This document shows, one piece after another, positions 1 through 48,049 of a stretch of 48,049 nt of DNA (position 1 is its first letter; every line of letters starts with the position of its first letter). This DNA is from a virus. Location of the stretch: the IMG/VR virus record IMGVR_UViG_3300045988_024716; one strand, written 5' to 3'. Under the pieces are notes generated by a model that saw only the letters and a list, made by a program, of their open reading frames with translations, did no database searches and was not told the origin of the DNA. Position numbers and translations under genes: made by a program.

Positions 1-55
1 CACGGTCATCTACAATCAGGCGCCCACCGCGCCGAGCACCATCAACGTGCCGAGC
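1..55. repeat. Terminal overlap: bases 1-55 are identical to 47995-48049 (circular contig or assembly k-mer overlap)
   Basis: Direct comparison of both window ends. The ORF starting at 47192 continues in frame into 2-907. Confidence 0.9.
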
Positions 56-907
56 GAGGTCATCGGCGGCGAAAATATCACCGTGACATGGGGCGCCTCC
101 ACTGACTCGGACGGCAACCTCTCTGGCTACATCCTCGAGAAAAAGGTGGACTCCGGCACATGGACGCAGATCTACAAGGGGTCGTCCCGCACCTACTCCG
201 TGGCCGTGACCTACGGCTCCACCTCGATCCAGTTCCGCGTCAAGGCATACGACGCAGCCGGCGCCGAGTCCGCATATACCACGAGCGCCTCCAGAACGGT
301 CATCAACAACCGGGCGCCCGTCATCAGCGGCAGCGACGGAGACCTCGGCAGCTTCAGCAGCGCGTCCCCGACGCATGAGTACGTCGTGACCGACGCCGAC
401 GGCCATCAGGTCGACGTCGTCGAGTCTCTGGACGGCGTGGCGATCAAGAGCTACACCGTCACCCTCGGCCAGACCAACACCCTGAGCCTGACGGGCGACC
501 AGTTGCTCAAGCTGACCAACGGGCAGCACACCCTCACCATCAAGGCCACCGACGCCAAGGACGCCTCCGTCGTGAGGACGCTGACCTTCACCAAGGCCGT
601 CACCTCCGTCGAGTTTGTCCAGACCGTCGCCATGACGGCCGACGCCATGCCGACCAAGGCCCTCGTCAATATTCAGGGCAATTTCCCGGCCGGCTGCACG
701 CTTCAGGTCTGGATCTGCAACAACGGCAACGACGCGAGCCCGACATGGGAGGACATCACCACCAAGGCCCTGAACAGCCAGAAGCACTTCTTCACCAACG
801 CGACCAAGACCGCGAGCGACTGGGGCGTCAAGGTCAAGGTGAAGCTGCTCCGCGGCTCTGCAACCGAAACCTGCTACATCCAGTCGATCGGAGGTAACTT
901 TGCATGA
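1..907 (+). CDS. 3' part of the DGR target / tail-fibre-like protein (continuation of 47192..48049; 569 aa on the circle), with an FN3-like domain and a beta-rich C-terminus
   Basis: The frame of ORF 47..907 is open back to base 2 and matches the frame of the 47192 ORF across the 55-bp overlap. ITVTWGASTDSDGNLSGYILEKK..WTQIY..FRVKAYDAAGAES is a fibronectin-III-like pattern. Confidence 0.8.
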   Translation, partial: TVIYNQAPTAPSTINVPSEVIGGENITVTWGASTDSDGNLSGYILEKKVDSGTWTQIYKGSSRTYSVAVTYGSTSIQFRVKAYDAAGAESAYTTSASRTVINNRAPVISGSDGDLGSFSSASPTHEYVVTDADGHQVDVVESLDGVAIKSYTVTLGQTNTLSLTGDQLLKLTNGQHTLTIKATDAKDASVVRTLTFTKAVTSVEFVQTVAMTADAMPTKALVNIQGNFPAGCTLQVWICNNGNDASPTWEDITTKALNSQKHFFTNATKTASDWGVKVKVKLLRGSATETCYIQSIGGNFA

Positions 908-1068
908 TTAAGCACAAGAGCGACAGCATCAAAGAGCTGCACCAGAAGGAGGCCGAAGCGGCCGAGAAGGACAAGATCATCGCCGAGCAGGCTGACACCA
1001 TTGAGCTGCTGAAGGGCTGCATCATGGAGCTGGCTGACGTGGTCTACGGAGAGGAGGCGACGGTATGA
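904..1068 (+). CDS. Small coiled-coil protein (54 aa), unknown function
   Basis: ATGA start/stop overlap with the upstream gene (stop 905-907) and the downstream gene (ATG 1065). Read by hand; it is below the ORF-track size cutoff. Confidence 0.4.
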   Translation: MIKHKSDSIKELHQKEAEAAEKDKIIAEQADTIELLKGCIMELADVVYGEEATV

Positions 1069-1229
1069 GCAAGATCGTCGAGCTGTACGTCAGAGAGCTG
1101 ACCCGTGAGGGCTCCACCATGACCATCAACGACGTCCCGAAGAAACTGCGCCAGCAGGTCGAGGGCGCCATCGCCGCACTCGAGGCGGCGGCAAACGCCG
1201 GCACCGCGGAGGAAGGGGCGGCCAAATGA
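1065..1229 (+). CDS. Small phage protein, CD1375/XkdX-like (54 aa)
   Basis: MSKIVELYVRELTREGSTMTINDVPKKLRQQV resembles the short Y..G..T..DVP..LR..V proteins found after tail fibres in Firmicutes phages. Start is translationally coupled. Confidence 0.45.
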   Translation: MSKIVELYVRELTREGSTMTINDVPKKLRQQVEGAIAALEAAANAGTAEEGAAK

Positions 1230-1285
1230 TCGCCCGGGCCCTCGCGTGGCTGTTACTGACTTTTTCAGGAAAGGAGGAGCGCACA

Positions 1286-1414
1286 ATGCTGGTACGTCTT
1301 TATGCAGGCGAGATCATCATGGGCAAGATCACCGAGGACAACGTCCCCGCGAAGCTGAAGGCCCGCGTCCATCAGTATCTCGTCGACATGGGCTACTTCG
1401 AGGAAGAAGCCTAA
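1286..1414 (+). CDS. Small phage protein, CD1375/XkdX-like paralog (42 aa)
   Basis: MLVRLYAGEIIMGKITEDNVPAKLKARVHQYL has the same motif as the 1065 ORF. RBS aaggagg lies 8 nt upstream of ATG 1286. Confidence 0.45.
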   Translation: MLVRLYAGEIIMGKITEDNVPAKLKARVHQYLVDMGYFEEEA

Positions 1415-1421
1415 AAAATAC

Positions 1422-1452
1422 GGAGGGCCGCAGCTCGCGGCCCTCCAATTTT
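1422..1452 (+). terminator. Intrinsic terminator
   Basis: 10-bp perfect stem ggagggccgc / gcggccctcc (1422-1431 / 1437-1446) followed by aatttt. Confidence 0.6.
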
Positions 1453-1465
1453 GTGAGGTGAGTCT

Positions 1466-1831
1466 ATGATTGAAATGAGCATCGGCAGCCTGATCGCCAT
1501 GATGGGGATCCCGACTGCCGTGACCGGCTTTTTCTTCTGGCTGCTGGAGCACAGGATCCAAAAGCGCGAGAAAAAGCGAGAGCAACAGGAGGCGACGGCC
1601 CGCGCAAAGGCTGAGGAGCGCGAACACGCCCGGGAGGAGCTTCAGCTCCTTGCCATCCAGAGCACCAACGCGGCCATCGCCCTCGCTGAGGCCACAGCCA
1701 AGGCCGTGCAGCGCATCCCTGACGCCAAGTGCAACGGGGATATGCACGCGGCCCTCGACTACGCGGCCAAGGTAAAACACGAGCAAAAGGACTTTTTGAC
1801 CAAGCAGGGGATCCAAGCGATCCTCGAGTAG
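1466..1831 (+). CDS. Membrane-anchored coiled-coil protein, lysis-associated (BhlA/UviB-like architecture, tentative)
   Basis: N-terminal TM segment (SLIAMMGIPTAVTGFFFWLL) followed by a highly charged K/R/E helix. Located directly upstream of the holin and endolysin genes. Confidence 0.5.
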   Translation: MIEMSIGSLIAMMGIPTAVTGFFFWLLEHRIQKREKKREQQEATARAKAEEREHAREELQLLAIQSTNAAIALAEATAKAVQRIPDAKCNGDMHAALDYAAKVKHEQKDFLTKQGIQAILE

Positions 1832-1844
1832 GAAGGAGGCAGAC

Positions 1845-2153
1845 ATGGCAGCCAGACGCCGCCGGCGCCGGTCGAAAAAGAAGAAGATCGAGGCCAGCAA
1901 GAGGCTCGCCTACTGGGCGGCCATCGTGGCCTCTGTCTGCCCGATCGCGTCCTACACACTGGCAGCCTGTGGGCTGGATCCCGTCAGCGACCTGACGAGC
2001 ACCATCTTCACGGCCTGCATCGGCTATTTAATCACATACGCCGCCAAGAGCCTCGGGGAAAAGGTCAGCAGAAACCGCCACGGGCTCGACGCGGACGGCA
2101 ACCCGCTCCCGGATCAGACCGGGAGCTCTGAAGAAACGGAGGCAAAAGGATGA
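1845..2153 (+). CDS. Two-TM small membrane protein, holin/antiholin candidate
   Basis: Poly-Arg/Lys N-terminus, two hydrophobic segments, RBS ggaaggagg. Sits in the lysis cassette. Confidence 0.45.
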   Translation: MAARRRRRRSKKKKIEASKRLAYWAAIVASVCPIASYTLAACGLDPVSDLTSTIFTACIGYLITYAAKSLGEKVSRNRHGLDADGNPLPDQTGSSEETEAKG

Positions 2154-2464
2154 ACACCATCGACATCACACCCGTCGTCAACGCGGTCATCGCTCTGACC
2201 GCCACCGTGGTCAGTGTGTTCCTGATCCCGTGGATCAAGAGCAAGACCACCGCACAGCAGCGCAGCGAGCTGGTGGCATGGGCCAAGATCGGCGTCGCTG
2301 CTGCTGAGCAGATCTACGTCGGACAGGGCCGCGGCGACGAGAAGAAGCAGTACGTCCTCGAGTTCCTGAAGTCCAAGGGCTTCGACCTGAACGAGGAAAG
2401 CGTCAACAATGCCATCGAGGCAGCGGTCAAGCAGCTCAACACCGAGGGCCTGCTGATCGACTAA
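2150..2464 (+). CDS. Holin, LL-H-like family
   Basis: Single N-terminal TM (VVNAVIALTATVVSVFLIPWI), then ..AWAKIGVAAAEQIY..G..KKQYVLEFL.., typical of LL-H type holins. Lies upstream of the endolysin. Confidence 0.6.
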   Translation: MNTIDITPVVNAVIALTATVVSVFLIPWIKSKTTAQQRSELVAWAKIGVAAAEQIYVGQGRGDEKKQYVLEFLKSKGFDLNEESVNNAIEAAVKQLNTEGLLID

Positions 2465-2470
2465 TAACAC

Positions 2471-2498
2471 GGGCGGGCCCACGGGCTCGCCCTTTTTC
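2471..2498 (+). terminator. Intrinsic terminator-like hairpin
   Basis: gggcgggcc / ggctcgccc stem (one G-T pair), loop cacg, then ttttt. Confidence 0.5.
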
Positions 2499-2514
2499 CA
2501 TAGGAGGGATCAAT

Positions 2515-2625
2515 ATGAAAACCAACCAGAATACCAACGACATCGAGCTGAAGCCCGGCGAGGCCGTCACCAGCGAGACCCTCGAGGAGCTCAGCAACGG
2601 GAAAGGAGACGACGACCATGAGTAA
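2515..2625 (+). CDS. Possible 36-aa acidic peptide between holin and endolysin
   Basis: ATG 2515 is preceded by taggaggg. MKTNQNTNDIELKPGEAVTSETLEELSNGKGDDDHE. It overlaps the endolysin start by 8 nt. No homology recognised. Confidence 0.25.
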   Translation: MKTNQNTNDIELKPGEAVTSETLEELSNGKGDDDHE

Positions 2626-3625
2626 CAGCCCTCTCGTCAGCTATACCAAGCTGAGCCCGAACCACTCGGGCAAGCGTACCCACGCGATCGACACCATCAC
2701 GATCCACTGTATGGCGGGCAACTGCTCCGTCGAGACCTGCGGCCAGATCTTCGCCTCATCGGCCCGGCAGGCGTCCAGCAACTACGGCGTCGGCACCGAC
2801 GGCCGCGTGGCTCTCTACGTCGACGAGGCAAACCGCTCGTGGTGCACCTCATCCAATGCCAACGACCAGAGGGCCGTCACCATCGAGGTCGCCAACAACG
2901 GCGGGGCCCCTAACTGGCCCGTCTCTGATAAGGCATACGCGGCGCTGCTGGATCTTGTGACCGACATCTGCAAGCGCAACGGCATCAAGAAGCTCGTCTG
3001 GTCGACCAGCAAAAACGACCGCGTGAACCACCTGAACGGCTGCAACATGACCGTGCACCGCGACTACGCAGCCAAGAGCTGCCCGGGCGACTACCTCTAC
3101 AACCGCCACGGCCAGATCGCGGCCGAGGTCAACCGGCGCCTCGGGGCCACCGACGCCGGCAGCAGCTCCAGCAGCCAGACCTCCGGCAGCACTGACGACA
3201 GCCTGAAGGTCGGCGACGTCGTCACCTTCAGCGGCAGCAAGCACTACACCAGCGCGGCCGGCAGTACCGGCTCGACCTGCAAGCCCGGCAAGGCTAAGAT
3301 CACGGCCATCGCCAAGAGCAAGGCCCATCCGTACCACCTGATCGCCGTCTCCGGCGGCGGCTCCACCGTCTACGGCTGGGTCGACGCCAGCACCGTCAGC
3401 GTCGGCAGCGAGGCCGCAGCAGCTACCTCCTACCGCGTGAAGATCACCGCCGACGTCCTGAACATCCGCAAGGGCCCGGGCACCAACTACGGCACCAACG
3501 GATCCATCAAAGGCGGGGGCATCTACACCATCGTCGCCGAGTCCGACGGCACCGGCGCGACCAAGTGGGGCAAGCTCAAGAGCGGCGCCGGCTGGATCTC
3601 ACTGGACTACGCGAGCAAGGTCTGA
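2618..3625 (+). CDS. Endolysin: N-acetylmuramoyl-L-alanine amidase (amidase_2/PGRP type) with C-terminal SH3-like wall-binding repeats
   Basis: ITIHCMAG..SSNYGVG.DGRV..YVDE..RSW..S...ND.RAVTIEV....MTVHRDYA.KSCPG is the amidase_2 zinc-site pattern. The C-terminal YRVKITADVLNIRKGPGTNY...KWGKLKSGAGWISLDY is SH3b-like. Confidence 0.9.
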   Translation: MSNSPLVSYTKLSPNHSGKRTHAIDTITIHCMAGNCSVETCGQIFASSARQASSNYGVGTDGRVALYVDEANRSWCTSSNANDQRAVTIEVANNGGAPNWPVSDKAYAALLDLVTDICKRNGIKKLVWSTSKNDRVNHLNGCNMTVHRDYAAKSCPGDYLYNRHGQIAAEVNRRLGATDAGSSSSSQTSGSTDDSLKVGDVVTFSGSKHYTSAAGSTGSTCKPGKAKITAIAKSKAHPYHLIAVSGGGSTVYGWVDASTVSVGSEAAAATSYRVKITADVLNIRKGPGTNYGTNGSIKGGGIYTIVAESDGTGATKWGKLKSGAGWISLDYASKV

Positions 3626-3699
3626 TTGTGCAAAATGCCACCGGCGCGGCGCGGATCACGCTCGGCCAGCGGCATCAATATCGGCAAATTATACAAAAA

Positions 3700-3731
3700 C
3701 CCGCTCGGGAGAGATCCCGGGCGGGCTTTTT
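3700..3731. terminator. Bidirectional intrinsic terminator between the endolysin and the convergent minus-strand gene
   Basis: 10-bp stem cccgctcggg / cccgggcggg (one G-T pair), flanked by aaaaa on the left and cttttt on the right. Confidence 0.65.
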
Positions 3732-3746
3732 CTGTTTTGTGGGCCT

Positions 3747-4508
3747 TTACTCCTCGCCGTCGTCAACGCCGAGCTCGTGGGCCAGCCAGTACATATGCTT
3801 GCAAGGCTTTTCCCGCTCTACGAAGTCGGGGCAGGTGCAGCCGATCAGCGTGGTGGCGTATTTGTCGCCGCCTCCACCGATGAACGTGGCGCACTTCTTC
3901 TCGAGGTCTACAACGTCGGGCATCAGATCGCCGGAAAGCGCACGAGCGCGGCGATCCTTCTGCGGCTGATACTTCAGGTGGTCGCCCCAACGGCTCCACA
4001 GCTCGGCCGCGCTGGTGGCCTCATAGTCGGCCATGATCTGCGCCGTCTCCTGTTCCTCCTCGGTCGGGCTGAAGCGCAGGGCGCAGCCGTTTGAGTCATA
4101 GAACCCGCCGCACAGGATCGTCACAATATCGACGATCCAACCGATACCGCAGACGCCGACCGTCAGCGTCCAGATCACGCCCGTGCCGATTTTACCGACA
4201 TAATACCGATGGGCGCCGAGCCATCCGAGGAAAATGCAGAGGGCCAGTGCCACACCCTTGCTTTTGGGTGAGGTCGGGCGCTCTGAAGCTGGCACCGAGA
4301 CGCCGGCGGCGCCGCCGGACTTCCTGCCGGAGCTGGTCGTGTAAGACAGGCCCGTGCCGGGCATACTGACAGTGGTGTGACTTTTCCCGGTCGTGCTGAT
4401 CGTATGCTTCAGACCCTTCGGGCCGATGGACACGCTCGCACTCTTTTTGCCTACATTCAAGCGAACACCGGGGAGGATCTGCTTGCTTTTTCTAAACCGC
4501 GTTCCCAT
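3747..4508 (-). CDS. Membrane protein with DUF4236-like N-terminus, TM2 domain and C-terminal SWIM zinc finger (moron / lysogenic-conversion candidate)
   Basis: MGTRFRKSKQILPGVRLNVGKKSASVSIGPKG (DUF4236-type). FLGWLGAHRYYVGKIGTGVIW...GWIVDIVTI (TM2 motif). CTCPDFVEREKPCKH (CxCx9CxH SWIM). Has its own RBS ggaaggag, promoter and terminator. Confidence 0.7.
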   Translation of the reverse strand: MGTRFRKSKQILPGVRLNVGKKSASVSIGPKGLKHTISTTGKSHTTVSMPGTGLSYTTSSGRKSGGAAGVSVPASERPTSPKSKGVALALCIFLGWLGAHRYYVGKIGTGVIWTLTVGVCGIGWIVDIVTILCGGFYDSNGCALRFSPTEEEQETAQIMADYEATSAAELWSRWGDHLKYQPQKDRRARALSGDLMPDVVDLEKKCATFIGGGGDKYATTLIGCTCPDFVEREKPCKHMYWLAHELGVDDGEE

Positions 4509-4540
4509 GAGTTACTCCTTCCTGATGGCTTTTGTTTTTA

Positions 4541-4609
4541 TTAGCGTTTAGCCATCTTTAGGATAATATTAGCACGGGAAAAATGGTAATGTCAACATGA
4601 CGTGGTCAT
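4541..4609 (+). promoter_or_regulatory. Candidate plus-strand promoter (TTAGCG-17-TAATAT) overlapping the divergent promoter, plus a 13-bp palindrome atgacgtggtcat (4597-4609)
   Basis: Hexamers at 4541-4546 and 4564-4569. The palindrome lies between the promoter and the RBS of the first XRE gene. Confidence 0.35.
4566..4595 (-). promoter_or_regulatory. Sigma-A-type promoter for the minus-strand membrane-protein gene
   Basis: On the minus strand: TTGACA (4590-4595), 18-nt spacer, TAATAT (4566-4571). Confidence 0.5.
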
Positions 4610-4627
4610 CTTTGGGATAAAAAGGAG

Positions 4628-4879
4628 GTGGGTGCTGCGAAGATTTACAAACCAGACGGAAAGTGCAACATTTCCGGCGCGAATGTGCGAGAGGCACGGC
4701 AGCGGGCTGGCCTATCTCAGGAGCAGCTCGCCTACAAGATCCAGATCGCGGGGCTCGACATCACGCAGAAGGCCATCAGCAGGATCGAAACCGGCGACCG
4801 CATCGTCGCGGACTACGAGCTGCAATATCTGGCCGACGCGCTGGAGACCTCGATCCTCAACCTGCTGGGTATAGAATGA
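4628..4879 (+). CDS. XRE-family HTH transcriptional regulator (repressor-type)
   Basis: ISGANVREARQRAGLSQEQLAYKIQIAGLDITQKAISRIETG is a canonical HTH_3 pattern. Start is uncertain because GTG 4628 overlaps the RBS aaaggagg. Confidence 0.8.
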   Translation: MGAAKIYKPDGKCNISGANVREARQRAGLSQEQLAYKIQIAGLDITQKAISRIETGDRIVADYELQYLADALETSILNLLGIE

Positions 4880-4909
4880 GAGCGACGGGAAGGCCCGCCG
4901 CTCTTTTTT
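4880..4909 (+). terminator. Intrinsic terminator after the first XRE gene
   Basis: gagcgacggg / cccgccgctc stem (1 mismatch), loop aagg, then tttttt. Confidence 0.6.
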
Positions 4910-4911
4910 AC

Positions 4912-4940
4912 TTGACATTATAGAGCAAATGCTCTATAAT
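4912..4940 (+). promoter_or_regulatory. Consensus sigma-A promoter TTGACA-17-TATAAT with an embedded 11+11-bp perfect inverted repeat (operator)
   Basis: ttgaca at 4912-4917 and tataat at 4935-4940. The inverted repeat attatagagca-aa-tgctctataat spans 4917-4940. Confidence 0.7.
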
Positions 4941-4970
4941 TAAGGCATAGAAAAACAGGAGGAAATCAGC

Positions 4971-5222
4971 ATGGAGAAGGTCGAAAACAACAGCAATTTG
5001 CAGAGGCTCCGCAAGGCCGCAGGCTTCTCGCAGTCGCAGCTCGCAAAGCTGGCCGGCGTCAACGTCCAAGTGCTTCAGCAGTACGAGCGCGGCGCCCGAG
5101 ACCTGAACGGGGCCAAGCTCCTGACACTCCTCAAGTTATGCAACGCTCTGGAGTGCGGGCTGGCCGACATCATCACGGACAAGGAAACACGGGAGCAGCT
5201 CAGCGCATACGCAGCACACTGA
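4971..5222 (+). CDS. XRE-family HTH transcriptional regulator (Cro/CI-type)
   Basis: LQRLRKAAGFSQSQLAKLAGVNVQVLQQYERGARDLNGAKLLTLLKLCNALEC is an HTH_3 pattern. RBS is acaggagg. Confidence 0.85.
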   Translation: MEKVENNSNLQRLRKAAGFSQSQLAKLAGVNVQVLQQYERGARDLNGAKLLTLLKLCNALECGLADIITDKETREQLSAYAAH

Positions 5223-5227
5223 AAGAA

Positions 5228-5252
5228 GGGACGGCCGGCGGCCGTCCCTTTT
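5228..5252 (+). terminator. Intrinsic terminator
   Basis: Perfect 9-bp stem gggacggcc / ggccgtccc, loop ggc, then tttt. Confidence 0.7.
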
Positions 5253-6345
5253 GCCATTTTCAAGGAGGTACATCATGGGAGAACATTTCAGCCACTTAAC
5301 AATGACCAAGCGGATCCAGATCGACGCTTTTCTGCGTGCCGGCATGAAGCCGACCGAGATCGCCAAGGAGATCGGCGTCCATTATACCACCGTCTACCGG
5401 GAAATGAAGCGGGCCACCTATGAGCACCTCAACAGCGACCTGACCACCGAGATCCGCTACAACCCGGACGAGGCCGACCGGCTCTACCGGGAGCACCTGA
5501 AGGCAAAGGGCCCGGATCTGAAGCTCGGCAACGACTACGAGCTGGCCGACTACCTCGTCGAGAAGATCCGCGACGAGAAGTACAGCCCCGAGGCTGCCGT
5601 CGGCGAGGCCGAGGTCAACGGCTGGCGCTTCAAGACGAAGGTCTGCGCGAGCACCGTCTACAACTACATCCGCGGCGAAGTGTTCGGCGACGATCTCACG
5701 ACCGAAATGCTGCCGCAGGGCGGCAAGCGCAAGCCGGCCAGAAAAGCACCCGAGGGCACCGTCTCCCGAGCCCCGGCAGGCAAGAGCATCGAGCAGCGGC
5801 CGAAAGAAGTCGACACCCGCGAGACCTTCGGCCACTGGGAGATGGACAGCGTCGAAAGCTGCCAAGGCGTCAGCAATACCCTCCTCGTGCTGACTGAGCG
5901 CAAGACCCGGAAGGAGATCATCATCCCGCTGCGGGATAAGACGAGCGCCAGCGTCGTCCGGGCCCTGAACGGCATCGAGCGCAAAGTCGGCGCCCTGTTC
6001 CCGAAGATCTTCGCCAGCATCACGGTCGACAATGGCTGCGAGTTCGCCGACGCGGCCGGCATGGAAAAGAAACGCCGCGGCAAAGGCAAGCGCACCGAGA
6101 TCTACTACTGCCACCCGTACACGCCAAGCGAACGAGGCAGCAACGAGAACCAGAACGGCCTCATCAGGAGGCACATCCCGAAGGGCACCGACCTGAGCCA
6201 AGTCTCGCCCCGGGAAGTCAAACAGGTCGAGGAGTGGCTGAACAATTACCCCCGGAAAATGTTCGGTTTTCTGTGCTCCGAGCAGCTTTTCCGGGCTGAA
6301 ATCGCCGCTCTGCTGCCCTCGTGAAAAATTTTTTAGGCTTTTTTA
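5253..6345 (+). mobile_element. Possible IS30-family element or domesticated transposase locus; ends not defined
   Basis: Transposase gene only. I could not find terminal inverted repeats or target duplications by eye. Confidence 0.3.
5275..6324 (+). CDS. IS30-family DDE transposase / integrase-like recombinase
   Basis: N-terminal HTH (MKPTEIAKEIGVHYTTVYREMKR). Catalytic signature HWEMD ... ITVDNGCEF ... YYCHPYTPSERGSNENQNGLIRRHIPKGTDLS ... LNNYPRKMFG is typical of IS30 transposases. RBS aaggagg precedes ATG 5275. Confidence 0.9.
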   Translation: MGEHFSHLTMTKRIQIDAFLRAGMKPTEIAKEIGVHYTTVYREMKRATYEHLNSDLTTEIRYNPDEADRLYREHLKAKGPDLKLGNDYELADYLVEKIRDEKYSPEAAVGEAEVNGWRFKTKVCASTVYNYIRGEVFGDDLTTEMLPQGGKRKPARKAPEGTVSRAPAGKSIEQRPKEVDTRETFGHWEMDSVESCQGVSNTLLVLTERKTRKEIIIPLRDKTSASVVRALNGIERKVGALFPKIFASITVDNGCEFADAAGMEKKRRGKGKRTEIYYCHPYTPSERGSNENQNGLIRRHIPKGTDLSQVSPREVKQVEEWLNNYPRKMFGFLCSEQLFRAEIAALLPS

Positions 6346-6355
6346 GCATTTAATC

Positions 6356-6384
6356 TTGACAAAAGCGACCGTGTCCGCTAATAT
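6356..6384 (+). promoter_or_regulatory. Near-consensus promoter TTGACA-17-TAATAT bracketed by the inverted repeat gcatttaat (6346-6354) / attaaatgc (6383-6391)
   Basis: Hexamers and spacing counted directly. Confidence 0.6.
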
Positions 6385-6388
6385 TAAA

Positions 6389-6434
6389 TGCACAGAGACT
6401 CCAACCGAGTCCACTGTGCATTTTTTCTTTTTTA
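6389..6434 (+). terminator. Strong intrinsic terminator immediately downstream of the 6356 promoter
   Basis: Stem tgcacag..gactc / gagtc..ctgtgca (7+5 bp with a small internal loop), loop caacc, then ttttttctttttt. Confidence 0.6.
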
Positions 6435-6453
6435 TCGACCAAATGAGACGGAG

Positions 6454-6717
6454 GTGAGACCGACGGGAAAGTACCGCTACCTGACCTTCGAGGACAGGAA
6501 GAAGATCGAGGCGTGGCACCTGATCGGAGACCGGCCGGCTGACATCGCGGCCCGCCTCTCCGTCCACTACACCACGATCTACAAGGAGCTCCAGCGTGGT
6601 GCGACCGGCACGCTGGACAGGAACCAGCGCGAGGGGTACAGCGCAGAGCTCGCCGAGAGGCGACTCCGTGAAAACTTCAAGCGCAGGGGCAAGAAACGAG
6701 CAACGGCCGAGACATAA
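6454..6717 (+). CDS. Stand-alone HTH protein paralogous to the N-terminal DNA-binding domain of IS30 transposases
   Basis: YRYLTFEDRKKIEAWHLIGDRPADIAARLSVHYTTIYKELQRG..YSAELAERR parallels HLTMTKRIQIDAFLRAGMKPTEIAKEIGVHYTTVYREMKR of the 5275 gene. Start is uncertain (GTG 6454 or the upstream ATG 6388 in the track). Confidence 0.6.
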   Translation: MRPTGKYRYLTFEDRKKIEAWHLIGDRPADIAARLSVHYTTIYKELQRGATGTLDRNQREGYSAELAERRLRENFKRRGKKRATAET

Positions 6718-6918
6718 GCCAAGATCACCCGGCTCCGCGCCGGGCCGAAGAAAGGAGAGCCCACCATGAGAAACCACAACACGACCCCGACAGCGAAGAT
6801 GGACGAGCTGTGCACCCGCGCAGACTCCTGAGCGATCGGCGGCCGTGTTTTTGTTTTTCAGAGGGGCAGCCAAGAACCCCGGCACCCGCCGGGCCAATTA
6901 AGAAAGGAGCACACCACC

Positions 6919-7503
6919 ATGATGAAAAAAGAGTTTGAGGCCCTGACCGGCATCTTCCCGAGCGACGAGCTCTACAAGGCGATCGAGGCCGCGTACTACG
7001 ACTTCGCCGGCGACAAAACCGCATTTTGCAAGGCGTACAAGGCCAACAAGGACGGCATCGCCGAGAGGATCCAGCACGAGGTTGATATGGCGGCCTTCAA
7101 GGCAGCAGACAGCAGCAGCAAGGCGATCGCGCAGCGCGACACCGAGATCGAGAACCTGAAGAAGCAGCTCGAGCGCGAGCTGGAATGGCGGCCGCTGGAA
7201 GATAAGGACAACGTGAGCCAGTCCGAATACACCGAGCTCGCAACGGCCGGAGGCACGAAGCGCCTGACCGATGACGAGGCCAAGACGCTCCTCTACAACT
7301 GGTACGGCTTCGCCAAAGAGAAGATCATCATCCAGCACACCATCCCGACCTATGAAGTCAACCGTCACCGTCAGCTCCGTCAGGTCGGAGAAATCGACCG
7401 AGCGCCGCTCTACAACGCGACCGACTGGAATTACATCCGCTTCGACTGCGGATGCATGGCCTACGAGCTGCACAACGACACCCTGCGGCCGTTCATTCAT
7501 TGA
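6919..7503 (+). CDS. Early protein, unknown function (194 aa)
   Basis: Long ORF with RBS aaaggag and protein-like composition. No motif recognised. Confidence 0.6.
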   Translation: MMKKEFEALTGIFPSDELYKAIEAAYYDFAGDKTAFCKAYKANKDGIAERIQHEVDMAAFKAADSSSKAIAQRDTEIENLKKQLERELEWRPLEDKDNVSQSEYTELATAGGTKRLTDDEAKTLLYNWYGFAKEKIIIQHTIPTYEVNRHRQLRQVGEIDRAPLYNATDWNYIRFDCGCMAYELHNDTLRPFIH

Positions 7504-7520
7504 GAAGGAGGTAATCGGAA

Positions 7521-8066
7521 ATGAAGCAAGGCATCACCATCGAAAGAACCTGCGATCTGCACGACAGGCCGATCGTCAGGATCGCCAAGCGCCGCGGGCG
7601 CCTGTCTCTGGAGGAGGTCGGCGACCTCCTCCGGCACGAAGGCTTCGGCGAGTGGTGGGGGCACTACGCCATCGTCCTCAACTGTACCGAGTCCACCATA
7701 GGCGGCAACGGCCTGTTCGACTTCGACGAGCCAAAGGGTGACACCCTTGACCTCTACAAAATAGACGAGGGCGAGGAGTGCCCTATCTGCGGACAGTTCA
7801 CTCCTCCCTATGTGTACTGCCCCAACTGCGGATCGAAGTGGAGCGATATAGACCAAAACGCCGAGACGCTGCTGGCGTCCATGAGAAACGAAACGGAGCG
7901 GAGCATCCGAGAGGCAAAAACACAAGCCGGCGCGTCGGCATGGTACTGGACTCAGATCGGAGCGATCGACATGGCCCGACAGCTCGGGTTTATAACGGAG
8001 GAACGCAGGCATCAGCTCTACGAGGAAATGAAGCCTCTGAAGCCCGTGGAGGTGCAGCATGAATAA
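7521..8066 (+). CDS. Early protein with a zinc-ribbon motif (181 aa)
   Basis: CPICGQFTPPYVYCPNCG (CxxC-x10-CxxC). RBS is gaaggagg. Confidence 0.6.
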   Translation: MKQGITIERTCDLHDRPIVRIAKRRGRLSLEEVGDLLRHEGFGEWWGHYAIVLNCTESTIGGNGLFDFDEPKGDTLDLYKIDEGEECPICGQFTPPYVYCPNCGSKWSDIDQNAETLLASMRNETERSIREAKTQAGASAWYWTQIGAIDMARQLGFITEERRHQLYEEMKPLKPVEVQHE

Positions 8067-8337
8067 AGCCAACGCCATCAAGCAAGAGGCCGCCCTCCTC
8101 TGCCGGGGATCCTTCCCGGCGACTCTCGAGGAAAACGGCGAGCCCTGCGTTGTGGAGGCCAGCATCTACCGGCTCAACGCTGTGGCTGCTGCCGGCTTCA
8201 TGCTGGACGGCCCGGAGAGCCTACTCCTCCACCTCGGCCTCAGTGAGACCGACACCTACATCACCAAGCACGAGATCGACGACCTTGTCACGGTCGTCAG
8301 GATCCTCAGAAAGGAGGCAGACACATGGCAGCATTGA
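8059..8337 (+). CDS. Early protein, unknown function (92 aa)
   Basis: Start overlaps the previous stop. Coding-like composition. Confidence 0.5.
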   Translation: MNKANAIKQEAALLCRGSFPATLEENGEPCVVEASIYRLNAVAAAGFMLDGPESLLLHLGLSETDTYITKHEIDDLVTVVRILRKEADTWQH

Positions 8338-9182
8338 GAGACATCGCCCGAGACGTCGCAGAGGAGATCCGCGACGGCATCGGCTGGGTGATCGTGTACC
8401 GCACCGGCCGCTCGTGGAGCGCCCTGACCCTCTGGAGCGATCTCGGGAGCGGCGAGTGGGAAACCGACGACCTCAACGACGCCATCGGGATCCTGAAAAC
8501 CGACCCGGACGCCGTCGTCCTGAACGGCTACTACTGCGGCCACTTCGGCGAGGGAATGACCATCGACGAGATCGCCGCCGGGATCCGCTGGCACTATGAA
8601 GGCGGCCACAACCGCCTCGCGGACTATTACGAAGTCGAGCAAGGGCTGAACGCCATCGAGGAGGCCCGCAAGACTGCCGAGGCCGCTGGCCTCCCATTCT
8701 GCGAACGTCTGGCCGAGGGCCCGGACGACGAGCTTGACCCGTACACCTACGACGGGAGCATGAGCCTCGACGACTACGAGGCCATGCAGGACGCCAGAAC
8801 AGCCCGGGAGGAGCTCGCTGCCGTCGTGGCAGCACAGGCCCCGGGCCTGCCTGCTGAGAAGCTGGACGAGCTGGCCGCTGCGGCTGCCGGCCTACATATC
8901 AGCCCGGAAACCATGCAGCAGATCCTCGAAGCCTTCGGCCGGGTCGCCGAGGCTGTCAAGGAAATGGCCCGCGCTCTGATGGAGGCGTTCAAGCCGATCA
9001 TCGACTGGGCCAAGAAAACGGTCGAGCGCTTCATGGAGGCGCTGGCCGCCGGCATCGTCCCGAGGAAGTGGCTGCACCTCGCCAAGCACGCCAAGAAGGC
9101 CAGAACCCGCAAGAAGTACCGCAACCGCATCAGGCGGGCCGTGTTCGCCGCTCTGGCCGCGGAAGGAGGTGGGAGCTCATGA
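8325..9182 (+). CDS. Early protein, unknown function (285 aa), basic C-terminal tail
   Basis: RBS aaaggagg. Acidic body, then KHAKKARTRKKYRNRIRR. Confidence 0.6.
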   Translation: MAALRDIARDVAEEIRDGIGWVIVYRTGRSWSALTLWSDLGSGEWETDDLNDAIGILKTDPDAVVLNGYYCGHFGEGMTIDEIAAGIRWHYEGGHNRLADYYEVEQGLNAIEEARKTAEAAGLPFCERLAEGPDDELDPYTYDGSMSLDDYEAMQDARTAREELAAVVAAQAPGLPAEKLDELAAAAAGLHISPETMQQILEAFGRVAEAVKEMARALMEAFKPIIDWAKKTVERFMEALAAGIVPRKWLHLAKHAKKARTRKKYRNRIRRAVFAALAAEGGGSS

Positions 9183-9358
9183 CCGCCAAATGCGTCGGCT
9201 GCGGGCTCGACTGGAACGTCAGCATCTACCAGAAGATCCCCCGCACCGGCTACATCTGCCCGCACTGTGAGAGCCGGATCCGCGCCGGCGAACCGCTGAA
9301 GAATATACAGGCCAGCCCCAAGGGCCGGCCGCCAAGAACGAAAGGAGCAAAACCATGA
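9179..9358 (+). CDS. Small zinc-ribbon protein (59 aa)
   Basis: MTAKCVGCGLDWNV...YICPHCESRI (CxxC ... CxxC). ATGA overlaps at both ends. Confidence 0.5.
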   Translation: MTAKCVGCGLDWNVSIYQKIPRTGYICPHCESRIRAGEPLKNIQASPKGRPPRTKGAKP

Positions 9359-10044
9359 AAAAAGCACTCAAGACCGCGCCCCGCGGCACCGCCTTCAACT
9401 ATGCCGGCCAGCGCTGGGTCGTGCTGGAACATAACGCCACCGGCACCCTCTGCCTGACTGAGAAGATCGTCGAGGATCGCGCCTTCGACGACGGCAACTG
9501 CAACGACTTCAGCAAGTCCAGCAGCCTGCGCTACCTGAACGGCCCCTTCCTCGACACCCTGATCGACGCCGCCGGCTGCTCCAGCGCCTTCCTGACGAGT
9601 GAGCTCGACCTGACGACCGACGACGGTCTGAAGGACTACGGCACCTGCAACGTCACAATCTTCCTGCTGACGGTCGACCAGTACCGGCGCAACCGCGACG
9701 TGATCCCCAACGCAGACGACTGGTGGTGGCTGTCCACGGCCTTCAGCACGGCCTCCAATGGGTACGAGCATAGCGCCCGCGGCGTCCGCGCCGATGGCGC
9801 GCTGGACTGGAACTACGCCTGCTACGGCGGCGGCGGCCTGCGCCCCGCTTGCTATCTGGACTCCGATCTCCTGATCTCCTTCGACGAGCAGGACGTGACC
9901 GCAGAGCAGGCCGGCGACATCGTCAAGGAGCTGATCGAGAGCTTCGGCGGCAGCTTCGCCACCGAGGAGCAGCTCAGAGCTGCGGCCTCCTTCATGCTCG
10001 GCACGCTGCGAGCCACCAGAGAACAGGAGGCGGCCCATGAGTAA
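9355..10044 (+). CDS. Second DGR target protein (229 aa) carrying VR2; DUF6273/DUF1566-like (presumed C-type-lectin-fold) ligand-binding protein
   Basis: Contains VR2. FLLTVDQYRRN...WWWLSTA...GLRPACYLDSDLLIS parallels IFPLSCTEVG...YYWLRDA...GLRPACNLSSDLLVS of the RT-adjacent target. Confidence 0.85.
   Translation: MKKALKTAPRGTAFNYAGQRWVVLEHNATGTLCLTEKIVEDRAFDDGNCNDFSKSSSLRYLNGPFLDTLIDAAGCSSAFLTSELDLTTDDGLKDYGTCNVTIFLLTVDQYRRNRDVIPNADDWWWLSTAFSTASNGYEHSARGVRADGALDWNYACYGGGGLRPACYLDSDLLISFDEQDVTAEQAGDIVKELIESFGGSFATEEQLRAAASFMLGTLRATREQEAAHE
9772..9850 (+). repeat. DGR variable region VR2 (matches TR 45789-45867)
   Basis: 79-bp alignment with 17 mismatches, all at TR adenines. In frame with ORF 9355. 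Shares the A-free 3' element ggcctgcgccccgctt. Confidence 0.9.
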
Positions 10045-10747
10045 CCTGACCGCCCTTCTGAACAAGTACAAGGCCCTCGTGATCTTCGACACCGAGACCA
10101 GTGGCCTCGACTTCGACAAGGATCAGATCATCGAGCTGGCGGCCCTGCGCGTGGAGCGCACGGCCTCCGGCGGGCTGAGGATCGCCGGCAAGATGGACAC
10201 CTTCATCAAGCTGCCCGAGGGCGAGACGCTGCCGGAGAACATCGTCAGCCTGACCGGCATCACCGACGCCCTCCTCCAGACCGAGGGCGTGCAGCCGGCC
10301 AAGGCAGCCAGCCAGATCGCCAAGCTCATGCAGCCGGGCCCCGTCCTGATGATCGCCCACAACGCACAGTTCGACGCCTGCTTTCTTCGCGGCCTGCTGC
10401 GCGGCGCCAAGGTCGGCCGGATCGACTGGCTGGACAGCCTGACGGTCTACAAAGACCGCCGGCCCTACCCTCATAAGCTCGCCAACGCGATCCTTGCCTA
10501 CGAGCTCGAGGACAAGGTGCAGAACAGCCATCGAGCGATCGACGACGTGCTGGCCCTGTTCGAGGTGATGAAGGCGATGGACGACGAGCGTGACGACCTC
10601 GCTGCCTACGTCAACCTGTTCGGCTACAACCCGAAGTACGGCGTCAGCGGCCGCAGGATCGTCGGCGTCAGATATGAGCCGCAGGGCTTCAACAAAGCCA
10701 TGACGCGGCCGGAACAAACCCTCCCGGCCCGCATGGCCCGGAGGTGA
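10037..10747 (+). CDS. DnaQ-like 3'-5' exonuclease (DEDDh, Pol III epsilon family)
   Basis: VIFDTETSGL (ExoI), IAHNAQFDACFL (ExoII), HRAIDDVLALFEV (ExoIII). Confidence 0.85.
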   Translation: MSNLTALLNKYKALVIFDTETSGLDFDKDQIIELAALRVERTASGGLRIAGKMDTFIKLPEGETLPENIVSLTGITDALLQTEGVQPAKAASQIAKLMQPGPVLMIAHNAQFDACFLRGLLRGAKVGRIDWLDSLTVYKDRRPYPHKLANAILAYELEDKVQNSHRAIDDVLALFEVMKAMDDERDDLAAYVNLFGYNPKYGVSGRRIVGVRYEPQGFNKAMTRPEQTLPARMARR

Positions 10748-10752
10748 GGACA

Positions 10753-11028
10753 ATGAGCAAGAGCTCGCCGATCACAATCACGAGCGAGGAGCTGCGTGAG
10801 CGCGTCGAGGAGTACCTCGACCGCTGGATCCCGGACGACGTCTGGAACCGCAGCGAACCCTACGCCCGCCGCAAGCTCGACCTCTGCCGGGAACGGGAGC
10901 CGGAGGTCGAATACTACAACAACGAGTACCTCGTACTGCTGGCAGCGGACACCGTCAGAGAGACGGAGTTCAGCGACTTCACCCTCGCGGACTACGCCGC
11001 GAAGATGGCAGCCAGAGCTACGAGCTGA
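10753..11028 (+). CDS. Hypothetical protein (91 aa)
   Basis: ATG 10753 after gaggtgagg. Coding-like composition. Confidence 0.5.
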   Translation: MSKSSPITITSEELRERVEEYLDRWIPDDVWNRSEPYARRKLDLCREREPEVEYYNNEYLVLLAADTVRETEFSDFTLADYAAKMAARATS

Positions 11029-11040
11029 GAGGAGAAAACA

Positions 11041-11715
11041 ATGGCAACAGTAACAAAAAGGGCCGCCTGCTGCAATCAGGCGACCCCTGCGAGAAGAACA
11101 GGCCAGCCAGCCGTCGGATCTCGCTCGTCGTACAGTATAGCACGAAAGAAGCGCCGCGCCAAGTACCTGCGCCGGCAAATCGCCTGCCTGCTGCTCGCTG
11201 CTGCCGCCCTGACCGCCCTGATCTACGTCGTGGTCGGGGCGCTGACCCCGGACAAGCCCGGGACGGCCACAGTGGTGACGCCGCGGCCGGTCATCGAAAC
11301 GCAGACCCCAATCCAGACGCCGGCAGCAGAACCGACACCGGCCCCACGCTTCGAGCTGAGCGCAGCAGAGCGCGACGTCGTCGAGCGCGTGGTCATGGCC
11401 GAAGCCGGCGGCGAGTCCTTCGAGGGGCAAATGTTGGTCGCACAGTGCATCCTCAACGCCTGCGAAAAGACCGGCACGCAGCCCTCCGAGGTCGTCGTGA
11501 CGTTCAAGTATGCACCGGCCCGCCCGGAGCCGACCGACAGCGTCAGGGAGGCCGTGGCGGCAGTATTTGACGCCGGCGAGTTCATCACCGACGAGCCGGT
11601 CATGTTCTTCTACAACCCCGCAAAAGTCACAAGCACATGGCACGAGAGCCAGACCTTCGTCATCGAGGTCGGCGGCCATCGCTTTTTCGCAGAAAGGAGC
11701 CAAGACAATGAGTGA
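11041..11715 (+). CDS. Membrane-anchored cell-wall hydrolase, SleB/CwlJ (Hydrolase_2)-like
   Basis: Basic N-terminus, TM (IACLLLAAAALTALIYVVVGAL), Pro/Thr linker, then ERDVVERVVMAEAGGESFEGQMLVAQCILNA....FFYNP, typical of the SleB catalytic domain. Confidence 0.75.
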   Translation: MATVTKRAACCNQATPARRTGQPAVGSRSSYSIARKKRRAKYLRRQIACLLLAAAALTALIYVVVGALTPDKPGTATVVTPRPVIETQTPIQTPAAEPTPAPRFELSAAERDVVERVVMAEAGGESFEGQMLVAQCILNACEKTGTQPSEVVVTFKYAPARPEPTDSVREAVAAVFDAGEFITDEPVMFFYNPAKVTSTWHESQTFVIEVGGHRFFAERSQDNE

Positions 11716-12349
11716 TAAAACCAACGCGGCCATCGCCGCAGAACAGCAGGCAGCAGCTACCGAGGAAAGCTCGGCAGCTCAGCAGGCCGAGGCCCTGCCG
11801 GCTGCCACCCTCGAGGAGCTCGAGGAGTTTGACATCGGCAGCGTCGCCGATCAGGAGGCCCCGCGCTTCAGGATCACGGACGACCGATGCGCAGACTGGG
11901 CCGTCCGCAAGATAGCCGAGGAGCGTGCGGAGTACGACCGCTTGAAAGAGCTGGCCGACCAGCAGGTCGCAGCCATCGCCGAGAAGATGGAGGCAGCCAA
12001 GCGCCGGCTCGAGAACGGCACGTCCTACTTGACGAGCTGCCTCGCCGAGTATTTCCGCACCGTACCCCACAAGACCACCAAGACGACCGAGAAATACCGC
12101 CTCCTCTCCGGCACCCTGACCCTCAAGAAGGGCGGCACCAAGGCAACGCCGGACGACGCGAAGCTGGTGCCGTGGCTGAAGGCCAACGGCTTCAGCGACT
12201 ACGTCAAGACCGAGGAGAGCGCCAAGTGGGGCGAGCTGAAGAAGGGGCTCACCTTCGTCGGCAGCGTCGCCACTATCACCGAGACCGGCGAGATCGTCGA
12301 AGGCATCACCGTCACGGAGCAGCCCGACATCTTCAAGGTCGACTTGTAA
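11708..12349 (+). CDS. Recombination-associated protein, Gam (host-nuclease inhibitor) / Gp157-like
   Basis: Ala/Glu-rich N-terminus. FRITDDRCADWAVRKIAEERAEYDRLKE...RLLSGTLTLKKG pattern. Positioned directly upstream of the ERF gene. Family assignment is tentative. Confidence 0.45.
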   Translation: MSDKTNAAIAAEQQAAATEESSAAQQAEALPAATLEELEEFDIGSVADQEAPRFRITDDRCADWAVRKIAEERAEYDRLKELADQQVAAIAEKMEAAKRRLENGTSYLTSCLAEYFRTVPHKTTKTTEKYRLLSGTLTLKKGGTKATPDDAKLVPWLKANGFSDYVKTEESAKWGELKKGLTFVGSVATITETGEIVEGITVTEQPDIFKVDL

Positions 12350-12361
12350 AGGAGGCCCACC

Positions 12362-13174
12362 ATGACAACCGCAGCAGAAAAGAAAACCACAGCGGCAGCC
12401 AAGACCGCGGAGGCCCTGCCTGACGTGGCCTCCTGCCTCTCTCTCCGGCAGAAGCTCGTCGAAATGAGGAAAGCCTGCCCGGAGATCCTGAAGAAGAAGC
12501 ACAGCGACGGCGTCAGCTACTCCTACGCCAAGATCTACGACGTGTGGGAGAAGATCACCCCGATCATGAACCAGCTCGGCGTCGACTTCGACGTCATCGC
12601 TGAGACGGCCACCAAGCACTCGGACAACGGCGACCCGCTGTACTGGATCACCATGCAGACCAAGACCCGCAACGGCGACAAGCTCATGTTCCTCTACGAG
12701 GCCGACCTGACGATCCGCTGGACGAACCTCGACAACGAGGACGAGACCATCGAGGCCGTGATCCACTCGATCGGCTGGAACGATGACCCGGCCAAGGCCA
12801 AGGGCGCAGCCCACACCTACGCCCTGAAATACTACCTTTTCGAGAAGTTCACGGTCGACCAAGGCGAGGACGACCCCGACAACAACGACTTCAGCGCACA
12901 GGGCAAGGGCTCCGGCAGCGCAGGAGCCTCCAGACAGGGCCAGCAGCGTCAGGGACAGGGCCAGAGCTCCGGCCGACTCAGTGACGCGCAACTCGGCCGC
13001 CTCTACAAGAAGGCAGAGGCCGCCGGCATGAGCCGCGAGCGCACCGACGCCCGGATCCTCGAGAAGTACAAGAAGCAGGATCCGGCCACCCTGACCCGTC
13101 AGGAATACGACGAGATCTGCAACTCGCTCGACGCCGCAGCGGCGCAGCATAACCAGCAAGGAGGTCAAGCCTAA
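12362..13174 (+). CDS. ERF-family single-strand annealing protein
   Basis: SYSYAKIYDVWEKITPIMNQLG...KGAAHTYALKYYLFEKF resembles the ERF core. Followed by SSB. Confidence 0.8.
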   Translation: MTTAAEKKTTAAAKTAEALPDVASCLSLRQKLVEMRKACPEILKKKHSDGVSYSYAKIYDVWEKITPIMNQLGVDFDVIAETATKHSDNGDPLYWITMQTKTRNGDKLMFLYEADLTIRWTNLDNEDETIEAVIHSIGWNDDPAKAKGAAHTYALKYYLFEKFTVDQGEDDPDNNDFSAQGKGSGSAGASRQGQQRQGQGQSSGRLSDAQLGRLYKKAEAAGMSRERTDARILEKYKKQDPATLTRQEYDEICNSLDAAAAQHNQQGGQA

Positions 13175-13608
13175 TGTATAACCACACAGGACTTCAGGGG
13201 CGCCTCACGGCCACCCCTGAGCTCAGATACACCCCAAGCGGCACCGCGATCACGAGCTTCACGCTCGCCAGCGACACCGGCCGCAAGACCAAGGACGGCA
13301 ACAGGATCACCAATTTCATCGACTGCGTGGCGTGGCGCCAGCAGGCCGAGTTCGCCTGCAAGTACCTCACCAAGGGCCGCCTCGTCATCGTCGACGGAGA
13401 GCTGACCAGCCGAACCTATGAGGACAAGGACGGGAACCGCCGCAAGGCCACGGAGATCACCGTCAGGAACATCAACTTCAGCGACAGCAAGAAAGACGGC
13501 CAGAGCGCGGGCTCGCAGCCGCAGGGCGACGACTTCGCGGATCCCGGGTACGCAGACGCCTCCGGCTTCACGGAGGTAGACGGCGATGACAGCGATCTCC
13601 CGTTTTAG
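13174..13608 (+). CDS. ssb: Single-stranded DNA-binding protein
   Basis: GRLTATPELRYTPSGTAITSFTLA...FIDCVAWRQQAEFACKYLTKGRLVIVDGEL..RTYEDKDGN.R is an OB-fold pattern. The acidic tail ends in DDSDLPF. Confidence 0.9.
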   Translation: MYNHTGLQGRLTATPELRYTPSGTAITSFTLASDTGRKTKDGNRITNFIDCVAWRQQAEFACKYLTKGRLVIVDGELTSRTYEDKDGNRRKATEITVRNINFSDSKKDGQSAGSQPQGDDFADPGYADASGFTEVDGDDSDLPF

Positions 13609-13618
13609 AACGACCGAC

Positions 13619-13639
13619 GGCCGACCAAAGGCCGACCAA
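13619..13639 (+). repeat. Tandem direct repeat ggccgaccaa-a-ggccgaccaa (11-bp period) upstream of the replication gene
   Basis: Exact 10-mers at 13619-13628 and 13630-13639 in a T-poor intergenic region. Function not established. Confidence 0.3.
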
Positions 13640-13673
13640 TTAAGAGCCAAGGACACGCGGCCACAAAGAGGAG

Positions 13674-14552
13674 GTGACGACCGTGGCATGGATCCAAGTA
13701 CATCAGACACTCAAAGATCACCGCAAGCTGTTCGACGCTGCTGACGAGCTTGAGATCTCGCCCCCGCACATGATGGGCCTGCTGATCTCCTTCTGGCTAT
13801 GGGCCCTCGACAATGCTCCCACGGGCAAGCTCGACGGCATCACCCACCGCATGATCGCCCGGGCTGCTCAGTATGAAGGAGACGCCGAAAAGCTGGCCGC
13901 GGCGCTGATCCGGGCCGGCTGGCTGGACGAAAACGAGGACGGCGAGCTCGAGATCCACGACTGGTACGAGTACGCCGGCAAACTGATCGACCAGCGGAAG
14001 GCCGAAAAAGAGCGATCGCAGCGTCGGCGCGACGCGGCCGCAGCAGCCGCAGGAGAAAACGCAGACGACCAACAAACGGCCAGTGGTCAGCCGAAGAAAG
14101 GCCGCAAGAAAGCCGCAGGCAGAGTAGACCAGAGTAGAGTAGATAAGAGTACAGATGGTACTACTCCCCCTTCCTCCTCTGACGAGGGGGCTGACGAGGG
14201 CAAAAAGGACGCCATCGAGGTCAGGTTTGCAGAGTTCTGGAGCGCATACCCGAAGAAAGTCGCCAAACAGTACGCCCTCAAGGCATGGAAACGGCTGCGG
14301 CCGGACGCCGAGCTGCACGAGAAGATCATGCAGGCCGTGAACGCTCAGAAGCGGAGCGAACAGTGGCGCCGAGACAACGGCCGCTACATACCGAACCCGG
14401 CCACATGGCTGAACGGCGGCCAATGGGACAACGAGCTCGAGGAGGTGACGACAGATGCAGAAAATCGGGGAGATCCTGAACGCAGCAGCGCAGCCGATGC
14501 CGGCCGCGACTACTCGAAGGGCTTCAAGACAGCAGACGACCTCGACGACTGA
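13674..14552 (+). CDS. Phage replisome organizer / replication initiation protein
   Basis: N-terminal W.QV...L.D.RKL......PHMMGLLISFWLWALDNAPTGKL pattern. C-terminal FWSAYPKKVAKQYALKAWKRL...YIPNPATWLNGGQW motif is common in phage replication proteins. The true start may be GTG 13683. Confidence 0.6.
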   Translation: MTTVAWIQVHQTLKDHRKLFDAADELEISPPHMMGLLISFWLWALDNAPTGKLDGITHRMIARAAQYEGDAEKLAAALIRAGWLDENEDGELEIHDWYEYAGKLIDQRKAEKERSQRRRDAAAAAAGENADDQQTASGQPKKGRKKAAGRVDQSRVDKSTDGTTPPSSSDEGADEGKKDAIEVRFAEFWSAYPKKVAKQYALKAWKRLRPDAELHEKIMQAVNAQKRSEQWRRDNGRYIPNPATWLNGGQWDNELEEVTTDAENRGDPERSSAADAGRDYSKGFKTADDLDD

Positions 14553-15444
14553 CGCCGGGGACGGCGGCACCAACTGGATCCTCAGCAACGACCCGGCCGT
14601 GGCAGATCTGCCGGGCACCCCGAAGCCGGTCGCCTGTGAGTTCTGCGGGGCACCGCGCCACACCAAGGGCTTCCCCTTCGGGGATCGCATCTGGTGGGCC
14701 CCATACGGGCCAGAGCGCTGCACCTGCCCCGACGCCGTGGCAGCCTTCGAGAAAGCTGAGGCCGAGCGCAAGGCCAAGGAAGAAGCCGAGCGCAAGGCTG
14801 AGGAGGATCGAAAACTCCGCGACAAGATCCAGCGCATCGTCGGCGAGTCCGGCATGGGCGATCGTTTCCTCCGCAGAACCTTCTCGACCTTCCAGATCAC
14901 GGACAGCAACCAGAAGGCCGCGGCCGTCGCCAAGCGCTACGCGGACAGCTTCGACCGGCTGCTGCCAGTTCAGGGGCAGCCAGAGCCCGGCCGCAACGGC
15001 CTGTTTATCGCCGGCCCGCCGGGCACCGGCAAGACCCATCTCGCCGCAGCCATCGCCAACCACCTGATCGCTCAGGGGCGCCCGGTTATCTGCATGACCA
15101 TGATCGACCTGCTGGAGCGCATCAAGCGCACCTACTCCAGCAGCGAAGGCGACGAGGGCAGCGTCCTGAAGATCTACAAGACCGTGCCGCTGCTGGTCAT
15201 CGACGACATGGGAAAAGAGCCCCCGACCGAGTGGGCGATCTCGACCATTTACAACATCATCAACGGCCGCTATGAGGCATACCTGCCGACCATAGTGACC
15301 ACCAACTACGACGCCGACACGCTGATCCGACGCATGACCACCCGGGACACCCGGGACGACACCACAGCCCGGGCCACCATCGACCGGCTGATGGAAATGT
15401 GCAGAGCCATCGCCCTGACCGGCGAAAGCTGGCGCCAGAAATAG
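14455..15444 (+). CDS. DnaC/IstB-like AAA+ helicase loader
   Basis: Walker A GPPGTGKTHLAAAIAN, Walker B LLVIDDMG, then INGRYEAYLPTIVTTN. N-terminal Cys cluster CEFCG...CTCPD. Confidence 0.85.
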   Translation: MQKIGEILNAAAQPMPAATTRRASRQQTTSTTDAGDGGTNWILSNDPAVADLPGTPKPVACEFCGAPRHTKGFPFGDRIWWAPYGPERCTCPDAVAAFEKAEAERKAKEEAERKAEEDRKLRDKIQRIVGESGMGDRFLRRTFSTFQITDSNQKAAAVAKRYADSFDRLLPVQGQPEPGRNGLFIAGPPGTGKTHLAAAIANHLIAQGRPVICMTMIDLLERIKRTYSSSEGDEGSVLKIYKTVPLLVIDDMGKEPPTEWAISTIYNIINGRYEAYLPTIVTTNYDADTLIRRMTTRDTRDDTTARATIDRLMEMCRAIALTGESWRQK

Positions 15445-15453
15445 GAGGACATC

Positions 15454-15999
15454 ATGAAAAAGGTTTATATCTGCTCCCCGTGCCGCGGGGACTACGAGAA
15501 CAACATCCAGCGGGCCAAGGAATACAGCCGGGCCGCAGCTATGAAGGGCTGCATCCCGATCGCCCCGCACATCTACCTCACGCAGTTCATGGACGACACG
15601 ATCCCGGCCGAGCGCGAGCTGGCCCTGAGCTTCGGCCGCGAGCTGGTGCTCCAGTGCGACGAGCTGTGGGCCTTCGGCCTCTCCCATCCGTCCGCGGGCA
15701 TGGCCGGGGAGATCGAGGTTGCCAAGGCTGCCGGGATCCCCGTGCTGAACGGCTTCGAGGAGATCAGCCGCGTCGAGCCCGCTCCTGCTGCCGCCCCGGA
15801 TCCTGAGCCGCAGGACGCTGGCAGCGTGACGCTGCACCTGCCGGCCTTCAGAGCGATGGCGGTCTGCAATCAGCACCTCGACCACGGCCCGCTCCACATC
15901 GAGATCGCCGGCAGCATCATCCTCGAGCTTGCCAAACGCCTCGCCGCTGAGCCGGGCGCCCACTTCGACATCGGGCCGGGAGGTGAGCCTATTGACTAA
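15454..15999 (+). CDS. DUF4406 / nucleoside 2-deoxyribosyltransferase-like protein
   Basis: MKKVYICSPCRGDYENNIQRAKEYSRAAAMKGCIPIAPHIY...CDELWAFG...SAGMAGEIEVAKAAGIPV fits the flavodoxin-like deoxyribosyltransferase-type pattern. Assignment is tentative. Confidence 0.5.
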   Translation: MKKVYICSPCRGDYENNIQRAKEYSRAAAMKGCIPIAPHIYLTQFMDDTIPAERELALSFGRELVLQCDELWAFGLSHPSAGMAGEIEVAKAAGIPVLNGFEEISRVEPAPAAAPDPEPQDAGSVTLHLPAFRAMAVCNQHLDHGPLHIEIAGSIILELAKRLAAEPGAHFDIGPGGEPID

Positions 16000-16606
16000 G
16001 TACAACCCGCGCACCAACGCCGAAGGCTACCCGGATCCGACGCCATACGAAGCCGAGCGCCACATCAGGGCACAGATCACCGGCAAGCAGGCCAGAGTAG
16101 CCGGCAACTACTTCGAGAACATGATCTCGGCCTCCTGCGAATACTACCGCGACCGCGGGCTTGCCAAGATCGAAAAGACCCCGGAGCCCATGAAGCCGCT
16201 CGGGGCCAAGAACCGCAAGGGCCAGTTCCTCGCCTGCTACACCAAGCAGGCCCAGCCGGACTACGGCGGCACCCTGAAGGGCGGCCAGAGCATCTACTTC
16301 GAGGCAAAGCACACCGACGATGACCGCATCGAGCAGCGCCGTCTCACGCAGGAGCAGCAGGATGACCTCGAAGCCCACCACAAGCTCGGCGCCGTGGCCT
16401 TCGTGCTGGTCAGCTTCAGCCTGTGCGACTTCTACCGCGTCCCGTGGCCGGTCTGGCGTGACATGGCCGAGACCTACGGCCGCAAGTACGTCAAGCAGGT
16501 CGAGCTCGCTCCCTATGAGGTGCCGGCGACGGCTGGCTACATCAAGTTCCTGCACGGGATCGTCGGGCAAGCAGGGCCAGAAACCACTCAGGAGGTGACA
16601 CCATGA
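15992..16606 (+). CDS. recU: RecU-like Holliday-junction resolvase
   Basis: G.YFENMI......YYRDRGLAKIEKTPEP...QPDYGGTLKGGQSIYFEAKHT....Q...L....GAVAFVLVSF parallels the RecU core. TTG start at 15992 after gggaggtg. Confidence 0.7.
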   Translation: MTKYNPRTNAEGYPDPTPYEAERHIRAQITGKQARVAGNYFENMISASCEYYRDRGLAKIEKTPEPMKPLGAKNRKGQFLACYTKQAQPDYGGTLKGGQSIYFEAKHTDDDRIEQRRLTQEQQDDLEAHHKLGAVAFVLVSFSLCDFYRVPWPVWRDMAETYGRKYVKQVELAPYEVPATAGYIKFLHGIVGQAGPETTQEVTP

Positions 16607-17226
16607 TCCCCTTCCCGGATAAGAAATACGACATAATCTACGCGGATCCCCCGTGGAGCTACTCGGACAAGGGCTGCAACGGGAACGCGGCCGAGCACTA
16701 CCCCACCATGACGGTCGACGAAATATGCAAGTTACCCGTCAACGTCGCGGGGGGGGGTATTGCCTCTGATAACTGCATTTTGTTCATGTGGGCGACCTAC
16801 CCCATGATGAAGGAGGCCCTCAAGGTGATCGAGGCGTGGGGCTTTACATACAAGTCGATCGCCTTCCAGTGGGTAAAACAGAACCGCAGCGGAAACGGCT
16901 ATTTCTTCGGCCTCGGCCGATGGACGCGGGGCAATACCGAGCCCTGCCTGCTGGCCGTGAAAGGCAAGCCGAAGCGGATCAGCGCCAGCGTGGGCCAGCT
17001 CGTATTCAGCCCGCTGCGCAGGCACAGCCAGAAACCTGACGAAGTCCGCGACAGGATCGTCGAGCTGATGGGCGACCTGCCACGGATCGAGCTTTTCGCC
17101 AGAGAGACCGCCCCGGGGTGGGACTCATGGGGGAACGAAGTGCCGACGCCGGCAGAATGTGAGGAAACCAATGGACAGCAAACAGATCGCGGAGGCCATG
17201 AGGCTGAAGCTGCCGGTCAGGTATAA
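16603..17226 (+). CDS. MT-A70-family DNA N6-adenine methyltransferase (contains a G9 homopolymer at 16749-16757)
   Basis: YDIIYADPPWSY...HYPTM...LFMWAT...GFTYKS..FQWVK...G.W.R.N.E.CLLA.KG...HSQKPDE is the MT-A70 signature. Confidence 0.85.
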   Translation: MIPFPDKKYDIIYADPPWSYSDKGCNGNAAEHYPTMTVDEICKLPVNVAGGGIASDNCILFMWATYPMMKEALKVIEAWGFTYKSIAFQWVKQNRSGNGYFFGLGRWTRGNTEPCLLAVKGKPKRISASVGQLVFSPLRRHSQKPDEVRDRIVELMGDLPRIELFARETAPGWDSWGNEVPTPAECEETNGQQTDRGGHEAEAAGQV

Positions 17227-17422
17227 CGGCATCACATACCAGCAGATCACCGAGTACATCCTCTGGCATGACGCAGCCGGCACCCGGCGCACCTCTGTCT
17301 CCCTCCTCGATAAAAACAGCCACAGCATCACCAGAGCGCCGGCCGATCGTGTCGAGCTGGTCGCTCAGGAAGGAGGAACCGATGAACAGTATCACCAAAG
17401 AGACCCGGCGCGAGAGCTATGA
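17171..17422 (+). CDS. Hypothetical small protein
   Basis: ATG 17171 after gaggaaacc. Overlaps neighbours at both ends. Confidence 0.4.
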   Translation: MDSKQIAEAMRLKLPVRYNGITYQQITEYILWHDAAGTRRTSVSLLDKNSHSITRAPADRVELVAQEGGTDEQYHQRDPAREL

Positions 17423-17684
17423 CGCCATCCTGCCGAAGGTCAAGAAGCGCAGCCGCCTGATCCTCGAGACACTCGGCGACCGTCAGATGACGGCCAGCGA
17501 GATCACCGAGGAGCTGGTAGCCGCCGGGAAGATCCCATATTTCAACCGCAACTACGTCGCCCCGAGGCTCACCGAGCTGAAGGACATCGGCGTCCTCGAG
17601 ACGGTTGGCCGCAGGAAGGCCACCCGGTCGGACGCCACCGAGGCCGTATGGGCCAGAAAGGAGCTGCCGCATGAGCCTCGATGA
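17382..17684 (+). CDS. Winged-helix (MarR/ArsR-like) DNA-binding protein
   Basis: ILETLGDRQMTASEITEELVAAGKIPYFNRNYVAPRLTELKDIGVLETVGRR is a wHTH pattern. RBS is aggagg. Confidence 0.55.
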   Translation: MNSITKETRRESYDAILPKVKKRSRLILETLGDRQMTASEITEELVAAGKIPYFNRNYVAPRLTELKDIGVLETVGRRKATRSDATEAVWARKELPHEPR

Positions 17685-18519
17685 CATCACCCTCGCCGTC
17701 GACTACTTCGACCTGAAGAAGATCGCCGAGAGCGGCCAGTGTTTCCGCTGGAAGGAGCTCGGCCCCGGCAAGTACCTGATCCCCTCCAGCCAGACCTGCG
17801 CCATCATGGAGCAGAAGGAACCCGACGACGACCTGCATCTGCTCATAGAGGAGGGCACGCTGCCGCTCTGGCAGGACTACCTCAACTACGGCGAGCGCTA
17901 CGGCAGCATCGTCCGCGAGGCCCGGGAGGCCACGCTGGCAGACGGATCCCCTGACCTGTTCCTCCGGGAGGCCGTGCTGGAGGCCGCCGGCGTCCAGATC
18001 CTCACGCAGGATCTATGGGAGACGCTGGTCAGCTTCGTCATCAGCCAGAACAACAACATCCCGCGGATCAAGAAGCTGGTCGCGGCCCTCTGCAAGCAGT
18101 TCGGAGAGCGCCGGCAGCTCGCCGGCCACGAGTTCTACACCTTCCCGACATGGGAACGGCTGGCCGGCCAAGATCTGAGCAGCCTCGGCCTCGGCTACCG
18201 CGACAAGTACGTCGAGCAGCTCGCTCAGAACGTCACCGACGGCCGGATCGACCTGCATGAGCTGACCGGCATGGAGACCGAGCAGGCCCGCACCTACCTG
18301 AAAAGCATCCACGGCGTCGGCAACAAGGTGGCCGACTGCGTGCTCCTGTTCGGGCTGCACCGCGTCGAAGCCTTCCCGGTCGACACATGGATCCGGCAGG
18401 TCATCGACGAGCACTACGGCGGCAAGTTCCCGGTCGAGCACTACAACGGCCACGCCGGCATCATCCAGCAGTTTATTTTTTACTATATGCAGCAGCACAA
18501 AGGAGGTAAAACCACATGA
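17671..18519 (+). CDS. HhH-GPD DNA glycosylase, 8-oxoguanine glycosylase (OGG)-like
   Basis: SGQCFRW (OGG N-domain motif) ... LWETLVSFVISQNNNI.RI ... IHGVGNKVADCVLLFGL....FPVDTW (HhH-GPD with catalytic K and D). Confidence 0.75.
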   Translation: MSLDDITLAVDYFDLKKIAESGQCFRWKELGPGKYLIPSSQTCAIMEQKEPDDDLHLLIEEGTLPLWQDYLNYGERYGSIVREAREATLADGSPDLFLREAVLEAAGVQILTQDLWETLVSFVISQNNNIPRIKKLVAALCKQFGERRQLAGHEFYTFPTWERLAGQDLSSLGLGYRDKYVEQLAQNVTDGRIDLHELTGMETEQARTYLKSIHGVGNKVADCVLLFGLHRVEAFPVDTWIRQVIDEHYGGKFPVEHYNGHAGIIQQFIFYYMQQHKGGKTT

Positions 18520-18890
18520 ACAAGAACATCGACAGGTCGAGCATCCTGCAAATGGCCCGCGGCGCGTTTCAGGAGCGCGTCGACTACGAGATGGGCCGAG
18601 TCGTCGACAACATCCTCGACCTCAACACCAAGGCAACAGCCAAGAGGAAGATCACCCTCACCATCGAGCTGACGCCTGACGACGAGCGCCAGACGATCTC
18701 CGTGGCCGTGCAGGCCAAGGCGACGCTCGCGCCCACCAACCCGGTCGCAACGGCCCTCTGCATCACCAGCGACGGCAACGGCGAAATGGTCGTGGCCGAA
18801 ATGGTGCCGCAGATCCCCGGCCAAATTAACATGGATGGCACTCAGCAGGAGGCCCCCAAGATCCTGAAGCTCGTACAAACTGCCAACTAA
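18516..18890 (+). CDS. Hypothetical protein (124 aa)
   Basis: Translationally coupled ORF with coding-like composition. Confidence 0.55.
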   Translation: MNKNIDRSSILQMARGAFQERVDYEMGRVVDNILDLNTKATAKRKITLTIELTPDDERQTISVAVQAKATLAPTNPVATALCITSDGNGEMVVAEMVPQIPGQINMDGTQQEAPKILKLVQTAN

Positions 18891-18908
18891 GAAAAGGAGG
18901 ACAACACA

Positions 18909-19622
18909 ATGCTCGCAAAAATGATCGACAAAATCGTCGCCCTGAAGGAGACCAAAACCTTCGAGATCGCCGGCCAGACCTACGCCGACGCACCCCTCAC
19001 CCGGATCCCGCCCCACGTCGACCGGCCCGACTGCATCAGCGTCAGCGGCCTCGATGGCATCTGCAAGCTGATCCGCACCGAGCTTGCCAAGATCAACACC
19101 GTCATCATGGTGCAGGCCAAGAGCTACAAGAGCGTCGAGGTCATGACCACCTACCTGCCGGACTTCTCCCGCAATATCCTCTACCGCGCCGAGGCTGACG
19201 TCCCGGGCCTGCGCACAGGTTTTCGCAGCCGCGAGGTCGCGCTGATCGAGCTGCGCAGCCTGTTCATCCCCAACGAGGGCACGGCCTACCTGCTCGACCT
19301 GCTGAGCCGGATGACCGACGAGAACAGCGTCTCCACCAAGGACAACGGCGTCACGCAGACTGTGGAGGCCCGTCAGGGCGTCGCCCTCAACGCTCTCGTC
19401 GAGGTCAAGCCCCGCATCCAGCTCCAGCCGTTCCGCACCTTCCTCGAGGTGCCTCAGCCCGAGAGCGAGTTCCTGCTGCGCGTCGACCCCAACGAGGGGA
19501 TCGGCTTCTTCGAGGCTGACGGCGGCGTCTGGAAACTGGAGGCCAAGCGCAACATCGCCGACTACTTCGAGAAAAACCTGAAGGATCTGATCGAGGCCGG
19601 CAAGGTCGTCGTCATGAAGTAA
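18909..19622 (+). CDS. Hypothetical protein (237 aa; possibly DUF2303/YfdQ-like)
   Basis: RBS aaaggagg. The family guess is from memory only. Confidence 0.5.
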   Translation: MLAKMIDKIVALKETKTFEIAGQTYADAPLTRIPPHVDRPDCISVSGLDGICKLIRTELAKINTVIMVQAKSYKSVEVMTTYLPDFSRNILYRAEADVPGLRTGFRSREVALIELRSLFIPNEGTAYLLDLLSRMTDENSVSTKDNGVTQTVEARQGVALNALVEVKPRIQLQPFRTFLEVPQPESEFLLRVDPNEGIGFFEADGGVWKLEAKRNIADYFEKNLKDLIEAGKVVVMK

Positions 19623-19677
19623 ACCAGAAAGGCCGGGCGGGCAGCACCCGCTCGGCCATCTGAGAAAGGAGCCACAC

Positions 19678-19854
19678 ATGGAGAGACTGACCGCGCAGCG
19701 CTGCAACGGCATCAAGACCGGGTACTGGAGCCCGGCCAAGAAGGATGACCTCGTGCAGCGCCTCGGCCCCTATGAGGACATCGGCCTCGAGCCCGCCGAA
19801 ATCGTGAAACGGCTCAAGGACGCGGAAAAAGCCGCAGAAGGGAGAAACGCATGA
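19678..19854 (+). CDS. Hypothetical small protein (58 aa)
   Basis: ATG 19678 after gaaaggag. ATGA overlap with the next gene. Below the ORF-track cutoff. Confidence 0.4.
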   Translation: MERLTAQRCNGIKTGYWSPAKKDDLVQRLGPYEDIGLEPAEIVKRLKDAEKAAEGRNA

Positions 19855-20648
19855 GAGAATACACAACACTGACCCGGGAGGCCGTCGACGTGGTCGAAGG
19901 CGCCGCCCAATACATGAGCGAGACGACCCCGATGGAACACTGGAGCGACAAAATGCTCGACCTGCTCCTGAACGGGCCTACGATCAACGGCATCAAGAAG
20001 GACGAAGTCAGGGCGCTGCTGCGTCAGACCTATGCAGCCCTGAAGCGCTACGAGGTGATCGGCCCTATGGCCTCGCCCTTTATGAACGACCCGACCGCCA
20101 TCGTCGCCCTCGCCTTCAGGGAGCTGTACCCGCGCCTCGAATACTACGCGCAGTACGTCCCGGGGCTCGAGGACGAAGAAGGCAAACCGGCCTACGGCCT
20201 GACCATATTCCCGGACGACGGCAGCACGCCGATCGTCTGCATCTCGGCCGAGGTGCCGATCAGCGCTGGGCCTGAGCTGCTGGCCCACGAGCTCGCCCAC
20301 GTCGCAGCCGGTGAAGCCGGCGAGCACGGCCCCGAGTGGAAGGCAGCCGAGGAGGCCATCTTCCAGAAGTACAACGAGATCCTCGACGCCAAGATCCCCG
20401 ACGAGCCCGTGGAGGTGACAGTCACCCCGCACGAGGTCGGCGACGGCGGGATCCTCGCCATGCCTCTGAAGGCCAACATCCCCGACCCGCAGCGCGACGA
20501 CTGGAAGCTCGTCACCTGCCCGATCTGCGGAGCTGAGTGCTGGGAGAATGACCTCGCCCGTCAGGCTATGGCAGCCGAGCCCGAGCTCCGCGCAGCGTGC
20601 ACCACCTGCGCCCTGAAGGCCGGCGTCACCACCGGCGGCAAACACTGA
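19851..20648 (+). CDS. Putative zinc metallopeptidase-like protein (HExxH) with a C-terminal zinc ribbon
   Basis: LLAHELAHVAAGE...HGPEW. C-terminal CPICGAEC...CTTC. Confidence 0.5.
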   Translation: MREYTTLTREAVDVVEGAAQYMSETTPMEHWSDKMLDLLLNGPTINGIKKDEVRALLRQTYAALKRYEVIGPMASPFMNDPTAIVALAFRELYPRLEYYAQYVPGLEDEEGKPAYGLTIFPDDGSTPIVCISAEVPISAGPELLAHELAHVAAGEAGEHGPEWKAAEEAIFQKYNEILDAKIPDEPVEVTVTPHEVGDGGILAMPLKANIPDPQRDDWKLVTCPICGAECWENDLARQAMAAEPELRAACTTCALKAGVTTGGKH

Positions 20649-20660
20649 AAGGAGGAAACC

Positions 20661-20891
20661 ATGAACGACAACAACAAGAGCAGCGGCAGCTCCGGCGGCA
20701 TCTTCTGGACGCTGCTGGCCGTCGCTTTTATCGTACTGAAGGTCACGCACCTGATCGACTGGCCGTGGGTGTGGGTGCTGGCCCCGATCTGGATCCCCAC
20801 CGGGATCGTACTGGCCGCCATCGTGGTCGTGCTGATCGTCGTGCTGACAAAGGAGACGATCAGGTCGCTGGAGAGGAGGAACCGCCGATGA
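20661..20891 (+). CDS. Small membrane protein (2 TM)
   Basis: GIFWTLLAVAFIVLKV and WVLAPIWIPTGIVLAAIVVVLIVVL. Confidence 0.5.
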   Translation: MNDNNKSSGSSGGIFWTLLAVAFIVLKVTHLIDWPWVWVLAPIWIPTGIVLAAIVVVLIVVLTKETIRSLERRNRR

Positions 20892-21151
20892 ATAGAGCAA
20901 CCTGCCGAGGCTGCGGCGCTCCGATCGTCTGGATCAAGACACCGGCCGGGAAGGCCATGCCGTGCGATCCGGCGCCGGTCTACTACAAGGCAGCGCCCGG
21001 CGGGAATGACAAGATCGTCACCACCCGGGGCGAGGTCGTGAGCTGCGAGATCGTGCCCGGAGCTGAGGCCACAGACGCCGGATACCGGCCGCACTGGGCC
21101 ACCTGCCCGCGGGCCGGGCAATTCAAGAGAGGAGGCCGAGCTCGTGAATGA
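20888..21151 (+). CDS. Small Cys-containing protein (87 aa)
   Basis: MNRATCRGCGAPIVWIKT..GKAMPCD...HWATCP. ATGA coupling. Confidence 0.5.
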   Translation: MNRATCRGCGAPIVWIKTPAGKAMPCDPAPVYYKAAPGGNDKIVTTRGEVVSCEIVPGAEATDAGYRPHWATCPRAGQFKRGGRARE

Positions 21152-21341
21152 GATTATCATAAACACCGGCATCATGGCCGGAGATGTCTGCCCCAAATGC
21201 CTCGGATCTGGAAAAGTAAAAGCGATGCAGATGGCGAGGTACATCAACGGGCCGACCATCCGCGTCGAGGACACACGAGTCGCCTGCGACCTCTGCGGAG
21301 GGAGCGGAAGGCTGAAAGGAGGCAAACATGGCAAAGGATAA
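21144..21341 (+). CDS. Small DnaJ-type zinc-finger protein
   Basis: CPKCLGSGK ... CDLCGGSGR (two CxxCxGxG repeats). GTG start. Confidence 0.5.
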   Translation: MNEIIINTGIMAGDVCPKCLGSGKVKAMQMARYINGPTIRVEDTRVACDLCGGSGRLKGGKHGKG

Positions 21342-22716
21342 ACCACAGCCGCAGGACGGGCCGGAGCTGGCCGAGTACATCACCACAGCGGAGCCGAAGG
21401 CATACGCCGGCGGCGTCCCCGTGTTCTGCGCCCATGACGCCATCGTGCCGATCAAAGACCTCAAGCCGAACCCGAAGAACCCGAACCAGCACCCGCCGGA
21501 GCAGATCAAGCTCCTCGCCTCGGTCATCCGGGCGACGGGCTGGCGCGGGCCGATCACCGTCAGCACCCGCAGCGGATACATCGTAAAGGGCCACGGACGC
21601 CTCATGGCTGCCGAGCTCGACGACCTGAAGGAGGCCCCGGTCGACTACCAAAACTACGCCAGCGAGGCCGAGGAGATGGCCGACCTGACCGCCGACAACC
21701 GCATCGCAGAGCTCGCCACGATCGACAACAAAATGCTCGCCGAGGTATTTGCGGACATAGACACGGGCGAGATCCCGCTCATGCTCTCCGGCTACACCGA
21801 GGAAGAATACGGCAACATCGTCACGGCCCTCTCTGAAGCTGTCCACGATCAGGAGCTCAAGGGCGACCCCGACGCCGAGATCCCGCCGCCGGCCAAGCCT
21901 GTCACGCAGTACGGCGACCTCTGGATCCTCGGCAAGCACCGCGTCCTCTGCGGAGACTGCACACGGCCGGAGGATCGCGCCCTACTGCTGGACGGAGCGA
22001 CGCCGGAGATCCTGCTGACCGACCCGCCCTACTGCTCAGGCGGCAGCAAGGAGTCACAGAAGTCGACCGGCAGCATCGGCACGACACACAAAGACGGAAA
22101 GGCCCCGAAGATCGCCAACGACATCCTCAGCACCCGAGGCTACCAAAACCTGATCCGCGGCGCCCTGACCGACATCCCGTGCCTCTACGCCTACATCTTC
22201 ACCGACTGGCGAATGTGGGTGTACCTGTTCGATCTGGTGGAGGCTGCCGGCTTCGGCGTCAAGTCTGAGATCGTATGGGACAAGGGCACGCCGGGCATGG
22301 GCGTCGGCTGGCGATCGCAGCATGAGCTCATACTGTTCGGCGCCCGGGCCGCGACACACTTCGACGGCCACAAGGGCTACGGCAACGTGCTGAGCATCTC
22401 CCGCTCCGGGAATGAGCTGCACCCCACTCAGAAACCCGTCGAGCTGCTGGAGAAGCTCGTCGACAACACGGACTTCGCCAAGGGCGTCTATGACCCCTTC
22501 GGAGGATCCGGCACAACAATGGCCGCCTGCGAGGCACACGGGCAGCCCTCGTACCTGATGGAGCTGACGCCGGCATACACCGACGTGATCGTGAAGCGAT
22601 ACATCAGCATCACAGGCAAGAATAACGTCCGCTGCGTCCGTCAAGGCAAGGAGCTCCCGCGGGAGGCCATCGCCGAGATCTTCGAGCCCGACGACGAAGG
22701 AGGTGAGCAGGAGTGA
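21328..22716 (+). CDS. ParB-like nuclease domain fused to a DNA (N6/N4) methyltransferase
   Basis: LKPNPKNPNQH...GYIVKGHGRLMAA (ParB N-domain), ILLTDPPY (motif IV), VYDPFGGSGTTMAA (motif I). Confidence 0.85.
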   Translation: MAKDKPQPQDGPELAEYITTAEPKAYAGGVPVFCAHDAIVPIKDLKPNPKNPNQHPPEQIKLLASVIRATGWRGPITVSTRSGYIVKGHGRLMAAELDDLKEAPVDYQNYASEAEEMADLTADNRIAELATIDNKMLAEVFADIDTGEIPLMLSGYTEEEYGNIVTALSEAVHDQELKGDPDAEIPPPAKPVTQYGDLWILGKHRVLCGDCTRPEDRALLLDGATPEILLTDPPYCSGGSKESQKSTGSIGTTHKDGKAPKIANDILSTRGYQNLIRGALTDIPCLYAYIFTDWRMWVYLFDLVEAAGFGVKSEIVWDKGTPGMGVGWRSQHELILFGARAATHFDGHKGYGNVLSISRSGNELHPTQKPVELLEKLVDNTDFAKGVYDPFGGSGTTMAACEAHGQPSYLMELTPAYTDVIVKRYISITGKNNVRCVRQGKELPREAIAEIFEPDDEGGEQE

Positions 22717-22728
22717 CGCCCTGAAGAA

Positions 22729-23214
22729 ATGAACGATCAACCCAAAACCAAAAGGATCAAGGAACGGCTGCACAGGTACACGGCCCTGCTCAGGGACATC
22801 GACAACCAGCGCGAGCGCCTCGACCGCATGGAGGCCACGATCGGCAGCCCGTCCGGGCCTGATCTGTCTGGTATGCCACGGCCGCAGGGCGGCGTCTCCA
22901 ACCCCGTCGCCGCTGCCGTCGAGAAGAAGATGGAGCTCGAGGCGAAAATCCGGCAGAAGGAGGCCGAGGGGAAAGCCGAGCGCCGGGCCATCGAAGCCAT
23001 GACCGAGCTCATGGACGACCCCGACGAGCGCCTGACCATCCAGCTCAAGTACCTCGACCGGGCCGAGTGGCCGGACGTCACCTTCGCGCTGTATGGCAAC
23101 CGCCCCGACTTCGCAGACAAAGCGGACGCCTACCAAAGGAGGATGTACCGAGTCCACGGCCGGGCCCTCCTGAGCCTCGCCGAGATCGAGGCCGAAGTGA
23201 ATGACAGCAAATGA
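22729..23214 (+). CDS. Candidate late-gene transcriptional regulator (sigma-r4 / ArpU-RinA / DUF1492-like)
   Basis: Positioned just before the packaging module. ...DERLTIQLKYLDRAEWPDVTFALYG......YRVHGRALLSLAE resembles sigma region-4-type HTH regulators. Tentative. Confidence 0.4.
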   Translation: MNDQPKTKRIKERLHRYTALLRDIDNQRERLDRMEATIGSPSGPDLSGMPRPQGGVSNPVAAAVEKKMELEAKIRQKEAEGKAERRAIEAMTELMDDPDERLTIQLKYLDRAEWPDVTFALYGNRPDFADKADAYQRRMYRVHGRALLSLAEIEAEVNDSK

Positions 23215-23236
23215 CACTAAAACGGAGCGAATGACA

Positions 23237-23266
23237 TTGAAAGTCACACCGACCCCGTGCTATTCT
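23237..23266 (+). promoter_or_regulatory. Weak promoter candidate TTGAAA-18-TATTCT
   Basis: Hexamers counted in the 200-bp T-poor leader upstream of 23419. Confidence 0.3.
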
Positions 23267-23418
23267 GTATCATACGAAAGACCGACGGACGAAAGCCGCA
23301 CACGCGGCCAACGTCCAAAGGCCAGCCAGCCAACAACCAAAGAGAAGCCGCAAGGCAACCGAGCCGTCGAGCGTACACACGCCCGGCGGCTTTTCTATGC
23401 CCTGAAGGAGGTGAGCCA

Positions 23419-24078
23419 GTGGCAAAGGGATCCATCACCATGCGCGTCGAGAACCTTCAGAAGCTCCTCGACCAAGTCCAAGAGATCGACGAGAAGGGCC
23501 GAAAGGCCGTGAAGGCCACGGTCAGAGACGTCAAGAGCCGCGCCCCGGGCTGGATCGCTCAGGAGGTGACGCAGGTCTACAACATCAAGAAGTCAGAGAT
23601 CACGCCCTCCAGCGGCAAGGGAGCCAAGCCGAAGAAGCTGGCCGGCAGCATACAAGTCAGAGGCGAGACCATCGAGGAGATGACGATCACCTACTCCGGC
23701 CGGCTGCTGACCCCTGTCCACTTCGGCATGACGCCCAAGACCCCACCAGCGGGCAAGAGCTACACGCTGAAGATGCAGGTCGTCAAGGGCCAGAAGAAAG
23801 TCATCGGCCGCTACAAGAACACACGCACACCCGGGGGCCCGTACTCCGAGCGCTCGCACAATATCCTCATGGGCACCGGCAATACCAAGGCCGACGGCGT
23901 GGGCTACATTCCCTTCCAGCGAATGAGCCGCACCCGCACCGACATTCAGAAGTTCACCACCATCTCGGTGCCGCAGATGATAACCAGCGACAAGACCAGC
24001 GAGAAGATCATGACCAGACTCCAAGAGGAGACGGCCAAGCGACTCCAGCACAACCTCGACCGGGCCCTCGGCAAGTAG
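23419..24078 (+). CDS. Tail-completion protein, lambda gpZ-like (tentative)
   Basis: ENLQKLLDQV....KAVKATVRDVKSRAPGWIAQEVTQVY ... ISVPQMITS....KIMTRLQEETAKRLQHNLDRAL parallels the lambda Z layout (ENLSRIS...; ...LGYALQHQL). GTG 23419 after gaaggaggtg (alternative ATG 23440). Confidence 0.45.
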   Translation: MAKGSITMRVENLQKLLDQVQEIDEKGRKAVKATVRDVKSRAPGWIAQEVTQVYNIKKSEITPSSGKGAKPKKLAGSIQVRGETIEEMTITYSGRLLTPVHFGMTPKTPPAGKSYTLKMQVVKGQKKVIGRYKNTRTPGGPYSERSHNILMGTGNTKADGVGYIPFQRMSRTRTDIQKFTTISVPQMITSDKTSEKIMTRLQEETAKRLQHNLDRALGK

Positions 24079-24320
24079 GGCCACACCAACGGCCGCCGCA
24101 GGGCCCCACAGCGGCCCACAGGACGCGCGAAGCGACGCAGCCGACCCGACGGACGGCCAACTAAGAAAACGCGCCACAGAGGCCGTCAGAGCGCCGCACA
24201 CGGCGTCCAGACGCGCCGAAGGTACTGTGACGCGACAGATCGGCCTGCGGTGCTGGCGAGCCCAAAAAACGCGCAGACTGGAAAAAATTTTTTCGGGCCG
24301 TTTCGTTTCGCGGCCCTGAC

Positions 24321-24344
24321 CATTTTCGTGAGCTCACGAAAATG
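24321..24344. repeat. Perfect 24-bp palindrome cattttcgtgag|ctcacgaaaatg, 26 bp upstream of the small-terminase start (cos/terminase-site candidate)
   Basis: Reverse complement verified by hand. Confidence 0.6.
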
Positions 24345-24369
24345 ATGGCACGGAGAAAGGAGGAGAGCC

Positions 24370-24942
24370 ATGCCGAACAACCCCAACACGAAGCTCGTCG
24401 ACAGCAAGACCATCGCGGCCATCTTCGGCGTGGATCCTCGCCGCGTGCAGCAGCTCGCCAAGGAGGGCATCATCACCGCCACAAAGGACGGGCACGCCAA
24501 CCGCTACGACCTGCTGCCGACGATCCAGAAGTACATCCGATACCTCAGCGACAAAGCCAACGGCCGCGAGCCGTCCAAGAAGGACAGCGAGATCGAAGCC
24601 CGCCGGCTGGAGGCTGAGGCAGACCTGAAGCGCAGCAAGGCCGACATGGCCGCCCTCCAACTCAAGGAGCTCGAGGGCACCATGCACCGCAGCGAGGACG
24701 TCGAGGCCGTCATGACCGACCTCGTCTACAATATCAGGTCAATGCTCATAGCCCTGCCCGGTCGTCTGGCCGTCGACGTCGTGGCAGCTCAGACAGCAGC
24801 CGAGGCGTCCGAGATCATCCAGGCCGAGGTCTACAAGATCCTCGAGGAGCTGGCCGCCTACAAATACGATCCCGAGGAATATGCGCGGCGGGTAAGGGAT
24901 CGGGAAGGCTGGAGCGACCTCTCCGATGACGCGGACGACTAA
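24370..24942 (+). CDS. Terminase small subunit, Nu1-like
   Basis: N-terminal wHTH (VDSKTIAAIFGVDPRRVQQLAKEGII). Coiled-coil middle. Directly precedes and overlaps the GpA-type large terminase. Confidence 0.75.
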   Translation: MPNNPNTKLVDSKTIAAIFGVDPRRVQQLAKEGIITATKDGHANRYDLLPTIQKYIRYLSDKANGREPSKKDSEIEARRLEAEADLKRSKADMAALQLKELEGTMHRSEDVEAVMTDLVYNIRSMLIALPGRLAVDVVAAQTAAEASEIIQAEVYKILEELAAYKYDPEEYARRVRDREGWSDLSDDADD

Positions 24943-26854
24943 AAAAGCCGCCGCCAAGCTGAACGCCGCCATCTCGGGCGCGGTCAAGCGCTTCGCACCG
25001 CCCGAGAGCCTGACCGTGGACGAGTGGGCTGACAAGCACCGCCGCCTCTCACCCGAAAGCTCGGCCGAGGCCGGGCCGTGGCGCACCAAGCGCACCCCGT
25101 ACCTCGAGGAGCCAATGAAAGCCTTCACGGATCCCAAGGTGCACAAGATCGTAATGGTGGCAGCTTCGCAGGTCGGCAAGTCTGAGCTCGAGCTGAACAT
25201 CATCGGCTACATTATCGACCAAGACCCCGGCAGCATCCTTTACGTCCACCCAACGATCGACGACGCGAGGAAGTTCAGCCGGCTGCGCGTGGCTCCCATG
25301 ATCCGCGACAGCAAGCCGCTGAAGGCCAAAGTCCACGACGTCAAGGCGAAGGACAGCGGCAACACCATCCTCCAGAAGTCCTTCCCCGGCGGTATGCTCA
25401 CCCTGACCGGCTCCAACAGCGCCTCGGCGCTGGCCTCCACGCCCGCCCGGTACATCATCGGCGACGAGCGTGACCGCTGGGCCGTCAGTGCCGGCACCGA
25501 GGGCGACCCGTGGGCTCTGGCCGAAGCTCGTCAGGCGACCTTCTACAACGCCAAGGCCGTCGAAGTCTCGACCCCGACCATCAAGGGCAACAGCAACATC
25601 GAGACCAGCTTCTTCCAAGGCACACAGGAGCGCTGGTGCCACCGCTGCCCGGAGTGCGGCGAGTATCACGAGATCGTTTTCGACGACATCAAGTTCGAGC
25701 CCGAGGCCACACGGATCCGCGGGAAAAAGACGTGGAAACTGAAGGGCGGCGTCTCGTGGGCCTGCCCGGGCTGCGGCTGCCTGATCCCCGAGGAGACCAT
25801 GCGCCGGCAGCCGGCCAAGTGGATCGCAGAAAACCCCGACGCCTATGCCAAGGGCGTGCGCTCCTTCTGGCTGAACGCCTTCAGCTCCCCGTGGACGCCG
25901 TGGCAGAAGATCGTCCTCAAGTTCCTCGACGCGCAGAACGACCCGCAGCGGCTCAAAGTCGTCTACAACACCCTGCTCGGCCAGCTATGGGAGGATCGCG
26001 GCGACCTCGAGGACGAGGACACCATGCTCGCCCGGCGCGAGGACTACGGCACGCGGCCGGACGGCACCCCTGTGGAGCTGCCTGACGGCGTGCTGGTGCT
26101 GACCTGCGGCGTCGATACGCAGGACAACCGCCTCGAGTACGAAGTAGTCGGTCACGGCCACTACGGCGAGACGTGGGGCATCGTCAAGGGCTACATCATG
26201 GGCCGGCCGGACACCCCGGAGGTCTGGCAGCGCCTCGACGACGTGATCGACCACGTCTACACCTTCAAGAACGGCCGGGGCCTGCGGATCTCCATCACCT
26301 GTGTCGACTCCGGCGGCCACTTCACCCAAGAGGTGTACGAAGCCTGCCGGGCCCGCATCCACAAGCGCGTCTTTGCTATCAAGGGCAAGGGCGGCGACGG
26401 GATCCCCTTCGTCTCACCACCCTCGAAGGTGCCGATCCGCGACAACAAGAAGATCACCTGCTGGCTCTACACCCTCGGCGTCGACGCCGGCAAGGCGTCC
26501 ATCATGGCGAGCCTCAAGGCGCAGGAGCCCGGGCCGAGGTATTGCCACTTCAACCGCAACCCCGACGCCGGATATGATCTCAACTACTTCAACGGCCTGC
26601 TCTCTGAGAAGCTGGTGCTCAAACACACCAGCCGCGGCGACCGCTGGGCGTGGGAGAAACTGCCCGGCCACAACCGCAACGAGGCGCTCGACTGCCGCGA
26701 CTATGCGATGGCCGGCGTGAAGATCATCAACCCCGACATGGACGCCGTCGAGAGACGGCTCAAGGGGCTCGAGGAGAAGCCGGCGCAGCAGCGCCAGCAG
26801 GCCCGACCCAAGACAAAGCGCAGCAAGGCGGCCAACGCCTTCGACGACTGGTAA
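24926..26854 (+). CDS. Terminase large subunit, lambda GpA family
   Basis: W...RT.PYL.E.M.A..DP.V..IV.M.ASQVGKSE (Walker A), size 642 aa, zinc ribbon CHRCPECGEYH...WACPGCG, as in GpA-type terminases. Confidence 0.92.
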   Translation: MTRTTKKAAAKLNAAISGAVKRFAPPESLTVDEWADKHRRLSPESSAEAGPWRTKRTPYLEEPMKAFTDPKVHKIVMVAASQVGKSELELNIIGYIIDQDPGSILYVHPTIDDARKFSRLRVAPMIRDSKPLKAKVHDVKAKDSGNTILQKSFPGGMLTLTGSNSASALASTPARYIIGDERDRWAVSAGTEGDPWALAEARQATFYNAKAVEVSTPTIKGNSNIETSFFQGTQERWCHRCPECGEYHEIVFDDIKFEPEATRIRGKKTWKLKGGVSWACPGCGCLIPEETMRRQPAKWIAENPDAYAKGVRSFWLNAFSSPWTPWQKIVLKFLDAQNDPQRLKVVYNTLLGQLWEDRGDLEDEDTMLARREDYGTRPDGTPVELPDGVLVLTCGVDTQDNRLEYEVVGHGHYGETWGIVKGYIMGRPDTPEVWQRLDDVIDHVYTFKNGRGLRISITCVDSGGHFTQEVYEACRARIHKRVFAIKGKGGDGIPFVSPPSKVPIRDNKKITCWLYTLGVDAGKASIMASLKAQEPGPRYCHFNRNPDAGYDLNYFNGLLSEKLVLKHTSRGDRWAWEKLPGHNRNEALDCRDYAMAGVKIINPDMDAVERRLKGLEEKPAQQRQQARPKTKRSKAANAFDDW

Positions 26855-26866
26855 GGAGGACACCAC

Positions 26867-27130
26867 ATGAAAACACGCGCAACAATCGAGGCAGAGCTCA
26901 CAGCCAAAAGGAACCGGCTCGAGCTCTACCTGAAGCGAGAAGCCGAGATGCTGGACGGGGGCGTCCAGAGCTACGGCATCGGCTCCCGCAATCTGGCAAG
27001 GTACAACACCGATCTGAGCCAGATCAGGGACGCCATCAAACAGCTCGAGAAGGAGATCGCCAACCTCGAGGGCGCCTTGAACGGGCAGAAGCCCCGCAAG
27101 GCCGTGGGGGTCGTCCCCCGCGACTGGTAA
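26867..27130 (+). CDS. Small head-completion protein in the gpW position (gpW-like, tentative)
   Basis: 87-aa helical protein between the GpA terminase and the lambda-type portal. Confidence 0.45.
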   Translation: MKTRATIEAELTAKRNRLELYLKREAEMLDGGVQSYGIGSRNLARYNTDLSQIRDAIKQLEKEIANLEGALNGQKPRKAVGVVPRDW

Positions 27131-27141
27131 CATCGGAAAAG

Positions 27142-27162
27142 AGCCCCGCCCGGGGCTTTTTT
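27142..27162 (+). terminator. Intrinsic terminator-like hairpin inside the late operon
   Basis: agcccc / ggggct stem, loop gccc, then tttttt. Confidence 0.5.
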
Positions 27163-27227
27163 CATAGGCATCGGGCCGGGAGTTTTCGCTCCTTTACTCT
27201 CGGCCCCTTGCCATCTTCTAAAAGGAG

Positions 27228-28886
27228 GTGAGCAACATCAGCAAGAAGAAACTCAACAGCCGACCGCAGAGCGGAAGGCAGCAGCCTCGCCCCGTCAATA
27301 AGGGCTACGGCGACGCCGGCGCGAGCTGGCAGAAGAAAGCGACCAAGGGCTTCAGAGCTATGAGCGGCAGCCCGAAGGAGGACATCGACGCCAACAACGC
27401 GACCCTCCGACAGCGTGCCCGTATGCTCTATATGGCGGCCCCGATCGCCACCTCAGCCATCAAGACCAACCGCACCAACGTCATCGGCGTCGGCCTGAAG
27501 CTCCAGAGCCGGATCGACCGCGAGGCCCTCGGCATGGATCAGGAGGCGGCTGACCTGTGGCAGGCAAAGACGGAGCGGGAGTTCGCCCTGTGGGCCAACC
27601 GCAAGGCAGCATGCGACGCCACCGGCGTGAACAACTTCTACGCCATGCAGCAGCTCGCGCTCGCTTCGTGGCTGGTGAGCGGCGACGTGTTCGCCGTCAT
27701 CAAGCAGTACGACCCCACGCCGACCATGCCCTACTCGCTCAGGATCCACCTCGTCGAGGCTGACCGAGTGGCAACCCCGACGGCCGCCGGCATCATGACC
27801 CCGCTGCTGGCGACTACCGGCAAGGCAGCCAACGGCAACACCATCTACGACGGCGTCGAGGTCAACCCCAACGGCATGATCGAGGCATACCACATCCGCA
27901 GCACCTACCCCCTCGAGCTCGGCACGGCGTCGACCAAGTGGACGCGCGTCAAGGCATACGGAGACCGCACCGGCCTCCCGAACATCTTGCAGGTCATGGA
28001 CTCGGAGCGGCCTGACCAGTACAGAGGCGTCAGCTATCTGGCGCAGGTGATCGAGCCGCTGCTTCAGCTTCGCAGGTACACCGAGAGCGAGCTGACAGCC
28101 GCGATCGTCGAGAGCTTTTTCACCACCTTCGTGAAAACGGAGGCCGGGGCGTCCGACAACCCATTCAACGAAGTGGGGAGCAGCCTGCCAGAGGTGAGCC
28201 GCGATCCCAATGAGTACGAGATGGGCCCGGGCCAGATCAACATCATGGAGCCCGGCGAGGACGTCGTATTCGCCGACCCGAAGCGGCCGGCCAGCGGCTT
28301 CGACTCGTTCCTGCGAGCCATCTGCGAACAGGTGGGCGCTGCGCTCGAGATCCCGGCCGACCTGCTGCTGAAGTCCTTCAACAGCTCGTACAGCGCCAGC
28401 CGTGCGGCCCTGCTGGAGGCGTGGAAAGCCTTCAAAATGCGCCGCGAGTGGTTTGTCGCTGACTTCTGCGCCCCGATCTACGAGGTCTGGATGGCCGAAG
28501 CCGTCGCCCGTGGCCGCATTGACGCCCCGGGCTTTTTCGCGGATCCGGCGATCCGCGCCGCCTATCTCGGCGCCGAATGGATCGGCCCGTCTCAGGGCCA
28601 GCTCGATCCAGTCAAGGAGATCACGGCCGAGATCCTCGCAGTCGGCGAAGGCTTCAGCACCCGCGAGCAGAGCACGATCCGGCTCAACGGCGGCCAGTGG
28701 GACGCCAACGTCGACCAGCTCGCACGCGAAAACGCCAAGCTCGCCGAAGCAAACGCGCCCCTTCAGGGCAGCAGCTCCTCCGGCACTGGCGGCGCATCAG
28801 GCGCAACCGAGCCCGGCGTGGTGGCTGCGCTGCGGAACGAAATCATCAAAGCACTCAAGGAGGACGAACACCATGAAAGCAAATAA
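27228..28886 (+). CDS. Portal protein, lambda gpB family
   Basis: LRQRARMLYMAAPIATSAIKTNRTNVIGVGLKLQS... and the overall 550-aa size and position. Start is uncertain because GTG 27228 overlaps the RBS. Confidence 0.9.
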   Translation: MSNISKKKLNSRPQSGRQQPRPVNKGYGDAGASWQKKATKGFRAMSGSPKEDIDANNATLRQRARMLYMAAPIATSAIKTNRTNVIGVGLKLQSRIDREALGMDQEAADLWQAKTEREFALWANRKAACDATGVNNFYAMQQLALASWLVSGDVFAVIKQYDPTPTMPYSLRIHLVEADRVATPTAAGIMTPLLATTGKAANGNTIYDGVEVNPNGMIEAYHIRSTYPLELGTASTKWTRVKAYGDRTGLPNILQVMDSERPDQYRGVSYLAQVIEPLLQLRRYTESELTAAIVESFFTTFVKTEAGASDNPFNEVGSSLPEVSRDPNEYEMGPGQINIMEPGEDVVFADPKRPASGFDSFLRAICEQVGAALEIPADLLLKSFNSSYSASRAALLEAWKAFKMRREWFVADFCAPIYEVWMAEAVARGRIDAPGFFADPAIRAAYLGAEWIGPSQGQLDPVKEITAEILAVGEGFSTREQSTIRLNGGQWDANVDQLARENAKLAEANAPLQGSSSSGTGGASGATEPGVVAALRNEIIKALKEDEHHESK

Positions 28887-30111
28887 CCCGCCCCGCTGCA
28901 TCGCGGGGCCTGCCCCTGCGCCTCCTACTGGCGGCAAGCTCCAGAAGTTCTGGAACATCGCCAGCACCGGCGACGACACGGGCGAGATCCTGCTCTACGG
29001 CGACGTCATGAGCAGCCAGCCGATCGACTGGTGGACGGGCGAGCCTGAGCCCGGCCTCTACATCACCCCCGAGGGCTTCCTCGAGGATCTGGCTGCCGTG
29101 AAGGACAAGAGCAACATCACCATCAAGATCAATAGCTGCGGCGGCGACCTCTACACCGGCATCGCTATCCACAACGCGATCAAGGGCCTGAGCGGCACCA
29201 AGACCGTCATCGTGGAGGGCATCGCTGCCAGCGCGGCCAGCGTCATCATGTGCGCCGGCGACGAGGTGCAGGTCTACCCCGGCAGCATGGTCATGATCCA
29301 CGGCGTCAGCGGGCTCCTGTGGGACTACTACAACCTGCAAGACCTGAAGAAGCTCCAGAAGGACTTCGACGCCAGCGAGCGGGCCATCGCGGAGATCTAC
29401 CACGCCAAGACCGGCATCGAGGTCGACCAGCTCCGCAGCATGATGACCCGCGAGACGTGGATGGTCGGTCAGGAGGCGGTCGACAACGGCTTCGCCAACA
29501 CCCTGCTCGACGACGCGGGCCCGTCTGCCGCCCTGAGCGCAGACAAGAAGGCGCTCCTCGTGGCTGGTATCAGGCACGACGTCAGCAACTTCAGACACAT
29601 CCCCGGGGCGATCCCGGTCAACAACAGCATCCACGCCGCTGCTGCGGCTGGAAATAAGCCGGAGACCCCGGCCATCAAAAACGAAGGAGGAAACAAACCC
29701 ATGACCCTCGAAGAAATGAGAGCGCAGTACCCCGACCTCGTGGCTCAGATCGAGCAGCAGGCCGCGGCAACTGCAAGAACGGAGGCAATCACGCAGGAGC
29801 GCGAGCGCCTTCAGGCCATCGAGAGTATCGAGGCCAGCGTGGGCGACGCGCAGCTCGTCCATGACGCCAAGTACGGCGAAAACCCCTGCACCGCTGAGCA
29901 GCTCGCTTTTCAGGCTATGAAAAAGCAGGCGGCCCTCGGGATCAAGCACCTGAAGGACAGCGCGGCCGACAATGCCGACTCTGGCGCTGGCGACGTCGGT
30001 GCTGCTCCTAACGGCGGCGAGGAAGGCAGCGAGACCGACGACAAGGCCAAGGTGGACGCCATCGTCGGCATCTACAATTCCACCAAGACCAGCAAGGGAG
30101 GTAAAAACTAA
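28873..30111 (+). CDS. Prohead protease (ClpP/S14 type) fused to a scaffold-like C-terminal coiled coil
   Basis: ITIKINSCGGDLYTGIAIHNAI......VEGIAASAASVIMCAGD...MVMIHGV. C-terminal Ala/Gln/Glu coiled coil. ATG 28873 within track ORF 28402..30111. Confidence 0.85.
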   Translation: MKANNPPRCIAGPAPAPPTGGKLQKFWNIASTGDDTGEILLYGDVMSSQPIDWWTGEPEPGLYITPEGFLEDLAAVKDKSNITIKINSCGGDLYTGIAIHNAIKGLSGTKTVIVEGIAASAASVIMCAGDEVQVYPGSMVMIHGVSGLLWDYYNLQDLKKLQKDFDASERAIAEIYHAKTGIEVDQLRSMMTRETWMVGQEAVDNGFANTLLDDAGPSAALSADKKALLVAGIRHDVSNFRHIPGAIPVNNSIHAAAAAGNKPETPAIKNEGGNKPMTLEEMRAQYPDLVAQIEQQAAATARTEAITQERERLQAIESIEASVGDAQLVHDAKYGENPCTAEQLAFQAMKKQAALGIKHLKDSAADNADSGAGDVGAAPNGGEEGSETDDKAKVDAIVGIYNSTKTSKGGKN

Positions 30112-30482
30112 TGAGCAAGAGACTCGACGAGAACATCGGCGCCGTGGAATACGACGGCCTGATCGTCAACAACGTGCCCGTCGCTGACGTCGTGACCGTG
30201 AAGCTGGCAGCCGGCACCGGCATCCTGAAGCGCGGCACCGTAGTCACCGGCGCTGCTGGCGCTGAGCTGGCCCCTGCGGCCGCTGCCCTGAGCGCTACCA
30301 ACGGCACCTACATCCTGACCGACGACACCGACGTCACCGCCGGCACCGTGGCCACCGCCTATCGTACCGGGCATTTTGCCCGCAACAAGCTGCACACCGA
30401 TGGCAGCTACACCCTGACCGCAGCGGACGAGGAGATCCTGCGCAACGCCGGCATCCTGCTCTCCGACGCGATCGAATACTAA
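30111..30482 (+). CDS. Head decoration protein, gpD-like
   Basis: 123 aa, Gly/Ala/Thr-rich, ..GILKRGTVV....YILTDD...TAYRTGHF. Positioned between the protease and the major capsid protein. Confidence 0.7.
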   Translation: MSKRLDENIGAVEYDGLIVNNVPVADVVTVKLAAGTGILKRGTVVTGAAGAELAPAAAALSATNGTYILTDDTDVTAGTVATAYRTGHFARNKLHTDGSYTLTAADEEILRNAGILLSDAIEY

Positions 30483-30500
30483 GAGAAGGAGGACAACAAA

Positions 30501-31574
30501 ATGCCTTTTAACTTCTATGAGACCCACACGCTGCTCATGGCCGTGCAGCAGCTCACACCTGCCACGACCTTCCTGCGTGACCGCTATTTCCCGACCAACG
30601 ACGCGAGCGACGTTTTCGCCACTGACGACGTGCTGGTCGAGTACAGAGACGGCAGCAAAAAGCTGGCGCCCTTCGTCGCTCCTCGCAAGGGCGGCGTGAC
30701 CATCCTGCGCAACGGCTACCACATGGAGAGATACACTCCTCCTTTTGTGGCTCCCAAGCGCTCTCTCTCCGCTGACGACCTGAAGAAGCGCGGCTTCGGC
30801 GAGGCCCTTTACACGCAGCTCACTCCTGAGCAGCGCCAGCAGACCCTCATCCTGAAGGACGCCGACGAGCTGGGCGAGTTTATCACCCGCCGCGAGGAGG
30901 CTATGGCCGCTGAGACCATGCTGACCAACGGCTGCATCATGAAGCACATCGCCGACGACGCTGACGAGAGCGACGAGATGGAGATCCGCTTCTACTCCGA
31001 AGGCAGCAACCCCGCAACCTACGCGCCTACGACCAAGTGGGACGCCGCCGGCGCGAAGATCCTCGCCGACCTCGGCGTGATGGCTCGTATGCTGACCAGC
31101 AAGGGCCTCCGCGCGACCGACCTGATCTGCTCCCCTGACGTGGCCGACACCATCGTCAACAATGAGGTCATCCAGAAGCTGCTCGACAACAAGCGCTACG
31201 AGCTCGGCATGGTCGAGCCCGAGGTGCTGCCTGCCGGCGCTGCTGTCATGGCTCGCCTGAACGTCAACGGCCGCATCATCAGCGTGATCTCCTACGACGA
31301 GACCTACACCGACGACGCCGGCAAGGATCAGCTCTATATCCCTTCCGGCAAGTGCATCCTGACCGCGCCTGCCTGCGGCCGCACTCTGTACGGCGCCGTC
31401 ACTCAGGTGGAGCAGGCCGACGGCGAGTTCCACACCTACGCCGGCCGCCGCGTGCCGAAGTATCTGTCCAACGCTGAGGGCAACACCCGCAGCCTGACGA
31501 TCTCCAGCCGCCCGCTGCTGATCCCCAACAACAAGAACCCGTTCATCGTTGCGGACGTCCTGACTCAGGGCTAA
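30501..31574 (+). CDS. Major capsid protein, lambda gpE family
   Basis: TLLMAVQQLTPATTFLRDRYFP.....F.TDDVLVEYRDGSKKLAPFVAP is the characteristic gpE-family N-terminus. Confidence 0.9.
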   Translation: MPFNFYETHTLLMAVQQLTPATTFLRDRYFPTNDASDVFATDDVLVEYRDGSKKLAPFVAPRKGGVTILRNGYHMERYTPPFVAPKRSLSADDLKKRGFGEALYTQLTPEQRQQTLILKDADELGEFITRREEAMAAETMLTNGCIMKHIADDADESDEMEIRFYSEGSNPATYAPTTKWDAAGAKILADLGVMARMLTSKGLRATDLICSPDVADTIVNNEVIQKLLDNKRYELGMVEPEVLPAGAAVMARLNVNGRIISVISYDETYTDDAGKDQLYIPSGKCILTAPACGRTLYGAVTQVEQADGEFHTYAGRRVPKYLSNAEGNTRSLTISSRPLLIPNNKNPFIVADVLTQG

Positions 31575-31596
31575 GCGCAGCAGAAAGGAGCAGACC

Positions 31597-32040
31597 ATGA
31601 TCCAGATCATCGCGGGCACCTTCGGCTACTATAACGGCCGCAAGGTAGTCCCCATCACCAATCAGGACGGCCCCAAGCAGTTCGACCCCGAGCTGGAGGC
31701 CCGTCTGGTCAAGGAAGGCGTCGCCAAGTACGTCGGCGCAGCACCCGCTCAGGCCGAGGATCCCAACACGCCCGACCCGGCCGGCGCCAATGCGCCGCAG
31801 GATCCCGGCCAGCCCGGGGGAGGCACCGAGCCCCCTGCGGACGGCCTGCCTGAGTACAACGAGGACATGAAGCTCGACGAGCTGAAGGACATCGCCGCAG
31901 CCTACGGCATCGACGCCTCTGCCATGCGCAAGAAGGCCGACGTCATCGCTGCCATCGAGGCGGCCAAGGCCGGCCAGACTGACGACGACGGCACCGACGA
32001 CGAGGAGCCCCCTCAGTTCGGCGCTGCTGATCCCGTCTGA
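31597..32040 (+). CDS. Hypothetical head-associated protein with a Pro-rich linker and a Rho-N/SAP-like helix pair
   Basis: MKLDELKDIAAAYGIDASAMRKKADVIAAIEAAK. Confidence 0.5.
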   Translation: MIQIIAGTFGYYNGRKVVPITNQDGPKQFDPELEARLVKEGVAKYVGAAPAQAEDPNTPDPAGANAPQDPGQPGGGTEPPADGLPEYNEDMKLDELKDIAAAYGIDASAMRKKADVIAAIEAAKAGQTDDDGTDDEEPPQFGAADPV

Positions 32041-32363
32041 TGGCCTTCAGCTTCAAGGAGATGGTCGCCAACGACCGGCGCCGCGTTTTCCTCGATCTCT
32101 CTGAGTTCGGGGAGGAGCACAGAGTCGAAGGCAAGACCATCGCGGCTGTACTCGACGACAACGCCCTGCGAGATCGCCAAGGGGGGCAAGAGCTGAGCGT
32201 GGCAGAGTCCTCTCTGCTGCTTTATGCAGCGGTCGAGGATCTGCCCGCCCGGCGCCCGGCGGGCGAGGGCCTGAACGTCGACGGCCGCGAGTACATCGTC
32301 AACGACTGGAGCGAGGACATGGGGATCGCAACCGTGGCTCTCGGCCAGACCGTGACCATGTAG
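32040..32363 (+). CDS. Head-tail connector/adaptor-like protein
   Basis: Size and position. F.DLSEFGEEH.VEGK.I.AVLDD......L......GEGLNVDGREY.V..W pattern is common to head-tail joining proteins. Confidence 0.5.
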   Translation: MAFSFKEMVANDRRRVFLDLSEFGEEHRVEGKTIAAVLDDNALRDRQGGQELSVAESSLLLYAAVEDLPARRPAGEGLNVDGREYIVNDWSEDMGIATVALGQTVTM

Positions 32364-32376
32364 GAGGTGCTGCACC

Positions 32377-32994
32377 GTGTCCATCGTCAATAGCATCGAG
32401 ACCGTCCGGGGCTGGCTAAATACTGAGGTATGCCCTCTGGTAAAGCTGAAGCTCCCCGACGACAACGCCACAGACGCCTCCTACCCCTACAAGCTGGTGA
32501 ACCCGGCCGCCTTTTCCCTGTTCGTCCCGTCCAAGGACAGGACGCCCCCAAAGGTCGCGGCGCCGATCCCTTCGGTCTGCGTCCAGCTCACTCAGGGGGA
32601 GGATGACCCGATCGAACACACCCGCGGCATCAAGATCCGGCTCTGCTTTTCTGCATGGGATCCCGGCTACCACGGGCCCGACATCTATATACCGCAGGGC
32701 AACGGCAGCGGCACCTATATCCAGCAATACAACAGCGAGGCGGCCGACTTCTTCCAGAAGAACGGCGAGGGCTGGCGTGACGCATGGAATTTTGTGGACA
32801 CGGCGCTCAGACTGATCGAAAACGCCGAGTACATCGGAGACCTGCGCGTCATCAAGGAGCTCGGCATCACCTTCGGCCCCGTCGCTGAGCAGGACGCTGT
32901 ACCTGACTTTTATCCCTACTGGTTTGCGTGGGCTGAGTTCTCCGTCGAGGAGACCCTCACCCGGCACGCCAAAAACTACGACCATCTGCTTTAA
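32377..32994 (+). CDS. Neck / tail-terminator candidate (205 aa)
   Basis: Position between the connector and the sheath. GTG start. No motif recognised. Confidence 0.4.
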   Translation: MSIVNSIETVRGWLNTEVCPLVKLKLPDDNATDASYPYKLVNPAAFSLFVPSKDRTPPKVAAPIPSVCVQLTQGEDDPIEHTRGIKIRLCFSAWDPGYHGPDIYIPQGNGSGTYIQQYNSEAADFFQKNGEGWRDAWNFVDTALRLIENAEYIGDLRVIKELGITFGPVAEQDAVPDFYPYWFAWAEFSVEETLTRHAKNYDHLL

Positions 32995-33043
32995 GGCAGC
33001 CGAGTCCTCGGCTGTCTAATTTTATGCAAAGGAGGACAAGCAC

Positions 33044-34561
33044 ATGGCAAACGAGTACCTCTACGGCGCCTACGGCCACATCGGCGAGACCGTGGCACAG
33101 AGCGCCGTGCAGGCGGGCACCACGCCGATCTATATCGGCACCGCGCCCGTCAACCTCGTGCGCGGCTTCGACAAGGCCGGCGTCATCAACGAGCCCGTGA
33201 AGATCAGCAACCTGATCGACGCGCAGAAAAAGCTCGGGTATGCAGCCGACTGGGGCACCTTCACCCTCTGCGAAGTCATGAACGCGCACTTCAACAACAC
33301 CATCGGCAACATCGGCCCCATCTACGTCATCAACGTGCTGGATCCCGCTGCCGGCAAGCACAGAAAGGAGGCGCAGACGACCGCGCCCCTGAGCTTCGCA
33401 GGCGGCCGCGCTGAGTTCGCCAGCTCCACCATCATCCTCGACACCCTGACCATCGCCAAGGCCGGCGACGACGCCGGCAACTACGTCGAGGGCGAGGACT
33501 ACGCCGTGGACTACAACTTCACCAAGGGCACGGTCATCATCACCAGCCTGAAACAGGATGCACAGCTCACCGGCAACCTGACGGCCAGCTTCTACGAGAT
33601 CGACGACTCTCTGGTAGAGGACGCCGACATCATCGGCGGCGTCACCGCCTCCGGCGAGTATAGCGGCCTCAGCTCCATCGCCCTGCTCTATCCTGAGCAG
33701 TACGCGGTCGTCAACCTGATCGTCGCGCCCGGCTGGAGCCACAGCCCTGCGGTCTACAACGCTATGATCGCGGCCAGCCAGAAGATCAACGGCCACTGGG
33801 ACGCCTTCGTCCTCGCCGACCTGCCTTTGGTAGACGGCGACGCGCAGGCCGTCGACACCATCGAGAAGGCGATCGCATGGAAGAAGAACAATGCCTTCAC
33901 CAGCGAGCGCTCGAAGGTATTCTGGCCACAGGCCACCGACAACCTCGGCAACAACTACCACCTCAGCACGCTGGCAGCGGTCGAGCTCATGCGTGCCGAC
34001 TTCAGCCACAACAGCGTCCCGATGGAGACCTGCGGCAACAAGGCTGTGCCGGTCATCAAGCAGTATTTTGGAGCCAACGCCAAGAACCGCGGCTTCGACC
34101 AGCAGACCGGCAAGGAGCTCACGCAGAAGGGCATCAGCACCGTCGTGGCGTGGGCTGGTGAGTGGGTGCTGTGGGGCGACCACACCGCTGCATACACCTA
34201 CGGCGCCGAAGTAGACCCCCGCGCCATCTTCGACGTCTCCATGCGTATGCTCATGCACATCACCAACAGTTTCCAGCGTGAATGGAGCCCGAAGATCGAC
34301 GAGCCCATGACCAGAGCGCTGAAGGATCAGATCATCAACCGCGAGCAGGAGAAGCTCGACGGCTACGTCAGCATGGGCGCCCTGATCGGCGAGCCGAAGA
34401 TCCTGTTCCTCGAGAGCGAGAACAGCACCACCGACATCATGAACGGCGACTTCAGGTGGGACATCAACGTCACCCCGACGCCTCCGCTCAAGAGTGCCAG
34501 CGTCTACGTCGCATACACCGACGCCGGCTTCTCCGTCTACTACGAAGGAGGTGAGGAGTAA
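33044..34561 (+). CDS. Contractile tail sheath protein
   Basis: 505 aa. N-terminal YGAYGHIGETVAQSA.QAGT.PIYIGTAP pattern and a downstream tube gene. RBS is aaaggagg. Confidence 0.9.
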   Translation: MANEYLYGAYGHIGETVAQSAVQAGTTPIYIGTAPVNLVRGFDKAGVINEPVKISNLIDAQKKLGYAADWGTFTLCEVMNAHFNNTIGNIGPIYVINVLDPAAGKHRKEAQTTAPLSFAGGRAEFASSTIILDTLTIAKAGDDAGNYVEGEDYAVDYNFTKGTVIITSLKQDAQLTGNLTASFYEIDDSLVEDADIIGGVTASGEYSGLSSIALLYPEQYAVVNLIVAPGWSHSPAVYNAMIAASQKINGHWDAFVLADLPLVDGDAQAVDTIEKAIAWKKNNAFTSERSKVFWPQATDNLGNNYHLSTLAAVELMRADFSHNSVPMETCGNKAVPVIKQYFGANAKNRGFDQQTGKELTQKGISTVVAWAGEWVLWGDHTAAYTYGAEVDPRAIFDVSMRMLMHITNSFQREWSPKIDEPMTRALKDQIINREQEKLDGYVSMGALIGEPKILFLESENSTTDIMNGDFRWDINVTPTPPLKSASVYVAYTDAGFSVYYEGGEE

Positions 34562-35067
34562 TGGCATGGATCGACCTCAACGGCCCCGTACTGGCTGACA
34601 CTGTGTACGACGCCGGCAAACTGGTCGCCAAGGACGTGACCATCACGCTGCCGGCCATCAATCTCCTGACTGCTGACTTCAAGGCGATGGGCACCCTGAC
34701 GCTGCCGATCATCGGCCAGATCGAGGCTATGGAGGCGACCGTCAACAAGGTCGGCACCGACATGGGCCTGCGCTCTATGGCCTCTCTCGACAGCAGAACG
34801 CTCGAGTTCCGCTGGGTGCAGGACGTCAAGAAGGCAGACGGATCCACTAAGACTGTCGGCTGCAAGGCGTTTCTCCGCGTCGTGACCAAGACGATCCCCG
34901 GCCTGTCCGTGGATCCCGGCAGCCAGAGCGAGAACGAGCTGGGCTACGCGGTCAGCCGCTACCAGCTTTTCGTCGACGGGACGGAATACTGGCTGATCGA
35001 CCAGCTCAACCAGATCCTCCGCGTCGGCGGCAAGGACTACTACAAGCAGATCCGCAGCCTGCTGTAA
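34561..35067 (+). CDS. Tail tube protein
   Basis: 168 aa immediately after the sheath (ATG overlaps the stop). VTITLPAI..LTADFKAMGT..LPIIGQIEAME pattern. Confidence 0.85.
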   Translation: MAWIDLNGPVLADTVYDAGKLVAKDVTITLPAINLLTADFKAMGTLTLPIIGQIEAMEATVNKVGTDMGLRSMASLDSRTLEFRWVQDVKKADGSTKTVGCKAFLRVVTKTIPGLSVDPGSQSENELGYAVSRYQLFVDGTEYWLIDQLNQILRVGGKDYYKQIRSLL

Positions 35068-35072
35068 CAGAC

Positions 35073-35106
35073 AGGGCCGCCCCTCTCCGGGGCGGCTCTT
35101 ATTTTC
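35073..35106 (+). terminator. Intrinsic terminator after the sheath-tube genes
   Basis: About 11-bp stem (agggccgcccc / ggggcggctct), loop tctcc, then ttatttt. Confidence 0.6.
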
Positions 35107-35121
35107 GGAAAGGAGTACCCC

Positions 35122-35532
35122 ATGAAGAACAAGATCACACTCAGCAACCCGCTGACCATCAACAACAAGAAGCGCACGGAGCTGACCTATGACGCGAATG
35201 AGATCACCGCGCAAATGTTCGCGGAGGCCGACTCCCGCAAGCTGACCGCCAGCGGATCCAAGAACGGCAACGCGGCCGGCGCGGCCGAGCTGGACTATGG
35301 TCTGCATCTCTACCTCGGCTTCGAGGCCATCATCGCCGTCAACCCCGAGATCGACATGAGCGACCTCGAGCGCGTCCACGGCTATGACGTCATGCAGATC
35401 ATGAGGATCGGCCGGGATTTTATTTCCGGGAGGTCGGAGGAACCCTCCAGCCAAAACAGCTCCGGCGAGCAATCCGAGACTACGCCCGAGCCTTCCACAC
35501 CTCAGTCCGAGACATCGGAGAGCGAAGGCTGA
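35122..35532 (+). CDS. Tail assembly chaperone (gpG/gpE/XkdN-like)
   Basis: Position between tube and tape measure. An open -1 frame (35388-35636) suggests a frameshift-extended product. Confidence 0.65.
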   Translation: MKNKITLSNPLTINNKKRTELTYDANEITAQMFAEADSRKLTASGSKNGNAAGAAELDYGLHLYLGFEAIIAVNPEIDMSDLERVHGYDVMQIMRIGRDFISGRSEEPSSQNSSGEQSETTPEPSTPQSETSESEG

Positions 35533-35641
35533 CCGACTTCCTGACGGAATACGGCGAGGCCGTGGAAGAAGCCAAGCAACAGGCGAAGCGCCACCCGGCG
35601 CCGACCATTAAAAAGCCGCACATCAGGAGGAGGTGACACAC

Positions 35642-37696
35642 ATGGCAGGAAAAGGGAAAGAGCTTCAGGCGGTCGTCAATCTGGCCGGCAGCATCGACCC
35701 CTCACTCGGGAAGGCGATCGAGTCCGCACAGAAAAAGATCAGCGGCCTGAACGTGAAAGCTCTCGCCGTGGGTGCCGCCGTCGGCGGCATCGCGGTCGCC
35801 ACTGGCAAGGCCGTGGTGGAGGCCGGCAAGTACCTGAAGGATCTCGGCAGCCAGTTCGACGAAGCAGCCGACGCCATCCGCATCGGCACCGGCGCGACCG
35901 GCGACGCTCTGGATGGGCTGCTCGATGACTTCGACGAGGTCTACAAGAGCGTGCCGACTACTATGGAGGACGCCAGCAAAGCCATCGCGGACTACAACAC
36001 CCGGCTCGGCCTGACCGGCCCGCAGCTTCAGGAGATCTCCAAGCAGGCGCTCCAAGTGAGCGATATGCTGGGGGACGACCTCGGCGGCGTGATAGAGGAG
36101 TCGAGCCAAGCCTTCCAACAGTGGAACATCGACGCCGACAACATGGGCGGCGCGATGGACTACATCTTCAAGGTCAGCCAGAGCACCGGCATGGGCTTTA
36201 CTGACCTTATGAGCAATATGCAGAAGTTCGGCCCACAGCTTCAGGAGATGGGCTATTCCTTCGAGACAGCGAGCGCCCTCATGGGTCAGCTCGACAAGGC
36301 CGGCGTCAACACTGAGGAAGTCCTCAGCGCCATGAAAAAGAGCGTCGGCGCACTGGCGAAGGAAGGCATCAGCGCGAGCGATGGGCTGGCTATGTACTAC
36401 GAGCAGATCAAGAACGCAGGCACGGCCGCAGAGGCCGCAAGCATCGCGTCGGAGATCTTCGGCACCAAGGCCGGATCCACAATGGCCGCAGCGATCAGAG
36501 ACGGCACTCTCGCCGTCGGAGATCTGACGGAAAGCCTGCTGGAGAACGGCGAAACCATCGCCGGCGCGGCCGAGGACACCTACGACTTCGCCGAGCGGCT
36601 CCAGATCATGAAGCAGGGCCTCGAGGTCGCCCTGAAGCCGATGGCAAACACCGTGTTCGACGGCCTCAACAAGTTCATGCCCGTGCTGCAAAAGCTCATG
36701 GAGCAGATCGTCCCGGTCATCAGCGACGCGGTCGAGGCTGCGGCGCCTTTTGTCGAGGAGTTCCTCATGGGAGCGGCTGACGCTCTCGAGGACGTGCTGC
36801 CGCTGATCTCTCAGCTCGCGGCTGATCTGCTGCCAATCCTGACGCAGCTCATGAGCACCCTGCTCCCGCCGCTGCTCAGTTTGGTGCAGACTCTACTCCC
36901 GCCACTGATGCAGATCGTCGGGGCAATTTTGCCGCCGATCGCCAGCCTTCTGAGCACGATCCTCCCCATGATAACGCAGATCGTGAGCGCTGTGCTGCCG
37001 GTACTGGTGCAGATTATTTCCGCGCTGCTGCCGGTCATCACCCCGCTGCTGGAGGTCGCGCTTCAGATCGTCAACGACGTCATCATGCCGCTGCTGCCGC
37101 CTCTGATGCAGATCGTCCAAGCACTGCTGCCGCCTCTCGTGTCTCTGCTCAACCTCGTTATGCCGATCCTGAGCCCTCTGCTGGCCCTGCTTCAGCCGAT
37201 CGCCTCCGTGCTGGGGACGATCGCCGACGTCATCGCCAAGATCGTGAGCTTCGGCTCCGGCGTCATCAGTAAGATCGCCGGCCTGTTCGGCGGCGGGGGC
37301 GGCGGCGGGGGCGTCTCCGGCTTCGCAACTGGCGGCTTCACGAGCGGCCCGTCCATCGCGGGCGAGGATCCGCGATACCCTACCGAGGCTGTCATCAGCT
37401 TCAACCCTGCATACCGCAGCGAAAACCTCGAATACTGGGCCAAGGCCGGGCAAATGCTCGGCGCGTCCAACGAAAGCGACTACGAGCTGCTGAGCGGAGG
37501 CTCGAGCACGTCCGTGGTCTACGACCTGAGCGGGCTCTCCTTTTCCCCGCAGATCAAGATCGAAGGCGACACCGACGAGGACGCCCTGATCCGCAAGCTG
37601 CGCGAGCTGGAACCCGAGTTCATTGACTTCGTTCTCGAAGCACTAAGCAGAAGGGAGGGCGGCGCCTATGTCACAGCAGACAGTCGGCTTTATTGA
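35642..37696 (+). CDS. Tail tape measure protein
   Basis: Ala/Gly/Leu-rich 684-aa protein. Hydrophobic ~11-aa tandem repeats (LLPPLMQIV...). GGGGGGG stretch. C-terminal part follows. Confidence 0.9.
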   Translation: MAGKGKELQAVVNLAGSIDPSLGKAIESAQKKISGLNVKALAVGAAVGGIAVATGKAVVEAGKYLKDLGSQFDEAADAIRIGTGATGDALDGLLDDFDEVYKSVPTTMEDASKAIADYNTRLGLTGPQLQEISKQALQVSDMLGDDLGGVIEESSQAFQQWNIDADNMGGAMDYIFKVSQSTGMGFTDLMSNMQKFGPQLQEMGYSFETASALMGQLDKAGVNTEEVLSAMKKSVGALAKEGISASDGLAMYYEQIKNAGTAAEAASIASEIFGTKAGSTMAAAIRDGTLAVGDLTESLLENGETIAGAAEDTYDFAERLQIMKQGLEVALKPMANTVFDGLNKFMPVLQKLMEQIVPVISDAVEAAAPFVEEFLMGAADALEDVLPLISQLAADLLPILTQLMSTLLPPLLSLVQTLLPPLMQIVGAILPPIASLLSTILPMITQIVSAVLPVLVQIISALLPVITPLLEVALQIVNDVIMPLLPPLMQIVQALLPPLVSLLNLVMPILSPLLALLQPIASVLGTIADVIAKIVSFGSGVISKIAGLFGGGGGGGGVSGFATGGFTSGPSIAGEDPRYPTEAVISFNPAYRSENLEYWAKAGQMLGASNESDYELLSGGSSTSVVYDLSGLSFSPQIKIEGDTDEDALIRKLRELEPEFIDFVLEALSRREGGAYVTADSRLY

Positions 37697-37892
37697 GTAC
37701 GCCGCACAGGGCGGCGACACTTTTGACAGCATCGCGCTGGCTGCCTATAACGAGGAGCGCATGGCGAGCACCATCATCGCCGCCAACCCCGACCTCTGCG
37801 ACGTCCTGATCTTCGAGGGCGGCGAGCTGGTACGGATCCCGATCGTCGAGACCGTAACCACACCCGACACGCTGCCCCCGTGGAGGAGGTGA
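37668..37892 (+). CDS. LysM-domain tail protein (P2 gpX / XkdP-like)
   Basis: YAAQGGDTFDSIALAAYNEE..AS.IIAANPDL......GGELVRIP is a LysM pattern. Confidence 0.8.
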   Translation: MSQQTVGFIEYAAQGGDTFDSIALAAYNEERMASTIIAANPDLCDVLIFEGGELVRIPIVETVTTPDTLPPWRR

Positions 37893-37897
37893 TCCGT

Positions 37898-38818
37898 GTG
37901 AAAATCTTATACCAAGGCGTCGACATTTACCCCGACATCAGCGTCCACCGCTGCTATCACGATATGTACGCCGAGAAGCAGAGCGACGAGCTGCTGCTGA
38001 AGCTGAACGACACCCGCCAACTGTGGGACACATGGAACCCCAAGAAGGGCGACACCATCGCCATCGAGGACGGAGCAGCCAAAACCGGCAAAATGTTCGT
38101 CGAGAGCGTCGTGCCCGAGTCCGGCATCGTGACCCTGCGGGCCTATTCCATGCCGCAATCCGTGAAAGACAAGCGGAGCAAGGCGTGGGAGAAGGTCAAG
38201 TTCCTGCAACTGGCGCAGGAGATCGCCGGCCGGCACGGCCTGACGCTCCAGACCTTCGGCATCACTGACCAGACCTATGACTACGTCGAGCAGAACAATC
38301 TCCCCGACTTCGCCTTCTTCCAGCAGCGCTGCACCCTCGAGGGTGCGGCGTTTCTGGTCTATGACGGCAAGCTGGTGGTCTACGACGAGGCATACATGGA
38401 AAGCCAGACGCCGAGCGACACCATCACCATCACACCCGCCAGCGACTTCCAGTACCGGGACGAAGGCGCCAACGCCTACGGCTCGGCCGAAGTAGTCAAC
38501 GGAGGACTGACCGGCACCTTCTCGGCGCCGGCTGGCGGCGACAAAGTGCTCCACAAGGTCATCCCGATCCGAATGAGCGACCAGTCAGAGGCCGACCGCT
38601 TCGCCCGCGGGCTCCTGCGGGACGCCAACAAAGCGGCGACGGTCGGCACCCTCTGGACGGGCTCGCTGCTGCGTAACTACGCAGCGGGCTCCGTGGTCAC
38701 TCTGGCGACCGAGGGCGTGAAGTCGTGGGACGGCGCGGCCTTCATCAGCCGGATCCGTCACGACTACGTCAAGACCCGGAGCAAGCTGTACCTCCGCAGA
38801 CCACTGGAGGGCTACTAA
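37898..38818 (+). CDS. Tail/baseplate hub protein, late control D / XkdQ-like
   Basis: Position after the LysM protein, about 306 aa. GTG 37898 after ggaggagg. Confidence 0.6.
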   Translation: MKILYQGVDIYPDISVHRCYHDMYAEKQSDELLLKLNDTRQLWDTWNPKKGDTIAIEDGAAKTGKMFVESVVPESGIVTLRAYSMPQSVKDKRSKAWEKVKFLQLAQEIAGRHGLTLQTFGITDQTYDYVEQNNLPDFAFFQQRCTLEGAAFLVYDGKLVVYDEAYMESQTPSDTITITPASDFQYRDEGANAYGSAEVVNGGLTGTFSAPAGGDKVLHKVIPIRMSDQSEADRFARGLLRDANKAATVGTLWTGSLLRNYAAGSVVTLATEGVKSWDGAAFISRIRHDYVKTRSKLYLRRPLEGY

Positions 38819-39204
38819 TGAACAGCAACAACCAAATGATCCAAAAGGGCAAGATCTCCACAGTGGAGGGAGCTGCTGACCGCAACGGCGACAAGACCAC
38901 GGCCAGAGTGCTCCCCTGCACCGCTGACGGCATGGTCACGCGGCCGCTCACGATCCCGTGGTGGCTGCGGGGTAAGATGGGAAACCTGAAGCCCGGCGAC
39001 GAGGTCGCCTATGCCATGTTCGAGGACGGCACCGGCATCATCCTCTCCCGCATGGACGGGGAATGGGACGGCACTGTGCCCGGCAGCGTAAAGGTCGAAA
39101 AGGGCGACGTGACCGTGCCTGACGGCGACGTCACCGCCTCCGACATCAGCCTCAAGACCCACACGCACGCCGGCGTCCACGGGGAGACCAGCGGCCCACA
39201 TTAA
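38818..39204 (+). CDS. Baseplate spike / assembly protein V-like
   Basis: OB-like N-terminal part. C-terminal LKTHTHAGVHGETSGP is typical of gpV/gp45 spikes. Confidence 0.65.
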   Translation: MNSNNQMIQKGKISTVEGAADRNGDKTTARVLPCTADGMVTRPLTIPWWLRGKMGNLKPGDEVAYAMFEDGTGIILSRMDGEWDGTVPGSVKVEKGDVTVPDGDVTASDISLKTHTHAGVHGETSGPH

Positions 39205-39219
39205 GGAGGCGAGACGCAC

Positions 39220-39798
39220 ATGGCCATCATGGCGAAATGGGGCGGCAAGACGTGGGAAGTCTCCAGCCGAAAGATCGCAGCCCTGAACGGCATCTCGGCC
39301 GGCGTCGAGCTGGACACCGAGAACAGCGACGACAAGGCTGGATCCCCGGCCACCAAGACCAAGGCCCTGAAACTTCAGAGCCTCTCCTTCGACTTCGACG
39401 TCGCTATGGTAGCCGGCACCGACGTCCGCGGCGAGTATGAGTCATGGACTGAGCTCGTCGGCAACTACGCCCCGTTCTATCTGGCGGGCCGACGCTTCGG
39501 CCCTCCCAAGCTCCAGCTCACGGCCGTGAAGCTGAGCGACACCACGATCGACGACTTCGGCAGGATCCTGAAGGGCAAGATCTCCATCACCCTGACGGAA
39601 TATGCCGAGGAGGCAAGCAGTAAGAAGGCGACCAGCTCCTCGAGCAGCTCGTCCGGCAGCAGCTCCTCCGGCACCAAAAAGGCCGCAGGAGTGGCAACCT
39701 ACAAGGAGCTCGGCATCAGCTCCTCCGCTGCCTCGATCGGAGCGTCCAGCAGCGACAAGGCTGCGAGGAAACCCAACAACACACAACTGACCAAGTAA
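39220..39798 (+). CDS. Tail protein (gpU-like, tentative) with a Ser-rich C-terminal tail
   Basis: KWGGKTWEVSS...LQSLSFDFDV......YAPFYLAGRRFGP.KLQLTAVKLSDTTIDDFGRILKGKISITLTEY. Poly-Ser low-complexity end. Confidence 0.4.
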   Translation: MAIMAKWGGKTWEVSSRKIAALNGISAGVELDTENSDDKAGSPATKTKALKLQSLSFDFDVAMVAGTDVRGEYESWTELVGNYAPFYLAGRRFGPPKLQLTAVKLSDTTIDDFGRILKGKISITLTEYAEEASSKKATSSSSSSSGSSSSGTKKAAGVATYKELGISSSAASIGASSSDKAARKPNNTQLTK

Positions 39799-39812
39799 AG
39801 CGAGGTGATCCC

Positions 39813-40088
39813 ATGAAAGCAAGCGGCAACGGCACGCCACAGACGTGCGTGCAGAACCTTCTCAAGACGACCCGCGGCGAGGTGCCCTATGAGCGCATCA
39901 AAGGGATCGACCGCTCGCTGATCGACCAACCGAGCGAAACGGCGGCCTCTGAGCTGGCTGCCGAGGTGGAGTTCGTAGTGGAAACCTACGAGCCCCGCGT
40001 GAAGCTCACCGACGTCGAGCTGGTAGCTCTGGCCGCTGAGGTGGGCGGCTTCGAGATCAACGCCAGCATCGACAACACCAACACATGA
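39813..40088 (+). CDS. Baseplate wedge protein, gpW/gp25 family
   Basis: NLLKTTRGEVPYERIKGID.SLIDQP......LAAEVEFVVETYEPRVKL fits the GPW_gp25 pattern. Confidence 0.8.
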   Translation: MKASGNGTPQTCVQNLLKTTRGEVPYERIKGIDRSLIDQPSETAASELAAEVEFVVETYEPRVKLTDVELVALAAEVGGFEINASIDNTNT

Positions 40089-40102
40089 AGGAGGTGGACA
40101 CC

Positions 40103-41494
40103 ATGAGCGACGAGACCAACACCTACGGCGAGGACATCCACCTCACCACCATCGACTCAAGCACCATCTACACCGAGCTCATCACCGCTCTGGAAAAGGG
40201 CGCAGGTGAGCCACTGTACCCCGGCGACGAGCGCAGGATCTACGGGGAGGCCCTCGTGGCCGTGTTCGTCGCACTCTACAACAAACTCGACGACGTCGGC
40301 CGGCAGACCCTTCTCCGCTATGCACGCGGCGAAGCGCTGGACGCCATCGGCGAGCGGCTCGGCGTCAAGCGACTCGAGGGCGACACGGCCAAGACCGTCA
40401 TGCGCTTCTCACTGAGCACGCCGAGAGAGACCAACATCATCATCCCGAAGTGGACGAAGGTCACGCCCGACGGCGAAAACTACTTCGCCACCGACGAGAT
40501 CGCAGTCCTTCAGGCCGGCACCTACTCCGTGGAGATCCCCACGTCGGCGGTCGGCAACGGCGTCAAGTTCAACGGCTACGCAGCCGGCACGATCACGACG
40601 CTGGTCGATCTGATCCCGTACATCGAGAGCGTGACCAACCTGACCGAGACCGCAGGAGGCGACGACGGCGAGCCCTACACCGAGGCCGGCGACAACCGGC
40701 TGCGCGAGCGGATCAGGCTGGCCCCGGCCAAGAGATCCACGGCCGGCCCTGAGCTGGCCTACATCTACTGGGCCATGACAGCCGACAGCTCCATCATCGA
40801 CGTCAAAGCGGTCAGCGAGACCGAGACCATCAGCAGGACGCTGACGGTCTACAACGGCCACGCCTTCAAAGGCGGCGCCACGCTGCTGATCGACACCCTG
40901 ATCGTCAGGGCCCACGGCGAAAGCGCCGCGGCCGTGAAGGACGTCGACTACGCGATCGACTACACGGACGACCTACTCACCATCGAAGTCAAGGGCAGCC
41001 TCGCCGCTGCCGAGAGCATCGACATCGAGATCACACAAACCCTCGAGGGCTGCGTGAAGATCGTGCCGCTGCTGAAGGGCGGCAAGACGCCGGACAGCGC
41101 CATGCTGAGCAAGGTGCTGGAGGCGGTCAACGCAAAGGACACGCGCCCCATGACTGACAAGGTGCGGGCTGTGGCTCCGACTACCGTGCCCTATGACATC
41201 GAGATCACCTACTACACCACGCCGGACACCGAGGCCGAGGTCGTGGCAAATGTGGAGGGATCTGACGGCGCGATCGTCCGCTTCAACGAGTGGCAGACCA
41301 CAGCGCTCGGCCGCGACATCAACCCCGACAAGCTCAGGAGCCTGATCCTCTCCCCAAGGTGGGCTGAAGGACTCGAGGGCGCGATCCGCGTCGACGTGGT
41401 CAAGCCTGAGCACACCGCAGTCGCCGACACCGAGGTCGCAGCCTTCAGCGGCAGGCTGACGGTCAGCCACAAGAGCGTCACGGGGGTGGTCTGA
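40103..41494 (+). CDS. Baseplate J-like protein
   Basis: I.T.L......EPLYPGD.RRIYGEALVAVF..LYN.LD...RQTLLRYA.GEALDAIGERLGV.R. Size and position. ATG 40103 after aaggaggtg. Confidence 0.85.
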   Translation: MSDETNTYGEDIHLTTIDSSTIYTELITALEKGAGEPLYPGDERRIYGEALVAVFVALYNKLDDVGRQTLLRYARGEALDAIGERLGVKRLEGDTAKTVMRFSLSTPRETNIIIPKWTKVTPDGENYFATDEIAVLQAGTYSVEIPTSAVGNGVKFNGYAAGTITTLVDLIPYIESVTNLTETAGGDDGEPYTEAGDNRLRERIRLAPAKRSTAGPELAYIYWAMTADSSIIDVKAVSETETISRTLTVYNGHAFKGGATLLIDTLIVRAHGESAAAVKDVDYAIDYTDDLLTIEVKGSLAAAESIDIEITQTLEGCVKIVPLLKGGKTPDSAMLSKVLEAVNAKDTRPMTDKVRAVAPTTVPYDIEITYYTTPDTEAEVVANVEGSDGAIVRFNEWQTTALGRDINPDKLRSLILSPRWAEGLEGAIRVDVVKPEHTAVADTEVAAFSGRLTVSHKSVTGVV

Positions 41495-42141
41495 TGAAGC
41501 TGCAAGAAGCCGAGATCCTGAAACTGCTGCCAGCATGGATGAGGGACGACGGCAGCGTCAAGGGACTCGCTGAAGGCACCGACGAAGTCACCCGGGCTCT
41601 GGCTGCGAGGATCAAGCTCATGAGCAGGTGGAACCAGATCGACCAGCTCGACGAGCAGACCCTCGACGAGATGGCGTGGGAGCTGAACATCCAGTGGTAT
41701 GACAGCACGGCCTCGATCGAGGCCAAGCGGGCCGTCATCCGCAACAGCGACCTCGTCTACTCCAAGCTCGGCACCCGCTACGCTGTGGAACAGATCGTCC
41801 GGGACTATTTTCGCACCGGCGAGGTGCGCGAGTGGTACGAGTACGGCGGCGAGCCCCACCATTTCAAAGTCCTGAGCGACAACCCCGAGCTCGTCAACAA
41901 TAACCTCGAGCTTTTCCTGAAGCTGCTCGGCGTCGTGAAGCGCCGCAGCTCGTGGCTCGACGCGATCCTGATCTGCCTCACCGGCGAAATGTTTCTTTCC
42001 TCCGGCATGGCTGTCCGGGAGCACTCCCACGAGGAGCACGTCATGGGCTGCGACGAGATCTACCTCTACACCGGGGCAGTCGTCCACGACAACAACCGGG
42101 AGACCGTGACCATCGGCACCGGCGAGCTCATCGCAGAATAA
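41494..42141 (+). CDS. Tail protein I (P2 gpI-like)
   Basis: LLPAWMRDD....LA........W.QID.L.EQTLDEMAWELNIQWYD...S.E.KRAVIRNS..VYSKLGTRYAVEQIV. Confidence 0.75.
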   Translation: MKLQEAEILKLLPAWMRDDGSVKGLAEGTDEVTRALAARIKLMSRWNQIDQLDEQTLDEMAWELNIQWYDSTASIEAKRAVIRNSDLVYSKLGTRYAVEQIVRDYFRTGEVREWYEYGGEPHHFKVLSDNPELVNNNLELFLKLLGVVKRRSSWLDAILICLTGEMFLSSGMAVREHSHEEHVMGCDEIYLYTGAVVHDNNRETVTIGTGELIAE

Positions 42142-42159
42142 CGCAGAAAGGAGAAGCGC

Positions 42160-42909
42160 ATGGCTGCATTTATCAACAACGACATCACGGCTGCCGGTCT
42201 GATCGTCCTCGCAAAGGGCGCAGCCGGCCAGAAAATCACCTACACCAAGATCGTCCTCGGCGACGGCTACCTCGAGGAGGGCCAGACGCCCCGCTCCCTC
42301 ACCGGCGTGGTCAGCCCGAAGGCGGTCATTGACATCACCAAGCTGAAGGTCAACACCGACGGCACCGTGGCGGTCGGCGGCATCTTCACCAACGACCAGA
42401 CGAGCGACGGCTTTTTCTACCGCGAGCTGGGCCTCTACGCAGAGGATCCCGACCCGGCCGTCGGCGAGGTGCTGTACTGCTACGGCAACTGCGGCGACCT
42501 CGCTGAGTGGATCCCGCCCACCGGCGGCGCCACCATCGTCGAGAAAACCATCGACATCGTCACCGCGATCGGCACAGCCACCAACGTCACCGCCTACATC
42601 CCGGCCGACGCCTACGCAACCAAGGAGGACTACGAGACCTACAAGGCCATCGCCCTCGCAGCGCAGGCCATCGCCAACGAGGCCATCGAGATCGCCCGGC
42701 AGGCCGTCCAGACGGCCAACGAAGCCAAGCAGGCCACGATCGACCTCAACAAGGCCGTGACGCAGAACACCAGCAAGATCCAAACCCTGTGGGACGCCGT
42801 TTTCAGCGAAATCACGAGCAACCCCTTCCAGATCACATTTGTGGATTTGTCTGGCATCACCCTGAGCTCCGGCATCTGGAACGCTACACTCCAGCGGCTC
42901 GAGTGCTAA
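42160..42909 (+). CDS. Tail fibre protein with an N-terminal tail-collar fibre domain and a C-terminal ..RLEC module
   Basis: ITAAGLIVLAKGAAGQKITYTKIVLGDG.......P.SLTGVVSP resembles the P2 gpH N-terminus / DUF3751. The last 40 aa are paralogous to the end of ORF 44862. Confidence 0.75.
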   Translation: MAAFINNDITAAGLIVLAKGAAGQKITYTKIVLGDGYLEEGQTPRSLTGVVSPKAVIDITKLKVNTDGTVAVGGIFTNDQTSDGFFYRELGLYAEDPDPAVGEVLYCYGNCGDLAEWIPPTGGATIVEKTIDIVTAIGTATNVTAYIPADAYATKEDYETYKAIALAAQAIANEAIEIARQAVQTANEAKQATIDLNKAVTQNTSKIQTLWDAVFSEITSNPFQITFVDLSGITLSSGIWNATLQRLEC

Positions 42910-42945
42910 GGCTGCCGGCAGAAATCACACGAAAGGAGGCTGCGA

Positions 42946-43290
42946 ATGTATAGAGGCACCACACCGACCATCACCATCAACTGTGACATCGACGCCAGCG
43001 AGTTCGTGACCATGTGGGTGACTTTCCGCGTCCAGAAGCGGAGCACCTACGGCCAGCCGCAGGAAGTCGAGATCACCAAGCGCCTCGAGGACGAAGGCGT
43101 GGACGTCGACGGTCAGGTCATCAGCATCACCCTCACGCAGGCCGACACGCTGCTGCTCGGCTCGCTGGATCCCGAAACGGATCAGACCGTGGAGGTGCAG
43201 ATCCGCGGCAAGACGGCAGACGGGAGGGCCTTCGCCAGCAACATCATGACGGCGCCGGTCAGCCGGATCCTGAAGGACGGGCAGATCTGA
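42946..43290 (+). CDS. Hypothetical tail-fibre-module protein (114 aa)
   Basis: RBS aaaggagg. Beta-rich composition. Confidence 0.5.
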   Translation: MYRGTTPTITINCDIDASEFVTMWVTFRVQKRSTYGQPQEVEITKRLEDEGVDVDGQVISITLTQADTLLLGSLDPETDQTVEVQIRGKTADGRAFASNIMTAPVSRILKDGQI

Positions 43291-43292
43291 CC

Positions 43293-43694
43293 GTGAGCGT
43301 CGACTTTAAGGCCAAGTTCTCCGGCAGCGCGGAGACATTCTCGGCCACCATGAGCGAGGCACCTGCCGGCATGACGGCCTCCATGAAGGAGACCGGCGGC
43401 GGCACCGCCTCCAACTACCAAACCCTGCGCAACAAGCCGAGGATCAACGGCGTCGAGCTCTCTGGAGACCTGACAGCCGAGGAGCTCGGCATCACCTCAG
43501 ACCAGCACTACACGCACAAGCAGGCGCAGGCTGCGAAGGTCTGGACAATCATCCACGGGCTCGGAAAGCGGCCGTCTGTGACGGTCGTGGACAGCGCCGG
43601 CACGGCCGTCATCGGCGAGATCGAATACCTCGACGACAACACCGTGCGCCTGACGTTCTGCGCTGCCTTTTCCGGGACTGCATACTGCAACTAA
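43293..43694 (+). CDS. Hypothetical tail-fibre-module protein (133 aa)
   Basis: GTG 43293, 3 nt after the previous stop, in the frame of track ORF 43014..43694. Confidence 0.45.
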   Translation: MSVDFKAKFSGSAETFSATMSEAPAGMTASMKETGGGTASNYQTLRNKPRINGVELSGDLTAEELGITSDQHYTHKQAQAAKVWTIIHGLGKRPSVTVVDSAGTAVIGEIEYLDDNTVRLTFCAAFSGTAYCN

Positions 43695-43705
43695 GGAGGT
43701 AAAGC

Positions 43706-44848
43706 ATGAAGTTTTTGACCAACCTCGACCTCAGCCAGAACGAGATCCAGAACGCGGTCATCCAGCCTCTCGCGGCGGCTCCGGCCAACCCCAAGCTCGG
43801 CCAGATCTACTACAACAGCTCCGACTCGCTGCTCTATCAGTACGACGGAGCACAGTGGAAACCCGTCGGCAAGGGCTACGAGCTGCCCACTGCTACCAAG
43901 ACCGCCCTCGGCGGCATCAAGGTGGGCGACCGCCTCAGCGTGGCTGCGGACGGCACGCTCTCGGCTGACAAGCAGACCGACAACAACCTGACCGCCACCC
44001 TGAAGGCCAACTACGACGCCGCATACCAGCACAGTCAGGCCGACCACGCGCCGGCCGACGCCGAGAAGAACGTCCAGAGCGACTGGAACGTGACCGACTC
44101 GACGAGCGACGCCTTCATCAAGAACAAGCCCACGATCCCTTCGCAGGCGTCTGACGTGGGTGCAATTCCCACCAGCCAGAAGGGCGCAGCCGGCGGCGTG
44201 GCAGAGCTGGACAGCTCCGGCCATGTTCCTGCCGATCAGCTCCCGAGCTATGTGGACGACGTCATCGACGCCTACATCGTGAGCGGGGCCACGGCCTTCT
44301 CGTCCGGCTGGCTGTCTGCGAGCGACGGCGGCGCAGCTCTGACGCCCGAGTCTGGCAAGGTCTACATCATCCTGACGGCCGGCCAGTACGAGGCGCAGAC
44401 CTACCGCTGGAGCGGCACCGTCTACGCGCCGATCGGCAACGATCTGGCCCTCGGCGAGACAGAGAACACCGCATACCGCGGCGACCGCGGCAAGGTGGCA
44501 TACGAGCACAGTCAGGCGCAGCACGCGCCGGCCGACGCCGAGAAGAACGTGCAGGCCGACTGGAATGTGGAGGACACCAACAGCGACGCCTACATCCGGA
44601 ACAAGCCGACCATCCCGAAGGCCGTCACCAAGACCGTGCAAACCATGACCGCCGCAACGACCGCGACCTACACAGTCAGCGGCTACATTGTCAGCGTCGT
44701 GCTGATCGACAGCGTCACCAAGGAGCAGATCATGGGTGACCTGAGCTTCGACAACGCCACGGCCTCAGCCAACAGCAAAGTGACCGTGACCTTCTCGGCA
44801 GCTCCTACCAACCCTGTCCTCGTAATCATCACCAGCGTCGCGCTGTAA
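43706..44848 (+). CDS. Tail fibre protein with an internal duplicated 37-aa motif
   Basis: MKFLTNLDLSQNEIQNAVIQPLAAAP.NPKLGQIYYNS....LYQYDG..W is a common fibre N-terminus. Contains two ..DWNV.D..SDA(F/Y)I(K/R)NKPTIP repeats. Confidence 0.75.
   Translation: MKFLTNLDLSQNEIQNAVIQPLAAAPANPKLGQIYYNSSDSLLYQYDGAQWKPVGKGYELPTATKTALGGIKVGDRLSVAADGTLSADKQTDNNLTATLKANYDAAYQHSQADHAPADAEKNVQSDWNVTDSTSDAFIKNKPTIPSQASDVGAIPTSQKGAAGGVAELDSSGHVPADQLPSYVDDVIDAYIVSGATAFSSGWLSASDGGAALTPESGKVYIILTAGQYEAQTYRWSGTVYAPIGNDLALGETENTAYRGDRGKVAYEHSQAQHAPADAEKNVQADWNVEDTNSDAYIRNKPTIPKAVTKTVQTMTAATTATYTVSGYIVSVVLIDSVTKEQIMGDLSFDNATASANSKVTVTFSAAPTNPVLVIITSVAL
44030..44139 (+). repeat. Intragenic direct repeat, copy 1 (HSQADHAPADAEKNVQSDWNVTDSTSDAFIKNKPTIP)
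   Basis: Aligns with 44507-44616 over 110 bp with scattered substitutions. Confidence 0.85.
44507..44616 (+). repeat. Intragenic direct repeat, copy 2 (HSQAQHAPADAEKNVQADWNVEDTNSDAYIRNKPTIP)
   Basis: Aligns with 44030-44139. Confidence 0.85.
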
Positions 44849-44861
44849 GGAGGGCCGGGCC

Positions 44862-45080
44862 ATGAAACACTACGGAGCCGTCGAGGATCCCAAGGATCTC
44901 ACGACGAAGGAATACGTCGACACGGCTGACGCAGTTCTCAAGGTCAAGGTCGACGCCCTATGGGACGCGATTTTTGTAGACATCACCGCCAACCCCTTCC
45001 AGATCACCTTCGAGACCCTCGAGGGCGTCACAGTGACGACCGGCATCTGGAACGAGAGCTACGCGAGGCTCGAGTGCTGA
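44862..45080 (+). CDS. Small fibre-associated protein (72 aa) consisting mostly of the ..RLEC module
   Basis: LWDAIFVDITANPFQITFETLEGVTVTTGIWNESYARLEC versus LWDAVFSEITSNPFQITFVDLSGITLSSGIWNATLQRLEC at 42787-42909. Confidence 0.55.
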   Translation: MKHYGAVEDPKDLTTKEYVDTADAVLKVKVDALWDAIFVDITANPFQITFETLEGVTVTTGIWNESYARLEC

Positions 45081-45340
45081 TGCGCGGCGGCTATGACTAC
45101 ACCCCGATCCCGCTGAGCGAGGCGTCCTGCATCATCGCCCACCTGTTCGCCGAGCTGGCGCTGCCATGCTCCTGCTGCAACAGGGAGGACAACGACGAGA
45201 TCGTCATACAGGGCACCGCCTACGACGGAACCGGGGCCAAGATCATCATCAAAGGCAAGGAGGTGAGGTACTACGGCAAGCAACGGACACTCGCGGCAAT
45301 ACGAGCGGGCCAATGTAGGCCGCCCGCCCTTCGGCCGTGA
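45080..45340 (+). CDS. Hypothetical Cys-containing protein (86 aa) between the fibre genes and avd
   Basis: ATGA-coupled ORF. LPCSCCNRED motif. No family recognised. Confidence 0.4.
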   Translation: MRGGYDYTPIPLSEASCIIAHLFAELALPCSCCNREDNDEIVIQGTAYDGTGAKIIIKGKEVRYYGKQRTLAAIRAGQCRPPALRP

Positions 45341-45353
45341 GAAACTGCCAGAG

Positions 45354-45740
45354 ATGCAGGTCATCACCGACGCCAAGGAGCTGCGAAAGCACACATACAA
45401 GAAGGTCAGAAACACCAACATCTTCCCGAAAAAGGACAGGCTGCTCGCCGACAAAATGTTCGACGAGGCAGCCGATCTGGTGGCTGACCTGATGGAGGCC
45501 AACGACCACCTCCTGACCGACCCGGAGGAGCGGGAGCTGCGCTTCAGGGCGCAGCGGTCGGCTCTGCGTAACTGCCGCAAGCTGATCGACAACATCGAGT
45601 TCGCCCACGAGAACCTCCCGGGCGTGACCGATGACGCCTTCGCCTTCTGGTCAAGACTGGCGGCCGGGGTCAAGAACCAGACCGCCGCATGGTACAAAAA
45701 AGATAGAGAAAGGGCTGCCAAGCTGGTCACAAAGACCTAA
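45354..45740 (+). CDS. avd: DGR accessory variability determinant (Avd)-like four-helix-bundle protein
   Basis: 128 aa, basic, helical. IFPKKDRLLADKMFDEAADLVADLMEAN...R......L..L..L...IEFA.E......F..W......V.N...AWYKKDR matches the Avd/four-helix-bundle pattern. Lies immediately upstream of TR and RT. Confidence 0.75.
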   Translation: MQVITDAKELRKHTYKKVRNTNIFPKKDRLLADKMFDEAADLVADLMEANDHLLTDPEERELRFRAQRSALRNCRKLIDNIEFAHENLPGVTDDAFAFWSRLAAGVKNQTAAWYKKDRERAAKLVTKT

Positions 45741-45772
45741 CAGCAGCCCCGTGGGGTATGCCTTGTTTTTTC

Positions 45773-45867
45773 GTGCCGGGTCGGCCAACAACGCCCGCAA
45801 CGTCAACACCGATGGCACGCTGAACAGGAACAACGCCTACAACGGCAACAACGGCCTGCGCCCCGCT
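45773..45867 (+). repeat. DGR template repeat (TR): 25 adenines including 10 AAC codons
   Basis: 95-bp repeat of VR1 and 79-bp repeat of VR2. All differences are at TR adenines. Located between avd and RT. Confidence 0.92.
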
Positions 45868-46059
45868 TCGATGGATCGCTCGACTTATTAACCGGCCGAG
45901 AGGCCGGCGAACACAATGCACCATCATCCAAGGAAGGCATATCCCTCCCGCAGCCGCGGCCGTCTGACCGGCCGGGTCATGGGTAAACACAGGACTGCTG
46001 ATGCTGCCGGCGGCGCACGCAAAGCGTGGCCGGGGCTATCCACGGCAGAGATTTTTAAC

Positions 46060-47280
46060 ATGGAGAACCAAGTCAACAGCTTCGTCGCCCTTTACAAAGC
46101 GTACCAGAAAACACGCTGCGGAAAGCGCGACAACCCGACCGCCATGCGCTACCGCATGGAGGCCATCGAGCGCACCGCTGACCTCTCGGATCGGCTTCAG
46201 AGGCGGGACTATACCTTCGGCCCCTACTACCCCTTCAAGGTGTACGAGCCCAAGGAGCGCCTCGTCCTCGCCATTGACTTCGAGGGGAAGGTCGTGCAGC
46301 ACTCCCTCTGTGACAACGTCCTCGAGCCCTGCTTCTCCCGGCGCTTCATCCGGGACAACTACGCAGGACAGATCGGCAAAGGCACGCACGACGGCCTCGA
46401 CCGTCTGGCTGACGCCATGCGCCACTATTTCTTCAGCCGCAAGGCAGCAGACGAAGCAGCCCGCAGAGCTGCCGGCCTGCCATACCGGCCGATGGAGGAA
46501 TGGGACTACGCGGACGGCTGGGTGCTCAAGGGAGATTTTTCAAAGTTCTTTTATACACTCGTCCACGCCATCTGCTTCGAGAAAGCAAAGAAGGCGCTCG
46601 CCTTCCTGTCCGATCCCGAGCTCCGGGACTTCGTCGAGTGGCTGCTGTGGCTCATAATCGACAGCACGCCAGATCCGGGCATCCCGATCGGCAACCAGAG
46701 CAGCCAGCTCCTCGCGCTGCTATATCTGGACGACTTCGACCACTGGCTGCGCGACGACCTCGGCCTCGTCTACGGCCGATACATGGACGACTTCTACATC
46801 ATCAGCAGCGACAAGCTGCTGCTCCGCAGGATCCTGAAGGAGATCGAGGACTACATCAAGCCCCTCGGCCTGCGGCTGAACAACAAGACGCAGATCTTCC
46901 CGCTGAAGAACGGCATCGACTTCCTCGGTTTTCACACCTACCTCACGAGCACGGGCAAGGTGGTCAGAAAAGTGAGGGCCAAGAGCATCGACAACATGAA
47001 GCGGAAGATCCGCAAGTACCGCGGCCTCGTGGACTCCGGCAGGATGACGCTCGAGAGCGTCCTCCAGTCCTACGCGAGCTGGTGCGGCCATATTTCCCAC
47101 GGGAACACCTACCACCTGCGGCAGAACATGGACGCCTACTTCTTCGGCTACTTCCCGGAGCTGAGGCCAACACCGAAAGGAGAAAACACACATGGCCCAA
47201 AAACTGAGCAACCTCGCAAACAAGTCGAAGGTGAAGTTCGGCACCATTCACGGCAAGCCGATCATCTGGCTCGTGGCTGA
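46060..47280 (+). CDS. DGR reverse transcriptase
   Basis: YKAYQKTRCGKR....MRY......L...L....Y.FGPYYPFKVYEPKERLVLAIDFEGKVVQHSL ... GIPIGNQSSQLLALLYL ... GRYMDDFYIIS (YxDD box) ... GLRLN.KTQIF....GIDFLGF. The maximal ORF starts at 45916; ATG 46060 fits the conserved N-terminus. Confidence 0.92.
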   Translation: MENQVNSFVALYKAYQKTRCGKRDNPTAMRYRMEAIERTADLSDRLQRRDYTFGPYYPFKVYEPKERLVLAIDFEGKVVQHSLCDNVLEPCFSRRFIRDNYAGQIGKGTHDGLDRLADAMRHYFFSRKAADEAARRAAGLPYRPMEEWDYADGWVLKGDFSKFFYTLVHAICFEKAKKALAFLSDPELRDFVEWLLWLIIDSTPDPGIPIGNQSSQLLALLYLDDFDHWLRDDLGLVYGRYMDDFYIISSDKLLLRRILKEIEDYIKPLGLRLNNKTQIFPLKNGIDFLGFHTYLTSTGKVVRKVRAKSIDNMKRKIRKYRGLVDSGRMTLESVLQSYASWCGHISHGNTYHLRQNMDAYFFGYFPELRPTPKGENTHGPKTEQPRKQVEGEVRHHSRQADHLARG

Positions 47281-48049
47281 CAAGAACCACGCGGGCTACC
47301 CTTCCAACAGCGTGACACTGGTCACGAACCAGATCATCAAAATGCTGTGCTTCGACGCGAAGGAAAGCGCGAACAGCAACAGCGACCGCAGAAGCTACGG
47401 CAACAACAGGTACATCTACTCGAACCTGCGCCAGTGGCTCAACAGCGCGGCCGCTGCCGGCGCGTGGTACACCGCACAGCACTCCGCTGATGCAGCGCCT
47501 ACCTCCGGCAACGTCTGGAACGGCTACAACGCCTACGACGGCCTCGCCGGCTTCCTGAACGCTTTCACGGCCGACGAACGTGCGGCCCTGCTCGATACCA
47601 CCATCACGGTCGGCAAGAGCTCCACTGACGGCGGCGGGACGGAGACCTGCACCGACAAGATCTTCCCGCTGTCCTGCACTGAGGTCGGCCTCTCCGGCGA
47701 CCATACCTGCGGCAGCAAGCTGGCGATCTTCAGCGACAACAGCAGCCGCATCGCAACCGTGACGGCTGAGTGCGTCGCCAACTCCAACTACAACAGCAAC
47801 CCGGCCGCAAATGCCGCGTGGTACTACTGGCTGCGCGACGCCTATGCCGGGTCGGCCCTCAACGCCCGCCTCGTCGTCACCGATGGCACGCTGTACAGGG
47901 ACGGCGCCTACTACGGCATCGACGGCCTGCGCCCCGCTTGTAATCTTTCCTCTGATCTCCTTGTCTCCGACTCCACCGACTCGGACGGCTGCTGCACGGT
48001 CATCTACAATCAGGCGCCCACCGCGCCGAGCACCATCAACGTGCCGAGC
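47192..48049 (+). CDS. 5' part of the DGR target / tail-fibre-like protein carrying VR1 (continues at 1..907 on the circle)
   Basis: ATG 47192 after aaaggag. No stop before the window end. DKIFPLSCTEVG..., AWYYWLRDAYAGSALNARLVVTDGTLYRDGAYYGIDGLRPAC. Overlaps the RT 3' end by 89 nt. Confidence 0.85.
   Translation, partial: MAQKLSNLANKSKVKFGTIHGKPIIWLVADKNHAGYPSNSVTLVTNQIIKMLCFDAKESANSNSDRRSYGNNRYIYSNLRQWLNSAAAAGAWYTAQHSADAAPTSGNVWNGYNAYDGLAGFLNAFTADERAALLDTTITVGKSSTDGGGTETCTDKIFPLSCTEVGLSGDHTCGSKLAIFSDNSSRIATVTAECVANSNYNSNPAANAAWYYWLRDAYAGSALNARLVVTDGTLYRDGAYYGIDGLRPACNLSSDLLVSDSTDSDGCCTVIYNQAPTAPSTINVPS
47845..47939 (+). repeat. DGR variable region VR1 (matches TR 45773-45867)
   Basis: 95-bp alignment with 13 mismatches, all at TR adenines (for example aac->ctc, gtc, tac, gac, ggc, atc). 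Confidence 0.92.
47995..48049. repeat. Terminal overlap, second copy of bases 1-55
   Basis: Identical 55-mer. Confidence 0.9.

Follow-up and report, generated by a model that had tools for sequence, protein, structure and literature searches.

The locus examined here raises the question of whether a DGR that adjoins one large target gene also diversifies a second, small gene in the early region of the same phage genome and, if so, what kind of protein is being diversified there. The window, i.e. the whole stretch of 48,049 nucleotides that was analysed (IMG/VR virus record IMGVR_UViG_3300045988_024716), is a circular assembly with a terminal overlap of 55 bp, so that it is in fact 47,994 bp long. 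Its DGR has the gene order Avd-TR-RT-target, and the RT gene runs 89 nt into the start of the large target gene that follows (Table 1). This large target crosses the circular junction to position 907, with a reading frame that is unbroken over the 55-bp overlap, and its DUF6273 domain is presumably exposed on the virion. Scans of the window for Rfam families and tRNAs gave no matches.

Table 1. Features of the window discussed in the text, with the evidence for each
Feature	Position	Strand	Evidence or remark
Sigma-70 consensus promoter-like site (TTGACA-17-TATAAT, perfect)	4912..4940	+	upstream of Cro-like gene; consensus match only
Small zinc-ribbon-like ORF	9068..9358	+	phrog_6107, E 6e-21, residues 38-96
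Small DGR target gene ('tgt2' type), 229 aa, DUF6273	9355..10044	+	Pfam PF19789, E 1.1e-8; phrog_9958 over full length, E 4.6e-65
VR2, remote variable repeat	9772..9850	+	aligns without gaps with TR 45790-45868 (79 bp); TR adenines at all 16 mismatches
A-free GC-rich 3' element GGCCTGCGCCCCGCTT, candidate IMH (initiation-of-mutagenic-homing) site	9835..9850	+	common to TR, VR1 and VR2; putative function by analogy with BPP-1
DnaQ-like 3'-5' exonuclease gene	10037..10747	+	Pfam RNase_T, E 3e-20; phrog_192
Avd accessory protein gene	45354..45740	+	phrog_3206 'Avd protein of DGR', E 4e-21; no Pfam match
TR (template repeat)	45774..45868	+	VR2 matches only 45790-45868
DGR reverse transcriptase (RT) gene	46060..47280	+	Pfam RVT_1, E 1.2e-13; phrog_1423, E 5e-118
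Large target gene, 5' part (tentaclin/Hoc-like, 569 aa)	47192..48049	+	DUF6273, E 8e-39; phrog_10993 'Hoc-like head decoration', E 8e-119
VR1, RT-adjacent variable repeat	47845..47939	+	95-bp TR match; 13/13 mismatches at TR adenines
Large target gene, 3' part (FN3/Ig-like repeats and C-terminal domain)	56..907	+	phrog_10993 profile positions 275-555, E 3.5e-111

A second, remote repeat of the same DGR

Ungapped computational alignment of VR2 with the TR gave 16 mismatches in 79 bp, spread over 12 codons and consisting of 12 A>G, three A>T and one A>C substitutions, with no change at any other base. Since only 23 of the 79 positions are adenines, the probability of such a distribution arising by chance is 1.1e-11; for the 13 mismatches of VR1 the corresponding value is 1.5e-9. 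The sequence-only reading had found the same TR partner, although its coordinates (45789-45867) were shifted by one position, and it had counted 17 mismatches, one too many; its statements that all of them lie at TR adenines and that non-adenine changes are lacking are borne out by the computed alignment. The 16 positions 5' of 9772 contain nine non-adenine mismatches to the TR, and homology is lost there; VR2 therefore employs 79 of the 95 TR bases used by VR1. At the other end, GGCCTGCGCCCCGCTT occurs in exactly three exact copies in the window (starting at 9835, 45853 and 47924), one in each repeat as had been proposed, and directly past its 3' end the TR diverges from both VRs. A BPP-1-like hairpin or cruciform was sought 3' of VR1 and VR2, where no inverted repeat was found within 40 nt of either, so that such a structure is not confirmed as part of homing in this phage.

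The repeat lies in frame in the ORF at 9355-10044, as expected from the earlier reading. In this frame each of the 25 TR adenines occupies the first or second position of a codon, and the VR2-matched part of the TR contains nine AAC codons; as a consequence of this arrangement stop codons cannot arise. The distance between VR2 and the TR, recomputed as 35.9 kb in window coordinates, and the position of VR2 at 10.5 kb downstream of the RT round the circle both agree with the initial estimates of about 36 kb and 10.5 kb. These results establish VR2 as a true, distant second VR of this DGR.

Variation of VR2 among related phages

In 81 homologous genes, the entropy is 1.51 bits at the TR-adenine sites of VR2, compared to 0.063 bits at its other sites and 0.26 bits in the rest of the gene. 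All four bases are found at the TR-adenine sites, while the non-adenine positions are essentially invariant. Some gene pairs have no differences at all over about 623 nt outside VR2 and 12 to 18 differences inside it, and 40 of the 46 pairs with at most three differences outside VR2 have at least five inside. Among close relatives VR2 takes 52-68% of all differences; in a prophage of a cultured Flavonifractor, 13 of 19 differences lie in VR2, and all 13 are at TR adenines. Clusters at 90% identity contain between 1,062 and 23,439 distinct members. One methodological point concerns the related phage nd4, whose VR2 was missed by a strict adenine-only scan because of a single non-adenine mismatch (G>T), and was found by a relaxed alignment.

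Such a pattern could in principle result from recombination or gene conversion between the paralogous VRs, or from assembly cross-talk, instead of retrohoming of TR-derived cDNA. The long identical stretches shared by VR1, VR2 and TR could aid recombination or mislead assemblers, and in contig L046 a motif resembling VR1 ('ACNLSS') closely follows VR2 on its 3' side. Against this, VR1 and VR2 of one genome differ from each other at many adenine sites (see also PMC10743442), the VR2 flanks are tgt2-specific in 80 of the 81 genes, and conversion between two copies cannot yield adenine sites with all four bases next to essentially invariant non-adenine sites. This origin is therefore highly improbable. 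The same L046 contig had also been considered as a case of tgt2 adjoining the DGR, but represents an approximately 30-kb deletion variant or a misassembly.

Even less probable is that VR2 is a relic or a chance likeness, i.e. an old target or VR1 paralog that no longer receives cDNA: the loss of the 5' 16 bases, leaving 79 of 95 TR bases matched, the non-adenine mismatch in nd4 VR2 and the 15 of 54 nd4-like genomes that have only one recognisable target (Baykov et al., PMC10743442) would fit such a view, but the 16/16 mismatches at adenines (chance 1e-11), the TR-adenine-confined variation over 81 genes, the 12-18 VR2 differences between genes identical over 623 nt, and the same VR2 pattern in prophages of cultured genomes have effectively refuted it, unless the contigs are assembly chimeras of VR1 and VR2. 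A frozen VR2 had been named in advance as evidence for a relic, and the opposite was found, also between otherwise identical genes. That VR2 is an active DGR target is thus nearly certain.

The small target protein and its genetic setting

The small target scores 35.5 bits against Pfam PF19789, compared to a cut-off of 23.5 bits. It is an acidic protein (pI 4.5) in which neither a signal peptide nor a TM segment was detected (maximum KD19 of 0.89). BLASTP aligns it with the RT-adjacent target with an E-value of 3e-9 and 40% identity over the VR-proximal 75 residues; both proteins belong to Pfam DUF6273, and the large target also matches phrog_9958. The lack of export signals and the paralogy of the two targets, both noted on first inspection, are thereby confirmed. 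An AF2 model built from 51 close homologs alone had a pLDDT of only 42, which rose to 78.6 when two divergent groups were added. The latter model consists of one globular domain followed by C-terminal helices of low pLDDT, and VR2 is predicted to encode a beta-hairpin at residues 140-154. A Foldseek search of the model against the PDB gave no significant match to Mtd or to a C-lectin, so that its C-lec fold is putative. The only solved structure with the fold of the small target is 9qa6, the N-terminal domain of an IgA peptidase of T. ramosa. The cysteines, inspected as a possible clue to disulfides and an extracellular location, vary between lineages and are for that reason uninformative on an extracellular role.

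The gene calls and profile matches agree with the initial placement of tgt2 in an early/replication module, upstream of the genes for a DnaQ exonuclease, ERF and SSB. Its start at 9355 overlaps the stop of the zinc-ribbon-like ORF (ATGA, as read from the sequence), and its stop overlaps the start of the exonuclease gene by 8 nt (10037-10044). The order after tgt2 in the window is DnaQ-like exonuclease, Gam, ERF and SSB. In 75 of 76 related loci the exonuclease gene is found directly downstream of tgt2, and Gam, ERF and SSB genes follow in 42-44 of 45 loci. The perfect promoter-like site at 4912-4940 is a candidate for the early rightward promoter of the operon that contains tgt2; a weaker match is found at 6356-6384, and no strong terminator-like sites were identified on the + strand from about 6266 to 14989. 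The small target lies in the early module in all lineages examined, four divergent ones in total, with early-module contexts in nd12-like contigs, in Toutatis/Lelie and in Brigit. Gene position alone, however, proves neither the timing of expression nor absence from the virion.

The window phage is a gut phage related to nd4. The protein shares 68-70% amino acid identity and a common synteny with nd4_tgt2, and the module is 81% identical in nucleotide sequence. The TR differs from that of nd4 at 2 of 95 bases, so that the window represents a distinct relative. Even closer copies (93-96% amino acid identity) occur in contigs of IMG/VR and in assembled genomes, among them those of the cultured Flavonifractor sp. 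AGMB03687, whose contig NZ_JADKZI010000008.1 carries a 96% identical tgt2, and Oscillospiraceae bacterium 44-34. As in nd4 and nd12, a tentaclin gene is located beside the RT gene, and the VR corresponds to a beta-hairpin in the 3' part of the DUF6273/C-lec domain.

For this phage group, at least three papers already document small DUF6273 genes with a remote second VR. A two-target DGR, with 'tentaclin' and a small 'tgt2', was described in nd4/nd12 phages by Baykov et al. 2023 (PMC10743442), and DGRs of the same kind were published for Lelie/CP11 (PMC11792537) and for Toutatisvirus (bioRxiv 10.1101/2024.10.15.618418). The concept of a non-structural second target tied to phage-host conflict was put forward for Quimbyvirus (Benler et al. 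2021, PMC8008677) and for four induced double-VR gut prophage species (PMC12629997, Nature 2025). The sequence-only reading had implied that both the second remote target and the idea of its non-structural nature were new; neither is. What is added here is the placement in an early operon across four lineages, including the VR2 of Brigit, and the fusion to DUF3310 in the nd12 lineage that is described below. FP_Brigit gp06 carries a VR2 of this two-target architecture, which is not mentioned in the accessible part of Cornuault 2018.

The proteins of Lelie/CP11, Toutatisvirus and Brigit (gp06) resemble the window protein in being small, single-domain DUF6273 proteins encoded in the early region, with a remote VR that shares its TR with a large target of Hoc-like type. 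They differ from it in their low amino acid identity (about 30%) and shorter C-terminal tail. In Toutatisvirus the small target is a core gene, present in 98.8% of genomes. Its neighbours in Toutatis are prohibitin-like and regulator genes, and those of gp06 in Brigit are genes for a PD-(D/E)XK exonuclease and RecT, in both cases unlike the window.

Possible roles of the diversified small protein

By analogy with BPP-1, TR RNA (45774-45868) would be reverse-transcribed by the RT with Avd, with misincorporation opposite adenines. The resulting cDNA would take the place of VR1 in the neighbouring Hoc-like 'tentaclin' gene or, 10.5 kb further on, of VR2 in the gene at 9355-10044, with the common 3' element GGCCTGCGCCCCGCTT and a 79-bp stretch of homology upstream of it presumably guiding homing. 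The small product, of the published 'tgt2' type, has one DUF6273 (putatively C-lectin-like) domain followed by an acidic helical tail, and its VR-encoded beta-hairpin (residues ~140-165) may form the variable binding surface. We propose that the protein is made early inside the infected cell, and that it may bind a variable ligand within that cell or once lysis has occurred.

The locus is probably best explained as the active second target of a single DGR, with its product favoured somewhat as a non-virion early protein over a virion receptor-binding protein. If an active DGR target is accepted, the available sequence data would give a non-virion early protein an even chance or slightly better; it appears somewhat likelier because of the early/recombination operon, the absence of export signals, and a DUF3310 fusion in the nd12 lineage.

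The main alternative, with a substantial but less than even chance, places the small protein in the virion. It would then be a receptor-binding or adhesin subunit of Mtd-like type, encoded outside the late module and diversified by the same DGR mechanism, and might dock on the tail or capsid by its C-terminal helices and follow host-surface or mucosal ligands. Several observations are consistent with this. The small target and the ligand-binding domain of the large, Hoc-like target are paralogs. Cellular DUF6273 proteins are extracellular, as exemplified by the parent protein of 9qa6, which is secreted and anchored to the cell wall (PMC12402451). Some structural neighbours of the small target in BFVD are annotated as receptor-binding or tail proteins. 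The C-terminal helices are predicted to be amphipathic and could serve attachment, and Tyr, Ser and Asp are enriched at the variable positions of VR2, as in binding sites generally. It is also the hypothesis of the authors of PMC10743442 and bioRxiv 10.1101/2024.10.15.618418; a receptor-binding role is a guess in all three papers on this protein type, and Baykov et al., who proposed it as Mtd-like, did not discuss the early-operon location. The literature searched contains neither proteomic data on virions nor transcriptomic data for small DUF6273 targets.

Comparison with Mtd of BPP-1 bears directly on this alternative. In both systems the VR encodes the C-terminal end of a domain of C-lectin type (putative in the small target), the TR is rich in AAC codons, and the GC-rich 3' element contains no A. 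Mtd, however, is a trimer of 381-residue subunits at the tail-fibre tip and has beta-prism and beta-sandwich domains, and its gene lies beside the DGR in the late region, whereas the window gene lies in an early operon and encodes 229 residues in a single domain plus helices. The attachment domains of Mtd are absent from the small target (PMC10743442; AF2 model), and Foldseek gave no significant match to Mtd. The small gene is a DGR target of the DUF6273 family and of the small 'tgt2' type, which is marked by a single domain in a protein of about 210-300 aa and a VR at the C-terminal end of that domain, but it lacks both the attachment domains and the late-module location beside the DGR that characterize an Mtd-like receptor-binding protein. 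A location in the virion is further opposed by the position of the gene inside an early/recombination operon, with overlaps at both start and stop, in four divergent lineages, by the early-protein domain DUF3310 of the nd12 orthologs, and by the conventional tail-fibre genes that adjoin the DGR (42160-44848), which are separate and undiversified.

In the nd12 lineage, the DUF3310 domain connects the small target with known early proteins. In the nd12 ortholog the full domain is present at the start of the protein (E 2.5e-16), and the fusion is widespread within the nd12 lineage, confined to it, and encoded among early genes. Neither the window protein nor any of the six reading frames of the window and of nd4 contains DUF3310, and no credible match was obtained for a stand-alone DUF3310 gene that could provide a Rosetta-stone link (tblastn against the window, nd4, Toutatis, Lelie and Brigit; custom HMM against the window and nd4). 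Known DUF3310 proteins include the AbiV-interacting SaV, which is early and intracellular (PMC8306868), and the cytotoxic early protein gp51 of Adephagia (PMC11373665). SaV of lactococcal phages thus has both this domain and an early gene position in common with the nd12-lineage orthologs; it differs in not being DGR-diversified, and the window protein differs from SaV in lacking DUF3310.

For a non-virion early protein, one tentative role is that of a cytoplasmic 'adaptive binder' which would track a variable intracellular partner with the help of the same TR that serves a capsid or tail adhesin. Conceivable partners, suggested with equal reserve, are a host defence or abortive-infection protein, the target of a nuclease inhibitor, or a protein of a competing phage. 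An adaptive binder would explain the placement of the gene beside exonuclease and recombination genes, with its start and stop overlaps, in four lineages, its core status in Toutatisvirus, and the DUF3310 fusion in nd12. The conserved early-operon placement and the fusion to the SaV-type DUF3310 domain in nd12 lend circumstantial support to an intracellular binder that follows host or defence proteins.

Published precedents are Quimbyvirus and the four double-VR prophage species, in which one target of the DGR likewise lies near structural genes and the other, a C-lec target, is distal. Their second targets are found among non-structural genes of counter-defence type, from which the authors infer a role in phage-host conflict, the idea also raised in the sequence-only reading. 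The genes around these second targets are of methyltransferase and defence-island type, compared to a recombination/replication operon in the window; moreover, Quimbyvirus and the named double-VR phages are phages of Bacteroidota, and the nearest relatives of the window phage are prophages of Oscillospiraceae.

In the present system, one TR serves two very different proteins, the smaller of which is encoded with early recombination/replication genes in every lineage examined. If the small target acts intracellularly, DGRs of gut phages would diversify functions in host takeover or counter-defence besides adsorption, and an adaptive binder would be the first functional case of mutagenic retrohoming acting on an intracellular phage protein of this kind. 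Near-identical prophages in the cultured Flavonifractor sp. AGMB03687 and Oscillospiraceae bacterium 44-34, together with the related phage Lelie, which is inducible, make these proteins accessible to experiment.

The template repeat and its two copies

The remote variable repeat VR2, which lies inside a small gene of the tgt2 type, aligns without gaps to bases 45790-45868 of the template repeat (TR) of the DGR. The alignment has 16 mismatches in 12 codons (A>G 12, A>T 3, A>C 1), with a probability of 1.1e-11 that all would land on adenines, which make up 23 of the 79 positions, and the TR adenines occupy codon positions 1 and 2 of the ORF. The sequence-only reading had placed the pairing one base lower on the TR (45789-45867) and had counted 17 mismatches; the ungapped alignment corrects both figures, while the VR2 coordinates and the restriction to adenines stand, with no non-A change within the 79 bp. 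The match covers only 79 of the 95 TR bases, those at the 3' end, and the 16 bases upstream of VR2 show nine non-A mismatches to the TR. The shared A-free element noticed earlier is indeed present in three copies (GGCCTGCGCCCCGCTT), at the 3' ends of TR, VR1 and VR2, and directly past this 16-mer the TR departs from both VRs.

A custom simple DGR scan of the window found two TR/VR pairs and no others, those of VR2 and VR1, the latter in the large RT-adjacent target ('tentaclin'). The genome assembled as a circle, with a 55-bp terminal overlap leaving 47,994 bp, and has a GC content of 62.7%; as originally estimated, 35.9 kb of window sequence separate VR2 from the TR, and going round the circle it is 10.5 kb from the RT. 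The large target carries DUF6273 at its N-terminus (E 8e-39) and FN3/Ig-like repeats after it, and the start of its gene is overlapped for 89 nt (47192-47280) by the RT ORF in a different frame. The VR2 observation stands, and support for the DGR mechanism is good.

Features of the DGR, its targets and neighbouring genes
Feature	Coordinates	Details
Minus-strand gene	3747-4508 (-)	253 aa; phrog_10292 and other PHROGs of unknown function
Promoter-like site preceding it	4595-4566	
Perfect sigma-70 consensus site	4912-4940	5' of Cro-like gene; consensus match only
Transposase-like gene	5251-6324 (+)	IS30 family
Small HTH-like ORF	6388-6717 (+)	
LPD15 gene	8325-9182 (+)	285 aa; E 2.4e-37
Small target (tgt2)	9355-10044	229 aa; DUF6273, E 1.1e-8 (over curated cut-off); phrog_9958 (function unknown), full-length, E 4.6e-65
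VR2	9772-9850	79 bp; 16/16 mismatches at TR A
Conventional tail-fibre genes	42160-44848	adjoin DGR; not diversified
Avd	45354-45740	phrog_3206, E 4e-21
TR	45774-45868	95 bp
RT	46060-47280	RVT_1; phrog_1423, E 5e-118
Large RT-adjacent target	47192, across circular junction, to 907	569 aa; phrog_10993 'Hoc-like head decoration'
VR1	47845-47939	95 bp; 13/13 mismatches at TR A

Variation of VR2 among related phages

A search for related loci yielded 80 viral contigs encoding the small protein. For the five nearest contigs whose gene has the same length (93-94% aa identity), VR2 makes up 11% of the gene but accounts for 52-68% of all nucleotide differences, mostly at TR-adenine sites. When 81 genes are aligned by codon, the columns at the 23 TR-adenine positions average 1.51 bits of entropy. 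The remaining 56 positions of VR2 average 0.063 bits, and the gene outside VR2 averages 0.26 bits (Mann-Whitney p 6e-14 and 3e-17 for the two comparisons). Forty-six gene pairs differ at no more than three positions outside VR2; inside it, 40 of these show five or more differences, and several pairs combine 12-18 differences inside with none over about 623 nt outside. A prophage of the cultured Flavonifractor sp. AGMB03687 (96% aa) has 13 of its 19 gene differences in VR2, all 13 at TR adenines. The possibility that VR2 is a frozen relic, raised with the original observation, is contradicted by these figures; judged by sequence comparison, VR2 is active. Public data give a separate indication of hypervariability: the small-target clusters at 90% identity (P0003, P0007, P0122, P0123, P0241) hold 1,062 to 23,439 distinct sequences each.

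The first AAC-templated codon of VR2 (9772-9774) is nearly fixed by lineage, being Ser in window-like and Leu in nd4-like genes, with Pro, Arg and Ile rare. This suggests that cDNA integration would usually resolve 3' of this codon, giving a diversification gradient at the 5' homology boundary.

In one related contig (IMGVR_UViG_3300014955_000038, 3038-13330), tgt2, DnaQ, Hydrolase_2, Gam and an ERF stub of 44 aa are joined to a tail-fibre fragment, also of 44 aa, with Avd-TR-RT-tentaclin-amidase after it. Both DGR targets are kept, replication and structural genes amounting to about 30 kb are absent, and a VR1-like 'ACNLSS' motif lies directly 3' of VR2. The contig represents a deletion variant or a defective prophage, or else was misassembled.

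Gene neighbourhood and published precedents

At its 5' end tgt2 shares an ATGA with a zinc-ribbon ORF, its start overlapping the stop of that upstream ORF, and at its 3' end it overlaps the first 8 nt of a DnaQ-like exonuclease gene. By consensus matches only, no strong plus-strand terminator-like site follows the sigma-70 site until about 14989. The early context described from the sequence holds across relatives: in nd4-like contigs the exonuclease gene directly follows tgt2 in 75 of the 76 with room, Gam, ERF and SSB lie downstream in 42-44 of 45 loci, and an LPD15-domain gene lies upstream in 59 of 72. In the window, LPD15 ('large polyvalent-protein-associated domain 15') is encoded two genes upstream of tgt2; LPD-type domains are tied to phage and plasmid polyvalent proteins of intergenomic conflict. 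In nd12-like contigs the small target lies between Hydrolase_2 and methyltransferase/DUF4406/VRR_NUC/HNH genes, an early or DNA-metabolism module, and likewise in such a module in Toutatis and Lelie. In FP_Brigit (NC_047909.1) it is gp06 (3948-4559), directly past the HTH regulators of the lysogeny switch and ahead of two exonucleases and RecT, with a VR (4371-4445) matching TR 45409-45483, 9/9 mismatches at A; in the part of Cornuault 2018 consulted, the Hoc-like target is the only one given for Brigit.

The transposase-like gene and the HTH-like ORF after it occupy the lysogeny-module position between lysis and early genes, as such a pair does in the unrelated phage nd12 (25320-26357). No integrase was recognised in the window, and the transposase-like gene may encode the integration enzyme rather than mark an IS insertion. 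The minus-strand gene, the sole sizeable one near the lysis/early boundary, could be lysogeny-expressed (moron or immunity).

Among annotated genomes, Phage nd4 (OR777945; 81% nt over the early module, 68% aa for the small protein) comes closest; it has the same two-target DGR and a TR differing at 2 of 95 bases. Such DGRs, with tentaclin (tgt1) and a small DUF6273/C-lec tgt2, were described for nd4 and nd12, and 39 of 54 nd4-like genomes carry both targets (PMC10743442). The arrangement is already known for the nd4-like group, of which the window is one more member. Contrary to what the sequence-only reading implied, the idea of an apparently non-structural remote second target is not new either. 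Such a target, taken to imply a part in conflict between phage and host, was proposed for Quimbyvirus (PMC8008677) and again for four species of induced gut prophages (PMC12629997). A distance of 17,480 nt separates the second VR gene of Toutatisvirus from the TR, and the gene is core in 98.8% of genomes (bioRxiv 10.1101/2024.10.15.618418). The large survey by Roux et al. was unable to detect remote targets (PMC8144416).

The small target protein and its possible role

Around the VR, the small and large targets are paralogs (BLASTP E 3e-9), as the sequence-only reading had it, and its view that the small protein lacks a signal peptide or TM segment agrees with the absence of any hydrophobic segment (maximum KD19 0.89); the protein is acidic (pI 4.5). 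An AlphaFold2 model with three divergent homolog groups as input (pLDDT 78.6, pTM 0.69) predicts a single globular domain (residues 1-175, mostly pLDDT 80-96), followed by two low-confidence helices. The VR2-encoded residues would form a beta-hairpin (strands 140-144 and 150-154); a hairpin location was also reported for the tgt2 VR (Baykov et al. 2023, PMC10743442). Structure comparison gave no significant match to Mtd or classical C-lectins; BFVD neighbours are phage DUF6273 proteins, and the sole significant PDB neighbour is 9qa6 (E 7.5e-7), from the IgA peptidase that Thomasclavelia ramosa secretes; it is the N-terminal DUF6273 domain of that enzyme, and IgA cleavage does not require it (PMC12402451).

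We consider a non-virion role for the small protein about an even prospect, if anything slightly favoured. It is encoded in an early operon across lineages, with start and stop codons overlapping its neighbours, and undiversified conventional tail-fibre genes stand beside the DGR. Moreover, nd12-lineage orthologs commonly carry a full N-terminal DUF3310 (E 2.5e-16) fused to the diversified DUF6273 (nd12, 31285-32178; relatives P0121-P0232), both Pfam matches being found in roughly half of the relatives among the matches listed. The DUF3310 domain is that of the lactococcal phage protein SaV, which is transcribed early and interacts with the abortive-infection protein AbiV (PMC8306868); Adephagia gp51, a cytotoxic early protein, also has it (PMC11373665). 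The published guess is instead an Mtd-like, receptor-binding virion component, and the DUF3310 motif of the nd12 small target was interpreted there as an interface through which it might attach (Baykov et al. 2023, PMC10743442). This is favoured by the extracellular location of the solved relative, by the presumably virion-exposed paralogous domain of the large target and by the C-terminal helices, which could dock; the DUF3310 link, furthermore, is not seen in the window lineage. The more specific reading, an intracellular binder tracking defence or host proteins, is tentative and rather unlikely; this functional idea of the sequence-only reading has some circumstantial support and is one that we infer.

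What makes the finding useful is less a discovery than a question, now well defined, that experiments can address. The host is probably Flavonifractor or another member of the Oscillospiraceae, since near-identical tgt2 loci lie on long contigs of cultured-isolate genomes. Copies are present in Flavonifractor sp. AGMB03687 (NZ_JADKZI010000008.1, 72267-92953) and, at 94% aa, in Oscillospiraceae bacterium 44-34, and such isolates offer strains for induction and virion proteomics of the small target.

Follow-up and report, generated by a model that had tools for sequence, protein, structure and literature searches.

A close relative of the phage studied here, the gut phage nd4 (GenBank OR777945.1), carries a diversity-generating retroelement (DGR) published by Baykov et al. 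(2023; PMC10743442), whose target is a "tentaclin". Tentaclins are defined there by an N-terminal C-lec (DUF6273) domain with the VR on a β-hairpin, by one to four Ig/FN3-like domains after this lectin domain, and by an "anchor" domain, Ig-like and with a consensus of seven residues, at the C-terminus. The Results, Discussion and figure legends of that paper do not describe RNA elements around the TR. Other DGRs with one TR and two VRs are found in prophages of Faecalibacterium, where Lelie and CP11 each combine a large DUF6273 target with a small one (PMC11792537), and the target of Mushu and Brigit is "Hoc-like" (PMC11792537; Cornuault et al. 2018, cited both there and by PMC10743442). In the prototype, BPP-1 (mtd-avd-TR-brt), the structure of the bRT-Avd-RNA complex has the sequence upstream of the TR in duplex with that downstream of it, and a stem-loop with a tetraloop comes after the TR (Handa et al. 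2024).

We analysed a stretch of viral DNA of 48,049 nucleotides (IMG/VR record IMGVR_UViG_3300045988_024716), hereafter the window. Its bases 1-55 repeat bases 47995-48049, and the assembly is circular: it represents the ~48-kb genome of an nd4-like phage, with a contractile tail, of Clostridia in the human gut. It almost certainly contains a complete, recently active DGR with two VRs in two target genes (Table 1), which diversifies two phage proteins at their binding surface. The same system is already in the literature, as that of nd4. The gene order in the window is avd, TR, RT and target 1, with target 2 and its VR2 at a distance; nd4 has the same arrangement, in which a tail fibre gene precedes avd and the distant target 2 lies beside a DnaQ-like exonuclease gene. 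As originally predicted, this order differs from that of BPP-1, with which the avd-TR-RT core is shared but where the target is upstream of avd rather than downstream of RT; it is a known architectural variant of DGRs (Wu et al. 2018). The window nevertheless represents a lineage distinct from nd4, with 85% DNA identity over the DGR region and protein identities of 87% for RT, 80.5% for target 1, 73% for Avd and 69% for target 2. Unlike in nd4, its fibre gene is separated from the DGR by additional tail-fibre-like genes (43706-45080; ~2 kb).

The original prediction of a complete DGR holds as to content, since RT, Avd, a TR/VR pair, RNA elements and differences within the population were all found, but not as to extent. 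The limits it gave (45354-47939) are too narrow: the target 1 ORF is cut by the window end, which the first reading missed, and continues across the 55-bp terminal overlap and thus runs from 47192 to 907, and target 2 with VR2 lies at 9355-10044. Likewise, placing the element at the end of the tail-fibre module is right for its position only, the target not being a recognisable tail fibre.

Table 1. Features of the DGR in the window, in the order in which they occur from avd across the circular junction
Feature	Position	Strand	Basis or remark
avd, accessory variability determinant, 128 aa	45354-45740	+	PHROG match; AF2 model
5′ arm GGGGTATGCCTT of TR-bracketing long-range RNA duplex	45753-45764	+	pairs with 45934-45945
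TR, template repeat, 95 nt	45774-45868	+	25 A, 10 AAC codons; ungapped comparison
Non-coding TR-RT spacer, structured 3′ part of DGR RNA	45869-46059	+	191 nt, conserved
Hairpin CCGGCC-GAGA-GGCCGG, GNRA tetraloop	45892-45907	+	23 nt after TR
3′ arm AAGGCATATCCC of TR-bracketing duplex	45934-45945	+	pairs with 45753-45764
Conserved spacer hairpin	45947-45983	+	one G-C to C-G compensatory pair
Conserved long spacer hairpin, just upstream of RT start	45995-46048	+	U-A to C-G pair, 14 vs 7 sequences
DGR reverse transcriptase (RT), 406 aa	46060-47280	+	PDB, PHROG and Pfam matches; motifs
Target gene 1, 5′ part, "tentaclin"-type	47192-48049	+	ORF rebuilt across 55-bp overlap; 569 aa in all
VR1 in target 1, residues 218-250 of 569	47845-47939	+	95 nt, 13 differences from TR
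Candidate IMH-like cis element	47940-47969 (after VR1); counterpart 9851-9880 (after VR2)	+	flank comparison
Target gene 1, 3′ part, FN3/Ig-like domains	56-907	+	ORF rebuilt across overlap
Target gene 2, 229 aa, DUF6273 domain	9355-10044	+	Pfam DUF6273, E 1.1e-8; phrog_9958, E 4.6e-65
VR2 in target 2	9774-9850	+	shorter than VR1; corresponds to TR 45792-45868

When TR and VR1 were aligned without gaps, at an offset of +2071, they proved to be 95-bp repeats with 13 mismatches, all 13 at TR adenines, just as had been claimed; the coordinates given for VR1 were correct and those for TR (45773-45867) one base too low. Since only 25 of the 95 positions are adenines, the hypergeometric chance of such a pattern is 1.5e-9. 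The base composition of TR is 25 A, 37 C, 24 G and 9 T, and in the reading frame of VR1 20 of the adenines lie within the 10 AAC codons; all 25 occupy the first or second position of a codon and none the third. The codons quoted as an example (aac aac gcc cgc aac gtc aac acc in TR against ctc aac gcc cgc ctc gtc gtc acc in VR1) are accurate as well. VR2 differs from TR at 15 positions (or 16 with boundary column 9773 included), again all at adenines, for which the chance is 4.3e-12, so that in the computed alignments substitutions occur at TR adenines only. A repeat search of the whole window with the A-masked 3′ part of TR, for which no copies are expected by chance, returned exactly three: TR, VR1 and 9816-9850 within VR2, which is ~11.9 kb from TR when measured across the circular junction. 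This adenine-specific TR-to-VR mutagenesis of AAC codons is shared with BPP-1. The window and nd4 have in common a TR with 25 adenines, which differs between them at two positions; a VR2 that is shorter than VR1; and a rarity of A-to-C changes in the second position of codons.

TR and the VRs end in a common 16-nt A-free stretch, GGCCTGCGCCCCGCTT, and diverge after it. In the 30 nt that follow, VR1 and VR2 are identical at 21 positions, whereas each matches the TR flank at 6-9 only. Among relatives, conservation of the VR flanks is 0.95-0.96 in these first 30 nt versus 0.82-0.89 in the next 60, a difference confounded with a conserved protein motif, and we regard an IMH-like role of the VR flank as a candidate function. 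Unlike in BPP-1, where a hairpin/cruciform is found 3′ of the VR (a feature that is not universal), DNA folding of 90 nt around each VR end revealed no convincing structure of this kind (z of +0.62 for VR1 and -1.73 for VR2) and no G+C-rich tetraloop hairpin.

The RNA around TR is structured and shows covariation. Twelve base pairs bracket TR and are 100% paired in 21 distinct relatives, with two compensatory columns, one U-A to C-G (10 versus 11 sequences) and one A-U to G-C (1 sequence). By analogy, this duplex is a candidate counterpart of the "cPRT Stop" duplex of BPP-1. Mean column identity in the spacer is 91% across the same number of distinct relatives, compared with an overall identity to the window of ~85% for DGR DNA from nd4 and similar relatives, and its consensus helices are paired in 98% of cells versus 32-52% when the partners are slid. 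Three further spacer pairs show compensatory changes. In the GNRA hairpin one pair swaps from G-C to C-G (8 versus 8 sequences), and this hairpin, again by analogy, may be the Avd-binding stem-loop. A helix between GAUGG (45870-45874) and CCAUC (45921-45925) is invariant among relatives, and covariation is therefore uninformative on it. The window thus resembles BPP-1 both in a duplex joining the sequence upstream of TR with that downstream of it and in a tetraloop hairpin after TR.

Comparison with relatives indicates that diversification at A-columns is recent or ongoing, as judged from differences between assemblies. In 50 TR/VR1 pairs from relatives, 749 differences are at A-columns versus 23 elsewhere (~3% non-A); these relatives have 14 distinct TRs versus 47 distinct VR1s, and their VR1s are free of stop codons. 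VR2 behaves similarly in 80 relatives, with 1035 differences from TR at A-columns and 83 elsewhere, the latter mostly at one column that matches a TR variant. Could these be relics in a decayed DGR, a cassette still recognisable and no longer mutagenic? The VRs do indeed have no BPP-1-type 3′ hairpin, which such decay would accommodate, yet we consider this very improbable. The avd, RT and both target ORFs are intact, the catalytic motifs of RT are present, and the RNA elements have been kept by compensatory changes. Moreover, a contig 98.9% identical to the window over 7131 nt without gaps (L003) shares its TR, with 0 mismatches there, yet 17 of its 76 mismatches are in VR1, all at A-columns, which amounts to a divergence of 17.9% in VR1 versus 0.84% elsewhere. 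The same is seen at target 2, where 12 of the 30 mismatches between the window and contig L083 are in VR2, and contigs 97-98% identical around the gene have 12-17 of 30-39 differences inside VR2.

Ordinary diversifying selection or recombination on a receptor-binding loop, with no retro-homing and with another role for RT, has even less to recommend it. Phage receptor-binding loops are often hypervariable, and the few non-A differences (23 of 772 in the TR/VR1 pairs) would fit such a process. However, it would not confine 97% of the differences to the 26% of columns that are adenines in a non-coding copy, hold two unrelated genes to one template, or leave third codon positions unchanged.

The RT is of the DGR type. 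It has the YxDD box that had been predicted (YMDD at 46780-46791, residues 241-244, inside GRYMDDFYII) and the IGxxxSQ variant of RT motif 4, in the form IGNQSSQ (46687-46707, residues 210-216). It matches phrog_1423 (E 4.7e-118) and Pfam RVT_1. Among PDB entries it is matched best by 8ub7 (a chain of 328 residues labelled "Reverse transcriptase"), with an E-value of 1.5e-35 over residues 3-358; we take this chain to be the Bordetella phage bRT. The next, a group II RT, has an E-value of 5.4e-10, 25 orders of magnitude weaker. On these sequence matches we assign RT to the DGR clade, as a homolog of that of BPP-1. That it is instead the RT of a retron, of a group II intron or of an Abi/DRT defence system, with the repeats coincidental, is extremely improbable, since its weak matches to models of group II, Drt3a, retron and AbiK RTs are far below curated cut-offs and restricted to the catalytic core (residues ~150-320), an Rfam scan of the window found no group II intron or retron ncRNA, and the near full-length bRT match, the IGxxxSQ motif, an adjoining Avd and the TR/VR pattern all stand against it.

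The 128-aa ORF upstream of TR exists as predicted and is Avd-like. It matches phrog_3206, "Avd protein of DGR" (E 4.1e-21), and its AF2 model is a four-helix bundle (pLDDT 92.8), the Avd fold also seen in the BPP-1 accessory protein. The top PDB TM-scores are with 2rld (TMt 0.84) and bAvd 4dwl (TMq 0.75, TMt 0.87, rmsd 2.0). As helical bundles usually do, it gives weak Foldseek E-values against Avd structures (0.006-0.4). Sequence searches of Pfam (including its Avd family), NCBIfam and PDB gave no match, and no similarity to bAvd was detectable by sequence.

Target 1 is preceded by an AAGGAG ribosome-binding site. Its residues 39-253 match Pfam DUF6273 (E 8e-39), and the full-length protein matches phrog_10993 (labelled "Hoc-like head decoration"; E 3e-237) and nd4_tgt1, which has the same length of 569 aa and also consists of DUF6273 followed by FN3/Ig-like domains. 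In an AF2 model of residues 1-274 (pLDDT 95.5), VR1 is on a hairpin of β-strands 224-228 and 234-238. It therefore sits in the N-terminal DUF6273 domain, with the FN3/Ig-like domains after it, and is internal to its gene, unlike in Mtd, where the VR is at the C-terminus. The sole strong PDB match of the N-terminal model is 9qa6 (E 5e-17, TMq 0.72, 25% identity), the domain at the N-terminus of Thomasclavelia ramosa IgA peptidase (IgAse), which is described as decorated C-type-lectin-like; Foldseek with the variable domain gave no significant match to Mtd or classical C-type lectins. Through this match, the modelled variable domain is assigned a decorated C-type-lectin-like (DUF6273) fold. The 9qa6 protein is, unlike the targets in the window, a bacterial surface metallopeptidase and no DGR target, and its N-terminal domain is dispensable for IgA cleavage. 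BPP-1 too has a lectin-like variable domain, but the targets here are DUF6273 proteins and not an Mtd trimer, and there are two of them, one 11.9 kb away.

The first stalk domain of target 1 is FN3-like (titin, E 1.7e-4; FN3con, E 2.4e-3), and a Big_9 match in the stalk is sub-threshold. Since target 1 matches phrog_10993 over its full length and shares 80.5% identity and the same 569 aa with nd4_tgt1, we argue that it has the same three-domain stalk. Target 1 is classed as a tentaclin, a membership resting on full-length homology to nd4_tgt1. The Faecalibacterium prophages, which like this phage are from gut Clostridia, have DUF6273 targets in which the VR occupies the C-terminal end of that domain, as in the window, and some of them also have arrays of Ig-like domains. 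These phages belong to different groups, the sole DNA link being a 58-nt match in RT between Lelie and the window, and the targets of nd4 and of Mushu/Brigit are reported to have little similarity as proteins.

Target 2, which is 69% identical to nd4_tgt2, is a DUF6273 domain alone with a helical tail. It is located among early and replication genes, between a gene for an LPD15 protein (8325-9182) and one for a DnaQ-like exonuclease (10037-10747), the latter synteny being found in nd4 as well. Baykov et al. (2023; PMC10743442) assumed an Mtd-like receptor-binding role for this protein. Target 2 might instead be an early-expressed, non-structural binder, for example of variable host defence or takeover targets. 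We think this rather unlikely; it is suggested by position, namely the distance of ~11.9 kb from TR, the early and replication neighbours and the nd4 synteny, and by the lack of an N-terminal signal peptide obvious by eye. If it were true, one TR would simultaneously diversify an external adhesin (target 1) and an intracellular binder (target 2).

By analogy with BPP-1, the element may work as follows. An RT-Avd complex would bind the avd-TR-spacer transcript, and the spacer would prime cDNA synthesis in cis, beside the TR 3′ end, with the GAUGG:CCAUC helix as a candidate template:primer duplex. RT would then copy TR, random nucleotides going in opposite adenines, and would come to a halt 9 nt upstream of TR, at the duplex that brackets it. 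The cDNA would finally replace VR1 and VR2, guided by their A-free, G+C-rich 3′ end and the conserved flank. Each of the 10 AAC (Asn) codons can in this way give rise to as many as 15 different residues and to no stop codon, and five further TR codons carry one mutable adenine each. The diversified codons map to the β-hairpin region of the decorated C-type-lectin-like (DUF6273) domain, and the likely function of the DGR is a rapid retuning of ligand binding by the phage, the ligand being a host receptor or another surface ligand.

When TR was paired with VR1 in an ungapped comparison (offset +2071), the two 95-nt repeats differed at 13 positions, and 13/13 of these are adenines in TR, exactly the count in the original prediction. 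The probability that 13 of 13 differences would land on 25 of 95 positions by chance is 1.5e-9. Recounting in the target frame likewise gave the 25 TR adenines and 10 AAC codons that had been reported, with 0 A at third codon positions. VR1 lies where it had been placed, and TR, originally set at 45773-45867, had been put one base too low. A suggested search of the whole window for further copies, performed with the A-masked 3' part of TR, returned exactly three (0 in shuffled sequence): TR, VR1 and a third copy, VR2, within the ORF of a 229-aa DUF6273 protein, target2. VR2 shows 15 differences from TR 45792-45868, all at adenines (16 when the boundary column is included), and is shorter than VR1 because similarity to TR stops upstream of the equivalent of TR 45792. 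The element had thus been recognized correctly as a complete DGR, and it is its extent and its targets that need revision, since target1 wraps around the end of the window and there is a second target. In the VR frame, an 86-aa ORF (...NNARNVNTDGTLNRNNAYNGNNGLRPA...) extends through TR; rather than being a gene, it most likely arises because TR duplicates coding sequence. A similar 50-aa "hypothetical protein" is annotated across the TR (19605-19757) of the gut phage nd4 (OR777945.1), which has a related DGR.

Coordinates of the DGR components, putative RNA elements and other genes (positions in the window)
Feature	Position	Detail
Terminal overlap	1-55 and 47995-48049	55 bp
DUF4236/TM2/SWIM gene	3747-4508	minus strand
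Cro/CI-type HTH genes	4628-4879, 4971-5222	
HTH_38 ORF	5251-6324	357 aa
LPD15-domain protein	8325-9182	
target2	9355-10044	229 aa
VR2	9774-9850	
RNase_T/DnaQ-like exonuclease	10037-10747	
Degenerate direct repeats	36828-37219	seven, ~41 nt
Fibre gene	42160-42909	
Extra tail-fibre-like genes	43706-45080	
Fibre-like ORF	43706-44848	380 aa
Internal direct repeat	44021-44139, 44498-44616	119 nt, 83% identical
Fibre-like ORF	44862-45080	72 aa
Avd ORF	45354-45740	128 aa, upstream of TR
ORF through TR	45631-45891	86 aa
TR-bracketing duplex, 5' arm	45753-45764	GGGGTATGCCTT, 9 nt 5' of TR
TR	45774-45868	95 nt
TR-to-RT non-coding interval	45869-46059	
Candidate template:primer helix	45870-45874, 45921-45925	GAUGG, CCAUC
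GNRA hairpin	45892-45907	CCGGCC-GAGA-GGCCGG, 23 nt 3' of TR
TR-bracketing duplex, 3' arm	45934-45945	AAGGCATATCCC
RT	46060-47280	406 aa
target1	47192 past window end to 907	569 aa
RT/target1 overlap	47192-47280	89 nt, different frame
target1 residues 1-274	47192-48013	
VR1	47845-47939	target1 residues 218-250

A scan of IMG/VR with RT yielded 80 loci, 49 of which held both TR and VR1, and the window was added to these for the TR/VR1 counts. When each TR was compared with its own VR1, 749 differences fell at TR-A columns and 23 elsewhere, and there were 14 distinct TRs vs. 47 distinct VR1s. All 25 TR adenines are altered in some VR1, with 0 stop codons. A-to-G and A-to-T changes are common at the second codon position, all three changes occur at the first, and A-to-C at the second position is nearly absent (2 of 566 cells in the VR1 columns of loci L003-L064, contigs related to the window), a skew that could be due to a mutational bias or to counter-selection of Thr; the same scarcity is described in passages of Baykov et al. 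2023 (PMC10743442). The relative L003 aligns with the window over 7131 nt ungapped and has an identical TR, and of its 76 mismatches, 17 lie inside the 95-nt VR1, all at A-columns, which corresponds to a divergence of 17.9% in VR1 vs. 0.84% elsewhere. The picture for VR2 was obtained from 80 sequences: 1035 differences from TR at A-columns and 83 elsewhere, most of the latter coming from one G-to-T column, at which the change agrees with the commonest TR variant. Around target2, 12-17 of the 30-39 differences in the nearest contigs (97-98% identical) fall in VR2. Since A-columns turn over among near-identical relatives, VR1 and VR2 are real DGR targets that have recently been rewritten in the window's lineage. 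We are highly confident that the window carries an active DGR.

The proteins encoded on either side of TR are of the kinds originally predicted. Among solved structures, RT is best matched by 8ub7 (E 1.5e-35), whose 328-residue chain bears the name "Reverse transcriptase" and which we take to be the Bordetella phage bRT. This match spans RT residues 3-358, including the N-terminal extension, and the next structure, a group II intron RT, follows at E 5.4e-10. Besides the YMDD form of the YxDD box, RT displays IGNQSSQ, a motif of the IGxxxSQ type that is typical of DGR RTs, and it matches phrog_1423 with E 4.7e-118. We rejected its grouping with retron, group II or Abi/DRT enzymes, whose NCBIfam and PADLOC models match the catalytic core only and score far below their cut-offs. 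For the Avd candidate, there was no match in Pfam, NCBIfam or PADLOC, and searches against PDB sequences, whether with the single sequence or with a 22-sequence profile, gave chance matches only, so its assignment rests on a match to the PHROG family "Avd protein of DGR" (E 4.1e-21) and on its fold. The latter is modelled as a four-helix bundle (pLDDT 92.8), for which the top PDB TM-scores are to 2rld, presumably a member of the family that includes Avd, and to the bAvd structure 4dwl (TMq 0.75, TMt 0.87, rmsd 2.0 A).

The two ends of the window are exactly identical, leaving 47,994 bp of unique sequence. The assembly is either circular or terminally redundant, and its junction interrupts the target1 gene. 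The start codon of this gene is preceded by an AAGGAG ribosome-binding site and lies within the 3'-terminal part of the RT ORF. The 569-aa form is favoured by the published description of nd4, as given in passages of Baykov et al. 2023 (PMC10743442), and by a full-length match to phrog_10993 ("Hoc-like head decoration", E 3e-237); the nd4 record itself uses a later start (21141), giving 542 aa. VR1 encodes residues 218-250 and so is in the N-terminal half of target1 and not at its C-terminus. Pfam detects DUF6273 in both targets, at residues 39-253 of target1 (E 8e-39) and in target2 (E 1e-8). In the model of target1 residues 1-274 (pLDDT 95.5), VR1 falls on strands 224-228 and 234-238. Only one PDB entry resembles this fold strongly, 9qa6, the IgA peptidase of Thomasclavelia ramosa (E 5e-17, TMq 0.72, 25% identity), so the DUF6273 domain occurs both in DGR targets of gut phages and in a surface enzyme of a gut bacterium. 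According to the authors of 9qa6, the peptidase's N-terminal domain is a decorated C-type-lectin-like one that IgA cleavage does not require and that has no known function. Foldseek returned no significant match of the variable-domain model to Mtd or classical C-type lectins. Beyond the lectin-like domain, target1 contains an FN3-like domain (titin, E 1.7e-4) followed by more beta-rich sequence. As for target2, it sits among early/replication-type genes, between the LPD15-domain protein and the exonuclease, with identical synteny in nd4. With target2 lying outside the structural module, one may ask if it belongs to the virion at all.

The non-coding interval between TR and RT has a mean column identity of 91% in 21 distinct relatives; across the whole DGR, DNA identity between the window and relatives such as nd4 is only ~85%. 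In the several consensus helices of the interval, the GNRA hairpin among them, 98% of cells are paired vs. 32-52% when partners are slid by 1-3 columns, with compensatory changes at three pairs. The complementary segments on the two sides of TR form a duplex of which 12/12 pairs are retained in 21/21 sequences, with compensatory changes from U-A to C-G (10 vs. 11 sequences) and, at another pair, from A-U to G-C. A helix proposed by RNAalifold, GG.AGG/CCU.CC (A2 columns 66-83), was discarded, as it never varies and the long-range duplex on the same bases covaries. This duplex and the GNRA hairpin after TR match elements of the bRT-Avd-RNA particle of BPP-1, the Bordetella phage with the prototype DGR, in which Handa et al. 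(bioRxiv 10.1101/2023.10.23.563531) described a duplex between stretches on the upstream and downstream sides of TR, the "cPRT Stop", and a tetraloop-capped Avd-binding stem-loop right after TR. The GAUGG:CCAUC helix, which adjoins the 3' end of TR/VR homology, is a candidate template:primer duplex, a role inferred rather than shown, as the helix never varies. At gathering thresholds, Rfam detected 0 families in the whole window. A promoter/terminator scan of 44800-47300 gave no + strand site, so the T-run 5' of TR is unsupported as a terminator. No hairpin like that 3' of VR in BPP-1 was found 3' of VR1 or VR2; the 30 nt following each share 21/30 bases and are extra-conserved, which fits an IMH-like element, confounded with a conserved protein motif.

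Beyond the observed anatomy, A-specific pattern, population turnover, homologies and RNA covariation, a mechanism can be proposed by analogy with BPP-1. The avd-TR-spacer RNA would assemble with RT-Avd, and cDNA synthesis would be primed in cis by the spacer at the 3' end of TR, copying adenines unfaithfully and halting at the TR-bracketing duplex. The cDNA would then replace VR1 and VR2, so that two lectin-like DUF6273 domains would each present a varied beta-hairpin surface.

Several other genes deserve mention. Just 5' of the DGR, there are extra tail-fibre-like genes that nd4 is without, apparently a fibre module that was duplicated or inserted: the 380-aa ORF has an internal direct repeat, and the C-terminus of the 72-aa ORF repeats that of the upstream fibre gene, both matching phrog_22716. 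The 357-aa ORF, with an N-terminal HTH_38 and by eye an IS30-type transposase or integrase, has a similarly sized gene at the equivalent place in nd4 (27130-28176) and is preceded by two Cro/CI-type HTH genes, with which it possibly forms a lysogeny module. In this part of the window, the minus strand has just one sizeable gene, which sits between the lysin and these regulators and whose protein combines DUF4236 with a TM2 domain and a SWIM zinc finger. The seven degenerate repeats, spaced by 21-87 nt, all multiples of 3, fall where synteny with nd4 would place the tape-measure gene.

Exact matches to the TR-spacer junction were found in 15 GTDB genome contigs. These include a 46.7-kb MAG contig that is 98% identical to the window and binned as Coriobacteriaceae. 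Of the phage-sized or short contigs with the window's DGR in MAG bins (L164, L167-L169, L173 and L177), L173 (SFGZ01000016.1) is 98.3-98.8% identical to the window. The MAG labels of DGR-bearing relatives (Coriobacteriaceae, Collinsella or Alistipes) are probably artefacts of unreliable phage-contig binning, and we rejected them as a guide to the host. Evidence of integration is limited to large isolate contigs, where relatives 81-84% identical to the window lie in cultured Butyricicoccus pullicaecorum DSM 23266 and in Oscillospiraceae bacterium 44-34. An Avd homologue is on record in Flavonifractor plautii, the species with the only nd4-like prophage reported in passages of Baykov et al. 2023 (PMC10743442). 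A gut member of the Oscillospirales is thus the likeliest host.

The window's DGR is of a kind already known, the avd-TR-RT-tentaclin arrangement with a distant small DUF6273 target having been published in 2023 for nd4-like phages. Over its full length, the DGR region of the window is 85% identical to nd4, with protein identities of 87% for RT, 80.5% for target1, 73% for Avd and 69% for target2, two differing positions in TR, and an identical gene order that includes target2 beside the DnaQ-like exonuclease gene. For nd4 and nd12, passages of Baykov et al. 2023 (PMC10743442) report exactly this system, with two target genes, a 569-aa "tentaclin" (target1) in which DUF6273/C-lec is N-terminal and accompanied by three Ig-like domains, a small DUF6273 target2, a TR with 25 adenines and a VR2 shorter than VR1. 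Internal VRs, targets downstream of RT and non-adjacent prophage targets are variations catalogued by Wu et al. 2018, and Faecalibacterium prophages likewise have one large and one small DUF6273 target. Specialists will be unsurprised, as DGRs are common in gut phages. What is added here is recent DGR activity in this lineage, in which ~99%-identical genomes keep TR and have VRs reshuffled at A-columns, and a covariation-backed duplex and GNRA hairpin, from which the BPP-1 mechanism probably also applies to a DGR of a Clostridia phage.
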